From assembly GCF_001545095.1 (NCBI RefSeq), contig NZ_CP013213.1, positions 450,001 through 482,000 of the forward strand: a stretch of DNA of 32,000 bases. The letters run 5' to 3'. The translations under genes were made by a program, and so were the position numbers. The DNA comes from Erysipelothrix larvae. Its GTDB lineage: Bacteria > Bacillota_I > Bacilli_A > Erysipelotrichales > Erysipelotrichaceae. Within the stretch, counting starts at the first letter, position 1. Each line of letters begins with the position of its first letter. This document shows positions 1 through 32,000 of the stretch, one piece after another. Below the pieces are notes generated by a model that saw only the letters and a list, made by a program, of their open reading frames with translations, was not told the DNA's origin and did not search any database.

Positions 1-1490
1 TCAACGGGTGCTGTATGGTCTTGGGGGTACAATGCTGATGGAAACTCAGGATTTGGTCCAGATGTACCTGCGTATGCAGGAGGAATGAAACGAATTCCTT
101 ATTTCGTTGATAACAACATCAATGTAATCCAAATAGACTCAGCGTACCATACAAGTTATGCACTTGATGATCAAGGGAATATGTATGCTTGGGGAAATGG
201 TACACAAGGACAAATTGGGAATGGTGCCAATACAGGAACAAACCCTACACCAACCCGCGTGAACATTAACAAAAAAATTACAAAAATGTACGCTGGTCAC
301 GGTGAAATCACAAACTCTGTGCTTGCACTCGACGTGGATGGCGATATTTGGGCATGGGGATATAACCCAGGTGGCAGAATCGGAGTTAGTGGTCCTGCTT
401 ATTCAAATACTCCAAAGGTTATACAAGTACCTGGAGGCGTAAAATTTAAGGATATCGCAGTTGGATCAAGTGCATTTTTAGCTATCTCAACAGACGGTGA
501 GCTTTATAGTTGGGGAAATGACACACATGGTGCTTTAGGCCGTGGTACTACCGCCGGAACTGTAACAACTCCAACATTAGTTCCACGTCCAGCAGGCATG
601 GAAAAAGTTAAGCAAATTTCAATATGCTATAGCATGGTTGTGGCACTTGATGAAAAAAATCAAGTGTGGCAATGGGGTGCACTTTATGGTAGAGGTACAG
701 CTACAGGTCATGTTGATAACACATCTACACCAATTCAACTTACAATCAGTGCAGCTGAAATCAGTGATTATGGCTATACTCCGATTCCAACTAAAGTTTT
801 TGCTGGGGAAAGTGTAAGCTACTTTGTTGATCAATACGGTCGTCCATGGGCTTGGGGAGATGGACGGTATTTTGGCTTTGGTCGTGAAGGTGGTTATGAA
901 GATGCAAATAGCCAATTAGTAAAAGAAGCTGAACAATGGCCAAAAGTTATTGGTGATGGGGACACTCAGATTTATGACAGACGTGACAAACTTCCAATGT
1001 ACTTAAGTGATCCAGCAAACCCTAGTGGGGTATCTCGTAATACGTATGGCGGATATAGTGGTATTAATGCATTACATCCAACAATTTACGATGAAAAATA
1101 CATGCTGAAAGATCAAAATGGAGAAATCCTTGACATAAACGGGACAATATTAAAATATCAATCGTCAAACGGAAGCGGACGTGTCCGTGGATTCTACTAT
1201 AAAGTTGATGCTTCAGGTACGATTACCAACGAAGTCGGACTTCCTGCGACAGATCCAGAAGAATCAATCTGGATTGACTTAGCACTTAAGGATATTCCTT
1301 CTGTTGTAAGTATCACGACATCACGTTCAAGCTATACATTGCTTGATAAAGATGGAAACATCTATAAGTGGGGAAATGATGGCTCTGGCTCAATTGCTTG
1401 GGGTTGGGATTATGATCCAAAATATGATCAAAACGGTAGTTTGGAGCGAGGTCTTTATGACCGTTACTCATATGAAGTTATTTATATGCG
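1..1490 (+). other. RCC1-like beta-propeller repeat region of the giant protein
   Basis: Seven blade signatures of the form hydrophobic-W-x-WG-x-[NG]-x-x-G-x-[LI]G: AVWSWGYNADGNSGFG, MYAWGNGTQGQIGNG, IWAWGYNPGGRIGV, LYSWGNDTHGALGRG, VWQWGALYGRG, PWAWGDGRYFGFG, IYKWGNDGSGSIAWG. About 150 aa are inserted between the sixth and seventh blade. Confidence 0.75.
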
Positions 1491-4400
1491 TGGCGCACCT
1501 ACAGTGGACCCAATAGACTTAGAAATAGAAAAACCGACCAGTAAAATTTACTTAACGGGAGCAGCTACTGATAAGGATACAATTGAGATTAAAGCAACGC
1601 TACCAGCTAGTTATACAAGCAATTCGATGAATATCATAATCACACCGCAATTAAACTACATGAAATATGTCATTATTCCTTATGATGAGTCAAATCCTGA
1701 TTTCAATGTAAAGAATATCGATGTTGATACATTTAATGCGTTGTATGCGAAGTCTGCTTATAAGAGCGGAACGCTCGTTGATACACCAATCAAGGCAGAC
1801 ACTGCAGAACAAGTCGTTACAAAAACAGTGGATGTCACTGAAAATTCACGCGTTATCGTAATGATTGAAGATGTCGCATATGGCCGTAAATTGAATACTG
1901 TTGCATCATACATCGCTACGAACTTCTATACACCAACCGATATTTTCCAAACAGGACTTGGTGATAAAGAAGATGGTACTTTTGAGGTGCTTTATGCAAA
2001 AACACAAGATCAAGTTGATAAAGCGGATACTCCGTACGACAACGTTGATTTAGTAGGGATTCCACTTGATGCAAAAGGTCAAGTTATTAATAATCCAACA
2101 TTTGGGTATGATGGTGTAAAGATTACTGCAATCAAACCACTACCAAATAATGAAGATATTTACTGGAATCTAAAAGCAACAGAAGTGAATCCATTAGATA
2201 TCATCTTAAATGATGTGAAATACATGAACAATCGCGAATATATTCATGAGTTCTTCTACGAACGGAATATGGATAATTGGGCTTACATCACCTATGAAGG
2301 TGTTGATGTTGATACCAATCAACCAGTTCCTGGATTCAAAATGGATGTGGATAATCCAGAGCTTGTGAAGAAATACATCGAGATTGCTCGTACAGCACCA
2401 ACAATCACAGATTATGAGATGGTTGGTTACTATATCAACGATGGTACGACACTGTATGACTTAGATTCAAGTAATCAAGCTGTCTTTACACCTGATAAAG
2501 ATACGAAGATTACCTTCGTTTATGGACAGCCAAAATTCAGCGGAAACAAAGCTGTAAGTGATGCAAATGGTGATGGTTTCGCTTCACCAGGCGAAACATT
2601 AACCTATGTATTAACGGCTAAAAATGACAGCAATTTCAATGCGAAAAATGTGGTTATTCAAGATGAATTCAAAGAACTACTCAATCACATTAATGACCCA
2701 CGTGGAAACGCACTTGTTATGGATGTCGATGGCGTTAAGACAAATCTAACGGTTGAAAACCTTATGAATGGTATCACAACAGATATCAAAGCAAATGGGA
2801 CAGTAACCTTCACATTCTCAGTAACGGTTAAATCTACACTGGATACGAATGCAGTGGATAAACTTGAAAATACCGCAACGATTAAAGATACACCAATTAC
2901 GGTTGATATTCCTACGGGTGTTGCAATCTTAAGTGGTTTAAAAGAGGTTACGGATACAGATGGTGATAAGATTGCCTCACCAGGTGAAGCAATTGAATAC
3001 AAGATTTCTGTTTCAAATAACGGAACTGCAACTGCAAGTGATGTCTTAATCCAAGATACACTCGCAAGCGTATTAGGATATGTAGATGCACCATATGCAA
3101 ACCAAGTAGTCATTGACGACAATGGCAGTAAAACATATGCAACGGTCCAAGACTTAATCAATGGACTTTATGTAGATGTTAAAGCAGGACAAACAGTGAC
3201 TGTTACCTTTAAAGTTACCCTACTTTCTACATTGGATGTTAAAGCAGTAACGTCAATTGATAACAGTGTAAAAATTAATGACGTGCCTTACGATGCAAGT
3301 ATTCCAACTGGAAAAGCAAACTTAGTATCAAGTAAGACAGTTACCGATGCGGATCTTGATGGATTTGCATCACCAGGCGAAGTGCTATCATACTTAATTA
3401 AAATAACAAATGATGGTTCTGTAGCTGCTACAAATGTCGAAGTTAAAGATACACTTGATACACTCATTTCACAAATTAAGAGTACAAATGTGACCGTAAG
3501 TATCAAGGTTGGAAACTCAGTTACTGTGACACCACTGTCTGAGCTACAAAAAGGATTCAACATCGATATTCCAGCAAATACAACTGCGGAAATTTCATTC
3601 AATGTTACCTTAATTGATACACTTGATGTTGATAATGTGAAATTTGTTGAGAATAAAGCGACAATCAATGGTCAACCTGTTGAAGAAAAAATTCCAACGG
3701 GTAAATCAAATCTTATCATTGATAAAGTTGTGAAAGATGCAAACAACGATGGTTTCGCATCACCAAATGAAAAACTCAACTATACAATCACTGTTCAAAA
3801 CAGCGGTGATGTTGCAGCGAAAAATGTACAAATCACAGATAAACTCGCAGGGGTTGAACCCTATATTAAAAATGCTTCATCGGTAATTGTACGTGTTTCC
3901 AATGGGCTTACGACGCAAGACACTTCGTTAAGTGATCTTCAAGCAGGATTAACCTTGAATATCGCAGCGAAAGAGACAGTTACAATCGAATTCACGGTTG
4001 AACTCATTTCTAATCTTGATGTTAAAAATGTGACTGCAATTGAAAATGTTGTGACAGTTGATGGAACAGACAAGAAAGTTGTGATTCCAACAGGTGGAGA
4101 AGATGTCGTTGCATCGAAATCCGTAGTTGATAGTGATGGAGATGGCTTTGCTTCACCAGGCGAAAGAATCTATTACAGAATTGAAATTGTAAACAACGGG
4201 TCTGTAAAAGCCACTGATATTGTTATAAACGATTTACTAAGCGAAATCAAAAACTATGTCGTTGCTCCAGAATCTGAAGCTCTTTTGATTGAGGTCAACG
4301 GTTCTCAATCAAATGCAAATGTTCAAGCACTTATGAATGGTATGTCTGTTGATATTGAACCGAATGGAATGGTCGTATTGACCTTTGGACTTACCGTTAA

Positions 4401-7400
4401 GCCAGACCTTGATGTAAAAAATGTACCGGTTCTAAAAAACGTTGCATTTATTAACAATAAAGATGTTGATACAACAATTCCTACAGGGGATAGTAGTATT
4501 ACAGATCTTAAAAAAGAAGTAAAAGATGCGAATGGTGATGGTTTTGCTCAACCAGGTGAAGAACTTTCTTACACAATTTCTGCGAAGAATACAGGTAAAG
4601 TTGAGAAGAAGGATCTGATAATCCAAGATGAGCTAACAGAAGTATTAAAATATGTTGAGGATACCTCAAATGTAAGTGTAACCTTGACAAATGGAACATC
4701 TGTTACAACACATAGCATTCAAGATCTTGTTAACGGTCTCAAAATGTCACTGGGCGCTGGGAATAGTGCAACGGTAACCTTCACCGTTAAGGTCAAAAGT
4801 AATCTTGATGTGAGCTCAGTTAGCAAGATTGAAAACATCGCAACAATCGACGGAACACAAGTTCCAGAAGAAATTCCAACAGGTAATAAAAACCTATCAA
4901 ATTCAAATAAAGCTGTAAGTGATGCAAATGGTAACGGTTATGCTGAACCAAATGAAGAACTTACATATGTAATTACCGTTGTCAATGATGGTGATGTTGC
5001 AGCGAAAGGAATTGTTGTACAAGATGAACTTACGGAAGTCTTACAACATGTGAATGATCCAAAAGCTTCAACTGTAACAATCGTTAATAATGGTGTGCCA
5101 TCCGATAAGACAGTCCAAGATCTTATAAATGGAATCACATTGGATGTAGATGCACATTCAACTGCAACCCTGACATTCAAAGTTACCGTTAAGGGTGACC
5201 TCGATGTGAGTCAAGTAAATATGATTCGAAACATCGCAGTGATTGATGGAACACCAACTCCAATAGAAATTCCAACAGGAGACAAAGATCTATCGACATC
5301 AACGAAGACTGTTCAAGACTCTGATGGCGATGGACTTGCAGCTCCACAAGAGGATCTACACTATACCTTGAGTGTAAACAATACAGGGAATGTAGAGGCG
5401 AAGGACGTTCTTGTTAAGGATGAACTTACGAATGTATTGAAATATGTTAACAACCCTCGTGGTTCAAACATTACAATCACAGCAAATGGTGTGTCTTCAA
5501 CGGCTACCGTTCAAGATCTCATCAATGGCATCACCTTAGATGTTGCTGCAAATTCAACAACAACCATTGAATTCACGGTCACAGTGGATCAAAACCTTGA
5601 TGTTGCAAATGTTCCTGTAATTGAAAATACAGCCGAAATTGGCAACATGGTTGTGAACGCTTCAATTAATACCGGTAAGAGCGATTTAGCACTTACAAAA
5701 GATGCAGTGGATGCAAACAATGATGGGTTTGTATCGCCAAGTGAAGATCTAACCTATACAATCACTGCAGTTAATAATGGTGATGTTGATGCGAAAGATG
5801 TCTTTGTAAAAGATACACTCTTCAACTTACTACCAAACATCAAAGATATTTCAATGATTGAAGTTGAACTTAACAATGGTGGTCAAATTACCAACATTCC
5901 ACTACAAAACTTAGTGGATGGATTCAACATTGACATTAAAGCGAAAGAAACCCTTGTTCTAACATTTACAGTTACTGCAATTGACACATTAGATGTGAAT
6001 GCAGTGCCTTACTTTGAAAACAAGGTAACATTCGATAACCAAGATGCAACCAAGACAATCCCAACAGGTGATTCAAGCTTGACTGCGTTTAATAAGGATG
6101 TTAAAGATGCAAACAATGATGGATTTGCTTCACCAGGTGAAACATTAACCTATACAATTAGTGTTAACAATTCAGGTGCGGTAACGAAGAAAGATGTCAT
6201 CATTCTAGACGAACTCACTGAAGTGTTACAACATGTTATGGATACTTCATCAACAACCGTAACACTCACCAATGGAACAAGTGTTTCAACACATACAATT
6301 ACTGAACTCGTGAATGGTATTAAATTTGACTTACAAGCAGGTGATACTGCAACCGTAACATTCAGTGTTAGCGTGAAATCAGACCTTGATGTAGATCTAG
6401 TAGATATGATTCGAAACATAGCAGTGATTGATGGAACATCAACTCCAAAAGAAATTCCAACAGGAGACAAAAATCTCTCAACATCAACGAAATCTGTAAC
6501 AGACGAAAATGGTGATGGTATTGCTGCTGCTTCTGAAGAACTCACCTATACACTTACCGCAATTAATACCGGTAAAGTTAAAGCGAAAGACATTGTAATA
6601 CAAGATGAGCTCAAAGACGTATTAAAACACGTTGACGATCCACGCGGATCCATCGTAGAAATCGATAACAATGGCACGAAGTCACAAGCTACAGTACAAG
6701 ACTTGATGAATGGTATCGTCTTTGATCTTGATGTTGGTGCGACAGCTACCTTCACATTCAAGGTGAAAGTAATTGCGACTTTGGATACTGGAAATGTTAA
6801 AGCAATCGCAAATACCGCAACCATTGATAAAGTTCCAGTGGATACAACCATCCCAACAGGGGCTGAATATATCGTTGCAACAAAACAAGTTGTTGATGCA
6901 AGCGGTGATGGCATTGCGTCTCCATCTGAAGTACTTACGTATACAATCTCTGTAATGAATCAGGGAACTACGCCATCAACTGAAAAGATCATCGATGAAT
7001 TAGTGGATGTCTTGAAATATGTTGAAGACCCACGAAATCAAACAGTAACAATCAAGGAAAACGGTGTAATTACCGGTCAAACTACAGTTCAAAACCTAAT
7101 CGATGGGTTTAACCTCACGATTGACCCAGGTGACCGTTATGATTATTCATTTGATGTAACGGTAAGAAGTGATCTTGATGTTAATAACGTATCTATGATT
7201 TCTAATACCGTATTTGTGTCAGGGGTACCTACAACTGCATCAATTCCAACGGGTGATGTTGACCTTTCAACATCAGACAAAGTGGTAAGTGATGCAAATG
7301 GTAATGGATATGCTGAAGCAAACGAAACACTTACCTATAAGATCATCGCTAAGAATACGGGTAAAGTGGATGCAAAAGGTATCGTTATCCAAGATGAACT

Positions 7401-10400
7401 GAAGGACGTATTGAATCATGTGAATGATCCAAAAGCAACGCCTATTCTAGTGGGTGTTAATAATATTGTGATGCCATCAGCGTATACAGTCCAAGATCTG
7501 ATCAATGGTATCACACTTGATGTTGATGCAGGATCAACTGTTGAACTTTACTTTGATGTAACAGTTATATCAACCTTGGATGTTTCTTTAGTTGACAAAA
7601 TTAAAAATACAGCAACAATCGGTAAAGAAGACGTGACTGTAATCATTCCAACTGCTGAAGGAAACCTTACAGATCTAGACAAGAAAGTTGTTGATGAAAA
7701 CCAAAATGGCTATGCAGAAAAAGGTGAAACACTTACCTATACAATTACTGCGAAAAACTCAGGAATCGTAACTGCGAAAGATGTCATGATTAAAGACGAA
7801 CTCACTGATGTGTTGCAACATGTAGAGGATACAAGTAATGTCACTGTAACACTTACAAACGGATCCGTTGTCACAACGCATTCGATTAGTGACCTCGTAA
7901 ATGGCATCATCTTCGATATAAATCCAAACGATACTGCGACAATTACTTTCACAGTTAAAGTTAAAGCAGATCTCGATGTTTCATTAGTAACAAAAATTGT
8001 GAACATCGCGACAATCAATAACGTACCAACTCCTTCAGAAATTCCAACAGGTGATGGTACACTCACAGATATCGATAAGACGGTTAAGGATGCAAATGGT
8101 AATGGCTTTGCTGAACCAGGCGAAGATTTAACCTATGAAATGAAAGTGACCAATTCAGGAGCGGTAACAGCAAATGACTTGGAAATCAAAGATGAGCTAT
8201 TGGATGTACTCAACCATATTGAAGATCCAAGCAATGTATCTGTAGTATTGACAAATGATACACATACATCAACCCATACAATTCAAGAACTGATTGCAGG
8301 AATTCACTTCAATCTTGACGCAGGTAAAACAGCAACTGTAACATTTACAGTACGTGTTAAATCAACACTCGATGTATCACTTGTTGACAATATTTTGAAT
8401 ACTGCAACAATTGGTGGCGTTGATGTCGATGAGAAGATTCCAACGGGTGATAAAGACCTTACAACATCAACCAAATCCGTAGACGATGCAAATCATGATG
8501 GAATTGCTTCACCAAATGAAGTTCTTACCTATACAATCACTGCTATCAATAGTGGAAAAGTTGAAGCGAAAGGCATCGTAATCCAAGATGAACTCATTGA
8601 AGTACTTAAACATGTTAACGATCCACGCGCATCAATCGTAGAAATCGATAACAATGGTACGAAGACTCAAGCAACCGTTCAAGACTTAATCAATGGTATT
8701 ACCATCGATCTTGCAGCAGGCGCTAACGCAACCTTTACATTCAAAGTAACCGTACTTGGAACACTAAATGTAGGTCTCGTGAAAGAAATTGCGAATAAAG
8801 CAACCGTTGATGGCGTTGAAGTTATTAAGACAATCCCAACCGGTGATACTGATCTCTTGATTGGTAAAACTGTTGTTGATGAAAACACAAACAGATTTGC
8901 AGAACCAGGAGAAAAACTTACATATACCATCTTTGCAACAAACAATGGTAAAGTGGAAGCGAAGAACTTCACGATTAAAGATGAACTTGCAGGCGTTTTA
9001 GGACATATTCAAAATCCAAATAATGTCTCTGTAACATTAACCGTTGGATCAACTACCTCAATTCATACACTTGCTGAACTCATGAATGGATTGACATTTG
9101 ATTTAGGTGCAAATGAAAGTGCATCCGTCGTATTTACCGTAACGTTGTTAGATACATTGGATGTAGAACAAGTACAATTTATCCTTAACACTGCAACAAT
9201 TGGTGGCACCGATGTCGAAGAGAAGATCCCAACCGGTGATAAAGACCTATCAACTTCATTCAAATCAGTGAGTGATGCAAATGGTAACAATACAGCTGAA
9301 CCAGGTGAAGAACTTACCTACACAATCACTGCAATTAATATCGGAAAAGTTGAAGCGAAAGGCATCGTAATCCAAGATAAACTCAGCGAAGTACTTAAAC
9401 ATGTTAACGATCCACGCGCATCAATCGTAGAAATCGATAACAATGGAACGAAAACACAAGCAACCGTGCAAGACTTAATCAATGGTATCACCATCGATCT
9501 TGCAGCAGGTGCAACTGCTACCTTCACATTCAAAGTAACCGTACTTGGAACCCTTGATGTAGATTTCGTGAAAGAAATTGCGAATAAAGCGACAATTGGT
9601 GGCGAGGATGTCGAAGAGAAGATCCCAACCGGTGATAAAGACCTATCAACTTCATTCAAATCAGTGAGTGATGCAAATGGTAACAATACAGCTGAACCAG
9701 GTGAAGAACTTACCTATACAATTCATGCTGTTAATACCGGAAAAGTTGAAGCCAAAGGCATCGTAATCCAAGATAAACTCAGCGAAGTACTTAAACATGT
9801 TAACGATCCACGCGCATCAATCGTAGAAATCGATAACAATGGTACGAAGACACAAGCAACCGTGCAAGACTTAATCAATGGTATTACCATCGATCTTGCA
9901 GCAGGCGCAACTGCTACCTTTACATTCAAGGTAACCGTACTTGGAACCCTTGATGTAGATTTCGTGAAAGAAATTGCGAATAAAGCGACAATTGGTGGCG
10001 AGGATGTCGAAGAGAAGATCCCAACCGGTGATAAAGACCTATCAACTTCATTCAAATCAGTGAGTGATGCAAATGGTAACAATCAAGCTGAACCAGGTGA
10101 AGAACTTACCTATACAATTCATGCAATTAATACCGGAAAAGTTGAAGCCAAAGGCATCGTAATCCAAGATAAACTCAGCGAAGTACTTAAACATGTTAAC
10201 GATCCACGCGCATCAATCGTAGAAATCGATAACAATGGTACGAAGATACAAGCAACCGTGCAAGACTTAATCAATGGTATCACCATCGATCTTGCAGCAG
10301 GCGCAACTGCTACCTTCACATTCAAAGTAACCGTACTTGGAACCCTTGATGTAGATTTCGTGAAAGAAATTGCGAATAAAGCGACAATTGGTGGCGAGGA

Positions 10401-13317
10401 TGTCGAAGAGAAGATTCCAACCGGTGATAAAGACCTATCAACTTCATTCAAATCAGTGAGTGATGCGAATGGTAACAATCAAGCTGAACCAGGTGAAGAA
10501 CTTACCTATACAATTCATGCAATTAATACCGGAAAAGTTGAAGCGAAAGGCATTGTAATCCAAGATAAACTCATTGAAGTACTCAAACATGTTAACGATC
10601 CACGCGCATCAATCGTAGAAATCGATAACAATGGTACGAAGACACAAGCAACTGTTCAGGACTTAATCAATGGTATTACCATCGATCTTGCAGCAGGTGC
10701 AACTGCTACCTTCACATTCAAAGTAACCGTACTTGGAACCCTTGATGTAGATTTCGTAAAAGAAATTGCGAATAAAGCAACAATTGGTGGCACCGATGTT
10801 GATGAGAAGATCCCAACCGGTGATAAAGACCTATCAACTTCATTCAAATCAGTGAGTGATGCAAATGGTAACAATCAAGCAGAACCAGGTGAAGAACTTA
10901 CCTATACAATTCATGCAATTAATACCGGAAAAGTTGAAGCGAAAGGCATTGTAATCCAAGATAAACTCAGCGAAGTACTTAAACATGTTAACGATCCACG
11001 CGCATCAGTCGTAGAAATCGATAACAATGGTACGAAGACACAAGCAACTGTTCAAGACTTAATCAATGGTATCACCATCGATCTTGCAGCAGGCGCAACT
11101 GCTACCTTTACATTCAAGGTAACCGTACTTGGAACCCTTGATGTAGATTTCGTGAAAGAAATTGCGAATCAAGCAACAATTGGTGGCATTGATGTCGATG
11201 AGAAAATCCCAACTGGTAATACAGACCTTTCAACATCATACAAATCAGTATCTGATGCAAATGGTAACAATAAAGCAGAACCAGGTGAAGAACTTACCTA
11301 TACAATTCATGCAATTAATACCGGAAAAGTTGAAGCGAAAGGCATTGTAATCCAAGATAAACTCATTGAAGTACTCAAACATGTTAACGATCCACGCGCA
11401 TCAATCGTAGAAATCGATAACAATGGTACGAAGACACAAGCAACTGTTCAAGACTTAATCAATGGTATTACCATCGATCTTGCAGCAGGCGCAACTGCAA
11501 CCTTCACATTCAAAGTAACTGTCATTGATACACTTAATGTAAATACAGTGAAAGAAATTGCGAATAAAGCAACAATTGGTGGCATTGATGTTGATGAGAA
11601 GATTCCAACTGGTAATAAAGATCTTTCAACATCATACAAATCAGTGAGTGATGCAAATGGTGATGGTCTGGTTCAACCAGGTGAAGAACTTACCTATACC
11701 ATCCATGCAATCAATACTGGAAACGTTACTGCTAAAGGTGTATTGGTACAAGATGAACTCATCGACGTATTGAAACACGTTGATGATCCACGTAACAATA
11801 CATTAACACTCGATAACAATGGAACAATTTCTGTTCTCAAAGTTCAAGACTTGATGAATGGCGTAACGCTTGATATTGCTCAAGGCGGATATGCAACATT
11901 GACCTTTAAGGTTAAAGTTCTTAGCACCCTTGATGTGAAATCAGTGTCTGAAGTTGCGAATACCGCAACCATTGATGGAGACGATCACAAGATCATTATC
12001 CCAACAGGCGATGCAATCTTAGACTCAAGTAAGAGTGTTCAAGATGATAACCGTGATGGTTATGCATCACCAGGTGAGAAGATTACTTACCAATTGACTT
12101 CAAAGAACACTGGAACTGCGAAAGCAATCGGTGTTGAATTCAAGGATCAAATGGAAGACTTGTTGAAATATACATCAGTCAAACCAACAGATCAAGTAAC
12201 CGTAACAAATGGTGGCGTGGTAACATTCATCACAATTCAAGACTTGATTAACGGAATTAACGTTGACATTAATGAAAATGAGACTGTAACACTTGTGTTT
12301 GAAACACAAATCCTCAGTGATCTTGATGTCGATGCCGTGACGAAGGTTGTAAATAAAGCGACAATTGGTAGTGAAGAGAAGATTGTGGAAATCCCAACAA
12401 CCTCAAACACTGTAACTTCATACAAAGAAGTGAAAGATGCAAGCGGAGATGGCTATGCATCACCAGGCGAAGCACTCAATTACAAACTATCGATTAAGAA
12501 TAACGGTAAAACCTCAATGAGTGATGTATTTGTACAAGATAAGATGGAAACACTTCTTAGCTACATCAAACCAGTCTCAGGTGATACAGTAACCATCAAC
12601 AATAACGGAACCCTAAGTTCAGTATCAATCGATCAACTGATCAAAGGACTCTATGTGGATATTGCACCAGAAGCATTGGTTGAAATCACATTCACTGTGG
12701 TTATCATCGAAAATCTAAATACAACAGATGTTAAAGAAATATCGAATGTTGCGACACTTGGTGGCAAAACAGTCACTGAGAAGATCCCAACCGCAGATCC
12801 AAATCTAAACACATCGAAGAAAGTATCCGATGCAAACGGAAATAACGTTGCAGATAAAGGTGAAGTACTCTCCTATACAATCTCTGCAACAAACACAAGT
12901 AGTGTCGATGCTTATGGCGTACTCTTCTATGATTCACTTGTGGATGTATTACCATATGTAAACAACCCAAGTGATAATAAAGTAACCATTAACAATGCTG
13001 GCACAATCACTGAAAAGAAAGTCAGTGATCTACAACAAGGATTCTCAGTCGATCTCAAATCGAATGAAACCGTAAATGTTAGCTTTGAAGTAACAGTTAA
13101 GGAAGATATCAATGCGAAAGCAGGCGAAGTCATCCGAAATACAGCTACTGTTGGTAAATACGCGCCTACAATCGAAATACCATTGTTCCGCTCACCTGAC
13201 CTACCAAAAACAGGTCTTAAGGAACATGTCATGATGCTCGAGAAATCTCTTGTAATCATCGGAACTGCATTACTCGCAATATCGATTATCGTGAAACGGA
13301 AAGAAGAACTAGAATAA
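1..13317 (+). CDS. Giant cell-wall-anchored surface protein, 5'-partial (RCC1-like blades, about 27 DUF11-type repeats, LPXTG sorting signal)
   Basis: Frame 1 is open from base 1 (STGAVWSWGYNADGNSGFG... precedes the Met at 85 with no stop), so the real start is upstream of the window. The frame runs uninterrupted to TAA at 13315-13317. C-terminus is LPKTG, a hydrophobic stretch, then KRKEELE. Confidence 0.93.
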   Translation, partial: STGAVWSWGYNADGNSGFGPDVPAYAGGMKRIPYFVDNNINVIQIDSAYHTSYALDDQGNMYAWGNGTQGQIGNGANTGTNPTPTRVNINKKITKMYAGHGEITNSVLALDVDGDIWAWGYNPGGRIGVSGPAYSNTPKVIQVPGGVKFKDIAVGSSAFLAISTDGELYSWGNDTHGALGRGTTAGTVTTPTLVPRPAGMEKVKQISICYSMVVALDEKNQVWQWGALYGRGTATGHVDNTSTPIQLTISAAEISDYGYTPIPTKVFAGESVSYFVDQYGRPWAWGDGRYFGFGREGGYEDANSQLVKEAEQWPKVIGDGDTQIYDRRDKLPMYLSDPANPSGVSRNTYGGYSGINALHPTIYDEKYMLKDQNGEILDINGTILKYQSSNGSGRVRGFYYKVDASGTITNEVGLPATDPEESIWIDLALKDIPSVVSITTSRSSYTLLDKDGNIYKWGNDGSGSIAWGWDYDPKYDQNGSLERGLYDRYSYEVIYMRGAPTVDPIDLEIEKPTSKIYLTGAATDKDTIEIKATLPASYTSNSMNIIITPQLNYMKYVIIPYDESNPDFNVKNIDVDTFNALYAKSAYKSGTLVDTPIKADTAEQVVTKTVDVTENSRVIVMIEDVAYGRKLNTVASYIATNFYTPTDIFQTGLGDKEDGTFEVLYAKTQDQVDKADTPYDNVDLVGIPLDAKGQVINNPTFGYDGVKITAIKPLPNNEDIYWNLKATEVNPLDIILNDVKYMNNREYIHEFFYERNMDNWAYITYEGVDVDTNQPVPGFKMDVDNPELVKKYIEIARTAPTITDYEMVGYYINDGTTLYDLDSSNQAVFTPDKDTKITFVYGQPKFSGNKAVSDANGDGFASPGETLTYVLTAKNDSNFNAKNVVIQDEFKELLNHINDPRGNALVMDVDGVKTNLTVENLMNGITTDIKANGTVTFTFSVTVKSTLDTNAVDKLENTATIKDTPITVDIPTGVAILSGLKEVTDTDGDKIASPGEAIEYKISVSNNGTATASDVLIQDTLASVLGYVDAPYANQVVIDDNGSKTYATVQDLINGLYVDVKAGQTVTVTFKVTLLSTLDVKAVTSIDNSVKINDVPYDASIPTGKANLVSSKTVTDADLDGFASPGEVLSYLIKITNDGSVAATNVEVKDTLDTLISQIKSTNVTVSIKVGNSVTVTPLSELQKGFNIDIPANTTAEISFNVTLIDTLDVDNVKFVENKATINGQPVEEKIPTGKSNLIIDKVVKDANNDGFASPNEKLNYTITVQNSGDVAAKNVQITDKLAGVEPYIKNASSVIVRVSNGLTTQDTSLSDLQAGLTLNIAAKETVTIEFTVELISNLDVKNVTAIENVVTVDGTDKKVVIPTGGEDVVASKSVVDSDGDGFASPGERIYYRIEIVNNGSVKATDIVINDLLSEIKNYVVAPESEALLIEVNGSQSNANVQALMNGMSVDIEPNGMVVLTFGLTVKPDLDVKNVPVLKNVAFINNKDVDTTIPTGDSSITDLKKEVKDANGDGFAQPGEELSYTISAKNTGKVEKKDLIIQDELTEVLKYVEDTSNVSVTLTNGTSVTTHSIQDLVNGLKMSLGAGNSATVTFTVKVKSNLDVSSVSKIENIATIDGTQVPEEIPTGNKNLSNSNKAVSDANGNGYAEPNEELTYVITVVNDGDVAAKGIVVQDELTEVLQHVNDPKASTVTIVNNGVPSDKTVQDLINGITLDVDAHSTATLTFKVTVKGDLDVSQVNMIRNIAVIDGTPTPIEIPTGDKDLSTSTKTVQDSDGDGLAAPQEDLHYTLSVNNTGNVEAKDVLVKDELTNVLKYVNNPRGSNITITANGVSSTATVQDLINGITLDVAANSTTTIEFTVTVDQNLDVANVPVIENTAEIGNMVVNASINTGKSDLALTKDAVDANNDGFVSPSEDLTYTITAVNNGDVDAKDVFVKDTLFNLLPNIKDISMIEVELNNGGQITNIPLQNLVDGFNIDIKAKETLVLTFTVTAIDTLDVNAVPYFENKVTFDNQDATKTIPTGDSSLTAFNKDVKDANNDGFASPGETLTYTISVNNSGAVTKKDVIILDELTEVLQHVMDTSSTTVTLTNGTSVSTHTITELVNGIKFDLQAGDTATVTFSVSVKSDLDVDLVDMIRNIAVIDGTSTPKEIPTGDKNLSTSTKSVTDENGDGIAAASEELTYTLTAINTGKVKAKDIVIQDELKDVLKHVDDPRGSIVEIDNNGTKSQATVQDLMNGIVFDLDVGATATFTFKVKVIATLDTGNVKAIANTATIDKVPVDTTIPTGAEYIVATKQVVDASGDGIASPSEVLTYTISVMNQGTTPSTEKIIDELVDVLKYVEDPRNQTVTIKENGVITGQTTVQNLIDGFNLTIDPGDRYDYSFDVTVRSDLDVNNVSMISNTVFVSGVPTTASIPTGDVDLSTSDKVVSDANGNGYAEANETLTYKIIAKNTGKVDAKGIVIQDELKDVLNHVNDPKATPILVGVNNIVMPSAYTVQDLINGITLDVDAGSTVELYFDVTVISTLDVSLVDKIKNTATIGKEDVTVIIPTAEGNLTDLDKKVVDENQNGYAEKGETLTYTITAKNSGIVTAKDVMIKDELTDVLQHVEDTSNVTVTLTNGSVVTTHSISDLVNGIIFDINPNDTATITFTVKVKADLDVSLVTKIVNIATINNVPTPSEIPTGDGTLTDIDKTVKDANGNGFAEPGEDLTYEMKVTNSGAVTANDLEIKDELLDVLNHIEDPSNVSVVLTNDTHTSTHTIQELIAGIHFNLDAGKTATVTFTVRVKSTLDVSLVDNILNTATIGGVDVDEKIPTGDKDLTTSTKSVDDANHDGIASPNEVLTYTITAINSGKVEAKGIVIQDELIEVLKHVNDPRASIVEIDNNGTKTQATVQDLINGITIDLAAGANATFTFKVTVLGTLNVGLVKEIANKATVDGVEVIKTIPTGDTDLLIGKTVVDENTNRFAEPGEKLTYTIFATNNGKVEAKNFTIKDELAGVLGHIQNPNNVSVTLTVGSTTSIHTLAELMNGLTFDLGANESASVVFTVTLLDTLDVEQVQFILNTATIGGTDVEEKIPTGDKDLSTSFKSVSDANGNNTAEPGEELTYTITAINIGKVEAKGIVIQDKLSEVLKHVNDPRASIVEIDNNGTKTQATVQDLINGITIDLAAGATATFTFKVTVLGTLDVDFVKEIANKATIGGEDVEEKIPTGDKDLSTSFKSVSDANGNNTAEPGEELTYTIHAVNTGKVEAKGIVIQDKLSEVLKHVNDPRASIVEIDNNGTKTQATVQDLINGITIDLAAGATATFTFKVTVLGTLDVDFVKEIANKATIGGEDVEEKIPTGDKDLSTSFKSVSDANGNNQAEPGEELTYTIHAINTGKVEAKGIVIQDKLSEVLKHVNDPRASIVEIDNNGTKIQATVQDLINGITIDLAAGATATFTFKVTVLGTLDVDFVKEIANKATIGGEDVEEKIPTGDKDLSTSFKSVSDANGNNQAEPGEELTYTIHAINTGKVEAKGIVIQDKLIEVLKHVNDPRASIVEIDNNGTKTQATVQDLINGITIDLAAGATATFTFKVTVLGTLDVDFVKEIANKATIGGTDVDEKIPTGDKDLSTSFKSVSDANGNNQAEPGEELTYTIHAINTGKVEAKGIVIQDKLSEVLKHVNDPRASVVEIDNNGTKTQATVQDLINGITIDLAAGATATFTFKVTVLGTLDVDFVKEIANQATIGGIDVDEKIPTGNTDLSTSYKSVSDANGNNKAEPGEELTYTIHAINTGKVEAKGIVIQDKLIEVLKHVNDPRASIVEIDNNGTKTQATVQDLINGITIDLAAGATATFTFKVTVIDTLNVNTVKEIANKATIGGIDVDEKIPTGNKDLSTSYKSVSDANGDGLVQPGEELTYTIHAINTGNVTAKGVLVQDELIDVLKHVDDPRNNTLTLDNNGTISVLKVQDLMNGVTLDIAQGGYATLTFKVKVLSTLDVKSVSEVANTATIDGDDHKIIIPTGDAILDSSKSVQDDNRDGYASPGEKITYQLTSKNTGTAKAIGVEFKDQMEDLLKYTSVKPTDQVTVTNGGVVTFITIQDLINGINVDINENETVTLVFETQILSDLDVDAVTKVVNKATIGSEEKIVEIPTTSNTVTSYKEVKDASGDGYASPGEALNYKLSIKNNGKTSMSDVFVQDKMETLLSYIKPVSGDTVTINNNGTLSSVSIDQLIKGLYVDIAPEALVEITFTVVIIENLNTTDVKEISNVATLGGKTVTEKIPTADPNLNTSKKVSDANGNNVADKGEVLSYTISATNTSSVDAYGVLFYDSLVDVLPYVNNPSDNKVTINNAGTITEKKVSDLQQGFSVDLKSNETVNVSFEVTVKEDINAKAGEVIRNTATVGKYAPTIEIPLFRSPDLPKTGLKEHVMMLEKSLVIIGTALLAISIIVKRKEELE
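1491..2529 (+). other. Unassigned middle region of the giant protein (about 345 aa); its C-terminal part is possibly MucBP-like
   Basis: No repeat periodicity. The last ~80 aa (ITYEGVDVDTNQPV...ITDYEMVGYYINDG...DKDTKITFVYG) resemble the MucBP pattern ending in T-hydrophobic-x-F-V-Y. This is a weak, by-eye call. Confidence 0.3.
2530..13185 (+). repeat. Array of about 27 tandem 396-bp (132-aa) DUF11-type 'conserved repeat domain' units, coding
   Basis: Counted from the recurring junction motif IPTG-x3-L-x3-K-x-V-x-D and the core D-x-[ND]-x-[DN]-G-[FYI]-A-x-P-x-E-x-L-x-Y. Repeat 1 starts at PKFSGNKAVSDANGDGFASPGE (2530). The last repeat ends near VIRNTATVGKYAPTIEIP. Confidence 0.85.
9223..11598 (+). 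repeat. Six near-identical 396-bp tandem units inside the DUF11 array
   Basis: Unit starts (AAG ATC CCA ACC GGT = KIPTG) fall at 9223, 9619, 10015, 10411, 10807 and 11203, spaced exactly 396 bp. I count about 8 substitutions between the 9619 and 10015 units. The unit at 8431 shares the same core. The identical antisense ORFs ending at 9686, 10082 and 10478 reflect the same periodicity. Confidence 0.9.
13201..13317 (+). other. Sortase sorting signal (LPKTG, TM helix, basic tail)
   Basis: cta cca aaa aca ggt = LPKTG at 13201-13215, followed by LVIIGTALLAISIIV and KRKEELE-stop. Confidence 0.9.
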
Positions 13318-13326
13318 GTAATTGAA

Positions 13327-13363
13327 GAGGTGTGATCTCAATAATTTGAGATCCCCTCTTGTC
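13327..13363 (+). terminator. Putative intrinsic terminator after the giant gene
   Basis: Perfect 8-bp stem gatctcaa/ttgagatc with loop taat, extended by partial gagg../..cctc pairing, then the T-rich ttgtctt. The T-tract is weak. Confidence 0.5.
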
Positions 13364-13379
13364 TTATTAGAGGTGAAGA

Positions 13380-13799
13380 ATGAAGAAGAAAAACAAAGTT
13401 TTAATAGGTGGCATCGCTGGGCTTGTGGTTGTACTTGCGGTATTAATCGTTGTACTCATCGACCCATTTAAGAGTGAAGAAGAGAAAGTCACCAACAAGA
13501 TTCAAAGTATTGGGGGAGTATTCTACGAAGATTTCTTCTATCCTCAACAAGTTCTAGGATTAAGCGAGGCAGAGATTGCACAGAAATTGACAGCATTTTC
13601 TACAGAAGGGATTTCAGTAAGTCTTGAAGATGTGAATAAAGTGATGGAAATCAGTGACAAAGTCAGTGACCCAATAAAAGAAGTCACCCGTGACGATGCT
13701 AAACTGGTTTGCAATCCATCAACAACCATCATCATTACACCAAAGGAACCATTCAGTAAAACAGATTATGACATTAGAGTCTCTTTAGACTGTAAATAA
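13380..13799 (+). CDS. Small single-pass membrane protein, copy 1 (partner of a bactofilin); family not recognised
   Basis: RBS agaggtgaag lies just upstream of the ATG. N-terminus is MKKKNK followed by a hydrophobic helix (VLIGGIAGLVVVLAVLIVVLI), then a ~105-aa soluble domain with two Cys (LVCNP, LDCK). It is a paralog of 14956..15378. Confidence 0.85.
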   Translation: MKKKNKVLIGGIAGLVVVLAVLIVVLIDPFKSEEEKVTNKIQSIGGVFYEDFFYPQQVLGLSEAEIAQKLTAFSTEGISVSLEDVNKVMEISDKVSDPIKEVTRDDAKLVCNPSTTIIITPKEPFSKTDYDIRVSLDCK

Positions 13800-13822
13800 A
13801 CAATTTAGACAGGAAGGCAAAC

Positions 13823-14464
13823 ATGGAAAATAACAAAGGATTTAACCTCGATGAAAATTACTCGGTAATTTCATCAGGTGTTACCATTCGTGGTAACATT
13901 GAGTCAAAAGACTCACTCAGTATCGCAGGCATTGTCGAAGGCGATGTGTACTGTGAGAAAGAAATCGAACTCGCACAAAATTGCACGATTCATGGTGATA
14001 TTAAATCAGCATCCATCGCAATTAATGGTGCAGAAATTCGCGGAAATGTCAGCGTCGAAGATCGTTTCGTTCTCGACAAAGACTCAATTATTGTTGGTTC
14101 ACTCAGCGCAAACAGCGCGCGTATCAATGGTCGCATTGATGGCCCTGTTAAAGTAAGTGGTGAAGTATCAATTGCTTCAACTGCAGTTGTGATTGGGGAC
14201 TTAATGTCTTCATCATTAGTTGTTGAAAATGGCGCTCAATTAAAAGGGAGCTATACAGTGTATGTAGAAGAAGTACATGAAGAAGCAGATGCTTACATGC
14301 AAAGCAATGTTGATGAAATAGTAATTGAACACTATTACCAAGCACATGATTTCACGATGCCAGAGGAAACACAACCTGTTGAGGCAGTAAGTGAAGCATC
14401 TGTGAACCAAGAATCATATGCTCAAGAAGATCAAAATACAAATAACGAACAATTCGAAGGATAG
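13823..14464 (+). CDS. Bactofilin (polymer-forming cytoskeletal protein, DUF583 family), copy 1
   Basis: RBS aggaagg. The core SVISSGVTIRGNIESKDSLSIAGIVEGDV...STAVVIGDLMSSSLVVENGAQLKGS shows the repeating beta-helix pattern and the C-terminal signature typical of bactofilins. The C-terminal tail is acidic. No signal peptide or obvious N-terminal membrane-targeting peptide. Confidence 0.85.
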   Translation: MENNKGFNLDENYSVISSGVTIRGNIESKDSLSIAGIVEGDVYCEKEIELAQNCTIHGDIKSASIAINGAEIRGNVSVEDRFVLDKDSIIVGSLSANSARINGRIDGPVKVSGEVSIASTAVVIGDLMSSSLVVENGAQLKGSYTVYVEEVHEEADAYMQSNVDEIVIEHYYQAHDFTMPEETQPVEAVSEASVNQESYAQEDQNTNNEQFEG

Positions 14465-14516
14465 ACAACAGGACATTGTGCCCACCCACTACTTGATCTC
14501 TTTCAACGCAATGTCC

Positions 14517-14560
14517 AAGACCAAAAAGGCCGTTTTTAATGCGGTCTTTTTTTGCTTTTT
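14517..14560 (+). terminator. Possible terminator after bactofilin copy 1
   Basis: agacc...ggtct with internal aaaaaggccgttttt pairing, followed by ctttttttgctttttt. The stem is imperfect. Confidence 0.4.
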
Positions 14561-14955
14561 TCTCTTTTATATCATGAAATAAATCTATAAACATGCGATA
14601 AATGAGATGCTTTATAAATAAGCGACGGCATCAAAAGTGCCCCTAAACATTGACTTAAAAAGAGGTTGATAAAGATTAGTTTAATACCAAAAAATAAAAT
14701 TTCAAACCTATGAAACGAACCCTAGTGTTTTTAGGGGTATAAAAGCGTTAATCTAAAAAGAGATAAGATATGTTATGGACACTAATATATTGAATCAATG
14801 ATATGCGTGGGAGTTCATTGAATCTTGTTTAAAACCTGATGATAAACAAAGAAGACATCCATAAAACAAGACTCAATGATCACAAAATCACGCTTAGGAA
14901 ACAAAGAAAGGGACTCAATAAAAAGATACTTTTTATTACAATAAGGATTTAAAGA

Positions 14956-15378
14956 ATGAAAAAGAAAATACGGTTACTATGGGGGCTATTAGCTGCACTT
15001 ATACTTGCGATTGCAATTGCGATTGTACTAGTACTCAATCCTATCAAAAGCGATGAAGCGAAAGTCACAGATAAGGTTAAAACGATTGGAAGTACATTCT
15101 ATGAAGATTTCTTCTATCCTCAACAAGTGTTAGGGCTCAGTGAGGCAGAAATCGCACAAAAGCTTACAGTATTCTCAGATGATGGAATTTCAATCACACT
15201 TGAAAGCATTGAAAAGGTATTGGAAATTAAAGACAAAGTTGGTGACGCAATAAGTGAGGTTACAAGCGAATCAGCAAAACTTGTATGTAATCCACAAACA
15301 ACAAAAGTCATCATTATTCCAAAAGAACCATTTACGAAGCATGATTATGACGTAAAGGTTGAACTTGATTGTAAATAA
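14956..15378 (+). CDS. Small single-pass membrane protein, copy 2 (paralog of 13380..13799)
   Basis: Same architecture as copy 1. My hand alignment gives 89 identical of ~140 positions, including an invariant 24-residue block FYEDFFYPQQVLGLSEAEIAQKLT and both Cys. Confidence 0.85.
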   Translation: MKKKIRLLWGLLAALILAIAIAIVLVLNPIKSDEAKVTDKVKTIGSTFYEDFFYPQQVLGLSEAEIAQKLTVFSDDGISITLESIEKVLEIKDKVGDAISEVTSESAKLVCNPQTTKVIIIPKEPFTKHDYDVKVELDCK

Positions 15379-15396
15379 AAAAAGGGAGGAAGTATT

Positions 15397-15969
15397 ATGG
15401 ACCATAAAAACTATGCATTGGATGAGAGTTACTCAGTAATCTCAAGCGGTGTCACGATCAAAGGGAATATCGAATCAACAGATTCACTCAGTATTGCCGG
15501 GATTGTCCAAGGTGATGTAATGTGTCACAAAGAAATTGAACTCGCACAGGATTGTTGTATCAGTGGAGACATTAAGTCCACATCGATTGCGATTAACGGT
15601 GCCAAAATTGAAGGGAACGTGACAGTAGAAGACCGTTTTGTGTTGGATAAAGACTCAATTATCATCGGTTCTTTGAGTGCAAGCAGTGCCCATATTAACG
15701 GTCAAATTGAAGGACCTGTAAAGGTGAGCGGCGAAGTATCCATCGCTTCAACTGCAGTAGTAGTCGGTGATTTAGTCGCATCCTCATTGGTTGTTGAAAA
15801 TGGTGCGAAGCTAAAAGGAAGTTATACCGTATTTAGTGAAGAAGTAAACGAACCAACCATGCACAATGAAGAAACAGTCATTGAACGTTACTATCAAACA
15901 CAAGAAGGATTGGAACAAGATTCAAAAAATGATGACTTTGTCATTACTACAGATGAACTTGATGCCTAA
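15397..15969 (+). CDS. Bactofilin, copy 2
   Basis: RBS agggagga. About 80-85% identical to copy 1 over the beta-helical core by hand alignment. The C-terminal acidic tail is unrelated in sequence and shorter. Confidence 0.85.
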   Translation: MDHKNYALDESYSVISSGVTIKGNIESTDSLSIAGIVQGDVMCHKEIELAQDCCISGDIKSTSIAINGAKIEGNVTVEDRFVLDKDSIIIGSLSASSAHINGQIEGPVKVSGEVSIASTAVVVGDLVASSLVVENGAKLKGSYTVFSEEVNEPTMHNEETVIERYYQTQEGLEQDSKNDDFVITTDELDA

Positions 15970-15974
15970 ATATG

Positions 15975-16011
15975 AAAAGCAACCCACACGGCGCGTGAGT
16001 TGCTTTTTTTT
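15975..16011. terminator. Intrinsic terminator between the convergent bactofilin and mltG genes
   Basis: aaaagcaacccacacg gcg cgtgagttgctttttttt: GC-rich imperfect stem flanked by an A-run and a T-run, so it could act on both strands. Confidence 0.75.
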
Positions 16012-16067
16012 AATGGTGTATTTTTGATTAATCTTACGCGATACAAACGATTCACACAGCATGATTT

Positions 16068-17120
16068 TTATCGATGAGGATCGACATACTTTTCAACATT
16101 ACGCTGATGTTCTTCATAAGTTTTCGCAAAATAGATTTCACCAGTCGTTACATCCGCCACAAAGTACAAATAATCTGTATCATCAGGGTTAAGGACTGCT
16201 TCAATCGCGAGTGATACTGGGTTCATAACCGGTCCTGGAGGAAGCCCTAAATGAATGTACGTATTGAATGGTGAGTCAATATCAATGTTTCGCTCACATT
16301 CTTGCCATGACTCATAGGTTTGCAATGCATAACAAATTGTAACACTCGATCCCAAGGTCATATTAATATCCAAGCGATTAATGAATACATTTGCGATTGT
16401 TCGCATGGACGCTTCTGTATTTCCTTCATAATTCACAATCGAAGCTAAGGTTAAGAGCTCATGGACACTAAAGCGGGATTGTTCAATCTCATCCGCAAAG
16501 GAATCCAAGACCTTTGCCATATTATTTAAAATTGTATGGGTAACGTCATCAATTGTCGTAATGCGTTTAAACTCATAGGTATCTGGATATAAATATCCTT
16601 CAAGCTTCACCTTCAAATCATCAAGGGTTAAGACTTCATTGAGGAATGGATAAGTTTCCACAAGGGATTCAATATAATCCGCATCATTCCAAGTGGCTAA
16701 GATCTCATCAGCTTCTAAGTTAGTTTCTTCACCAAGCAGTGCTGCGAAGTCTTTAGCCCAGCCCCCTGAGGGTAAAGTAATCGTCACAACGTTTGGTTGT
16801 GCATTACGCTGGTCATCAAAATGCTTAATAATCTGGGTGGTTGTCCATGAAGCATCAATTTCGTACACGCCAACAAAGAGCGTCTTATCCAACTTGAACC
16901 TCAAGATAAATTGCATGAATGAAGCAGAACGAATCACGCCTTCTTCTTCTAAGTGACGACTCACACTGGTATATGTATCTTCTGATGTAACGTTAATTGT
17001 ATGAATCTGTGATTCAGAAGTAACCCCGCGATTCATGGAATAGAATGTGATAAAAACAACTGCAAGTATTGCTACCCCAATCCCAATAAACCAATACTTT
17101 TTCTTAAGGATAAAATCCAT
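16068..17120 (-). CDS. mltG: Endolytic murein transglycosylase MltG (YceG-like)
   Basis: N-terminal TM anchor (KKYWFIGIGVAILAVVFITFY) and the YceG-type C-terminal pattern (EGYLYPDTYEF, ASIVNYEG, VFINRL..., NTYIHLGLPPGPVMNPV). I set the start at the ATG at 17118-17120, which follows RBS aaggaagg, rather than the ORF-track start at 17309. Confidence 0.85.
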   Translation of the reverse strand: MDFILKKKYWFIGIGVAILAVVFITFYSMNRGVTSESQIHTINVTSEDTYTSVSRHLEEEGVIRSASFMQFILRFKLDKTLFVGVYEIDASWTTTQIIKHFDDQRNAQPNVVTITLPSGGWAKDFAALLGEETNLEADEILATWNDADYIESLVETYPFLNEVLTLDDLKVKLEGYLYPDTYEFKRITTIDDVTHTILNNMAKVLDSFADEIEQSRFSVHELLTLASIVNYEGNTEASMRTIANVFINRLDINMTLGSSVTICYALQTYESWQECERNIDIDSPFNTYIHLGLPPGPVMNPVSLAIEAVLNPDDTDYLYFVADVTTGEIYFAKTYEEHQRNVEKYVDPHR

Positions 17121-17551
17121 CCGGTAAACCTTCCTTACTCTAATGAAAACATAAAACACGAATAATATGGTCCTGTATAAAATACCATTGCTTATATTAT
17201 ACAGTGTTATGTGACGAAATGTTAGACTTAACGTCCAAGAAATTGGGTGTGGTAGGCACTCTATTACAGGAAATGTCATCATCGTGGTTATGCAAACATA
17301 ATACCCCAAAACCGAGTAATATCACCAAAATCCAACAAAATATGCACTATTTACTGTGATTTCAACACAAAAGGAGAAGAAATCACACTTAGAATCATTC
17401 AACTTAGTTCAATAATATATGAATACCCAATAAATGGTCATACCTATAATTATGGGATAACTTACAAATTTTAAGGATATATTTTATCCAGCTGGCTCAA
17501 GAAATTCACAGGGTTTGCTTGGTAAACTCATGAAATGAATCGGTCTTGTTC

Positions 17552-17580
17552 TTGTGAATTGACGCTATCTATGCTATAGT
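17552..17580 (+). promoter_or_regulatory. Candidate sigma-A promoter for the antiporter leader
   Basis: ttgtga (17552-17557), a 17-nt spacer, then tatagt (17575-17580), with a TG-n extended -10 at 17572-17574. Confidence 0.45.
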
Positions 17581-17698
17581 ACACAAAGGGAATGAAGTTC
17601 TCCCTGTTCTGATTAAGACAAACCGCATATGCTGATGACTTCTATACTTTTTTAAGTATAGGGTTGTCAGCATTTTTTATTTGAAGGAGAAGAAACGT
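17581..17698 (+). promoter_or_regulatory. Structured 5' leader with an intrinsic terminator (attenuator or riboswitch candidate) upstream of the antiporter
   Basis: Small hairpin aggga-atgaagttc-tccct at 17587-17605. A ~16-bp stem (with GU pairs and one bulge) gctgatgacttctatac / gtatagggttgtcagc at 17631-17671 is followed by atttttta, immediately before the RBS gaaggagaag. Confidence 0.45.
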
Positions 17699-18901
17699 AT
17701 GTTACAAAGCATCGGGTTAATATTTATCATTGGGTTTATCATGCAAGAAGTCTTTCAAAAGGTCAAGATTCCCAGTCTTGTAGGATTCTTGTGGTCAGGC
17801 ATATTATTAGGGCCATTTGGGTTTAATATCCTCGATGAGTCCCTCCTTAATATCTCAGGGGACTTAAGAGAAGTTGCACTGCTCATCATTTTGACACAAG
17901 CAGGGCTATCCTTGGAATTATCAGACTTTAAGAAAATGGGGCATAAAGCCATTTTCATGTCCTTTGTTCCTGCTTGTTTTGAAATCTTTGCGACGTTTAT
18001 GGTTTCGCAATATCTATTTGGTCTCAGTCCAGTTGATGCACTCTTGTTGGGTGCCATCATTGCCTCTGCATCCCCAGCAGTCATTGTACCCCGCATGCTA
18101 AAACTGATGAAAGAAGGCTATGGTATCAAGAAAGGAATCCCACAACTAATCTTAACCGGAGACTCTGTGGACGATGTTTTCAACATTGTGGTATTCTCCA
18201 GCGTACTTGGACTACAAGGCGGAGGAAAACTAACATTCTCACAATTTTTACTGATTCCTGTTTCTATATTAATAGGGGTGGCAATCGGAGTGGGCCTGGG
18301 ATTGATTGTTTCAAAGCTTTTTGAAAGGATAAAACACCGTTTCGAATTTAAAACCTTGTTGCTCTTAAGCGTTGGATTTTTACTCATGGGTGTAGAATCT
18401 TATGTGGAATCATTCTTCCCATTCTCAGCGCTTATCTGTGTGATCGCAATGGGTGTTACCTTATTAAATATGCAACCAAAGGATGCAGTCAGTGTATCCA
18501 ACCAATTATCTAAATTATGGATCGGGGCACAAGTCTTGTTATTTGCACTCGTTGGCGCAAGTGTAAACATCAACTATATAACCTTTGCAGGAATATCCGC
18601 AATCCTCATGATGATTGTTGTTTTATGTATTCGAGGCGTAGGGATCTTATTGAGTCTATCAGGCAGTGATTTTACACTAAAAGAAAAACTGTTTTGTGTT
18701 TTATCAGGCATCCCAAAAGCCACAGTTCAAGCGGCAATTGGAGGGATTCCACTTGCGATGGGGATTGCCAGTGGTGAACTGATCCTCGCAATCTCTGTAA
18801 TCGCGATTTTATTCACTGCACCAATTGGTGCAATGCTTTTGGATACTTTGTATCCAAAATTATTAACAGATGATCGAAACACGGATAGAATCATTTCATA
18901 A
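17699..18901 (+). CDS. Cation:proton antiporter (Na+/H+ exchanger family, CPA-type)
   Basis: Polytopic hydrophobic protein of roughly 11-12 predicted helices. The N-terminal region (...GFLWSGILLGPFGFNIL...EVALLIILTQAGLSLE) is typical of the Na_H_Exchanger family. I prefer the ATG at 17699 (RBS gaaggaga 9 nt upstream) over the TTG at 17681. Confidence 0.75.
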   Translation: MLQSIGLIFIIGFIMQEVFQKVKIPSLVGFLWSGILLGPFGFNILDESLLNISGDLREVALLIILTQAGLSLELSDFKKMGHKAIFMSFVPACFEIFATFMVSQYLFGLSPVDALLLGAIIASASPAVIVPRMLKLMKEGYGIKKGIPQLILTGDSVDDVFNIVVFSSVLGLQGGGKLTFSQFLLIPVSILIGVAIGVGLGLIVSKLFERIKHRFEFKTLLLLSVGFLLMGVESYVESFFPFSALICVIAMGVTLLNMQPKDAVSVSNQLSKLWIGAQVLLFALVGASVNINYITFAGISAILMMIVVLCIRGVGILLSLSGSDFTLKEKLFCVLSGIPKATVQAAIGGIPLAMGIASGELILAISVIAILFTAPIGAMLLDTLYPKLLTDDRNTDRIIS

Positions 18902-19018
18902 AAAGGATGAGTATCTTCGATATTAATGATATTATAGGTATGAAATAAAAAAACATGATCTTTCGATTTATTTAACTGGCTGATCCGTTGAGAGCACACG
19001 AATGAGGAGAACGAACCG

Positions 19019-20077
19019 ATGACAAAAGATTTTTCGTTTGATGCAATTCTAGAAGAACTTGATAAGCGACATTTAAAATATAATCATAGTGGTGAGATGG
19101 TTTTTGATGATGATGTATATGTATCAATCTGGGACATTTCATCTGGAATTTTTCGATATCATGTTCACTATCTAAACTATGAATCAGAACATATCGAAAT
19201 TGAATATAAAAAAATTCAGACTTTACTCCACGATTCATTAAAATGGAATCAATTCGGATTTACACAGGATTTCAAGATGTTTCCTAATCGAACACCGTAT
19301 CATAAAAATAGACACACTGAACTCAATTTTGTAATGCGTGGCTCCTTGGATTTCAAAGTTCAAGGTGAAATCGTGAGTGTATCTGAAGGTGATATGTTAG
19401 GGATTAACACTATGACATATCACAGCGAACACGAACTGGTAGAGCCATTATATGTCGTCTTTATAGGTTTTAATGATACTAAGTATGTAGCGTCCATCCT
19501 TGATTATGTTGAAAATCTGCAGTTTCGAAAATTTATGAATCGATCCCTGTCAAAATCTACAATGGAAGCAGAATATGTTTTATATCACGACATTGACAAA
19601 TTTGACGAAACCAAACAACTCTTAGAATTAATCATTCAAGAAATCGACGCGAAGAAACCAGGGTATAAAAGTATTCTTAGAGGACTATTTATCCGATTTT
19701 TTACCCATATGAATTCCCTGCATGGAAAGGATACGTCACAACCGGCAAAAGGATATCGCTACCTTGTATTTGAAGAGATGAGTCATTATATAAATGAACA
19801 CTACGCAACAATTTCACTCCAACAACTTGTGGATTTATATGGCTACACGAAAGACTATTTTAACCGACTGGTAAAGGAAATGACAGGAAAGACATTTATC
19901 CAGTATGTCCAAGACATTCGACTTGAGAAAGCGTGTGAATATCTTGCGACAACCGAATTACGTGTTGTTGAGATTGCGGATAAAACAGGATATTCAAATA
20001 TCTCATATTTCTACAAAATATTTAAAAATCGAAAACAAATTACCCCCGATGAATATCGAAAACGCTATAAAATATAG
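19019..20077 (+). CDS. AraC-family transcriptional regulator (cupin-like N-terminal domain plus C-terminal double HTH)
   Basis: RBS gaggaga. The C-terminus (HYATISLQQLVDLYGYTKDYFNRLVKEMTGKTFIQYVQDIRLEKACEYLATTELRVVEIADKTGYSNISYFYKIFKNRKQITPDEYRK) is a canonical AraC/XylS HTH domain. Confidence 0.9.
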   Translation: MTKDFSFDAILEELDKRHLKYNHSGEMVFDDDVYVSIWDISSGIFRYHVHYLNYESEHIEIEYKKIQTLLHDSLKWNQFGFTQDFKMFPNRTPYHKNRHTELNFVMRGSLDFKVQGEIVSVSEGDMLGINTMTYHSEHELVEPLYVVFIGFNDTKYVASILDYVENLQFRKFMNRSLSKSTMEAEYVLYHDIDKFDETKQLLELIIQEIDAKKPGYKSILRGLFIRFFTHMNSLHGKDTSQPAKGYRYLVFEEMSHYINEHYATISLQQLVDLYGYTKDYFNRLVKEMTGKTFIQYVQDIRLEKACEYLATTELRVVEIADKTGYSNISYFYKIFKNRKQITPDEYRKRYKI

Positions 20078-20103
20078 CGTTTTTCTCGTTTATAGTCAAT
20101 ATC

Positions 20104-20132
20104 TTGACATTAAAGTCGTATTTGGTTAATGG
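20104..20132 (+). promoter_or_regulatory. Candidate activator-dependent promoter of the GH3 operon
   Basis: Perfect -35 ttgaca (20104-20109), a 17-nt spacer, then a poor -10 taatgg (20127-20132). This combination is typical of AraC-activated promoters. Confidence 0.35.
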
Positions 20133-20192
20133 GTTGATCTACAAATGATTGTAAACTAATAATGTAATCGCATTCAAAGAAAAGGTGATAAA

Positions 20193-22583
20193 GTGGAACG
20201 AATAGATATACAGCATGTGATGAAGGAGCTCACACTTAAGGAGAAGGCTTCTTTATTGTCGGGTGCAAACTTTTGGAATTCTAAAGCAATCGAACGATTG
20301 AATATTCCATCAATTATGCTTACCGATGGACCGCATGGTTTAAGAAAACAAGGTGGAAAAGCCGACCATCTTGGACTCAATAAGAGCATACCCGCAACGT
20401 GTTTTCCACCTGCAGCTACATTAGCAAACAGTTGGGATCAAACCATACTGTATAAGGTTGGTGAGGCACTTGGGAAAGAAGGCGCATATGAGAATGTGGG
20501 TGTTGTGTTAGGACCGGGCATGAATATCAAACGCAACCCACTTTCAGGACGAAACTTTGAGTATTTCTCAGAAGATCCATACCTGAGTGGATCGTTATCT
20601 GCAAGCATGATTAAGGGCATGCAAAGCCAAGGTATTGCAGCCTGTGCCAAGCACTATGCGGTCAACTCACAAGAGTTCCACAGAATGTCTGTGGACGAAA
20701 TTGTTGATGAAAGAGCCCTTCATGAACTTTATTTAGAATCATTTAGGATTGCTGTAGAGGATGGCGAAGTTGACTCAATCATGACATCCTACAACAAAGT
20801 CAATGGGACCTATGCCAATGAAAATACCCACCTTCTGGTGGATATCTTAAGAAATCAATGGAACTTCAAGGGTCTTGTTGTTACTGATTGGGGTGGAAAT
20901 AATGATCGCGTTTTAGGACTTAAAGCAGGAAATCATTTGGAAATGCCGTCAACGAATGGCATGACGGATCAAGACATTGTGGATGCAATTCATCATGGAA
21001 CCTTGGAAGAATCAATGCTTAATGATCGTGTTGAGGAATACCTAAACTTTTTAAATCATTTAATCGATAAAAAGGTTGAAGGGGTACAGGTTGATATGGA
21101 TGCACAGCACCAAATCGCACGACAAGCTGCTCAAGCTTCGATTGTTTTATTGAAAAATGATCATCAAATCCTTCCATTAAAAAAGGACACACGTTATGGT
21201 TTGGTAGGCGATTTCATGGTAAATCCACGCTATCAAGGTGCTGGAAGTTCACTCATCAACCCAACACGATGTGATAACCTCTATGATACTTTAATGGCCA
21301 GTGATTATACCATTGCAGGGTATGCGCAAGGGTTCCATCGTTATGGGAAAACAGATCCGCGATTAGTCAGGGAAGCAGTCAATTTATCAAAAATGGTTGA
21401 TACAGTTCTTGTATTCTTAGGACTTGATGAAAGCAGCGAAGCAGAAGGTGTTGATCGTCAACATATGAAGCTTCAACAAAACCAACTTGATTGCATTCAA
21501 GCTATTGTCGAAACAGGGAAACCCGTAATTGTAATCTTAGCAGGAGGTTCTCCTGTAGAACTGCCATTTATGGAAGCACTGGATGGGTGCATTCATGGAT
21601 ACTTGCCAGGTCAAGCCGGTGGTCTTGCATTATTTGATGTATTAAGTGGTGCCGTAAATCCTTCAGGAAAACTGGCAGAGACCTATCCTATTAAATATGA
21701 AGATGTTGCATCTTCTGCATATTTCCCAGGACATCAAAACACCTCTGAACACCGTGAAGGCATCTTCATTGGATACCGTTACTTTGATACCGTTCAAGAA
21801 AATGTGTTGTTCCCGTTTGGATATGGTCTATCTTATACCCAGTTTCATTATGAAAGCATGACCCTCAATCCAGACGGTGTTACAGTTACCCTTGAAAATA
21901 CGGGTGAAGTGGCAGGAAGTGAAGTGGTCCAAGTATATGTTCACAAATGTGACTCAACAATCCTAAGACCCAAACAAGAACTTGCAGGATATGCGAAGGT
22001 ACACTTAGAAGCACATGAAAAGACCACAATCACCATTCCCTATAGAGACCATGCATTTAGTTTTTATAATGTAAACAAAGGCTGTTGGGACAGTGAAAAA
22101 GGCCAATATGAGATCATGGTTGGGGCATCATCACGCGATATTCGATTAACGCAAAGCATCGATCGAGATGGAAACGTTGATATCGAGGATATCTACACAC
22201 CCATGCAATATCAAAACCTTGAACTCAAAAACATCACTCAAGCATCATTCCAATCCCTGCTTGACTTTAAGCTTCCAGAAAGTGAATGGGATCCTAAGAA
22301 AACCTTAGAACTCAATGACATCATCGAACAAGCACGCACCAAAAGTGTATTTGGTCGGTTTGTAAACTGGCTTATTGATATGCTGTACAAATTCTTTATG
22401 TGGCGTGGCAATCCGATTGCTGCCAATAATGTACGATTTGCGCAAAACCTTCCCTTTAGAGGCATTGCGCGGATGTCAGCTGGACGGGTCAATATGAAAG
22501 CTTTAGATGGACTTATGGATATGTTTAACGGTCACTTTTTCAAAGGACTGTTTAGGTTTGTAAAGAATTACCTATTTAATTAA
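20193..22583 (+). CDS. Glycoside hydrolase family 3 beta-glucosidase/beta-xylosidase-like enzyme, canonical domain order, no signal peptide
   Basis: GTG start after RBS aaaggtga. GH3 motifs LTDGPHGLR, GRNFEYFSEDPYL, KHYAVNSQEFHR and VVTDWGG (nucleophile Asp), then IVLLKN..., FPFGYGLSYTQF and an Fn3-like domain. A ~120-aa C-terminal extension follows. Confidence 0.9.
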   Translation: MERIDIQHVMKELTLKEKASLLSGANFWNSKAIERLNIPSIMLTDGPHGLRKQGGKADHLGLNKSIPATCFPPAATLANSWDQTILYKVGEALGKEGAYENVGVVLGPGMNIKRNPLSGRNFEYFSEDPYLSGSLSASMIKGMQSQGIAACAKHYAVNSQEFHRMSVDEIVDERALHELYLESFRIAVEDGEVDSIMTSYNKVNGTYANENTHLLVDILRNQWNFKGLVVTDWGGNNDRVLGLKAGNHLEMPSTNGMTDQDIVDAIHHGTLEESMLNDRVEEYLNFLNHLIDKKVEGVQVDMDAQHQIARQAAQASIVLLKNDHQILPLKKDTRYGLVGDFMVNPRYQGAGSSLINPTRCDNLYDTLMASDYTIAGYAQGFHRYGKTDPRLVREAVNLSKMVDTVLVFLGLDESSEAEGVDRQHMKLQQNQLDCIQAIVETGKPVIVILAGGSPVELPFMEALDGCIHGYLPGQAGGLALFDVLSGAVNPSGKLAETYPIKYEDVASSAYFPGHQNTSEHREGIFIGYRYFDTVQENVLFPFGYGLSYTQFHYESMTLNPDGVTVTLENTGEVAGSEVVQVYVHKCDSTILRPKQELAGYAKVHLEAHEKTTITIPYRDHAFSFYNVNKGCWDSEKGQYEIMVGASSRDIRLTQSIDRDGNVDIEDIYTPMQYQNLELKNITQASFQSLLDFKLPESEWDPKKTLELNDIIEQARTKSVFGRFVNWLIDMLYKFFMWRGNPIAANNVRFAQNLPFRGIARMSAGRVNMKALDGLMDMFNGHFFKGLFRFVKNYLFN

Positions 22584-22595
22584 TGAGGAGAAGAC

Positions 22596-25358
22596 ATGAA
22601 TTTTAAAGAATATTTCGAACAAAGAAAACAGCGTAAAGCACGGATTGTCGACGAGGTCAAACGCGCTAAAGCACTCGAAAAGACAAACAAAGAAGCACTT
22701 AATGCATTAAGTAAAGATGAAAAAGCTTCACGTATTAAGCAAGAAAAGATTGCGCGTAAACACGCGAAAAATGCACATAAGCAAGATCTTAAAGCAATGG
22801 AACGCAAAGAAAAGCGTACGCAAAAGAAAGAAGACAAGATTTATAAAAAAGTCTATAATCGCCCGCGTCGTGCACTCAAATGGGGTGTGGTTGTGATCAT
22901 TTTTGCTTTTATAACTGTTCAATATGGACCAACTATTAATAATCTATACCGAGCAGTAACATCAAAGGATGTGAGTGCTAATACCTCAACTCCAGAAGCA
23001 ATTGCAGCACGTTTACATGGTGAAAAAGTGTCCGAAGAAATCGTTGAAGAAGGAATTGTCTTATTGAAAAATGAAGACCATTCATTACCTTTTTCAAGTA
23101 CAGACAAAGTCAATGTTTTTGGAACTGCTGCCCATGAAATTCGCTATGGTGGTGGGGGATCAGGTGCTTCAAATGACACGCATGCCATTGACTTATTTGA
23201 AGCGTTTGACCAAGTAGGTCTCGAATACAACAAAGATCTTGCTGATTTTTATAAAGAAAAATCATCCGGAGGTTCCAGTGGATCAGGGCTCTTTGAGGTA
23301 GTTAAGGGATTACTTGGAAAAACCTCAATTGATGAGCCAACAATTGATCACCTAAGTGATGAAGTCCTCACACAAGCTAAAGCGTACTCAAATAAAGCAG
23401 TCATTGTTATTTCAAGTTCTGGTACAGAAGCAAGTGACTTCTCATTAGACCAATTAAAACTCTCAGATAATAGACGTGCTCTCATTGAAAAAGTAGCTGA
23501 AAACTTCTCTGATGTTACCATCATCATCAATGCAGGAAACGCCATTGAACTGGGGTTCATTGAAGAATATGACACAATAAAATCAGCAGTATGGATTGGA
23601 ACTCCAGGACCTTTTGGAACACGTGCACTTGCAAACATCTTGATGGGAAACATCAATCCTTCAGGACGTCTCACAAGTACCTATGCTTATGATCCATCTT
23701 CCTCACCAGCAAGTGTTAACTTTGGTGATTTCCAATATGATAATACAAAATTTGCATTCATTAACTATGAAGAAGGTATTTATGTAGGGTATCGCTTCTA
23801 TGAAACTTATTATTTAGGAAATGAAGAAGGCTATGCTAAAGCAGTTCAATACCCATTTGGATATGGATTAAGCTATACAAACTTTGATTGGAATATTGTA
23901 TCGACAGACCTTAATAAGGACACAATTACCGTGAATGTCGAAGTTGTAAATACAGGTGATGTTGCAGGGAAAGATGTTGTTCAAGCATATTACAGTGCAC
24001 CATATTATGAAGGTGGCATTGAGAAGTCCGCAATCAACCTTGTAACTTATGGAAAAACACAAACACTCGAACCAGGCGCACGTGAAACCCTTACCTTAAC
24101 CTTTGATGTTCGTGATATGGCTTCATACGATATGAATGATTTAGAAGCATATGTTCTTGAACACGGACTTTATACCATAAAACTTGGCAGAAATGTTCAT
24201 GACATTGCGCAAAGTGTTGAGTACACTGTAGAAGAAACAGTTGTGTACCAAACAGATAAAGACACACAAGTTGCATATGAAAATCGCTTTGAATATGCAA
24301 ATGGAGCCCTTACATATCTTTCGAGAAATGATTGGGAAAATACATTTCCAACCCTGGATAATCTAAATACAACGGCTTCTGATATCTTATTAGAAGCACT
24401 CAGTGCACCACGTGTTGCACCAGAAGGTTCAAAAAATGAAACCTTTGGTGAAGATCATGGGTTAAAGCTCGAAGATCTCAAAGGGCTCGATTATGATGAT
24501 GAAACATGGGATTTATTCCTAAGCCAATTCACAGCCAATGAATTGATCGAACTTGTGACAAATGGTGCATACAAAACTGTAGGAATTGAACGTCTGGGTG
24601 TTCCGCAAACACTTCTTATGGATGGGCCAGCAGGCTTTAGCTACTTCTTTGGATCCCTTGATACTGCAGGATACCCAAGTGAAATCCTTGTTTCCTCAAC
24701 ATGGAATCAGGAACTTGCTTATACGATGGGAGAAGCAATTGGACGAGAAGGTGTTGCGTATGGCATTCAAGGATGGTATGCGCCTGCGATGAACTTACAC
24801 CGTACAGCCCAAGGTGGCCGTAACTTTGAGTACTTCTCAGAAGACCCAATCCTATCTGGATATACATCCGCTAATATGACAAAAGGATCTGAGGATCAAG
24901 GTGTAATTGTATTCATGAAGCACTTTATGATGAATGATCAAGAGACAAATGCACGTTCAGGAATTACAGTTTGGTCAAATGAACAAGCAATTCGTGAGTT
25001 ATACCTAAAACCATTTGAAATTACAGTTAAAGAGGGTGGTGCAACTGGTGCTATGTCAAGCTTCTCTCTTATTGGAACGACATGGGCCGGTGCAAATACA
25101 AACTTACTTCAAGATATATTAAGAGAAGAGTGGGGCTTTGTTGGGATGGTATCCAGTGATGCGGTCTTTGGATTTATGAAAGCCGAAGATGCAATTATCT
25201 CAGGGAATGACTTGATGCTTGATATTCTGACACCAAAACTACAAGAAAGAAGTTTGAAGAAGTCGTTTAAATCAAATCCAGAACTTTATGGAACGGGATT
25301 AAAACAATCGGCACACAATATTTTCTATGCAATCCTACAAACATATATTTTTGATTAA
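22596..25358 (+). CDS. Membrane-anchored GH3 glycosidase with circularly permuted domain order and a Lys/Arg/Glu-rich N-terminal tail
   Basis: RBS gaggaga; the start is 12 nt after the preceding stop. aa 1-95 are highly charged and aa 96-111 form a TM helix (WGVVVIIFAFITVQYG). The GH3 alpha/beta-sandwich domain comes first (IVLLKNEDHSLPF...), then YPFGYGLSYTNF and an Fn3-like domain. The TIM-barrel catalytic domain comes last (LGVPQTLLMDGPAGF, GRNFEYFSEDPIL, KHFMMNDQETNAR, VSSD). Confidence 0.88.
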   Translation: MNFKEYFEQRKQRKARIVDEVKRAKALEKTNKEALNALSKDEKASRIKQEKIARKHAKNAHKQDLKAMERKEKRTQKKEDKIYKKVYNRPRRALKWGVVVIIFAFITVQYGPTINNLYRAVTSKDVSANTSTPEAIAARLHGEKVSEEIVEEGIVLLKNEDHSLPFSSTDKVNVFGTAAHEIRYGGGGSGASNDTHAIDLFEAFDQVGLEYNKDLADFYKEKSSGGSSGSGLFEVVKGLLGKTSIDEPTIDHLSDEVLTQAKAYSNKAVIVISSSGTEASDFSLDQLKLSDNRRALIEKVAENFSDVTIIINAGNAIELGFIEEYDTIKSAVWIGTPGPFGTRALANILMGNINPSGRLTSTYAYDPSSSPASVNFGDFQYDNTKFAFINYEEGIYVGYRFYETYYLGNEEGYAKAVQYPFGYGLSYTNFDWNIVSTDLNKDTITVNVEVVNTGDVAGKDVVQAYYSAPYYEGGIEKSAINLVTYGKTQTLEPGARETLTLTFDVRDMASYDMNDLEAYVLEHGLYTIKLGRNVHDIAQSVEYTVEETVVYQTDKDTQVAYENRFEYANGALTYLSRNDWENTFPTLDNLNTTASDILLEALSAPRVAPEGSKNETFGEDHGLKLEDLKGLDYDDETWDLFLSQFTANELIELVTNGAYKTVGIERLGVPQTLLMDGPAGFSYFFGSLDTAGYPSEILVSSTWNQELAYTMGEAIGREGVAYGIQGWYAPAMNLHRTAQGGRNFEYFSEDPILSGYTSANMTKGSEDQGVIVFMKHFMMNDQETNARSGITVWSNEQAIRELYLKPFEITVKEGGATGAMSSFSLIGTTWAGANTNLLQDILREEWGFVGMVSSDAVFGFMKAEDAIISGNDLMLDILTPKLQERSLKKSFKSNPELYGTGLKQSAHNIFYAILQTYIFD

Positions 25359-25382
25359 TAACGAAGCGGGAGAAGAAATCAA

Positions 25383-26240
25383 ATGAAAGCATATAAGGGG
25401 AATTTTCAAATTTTAAGTGTGATTCTAATTGCACTCATGTTCATCGGATCACTGTGGGATTATCAAATATCTCAAGCAATATTCAATATCGAAAATCCGA
25501 TTGCGGTATTCTTAGCAGCCTATGGTCAGATGCCAGCGTCCTTGATGATGAGCATCGGAGGAACACTATTGATTGTTGGGAGTGAAAAAAAGTTAGGAAT
25601 AGGGACGATACTACAAGTTCTCGTAGGGATTGTATTCAATGCATTTGGGTTATTCATGGCATCACATGAGCCTACAATGTATTATCCAAACGCATCATTT
25701 ATGATGGTTGTAATCATTAACATTGTATTGTTTGTCTGTGTTAATGCACTTATTTTGCGGCTGTTGAATACAGGCGATAAAAAACAACTAAGAAATTATG
25801 GCTGGTTCTTAATCTTCATTGTATTCTTTCAAATCTTATTGATTAATGGAATTAAGGTACTATGGGGAAGACCACGCATGCGCTTAATCGCATCCAATCC
25901 AGATGCAACATTTCAAAATTGGTGGATCATTGGATCAGACTTAAAAGATAAACTCATGCCAACCGGTGTGATTTCTGAGGAGTTCAAGTCATTTCCATCT
26001 GGACACACTGCAAGTGCTGCATGTATTTTTGGATTGTGCATTCTTCCATATCTCAATACGTCACTCACAAAATATAAAAATGGTTTCTTCTGGAGTTGTG
26101 TTGGGATTACATTGGTGATTGCCTTCTCAAGATTGGTGATGGGAGCACACTTCCTAACGGATGTAACCATGGGTTTCACAGTATTTGTGGTTGTATTTAT
26201 AGTTGGACATCAACTGTTTTATAGCGATAAAAAAATCTAA
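25383..26240 (+). CDS. PAP2-family (type 2 phosphatidic acid phosphatase superfamily) integral membrane phosphatase
   Basis: All three PAP2 motifs are present: KVLWGRPRMR (KX6RP), PSGHTA (PSGH) and SRLVMGAHFLTDV (SRX5HX3D). There are multiple TM helices. The start is 24 nt after the GH3 stop, with RBS gggagaag. Confidence 0.85.
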   Translation: MKAYKGNFQILSVILIALMFIGSLWDYQISQAIFNIENPIAVFLAAYGQMPASLMMSIGGTLLIVGSEKKLGIGTILQVLVGIVFNAFGLFMASHEPTMYYPNASFMMVVIINIVLFVCVNALILRLLNTGDKKQLRNYGWFLIFIVFFQILLINGIKVLWGRPRMRLIASNPDATFQNWWIIGSDLKDKLMPTGVISEEFKSFPSGHTASAACIFGLCILPYLNTSLTKYKNGFFWSCVGITLVIAFSRLVMGAHFLTDVTMGFTVFVVVFIVGHQLFYSDKKI

Positions 26241-26323
26241 GCAACTCTTTTAAAAATCATGAGTGTAAATCTACAAAAATTGATTTTATAAGTGATATAA
26301 TAAAAAAGAGGAGTGAAAAGGAA

Positions 26324-26602
26324 ATGCTATTTCACACGAAAGTATTTGAGACACGTGATGAACGCTTATTTCAAGAAATATGTACTAAGTTAGATTCTAA
26401 TAAGGTTCACTATAAAGTGAAGACTGTGGATACAAATAATAATCCGGAAGAAGACTTAGGCGTAAAGTCAACGCTAAGATGGGCAGGAAGTTCAGAACCA
26501 CCACTTCATGAAACACACCCTGTTATCAACAATTACATGATTTTTGTTAAGAAAGAAATAGAGGATTCCGTTTCCAAAATACTGACATCAAAGCGCACCT
26601 AA
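26324..26602 (+). CDS. Small hypothetical protein (92 aa)
   Basis: Good RBS (aagaggag). The ORF is followed directly by a terminator. I could not assign a family. Confidence 0.55.
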   Translation: MLFHTKVFETRDERLFQEICTKLDSNKVHYKVKTVDTNNNPEEDLGVKSTLRWAGSSEPPLHETHPVINNYMIFVKKEIEDSVSKILTSKRT

Positions 26603-26615
26603 GGGTGCGTTTTGC
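26593..26615 (+). terminator. Intrinsic terminator
   Basis: gcgcacc-taag-ggtgcgt followed by tttg. The stop codon lies in the loop. Confidence 0.65.
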
Positions 26616-26678
26616 TATAGATACGCTAGATATTTAAACCGAGTTTGACTATAATGAATAGTGTAAAGGGGTGGTATC

Positions 26679-27812
26679 ATGAATGTTATTCAATATATAA
26701 AAGAGAAAGATACAGCGGTTGATCTTGAAAATCCTGTTGACGCGTTGGTATTATCCATCCTCCCATATTTTCAGTTTGAACTCATCGAAGGGTTTCATAA
26801 AAACATGCCCCTTAAGATTAAAGATCTTGTACTCTTTGATTTTGAACACATCCCAATGACAAGTTATCTAAAACCACATTATAGTTTACTCAAAGAAATG
26901 ATGCAAAATACGCAGTTTGGAAATGTTGAGATCGTGGAATTTGTGAGTGAAACCGATGTTGAATCGGTGTTTCAATATGCTTCAATCCTCTTAAGGGTTA
27001 ATAAATCTGCACTTTTTGTAGCATTTAGAGGGACCATGCCTACTGTGGTAGGATGGAAAGAAGACTTTGTTTTATCCTATTCAGAGGATATTCCATCCCA
27101 TCATATTGCATCAGACTATCTAAACAAAATCGCATCAACTTCAAAACAACCTTTGTATTGTGGGGGCCATTCAAAAGGCGGAAACGTTGCCGTTTATGCC
27201 GCATCGACCCTCAGGCGTAAAGCCCACCTAAAAAAGGTGTATAACTTTGATGGCCCGGGATTTCAACATGAAATCATTCGCAGTAAAGGCTATATTCAAA
27301 TCCTAAAAAAAGTTAAAAAGTATGTTCCTGAATCTTCAGTGATTGGATTACTGCTTGAATCATCGGAAACACAAACCATTATCAAAAGTTCGCAACTGGG
27401 TGTGCTTCAGCACAACCCCTATACCTGGAAAATAAAGAATGGTCATTTTGAAGTTGTAAGTCAACTCAGTGAGAATGCACAATTTCTATCAAAATCCCTT
27501 CAAGATGTTTTGATTGACATTCCTCTTGAACACAGAGAAACTGCCCTTACTCAAGTGTTTGACGCCATGAAGACGTATAAGTTGGATCAAATTGATCAAT
27601 TGCGAGAACTCTTCACCTTTGATAATGTTCGTAAAATATCGCAAGTCTATCAACATGCTGATGATGAATCAGTGCGACTTTTAGCGGATATCATCAAGAC
27701 GACCTTGTCTTCAACCGCGAAGATGAAGGTTAAAGAAACAGTGAATCAAATCTCTAAACGCGTGCTATCGAATGAAGAAGATACCTCAAGTTCAAAAGAC
27801 CCAACACCTTAA
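26679..27812 (+). CDS. DUF2974 / Mbeg1-like alpha/beta-hydrolase (lipase-like) protein
   Basis: Nucleophile elbow GGHSKGGNVAVYAAS, preceded by VAFRGT...GWKEDF, is the signature I associate with the Mbeg1-like family. RBS aaggggtgg. Confidence 0.7.
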   Translation: MNVIQYIKEKDTAVDLENPVDALVLSILPYFQFELIEGFHKNMPLKIKDLVLFDFEHIPMTSYLKPHYSLLKEMMQNTQFGNVEIVEFVSETDVESVFQYASILLRVNKSALFVAFRGTMPTVVGWKEDFVLSYSEDIPSHHIASDYLNKIASTSKQPLYCGGHSKGGNVAVYAASTLRRKAHLKKVYNFDGPGFQHEIIRSKGYIQILKKVKKYVPESSVIGLLLESSETQTIIKSSQLGVLQHNPYTWKIKNGHFEVVSQLSENAQFLSKSLQDVLIDIPLEHRETALTQVFDAMKTYKLDQIDQLRELFTFDNVRKISQVYQHADDESVRLLADIIKTTLSSTAKMKVKETVNQISKRVLSNEEDTSSSKDPTP

Positions 27813-27940
27813 TTTCGTGTTTTGGATGAAGCTACCTTTATTCTTGAACACTTGCTGTGTTAAATGGGTATCTGTTCAGAATAAACTAGTTCTAAAGTCA
27901 AGGATATAATTTAGACAGAAGAGAATATTTTCTATGCCAA

Positions 27941-27997
27941 AAGAGGTACTATCACGAATAAGTGACAGTACCTCTTTGTCTATCCTCTTTTTTTAGG
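27941..27997 (+). terminator. Intrinsic terminator of the DUF2974 gene; its T-tract abuts the IS insertion
   Basis: Stem aagaggtactatcac / gtgacagtacctctt (one mismatch), loop gaataa, then tgtctatcctcttttttt. Confidence 0.6.
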
Positions 27998-28280
27998 ATA
28001 TTAAACTTTACTTGGGGTTTTCACTCGCAACACTATTTCTTGGGGTGAGGTAATCTTGCTCTAGCCTCTGTCTTTAAAGAAGTTTGGGGATTTCTGTTGT
28101 AAACTGATTATCTTAGACCAGCAGAATAAAAAATCACTTTACTTTATGCACAATTAAGTGCTGTATTAAAGTGATTTTTTTTGTATTATTAGTTTAACGA
28201 GGTTAATAAAATGGTAGAAACCCCAAGTTTCCAGACCTAAGTTTCTACCAATCCAATACCTCCTATAAAGGAGTAAGAAT

Positions 28281-28751
28281 ATGATAACAGTTTTCTCAAA
28301 CACATTCAATAATAAACAGTTTTCTCAAAAGGAATATTACAAATTTCTCAATTCAATTAATCCAAAAACAATACCTTGTCCGTGCTGTTCAAAAACAGAT
28401 ACACTGATTCGTTATGGATACTATCCGAAAACCATAATTACTGGGCGATTAACCATTGTCGTAGAAATCGCACGTTTCTTTTGTAATCAATGTAAGAGAA
28501 CTCATGCAATAATACCAAGTAACTTACTTCCCTATTTTCAACTGTCTGTACCCACAATTGAAATAATATTAACCCATGAACTTGATAGCACGCTTTTAAC
28601 TGATATTGATGAATCAACATATATTCGGATAAAAATACGTTTTAACGATTATGAATCGGTGAGACATTTAAGTTATTTGGAACGATTGAATTACTTCATA
28701 TTATCCACAAAACGGAATATCTATCATTCCGCCATTACTTCACCAACATGA
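28281..28751 (+). CDS. Zinc-ribbon accessory protein (DUF6431-like) upstream of the transposase
   Basis: RBS aaaggag. Two Cys pairs (CPCC ... CNQC) followed by HAIIPSNLLPY. This resembles the small Zn-binding proteins often found beside transposases. The family name is from memory only. Confidence 0.55.
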   Translation: MITVFSNTFNNKQFSQKEYYKFLNSINPKTIPCPCCSKTDTLIRYGYYPKTIITGRLTIVVEIARFFCNQCKRTHAIIPSNLLPYFQLSVPTIEIILTHELDSTLLTDIDESTYIRIKIRFNDYESVRHLSYLERLNYFILSTKRNIYHSAITSPT

Positions 28752-28884
28752 GAAAAATAGTTTTAACTCCTCAGATTGAATATAATGAAGATGGTTATTT
28801 AAATAACAGACAATCATTTTTATATTTAGGAGCAAGATACATAATGAAACCTTATCAAAATAGTCAAAGAGAGGCAGGGTTTCT

Positions 28885-30360
28885 ATGAACGCTAATGCCA
28901 CTCTTTTAAGTAACGAAAAAATTCTTGAATTATTTAACTTAGAACACCATCAAGTCCAGAAGATTGATATCAAAGGTCAAAGTGACGCATTGAATGTGTA
29001 CATTACGCTTCAGGTAGAGGAACAAACATGCCCAATTTGTGAAAGCAAAACATCCACAATCAAAGATTATTCTGAAAAGAAGCTTCTCCACTCACTGGTA
29101 ACACATATACCCTGTTACATTCGTTACCGTGCACGACGTTATAAATGCACAACGTGTAATAAATGCTTTTTTGAACACAATCCATTTGCGTATCGAAATA
29201 TGAAGATTACTCAGCTGACCGTATATAATGTCCTGAATGATCTTAAATCGCCACATGAAACGTTTACCACAGTTGCCAATAGATATCGGTTATCTCCCAC
29301 TACAGTATCATCTATTTTCGATTCCCACGTTTCTGTCTCCAGACAAAAACTACCCGCTTATCTGCTTATTGATGAATGTTATGCGTACCACAGTGATCGC
29401 AGTGATTATGTATGCGTTCTTATTGATGCAATGACAAAGAATATCGTAGATATATTACCGTCCCGTAAGAAACAAGACTTAGTCGCGTATTTTAGCCAAA
29501 TCCCCCTTGAAGAACGCAAAGGAGTCTTAGGTATTGGAATCGACATGTGGTATAGCTATAGAGTCGTCGCAAAACAATTCCTTCCAAACGCGTTTATCAG
29601 TGTTGATCGTTTTCATGTTTATAGTGATTTAATGAAACGTATCGACTCTATTAGGGTAGACACTATGAAGAAACTAAAACCTCCTAAGAACTGGAAGCAA
29701 ACAGAAGATAAAGTCAAAAGACAAGAATATTATAAGCGTGACCAGCAATACTATCTGCTTAAAAAGTTCAACTGGTTACTCTATAAAAACCCCAAAGCAA
29801 CAACCACAGTTAAAGATAAGAAATACAATATATTTGATCCAAATGTACCGAAACAACGCAATAAGAAATTGGGAAAGTTTCTAAACCTTTACGACATAAT
29901 AGACCTAATTCTTCAAACGAGCAATGGCCTTGAAGATGCATATAACATGAAGTTCTTACTCGATCAATTCTTCAATGAATCAAAAGCTGAGAATGCACAC
30001 GAGAATCTGAACACACTCATCAGAGTGATGGCTCAGAGTAGAGTTGCATCAATCGTTGATTTTAGCCGAACTTTAGGAAAGTGGAAAAATGAAATTGTCG
30101 CAACTTTCAATAAAGTAGAAAAATGCACAAAGGTCACAAATAAGAAAACAGGAGAAACCCATTATGAAGTTTCCATAACACACATAAACAGTGCGTTGAT
30201 TGAGAATCGAAATCGCATAATCAAGCAAATAAAAAACAATGCAAGTGGCTATCGTAATTGGGAGCGGTTTAGGAATCGTGTGTTGTATGTGCTTAATGAA
30301 GACGCAACATATCGAATTAACCCAATAATTAAAACAACCTATGACAAAGGACTCTCTTAA
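28885..30360 (+). CDS. ISL3-family transposase
   Basis: N-terminal zf-ISL3-type Cys cluster (CPICES...YKCTTCNKCF). DDE domain pattern LLIDECYAY..., GIGIDMWYSY..., VDRFHV..., and C-terminal ...NSALIENRNRIIKQI...GYRNWERFRNRVL. Confidence 0.88.
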   Translation: MNANATLLSNEKILELFNLEHHQVQKIDIKGQSDALNVYITLQVEEQTCPICESKTSTIKDYSEKKLLHSLVTHIPCYIRYRARRYKCTTCNKCFFEHNPFAYRNMKITQLTVYNVLNDLKSPHETFTTVANRYRLSPTTVSSIFDSHVSVSRQKLPAYLLIDECYAYHSDRSDYVCVLIDAMTKNIVDILPSRKKQDLVAYFSQIPLEERKGVLGIGIDMWYSYRVVAKQFLPNAFISVDRFHVYSDLMKRIDSIRVDTMKKLKPPKNWKQTEDKVKRQEYYKRDQQYYLLKKFNWLLYKNPKATTTVKDKKYNIFDPNVPKQRNKKLGKFLNLYDIIDLILQTSNGLEDAYNMKFLLDQFFNESKAENAHENLNTLIRVMAQSRVASIVDFSRTLGKWKNEIVATFNKVEKCTKVTNKKTGETHYEVSITHINSALIENRNRIIKQIKNNASGYRNWERFRNRVLYVLNEDATYRINPIIKTTYDKGLS

Positions 30361-30618
30361 GAAATGACTCATTATTGATATACTATAACAAAAAGAGGGA
30401 AGCTATAGTCATGTGCGACTACGCTTCCCTTTGGTCTTTAACAAACTTGTTTGGGGTAACTTACTCCCCAAGTTATTTTATATCATTTTCTGAATTATCC
30501 CCAAGTTATTTCAGACCGCCTTTTTTTAGGGTCCATTTTAAAGTAGGAATACCTCATTGTAATCTGCGAATGAGTAACAGTTAACTTAAGGATACGAGAC
30601 GTCAAAAAGTCGGGGTTT

Positions 30619-31197
30619 TTACTCAAGTGAACTGAAGTCGTGATTGATGATTTCTTGAAGTTTGAATGTTTGTCCATCATATGCATAGTTTAAGAATGAA
30701 CAATTTTGAATACGGGTGGTGCGTTTTACATCACTTGTATGTTCCCATTTACGATAAAATTGAGCAATTGCTGCACCGTGGGATACGATGAGAATGTTTT
30801 CGCCATCACTCTTATCAACAACCTCTTTGATTGCAAGTGTAATTCGTTTGTTGAAGTCATCTTCATCCTCGCCCCCAAATTGCACAAAGAAATCACGATA
30901 TGGAAGGGGTGGATTTAAGTGTTCCCCTTCAGCCTCCAAATCACCAAAGTTCCATTCTCTTAAGTTTTTGTCGGTTTCGAAGGGAATATTTGTAATGAGT
31001 TTTAAGGTATCAATGGCACGTTCTGATGTTGAACTGAATGCTCGATCAAATACAATTCCAATTTCATCAAGATGTGCTTTCGCAATCTGTGCTTGTTTGA
31101 TTCCAATGTCTGTTAAGGGAGAATCACAAAACCCTTGGATTTTCTTTTGGCGGTTAAATAACGTCTGCCCATGACGTACTAGATATACATTTTTCAT
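30619..31197 (-). CDS. Histidine phosphatase family protein (phosphoglycerate-mutase-like, GpmB-type)
   Basis: LVRHGQTLFN (RHG catalytic motif), SSTSERAIDT and LIVSHGAAI (second His). RBS gaggagg. Confidence 0.85.
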   Translation of the reverse strand: MKNVYLVRHGQTLFNRQKKIQGFCDSPLTDIGIKQAQIAKAHLDEIGIVFDRAFSSTSERAIDTLKLITNIPFETDKNLREWNFGDLEAEGEHLNPPLPYRDFFVQFGGEDEDDFNKRITLAIKEVVDKSDGENILIVSHGAAIAQFYRKWEHTSDVKRTTRIQNCSFLNYAYDGQTFKLQEIINHDFSSLE

Positions 31198-31209
31198 CAG
31201 TGCCTCCTC

Positions 31210-31238
31210 TTGTCAATACGCGGTTTATCGCATATAAT
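31210..31238 (+). promoter_or_regulatory. Candidate sigma-A promoter of the MerR-family gene
   Basis: ttgtca (31210-31215), a 17-nt spacer, then tataat (31233-31238). It overlaps the RBS region of the divergent phosphatase gene. Confidence 0.5.
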
Positions 31239-31289
31239 TACTATACAACACGGTTGTAACTACCGGTCAAGTGATATGGAGGGTTTTTT

Positions 31290-31688
31290 ATGGCAACAAT
31301 GAAAGAAGTGTGTACACAACTGGATCTCAGTTATGAAACATTGAAATATTACTGCAATGAAGGGCTTGTACCCAATCACACGCGGGATAAAAACAATCAC
31401 CGTATTTTCAGTGAGAAAGACATCCAATGGATCAGTGGACTTTTATGTCTAAGAGATTGTGGCATGAGTATTAAGGATATGAAACAATACATGGCGTATG
31501 CCTATGAGGGAATGGATTCAATTCTTAAACGCAAAGCAATGCTTGAAGAAACAAAGCAAGACCTGGAAGCGCGTTTATCAGTCATTCAAAGATCCTTGGA
31601 TTTTATCGATACAAAACAACAATACTACGATGATGTGTTAGCGGGTAAAATTGCGCTTACCAGTAATCTAAATCTAGATGAAGCATAA
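31290..31688 (+). CDS. MerR-family transcriptional regulator
   Basis: N-terminal HTH (MKEVCTQLDLSYETLKYYCNEGLVP...R.FSEKDIQWISGLLCLRDCGMSIKDMKQY) followed by a coiled-coil dimerisation helix. Confidence 0.85.
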   Translation: MATMKEVCTQLDLSYETLKYYCNEGLVPNHTRDKNNHRIFSEKDIQWISGLLCLRDCGMSIKDMKQYMAYAYEGMDSILKRKAMLEETKQDLEARLSVIQRSLDFIDTKQQYYDDVLAGKIALTSNLNLDEA

Positions 31689-31743
31689 TAAAAACGACCA
31701 TGATATAGTTAAATTAATAGTTTTAGAATTTTAGGAGGTATCT

Positions 31744-32000
31744 ATGACAACCAGACTAAAAGAATCCATAGAAAATGATAGCTCTCAATTAGGTAATAAG
31801 AAATGGATATTCTTCGATGTTGGTTATACTCTTACCAATGAAACCAAATGTTATGAGGACCACGTCAAACAATGCGTTGATAGATTATCTAAAAAAAATA
31901 TAGTTGTATCAGAAACTGATTATTATAATTTGATGATTGATGCTTCTAAGAATGGACTGAAACCTATAAGATCTGTTTGGGAACAGTTTAGCAATAAAGA
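31744..32000 (+). CDS. HAD-superfamily-like hydrolase, 3'-partial (runs off the window)
   Basis: RBS aggagg lies 7 nt upstream of ATG 31744. The frame is open to the window end. WIFFDVGYTL resembles HAD motif I, but Gly occupies the second Asp position. Not in the ORF track because there is no stop. Confidence 0.5.
   Translation, partial: MTTRLKESIENDSSQLGNKKWIFFDVGYTLTNETKCYEDHVKQCVDRLSKKNIVVSETDYYNLMIDASKNGLKPIRSVWEQFSNK

Follow-up and report, generated by a model that had tools for sequence, protein, structure and literature searches.

Erysipelothrix larvae carries two adjacent copies of a module in which the gene for a small, predicted signal-anchored protein (A) precedes that for a bactofilin (B). 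The two modules are the products of an ancient tandem duplication of a two-gene operon, and all four genes have been kept under purifying selection. The reading that we favour, at a probability of about 0.55, is that this was a lineage-specific duplication of an A-B operon whose products lie on opposite sides of the membrane, with no obligate complex between A and B implied.

An old duplication of a two-gene operon

The duplicated modules lie within a stretch of 32,000 nucleotides of the E. larvae genome (the window), with all four open reading frames on the + strand. In module 1, the gene for A1 (13380..13799; 139 aa), recognized from its ORF, the paralog alignment, the family profile and a structural model, is followed after 23 nt by that for B1 (13823..14464; 213 aa), recognized from a Pfam match and the paralog alignment. 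In module 2, A2 (14956..15378; 140 aa) and B2 (15397..15969; 190 aa) are separated by 18 nt. A GGAGG-like ribosome binding site lies ahead of each of the four starts, so that the original prediction of two gene pairs at 13380-14464 and 14956-15969, equipped with their own ribosome binding sites, describes the locus correctly. There is no terminator in the gaps of 18-23 nt, and A and B are co-transcribed within each module, giving at least co-regulation. The A-then-B order and the tight spacing (23 and 18 nt) have been retained for a long time, as would also be expected of a functional pair.

A1 and A2 are 64% identical (E 7e-60). B1 and B2 are 74% identical over 174 aa (E 1e-88), and 83.5% identical over the core residues 8-146; the earlier estimates of ~64% for the membrane proteins and ~80-85% for the bactofilin cores were accurate. 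Synonymous divergence has reached saturation (pS 0.74 and 0.78) and the small gene has dN/dS ~0.09, and the duplication is therefore old and has been under purifying selection. This agrees with the initial view of the copies as diverged, old and maintained, and not an artefact of assembly. Nucleotide similarity between the modules (72%) is detectable in the coding regions only. A block of 24 aa, FYEDFFYPQQVLGLSEAEIAQKLT, corresponding to A residues 48-71, shows no amino acid difference between the copies, whereas 13/72 nucleotides of its codons differ between A1 and A2. Evidently selection, and not gene conversion, has preserved the block. There is virtually no chance that the two copies result from recent duplication, assembly artefact or gene conversion; nothing was found in support, the nucleotide identity is only 66-72% with saturated synonymous sites, the flanks and intergenic regions of the two modules are unrelated, and the identical protein block is encoded by differing nucleotides.

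Module 1 is preceded by the gene for a giant surface adhesin (1..13317, + strand; at least 4410 aa), included as context. RCC1-like repeats come first in the protein, followed by ~20 DUF11/DUF7927/DUF7507 repeats, and the C-terminus (...DLPKTGLKEHVMMLEKSLVIIGTALLAISIIVKRKEELE) comprises LPKTG, then a TM segment, then a basic tail, which is the pattern of a sortase substrate. The giant LPXTG protein that had been placed upstream is thus present with its anchoring end, although the ORF runs off the left edge of the window. A1 starts 62 nt downstream of the adhesin gene. Between the adhesin stop and the A1 ribosome binding site lies a strong hairpin followed by a U-rich stretch (13325..13360, + strand; ~-19.5 kcal/mol, z -3.75), which is likely to be a terminator, perhaps a partial one, or an attenuator. 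Only ~20 nt separate this hairpin from the A1 ATG, leaving module 1 without room for a promoter of its own, and no promoter-like site was found on the + strand in 13200-13380. The proposal that each pair forms its own transcription unit can stand for module 2. It is doubtful in the case of module 1, which follows the adhesin gene with no space for a promoter.

Module 1 is closed by a hairpin with a U-run that resembles an intrinsic terminator (14523..14551, + strand). The AT-rich non-coding spacer 5′ of module 2 (14552..14955, not assigned to a strand) contains no credible ORF, is not matched by Rfam and does not resemble the sequence 5′ of module 1; the promoter and leader of module 2 presumably lie here. 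A search of Rfam over 13000-18000 gave no match to either module, nor to the 491 nt that separate B1 from A2. A further hairpin, flanked by A-runs and U-runs (15974..16008, not assigned to a strand), lies between B2 and the convergent mltG, and could plausibly act as a bidirectional terminator for the two. The mltG/YceG endolytic transglycosylase gene (16068..17309, - strand) is identified by its YceG domain (PF02618, 241.6 bits; TIGR00247, 214.4 bits, cut-off 103.4), and its translation probably begins at an internal Met, at ~17120. Convergent mltG was originally taken as a clue to function; we give this adjacency no weight, and treat the gene as context only.

By their sequences, B1 and B2 are bactofilins (PF04519 / DUF583). 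They match the Pfam Bactofilin family PF04519 with 93.6 and 96.4 bits respectively (cut-off 27.9; E ~1e-27), and B matches the solved bactofilins BacA (2N3D, E 1.5e-4) and T. thermophilus TtBac (6RIA, E 2.4e-4). The core of B1 extends over residues ~12-146, and the protein has no TM segment and no signal peptide. Both have acidic tails, of 67 aa in B1 (net -18, with IVIEHYYQ) and 45 aa in B2 (net -12, with TVIERYYQ). The tails had been described as acidic and unrelated; they are indeed acidic, but the common motif (I/T)VIE(H/R)YYQ means that they are not wholly unrelated. The N-termini, MENNKGF and MDHKNYA, are acidic at position 2 and have no hydrophobic residue at 2-3. They differ from the membrane-targeting consensus MFSKKKK, which is prevalent in the bactofilins of Bacillota (PMC12448750), and the statement that these bactofilins have no N-terminal membrane-targeting peptide is thereby confirmed, such a sequence being typical of bactofilins and not strictly defining. 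In BacA, the change F2E abolishes membrane binding (PMC12448750). A bactofilin without the canonical membrane-targeting sequence needs another route to the membrane, for which a bitopic protein encoded in the same operon is the obvious candidate.

The small protein A and its family

A1 begins with a stub of ~7-8 residues, MKKKNKV(L), carrying a charge of +4 and assigned to the cytoplasm. This leads into a single strong hydrophobic TM helix (residues ~9-27), and residues 29-139 form an extracytoplasmic alpha/beta domain (~110 residues). A2 has the same architecture, with Cys at 111 and 139. The +4 stub, the single hydrophobic helix and the lipoprotein signals found in homologs all argue that A is an N-in signal-anchored protein with its bulk outside the cell. 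The same analysis predicts that the 24-aa block and the remaining conserved domain are extracellular, a location that would allow them no contact with a cytoplasmic bactofilin. Between A1 and A2, identity is 39% in the stub and TM helix, against 70% in the ectodomain. An AF2 model of A has a pLDDT of 95; Cys111 and Cys138, which are invariant in the family, appear in it as isolated beta-bridge residues, and the pair probably forms a disulfide.

A word-indexed homology search returned only A1 itself and its paralog, as for an orphan, but an exhaustive HMM search gave 354 cluster representatives at E<=1e-3, of which 83 also pass E<=1e-10, so that the reading of A1 as an orphan was rejected. The family size is a lower bound, of at least 354 clusters at 50% identity. 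Nearly all members have 125-210 aa and are matched over their full length, and most come from uncultured Bacillota of gut and rumen. Residues Y49, Y54, G77, C111, P121, P124, Y130 and C138 are near-invariant. In several homologs (P0017, P0155, P0053, P0043 and the protein of locus L021) a lipoprotein signal takes the place of the TM helix, and P0017 and P0155 contain two tandem copies of the A domain. The second-best HMM match, P0006, was discarded as spurious. It is a PTS-rich repeat protein of 2998 aa matched in 13 stretches, with repeats scoring ~16 bits each (i-Evalue ~400), and a profile built from 80 A-family sequences gives no match to it.

The profile searches with the 139-aa protein that the original prediction had proposed therefore lead to an unnamed family with no Pfam match. 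The membrane partner was unrecognized at the outset, and it is true that no curated family matches it, with no above-threshold match in Pfam, NCBIfam, PHROGs or PADLOC; it nevertheless belongs to a large family. Oxidored_q3, DUF4179 and Mid2 gave sub-threshold scores driven by the TM segment. For DUF4179 (PF13786, associated with anti-sigma factors) the best score, 21.7 bits, falls short of the cut-off (30.1), with the match over the TM region, and weak matches occur in 6/80 A-family members. The best hit of a sequence-profile search of the PDB was a designed coiled coil (E 0.014), and Foldseek against the PDB reached no better than E 0.55 with the full-length model and E 1.2 with that of the ectodomain. 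MarR/winged-helix, P450 and pilin folds were all rejected (Foldseek E >= 0.5, TM-score <= 0.26). A pattern search for relatives of A, using a narrow back-translated pattern, found one locus in genome contigs and six in metagenome contigs; none was found in viral contigs, nor by tblastn against phages.

A hydrophobic N-terminal helix, an alpha/beta head and a C-terminal Cys pair might recall a type IV pilin. Such proteins have a class III signal peptide, in which G stands just before the mature hydrophobic helix (-1) and E at its position +5, and the N-termini of A1 and A2, MKKKNKVLIGGIAGLVV and MKKKIRLLWGLLAAL, contain no G-(F/M)-x-x-x-E motif. The pilin chains found by Foldseek are non-significant (E above 2), and the lipoprotein signals of some homologs also disfavour this assignment.

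Genomic neighbours and the relation between A and B

Bactofilin genes were sought within 4-6 kb of A homologs, using precomputed Pfam annotation and our own HMM, and were found in 0/12 distinct genomic contexts, a sample drawn from at least 354 A clusters, mostly on short metagenomic contigs and several perhaps phylogenetically related. Domain fusions between A and a bactofilin occur in 0/204 family members, and the nearest bactofilin relative of B, P0005, has no A-family neighbour. The claim that the pairing is conserved thus fails on all three counts, and the neighbourhood check that was originally named as a means of refuting it finds the homologs of A in these contexts to be unlinked to bactofilins. 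The two pairs in E. larvae arose from one duplication of both genes together, and they therefore constitute a single observation of linkage. The proposed A-B partnership rests on one genome.

Large surface-protein genes, in contrast, are often found beside members of the A family, as judged from a simple count. Genes for Cadherin-like proteins lie directly upstream of A homologs at four loci (L007, L021, L025 and L027), at distances of 47-90 nt, and a homologous surface-protein fragment lies upstream at L024. At L009 and L016, giant Cadherin-like/ALK_LTK_GRD proteins are encoded downstream. The A proteins at the Cadherin-like loci are 36-68% identical to one another. The other neighbours of A homologs are genes of the envelope, among them Zn_peptidase_2 with a convergent PrsA, HtrA, a PPIase accompanied by a PedC-like thioredoxin, and Alg14/GT28. 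A hairpin 5′ of A-family genes was examined as a feature that might be common to other loci, with an inconsistent result.

We propose that the A-B operon was tandemly duplicated long ago in the lineage of E. larvae. A would be displayed outside the cell, where it would assist in presenting surface proteins or in maintaining the envelope; an extracellular task is suggested because the family adjoins genes for repeat-rich surface proteins or for envelope folding and biogenesis elsewhere. Its client here would most plausibly be the giant LPKTG adhesin, whose gene ends 62 nt before A1. Like paralogous bactofilins in other organisms, B1 and B2 would most likely assemble together in a single scaffold, on which their differing acidic tails may provide sub-functionalised docking sites. 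The linkage of A and B would be specific to the E. larvae lineage, and we would not expect a direct complex.

It is also conceivable, though we consider it unlikely, that A serves as a membrane anchor in the manner of Csd5, with the stub and TM helix recruiting B to the membrane and the ectodomain coupling that site to a structure of the wall or surface, for example peptidoglycan or the adhesin. Such an arrangement would have arisen within the E. larvae lineage, with two specialised anchor-filament pairs as the outcome of the duplication. It would account for the retention of the operon arrangement in both copies despite saturated synonymous divergence, and for the acidic position 2 of B (ME.., MD..), which may be compared with the BacA F2E variant that loses membrane binding (PMC12448750). 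There are precedents in Csd5-CcmA (PMC9507126) and in region C1 of PbpC (PMC12448750), and the gene for P0005 is followed by that of a 38-aa single-pass mini-protein, which hints that small membrane partners recur. Yet the cytoplasmic part of A is a generic MKKK-type signal-anchor sequence of ~7-8 residues, and the stub and TM helix are its least conserved part (39%, against 83% identity in the bactofilin cores). A lipoprotein signal can replace the TM helix in the family, bactofilins are missing from the 12 homolog contexts with no domain fusions, and the most strongly conserved block of A (48-71) is predicted to be extracellular. Anchoring of these bactofilins by A in the manner of Csd5/CcmA is thus possible but unsupported. 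We find it improbable that this amounts to an anchoring system peculiar to Gram-positive bacteria, in which A tethers B filaments via its stub and TM helix, the ectodomain, whose fold has no detected counterpart, binds the wall or the adhesin, the cytoskeleton in this way positions the display of the adhesin, and the two diverged pairs mark two sites.

It is more doubtful still that the association is one of passive hitch-hiking, in which a bactofilin gene landed 3′ of an adhesin-linked A gene, the two were carried along in a segmental duplication, and each was kept for reasons of its own, their functions being unrelated. The A and bactofilin families are never together outside the E. larvae genome, as judged from the 12 A contexts and P0005, and A1 is in the position typical of its family, directly after a large surface-protein gene. 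However, the two genes are co-transcribed with no terminator between them and both pairs have long remained intact, and this explanation differs only in degree from that of a lineage-specific operon.

Taken as a whole, the finding is that an operon has been duplicated in one lineage, and its general importance is modest. If an A-B complex were real, it would be a second, unrelated instance of the recruitment of a bactofilin by a bitopic protein after Csd5-CcmA, and the first Gram-positive case, in which the display of surface proteins would be tied to a cytoskeletal scaffold. Firmer, and independent of the bactofilin question, is the result for A itself: the compact ectodomain with its Cys pair characterizes an unnamed family that runs to hundreds of clusters. 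With neither a Pfam model nor a detected solved structure, this family is a reasonable candidate for a new domain entry, and the repeated occurrence of giant Cadherin-like adhesins among its neighbours makes A a candidate adhesin accessory factor.

Comparison with known systems

Nothing relevant was found in the literature on surveys of bactofilin neighbourhoods. The closest parallel is Csd5-CcmA of Helicobacter pylori, where a bitopic protein recruits a bactofilin, and CcmA cannot reach the envelope without Csd5 (PMC9507126). Csd5 and A would both be small bitopic N-in proteins with the larger part outside, each paired with a bactofilin, and a dependence like that of CcmA on Csd5 would suit a B protein that has no membrane-targeting sequence. 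The ectodomain of Csd5, however, is a peptidoglycan-binding SH3 domain, whereas that of A has no SH3, Pfam or Foldseek-PDB match. The stub of A is only ~7-8 residues long, its family is unlinked to bactofilins in other genomes, and binding between A and B is hypothetical.

In Caulobacter, bitopic PbpC is recruited by the bactofilin BacA via a short N-terminal cytoplasmic peptide (PMC12448750). The proposed A-B interaction would be similar in that a bitopic envelope protein would carry a very short N-terminal recruiting peptide. PbpC has a long cytoplasmic tail in which the conserved region C1 (residues 2-13) is followed by a linker, unlike A, in which the stub runs straight into the TM helix and is generic and poorly conserved beyond MKKK.

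Paralogous sets of bactofilins include BacA/BacB of Caulobacter and BacNOP of Myxococcus. Like these, and like BacE/BacF of B. subtilis, B1 and B2 are nearby paralogs with a conserved beta-helical core and divergent tails. The E. larvae locus differs in that the duplicated unit includes the upstream gene for a putative extracytoplasmic protein, and the bactofilins lie in separate copies of the operon. In the yhbDEF operon of Bacillus the product of the upstream gene, yhbD/BacR, binds the bactofilins BacE/BacF (PMC13649987), but BacR is a cytoplasmic DUF4004 DNA-binding protein that is unrelated to A.

Lastly, accessory genes are found as a general pattern beside giant Gram-positive adhesins. 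No described accessory family matches A, and the classes of adhesin differ, having DUF11 repeats with LPXTG here and Cadherin-like domains with a C-terminal TM segment elsewhere. Nevertheless, the placement is shared, with A-family genes 47-90 nt, and A1 62 nt, downstream of the gene for the large surface protein.

Two paralogous modules and their surroundings

On the chromosome of Erysipelothrix larvae, two tandem modules each pair a gene for a small membrane protein (A) with a bactofilin gene (B). Module 1 consists of A1 (13380-13799, 139 aa) and B1 (13823-14464, 213 aa), and module 2 of A2 (14956-15378, 140 aa) and B2 (15397-15969, 190 aa). This placing of the four ORFs, made in the original prediction, agrees with the ORF listing; A1 and A2 are identical to AOC36_02110 and AOC36_02120, and B1 and B2 to AOC36_02115 and AOC36_02125. 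The A and B genes are separated by 23 nt in module 1 and 18 nt in module 2, and a Shine-Dalgarno-like sequence lies 5′ of every start.

A1 and A2 are 64% identical (E = 7e-60), and B1 and B2 74% identical over 174 aa (E = 1e-88), rising to 83.5% across the core. Codon-level comparison gave saturated synonymous differences (pS = 0.74 for A and 0.78 for B), with dN = 0.27 and 0.22 respectively and dN/dS about 0.09 for A. Nucleotide similarity between the modules (72%) is detectable only for 13470-14275 against 15046-15846, and no common sequence was found on comparing their upstream regions and spacer. The duplication is thus old, as had been proposed; an assembly artefact or recent duplication is excluded by the saturated synonymous sites and unlike flanks. 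A block of 24 residues (positions 48-71) is identical in the A1 and A2 proteins and yet differs at 13 of 72 nucleotides; purifying selection, rather than gene conversion, has therefore kept it the same.

Each pair had been taken for its own transcription unit. This holds for module 2, which is preceded by a clear terminator (14523-14551) and a 404-nt upstream region, but is doubtful for module 1. A strong hairpin at 13325-13360 in the gap between the upstream adhesin gene and A1 (-19.5 kcal/mol, z = -3.75) leaves about 20 nt to the ATG, and no promoter-like site was found on the + strand of 13200-13380. Expression of module 1 thus probably depends on read-through of the adhesin transcript or on a promoter within the adhesin gene, and the module is unlikely to be a unit of its own. 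The non-coding region between the module 1 terminator and A2 (14552-14955) is unusually long and AT-rich; it contains no real-looking ORF of at least 40 aa, matches nothing in Rfam and does not resemble the sequence 5′ of A1.

The mltG/YceG gene lies downstream of the modules and is convergent. Its ORF as mechanically listed, 16068-17309 (-), has a TTG start and an implausible 63-aa N-terminal extension; since the YceG/TIGR00247 match and the transmembrane helix start only past an internal methionine (MDFILKKKYW...), the real start is likely to be near 17120. The gene, once regarded as a functional clue, has a housekeeping role and tells nothing about the modules. Further along, a fluoride riboswitch (RF01734, 17579-17651 (+); 44.6 bits against an Rfam gathering score of 34, E = 3e-10) stands directly 5′ of a Na_H_Exchanger-family transporter gene (17681-18901), a placing known from other fluoride riboswitches. 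An AraC-type regulator gene (19019-20077) is followed by two adjoining GH3 glycosidase genes, 20193-22583 and 22596-25358 (+), the second of permuted order with its C-terminal domain ahead of the N-terminal domain. The region 26679-30360 contains an Mbeg1-like gene (26679-27812), a DUF6431 gene (28281-28751) and an ISL3-family transposase gene (28885-30360); the GC content drops to 0.32 at 28001-29000, which makes a mobile insertion possible.

The A family and its genomic neighbours

The membrane partner had not been recognised, and indeed searches of Pfam, NCBIfam, PHROGs and PADLOC gave no curated family for A1 or A2. A word-indexed homology search returned no relatives beyond the two paralogs. 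They do have relatives, though: an exhaustive HMM search of 1.84 billion cluster representatives, the profile check called for on the 139-aa protein, gave 354 at E<=1e-3 and 83 at E<=1e-10, nearly all of 125-210 aa and matched end to end. One apparent second-best match, P0006, was rejected as an artefact of summed repeats. In an alignment of 80 sequences, none with a significant Pfam domain, the near-invariant positions are Y49, Y54, G77, C111, I119, P121, P124, Y130, L136 and C138, with the signature G-x-x-FYE-x-FYYP ... GIK ... C-[DN] ... I-x-PK-x-PY-x-x-x-DY ... L-x-C. A1 and A2 thus belong to an undescribed family.

A begins with a stub, MKKKNKV(L), of charge +4, followed by a single helix at residues 9-27 (Kyte-Doolittle 3.2). 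The positive-inside rule places about 7-8 residues in the cytoplasm and predicts that residues 29-139 are outside. Independent support for an extracytoplasmic domain comes from family members carrying a lipoprotein signal in place of the transmembrane anchor: P0017/P0155 (...AVGC / ...VVGC), in which the domain occurs in two tandem copies, P0053 (...LSGC), P0043 and the protein of contig L021 (...VTGC). In AF2 models the invariant cysteine pair forms isolated beta-bridge residues, consistent with a disulfide.

Neighbourhoods of A-family genes were taken from metagenome and MAG contigs (L handles) and grouped into 12 distinct contexts. Precomputed annotations and Pfam scans of unannotated neighbours placed PF04519, the bactofilin domain, near an A homolog in none of the 12, and an HMM from B1, B2 and P0005, their nearest bactofilin relative, matched nothing in any of those loci. 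No bactofilin domain occurs inside any of 204 A-family proteins examined, and no A-family gene lies near P0005. The A-bactofilin pairing is therefore confined to E. larvae, where it amounts to one observation, because a single segmental duplication copied both genes. The central argument of the original prediction, that the pairing is conserved, fails on the neighbourhood analysis it had named as its own refutation test; the observation of the gene pair stands, over-read as to conservation.

Of the 12 contexts, five or six have a large repeat-rich surface-protein gene next to the A gene; in four, the A gene follows it on the same strand at a distance of 47-90 nt. The A gene is 3′ of two Cadherin-like (PF12733) genes in L007 (5935-6516), L021 (3926-4327) and L024 (591-1151; there a homologous partial ORF), of one in L025 (4918-5550), and of three in L027 (5001-5450), where it is also 5′ of a >1142-aa repeat protein with Flg_new domains. 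In L009-11 (L009 2172-2630) it is 5′ of a 4155-aa Cadherin-like/ALK_LTK_GRD giant, and in L016 (5001-5429) 3′ of Alg14/GT28 with a >1500-aa Cadherin-like giant two genes downstream. The A proteins at these loci share only 36-68% identity, so the arrangement has outlasted substantial divergence. A1 is in a like position, 62 nt after a DUF11/LPKTG giant. Some of the 12 contexts are possibly phylogenetically linked, and the association is a lead that A may be an adhesin accessory family.

Counted from the first ATG, the giant adhesin ORF (1-13317 (+)) encodes 4410 aa, but since the frame stays open up to the left window edge, the N-terminus lies beyond the window and the protein is longer than this. 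RCC1-like repeats are accompanied in it by about 20 DUF11/DUF7927/DUF7507 repeats, and an LPKTG sorting signal stands at the C-terminus; several repeats of about 130 aa each, almost identical to one another, occur in the distal part.

The remaining contexts are varied. In L008, L012-14 and L030-31, one lineage, a Zn_peptidase_2 (PF04298) gene directly precedes the A gene at 0-1 nt (L008 4319-5426, L012 4322-5426, L030 4321-5423, L031 368-1470), a spacing that points to translational coupling; these loci also have a convergent PrsA-like rotamase gene and, close by, a LytR_cpsA_psr gene. Elsewhere the A gene is flanked by a PPIase and a PedC-like thioredoxin (L015), lies 3′ of an HtrA-like protease (L026) or a GT8 glycosyltransferase (L028), or stands among housekeeping or other genes (L017, L019, L020).

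The bactofilins B1 and B2

B1 and B2 match PF04519 (E about 1e-27, 94-96 bits against a cut-off of 27.9) and are related in sequence to the solved BacA and Thermus bactofilins, which identifies them by homology as bactofilins. Sequence analysis found no hydrophobic segment in either. The MFSKKKK-type membrane-targeting sequence is prevalent among bactofilins, including those of Bacillota, and the F2E change in BacA abolishes membrane binding (PMC12448750). The N-termini of B1 and B2, MENNKGF and MDHKNYA, are not of this type, bearing out the reported lack of a targeting peptide, and the two are new family members with atypical N-termini. Their C-terminal tails, described as acidic and unrelated, are acidic (net -18 in B1, -12 in B2) but not wholly unrelated: otherwise divergent, both contain (I/T)VIE(H/R)YYQ (14270-14340 and 15830-15895). 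This motif, absent from P0005, is a candidate client-docking or self-regulatory peptide.

P0005 is the sole other close bactofilin among 5.8 billion sequences, at 38% identity. It is flanked by a homoserine O-succinyltransferase-family (PF04204, HTS) gene and a 38-aa ORF. The latter, about 80 nt 3′ of P0005 (L001 1920-2036, MLQLIVLIVIVIALDLAVKQIRKSARRKNIYETDEKKK), encodes a single-pass mini-protein with a basic C-terminal tail; it occupies the same position in L002-L006, in one lineage only, and could be a small membrane partner.

Proposed roles of A and B compared with known bactofilin systems

The best-supported reading is that the operon products work in different compartments. A would be an extracytoplasmic accessory protein tethered to the membrane; it would help to display surface proteins or to maintain the envelope, and the adjacent adhesin is the protein it most plausibly serves. 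B would be a cytoplasmic bactofilin scaffold, with B1 and B2 probably co-assembling by analogy with BacA/B, BacE/F and BacNOP. The A-B linkage is lineage-specific.

That A instead recruits its bactofilin to the membrane is rather unlikely. B1 and B2, lacking a targeting sequence, need another membrane route, and both operon copies have stayed intact over a long time. There is precedent in Csd5, which recruits CcmA (PMC9507126), in BacA, which recruits PbpC via a short N-terminal peptide (PMC12448750), and in Bacillus, where a gene upstream of a bactofilin pair encodes a bactofilin-binding protein (PMC13649987). However, the only parts of A reachable from the cytoplasm are a generic Lys-rich stub of 7-8 residues and the transmembrane helix, which are its least conserved segments (39% identity between A1 and A2, against 70% for the ectodomain and 83% for the bactofilin cores). 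The family can do without the helix entirely, and the invariant 24-aa block is predicted to be extracellular.

What should last longest from the analysis is the delineation of the A family, together with its possible link to giant adhesins. Should the pair be functional, it would add a new variant to the theme of a bitopic partner that recruits a bactofilin. The model for this is Csd5 of Helicobacter pylori, whose cytoplasmic N-terminal region binds the bactofilin domain and recruits CcmA (PMC9507126). Unlike Csd5, A has no SH3 domain, and its co-occurrence with bactofilins is not conserved; A therefore does not qualify as a Csd5-type anchor and might, at most, work like Csd5.
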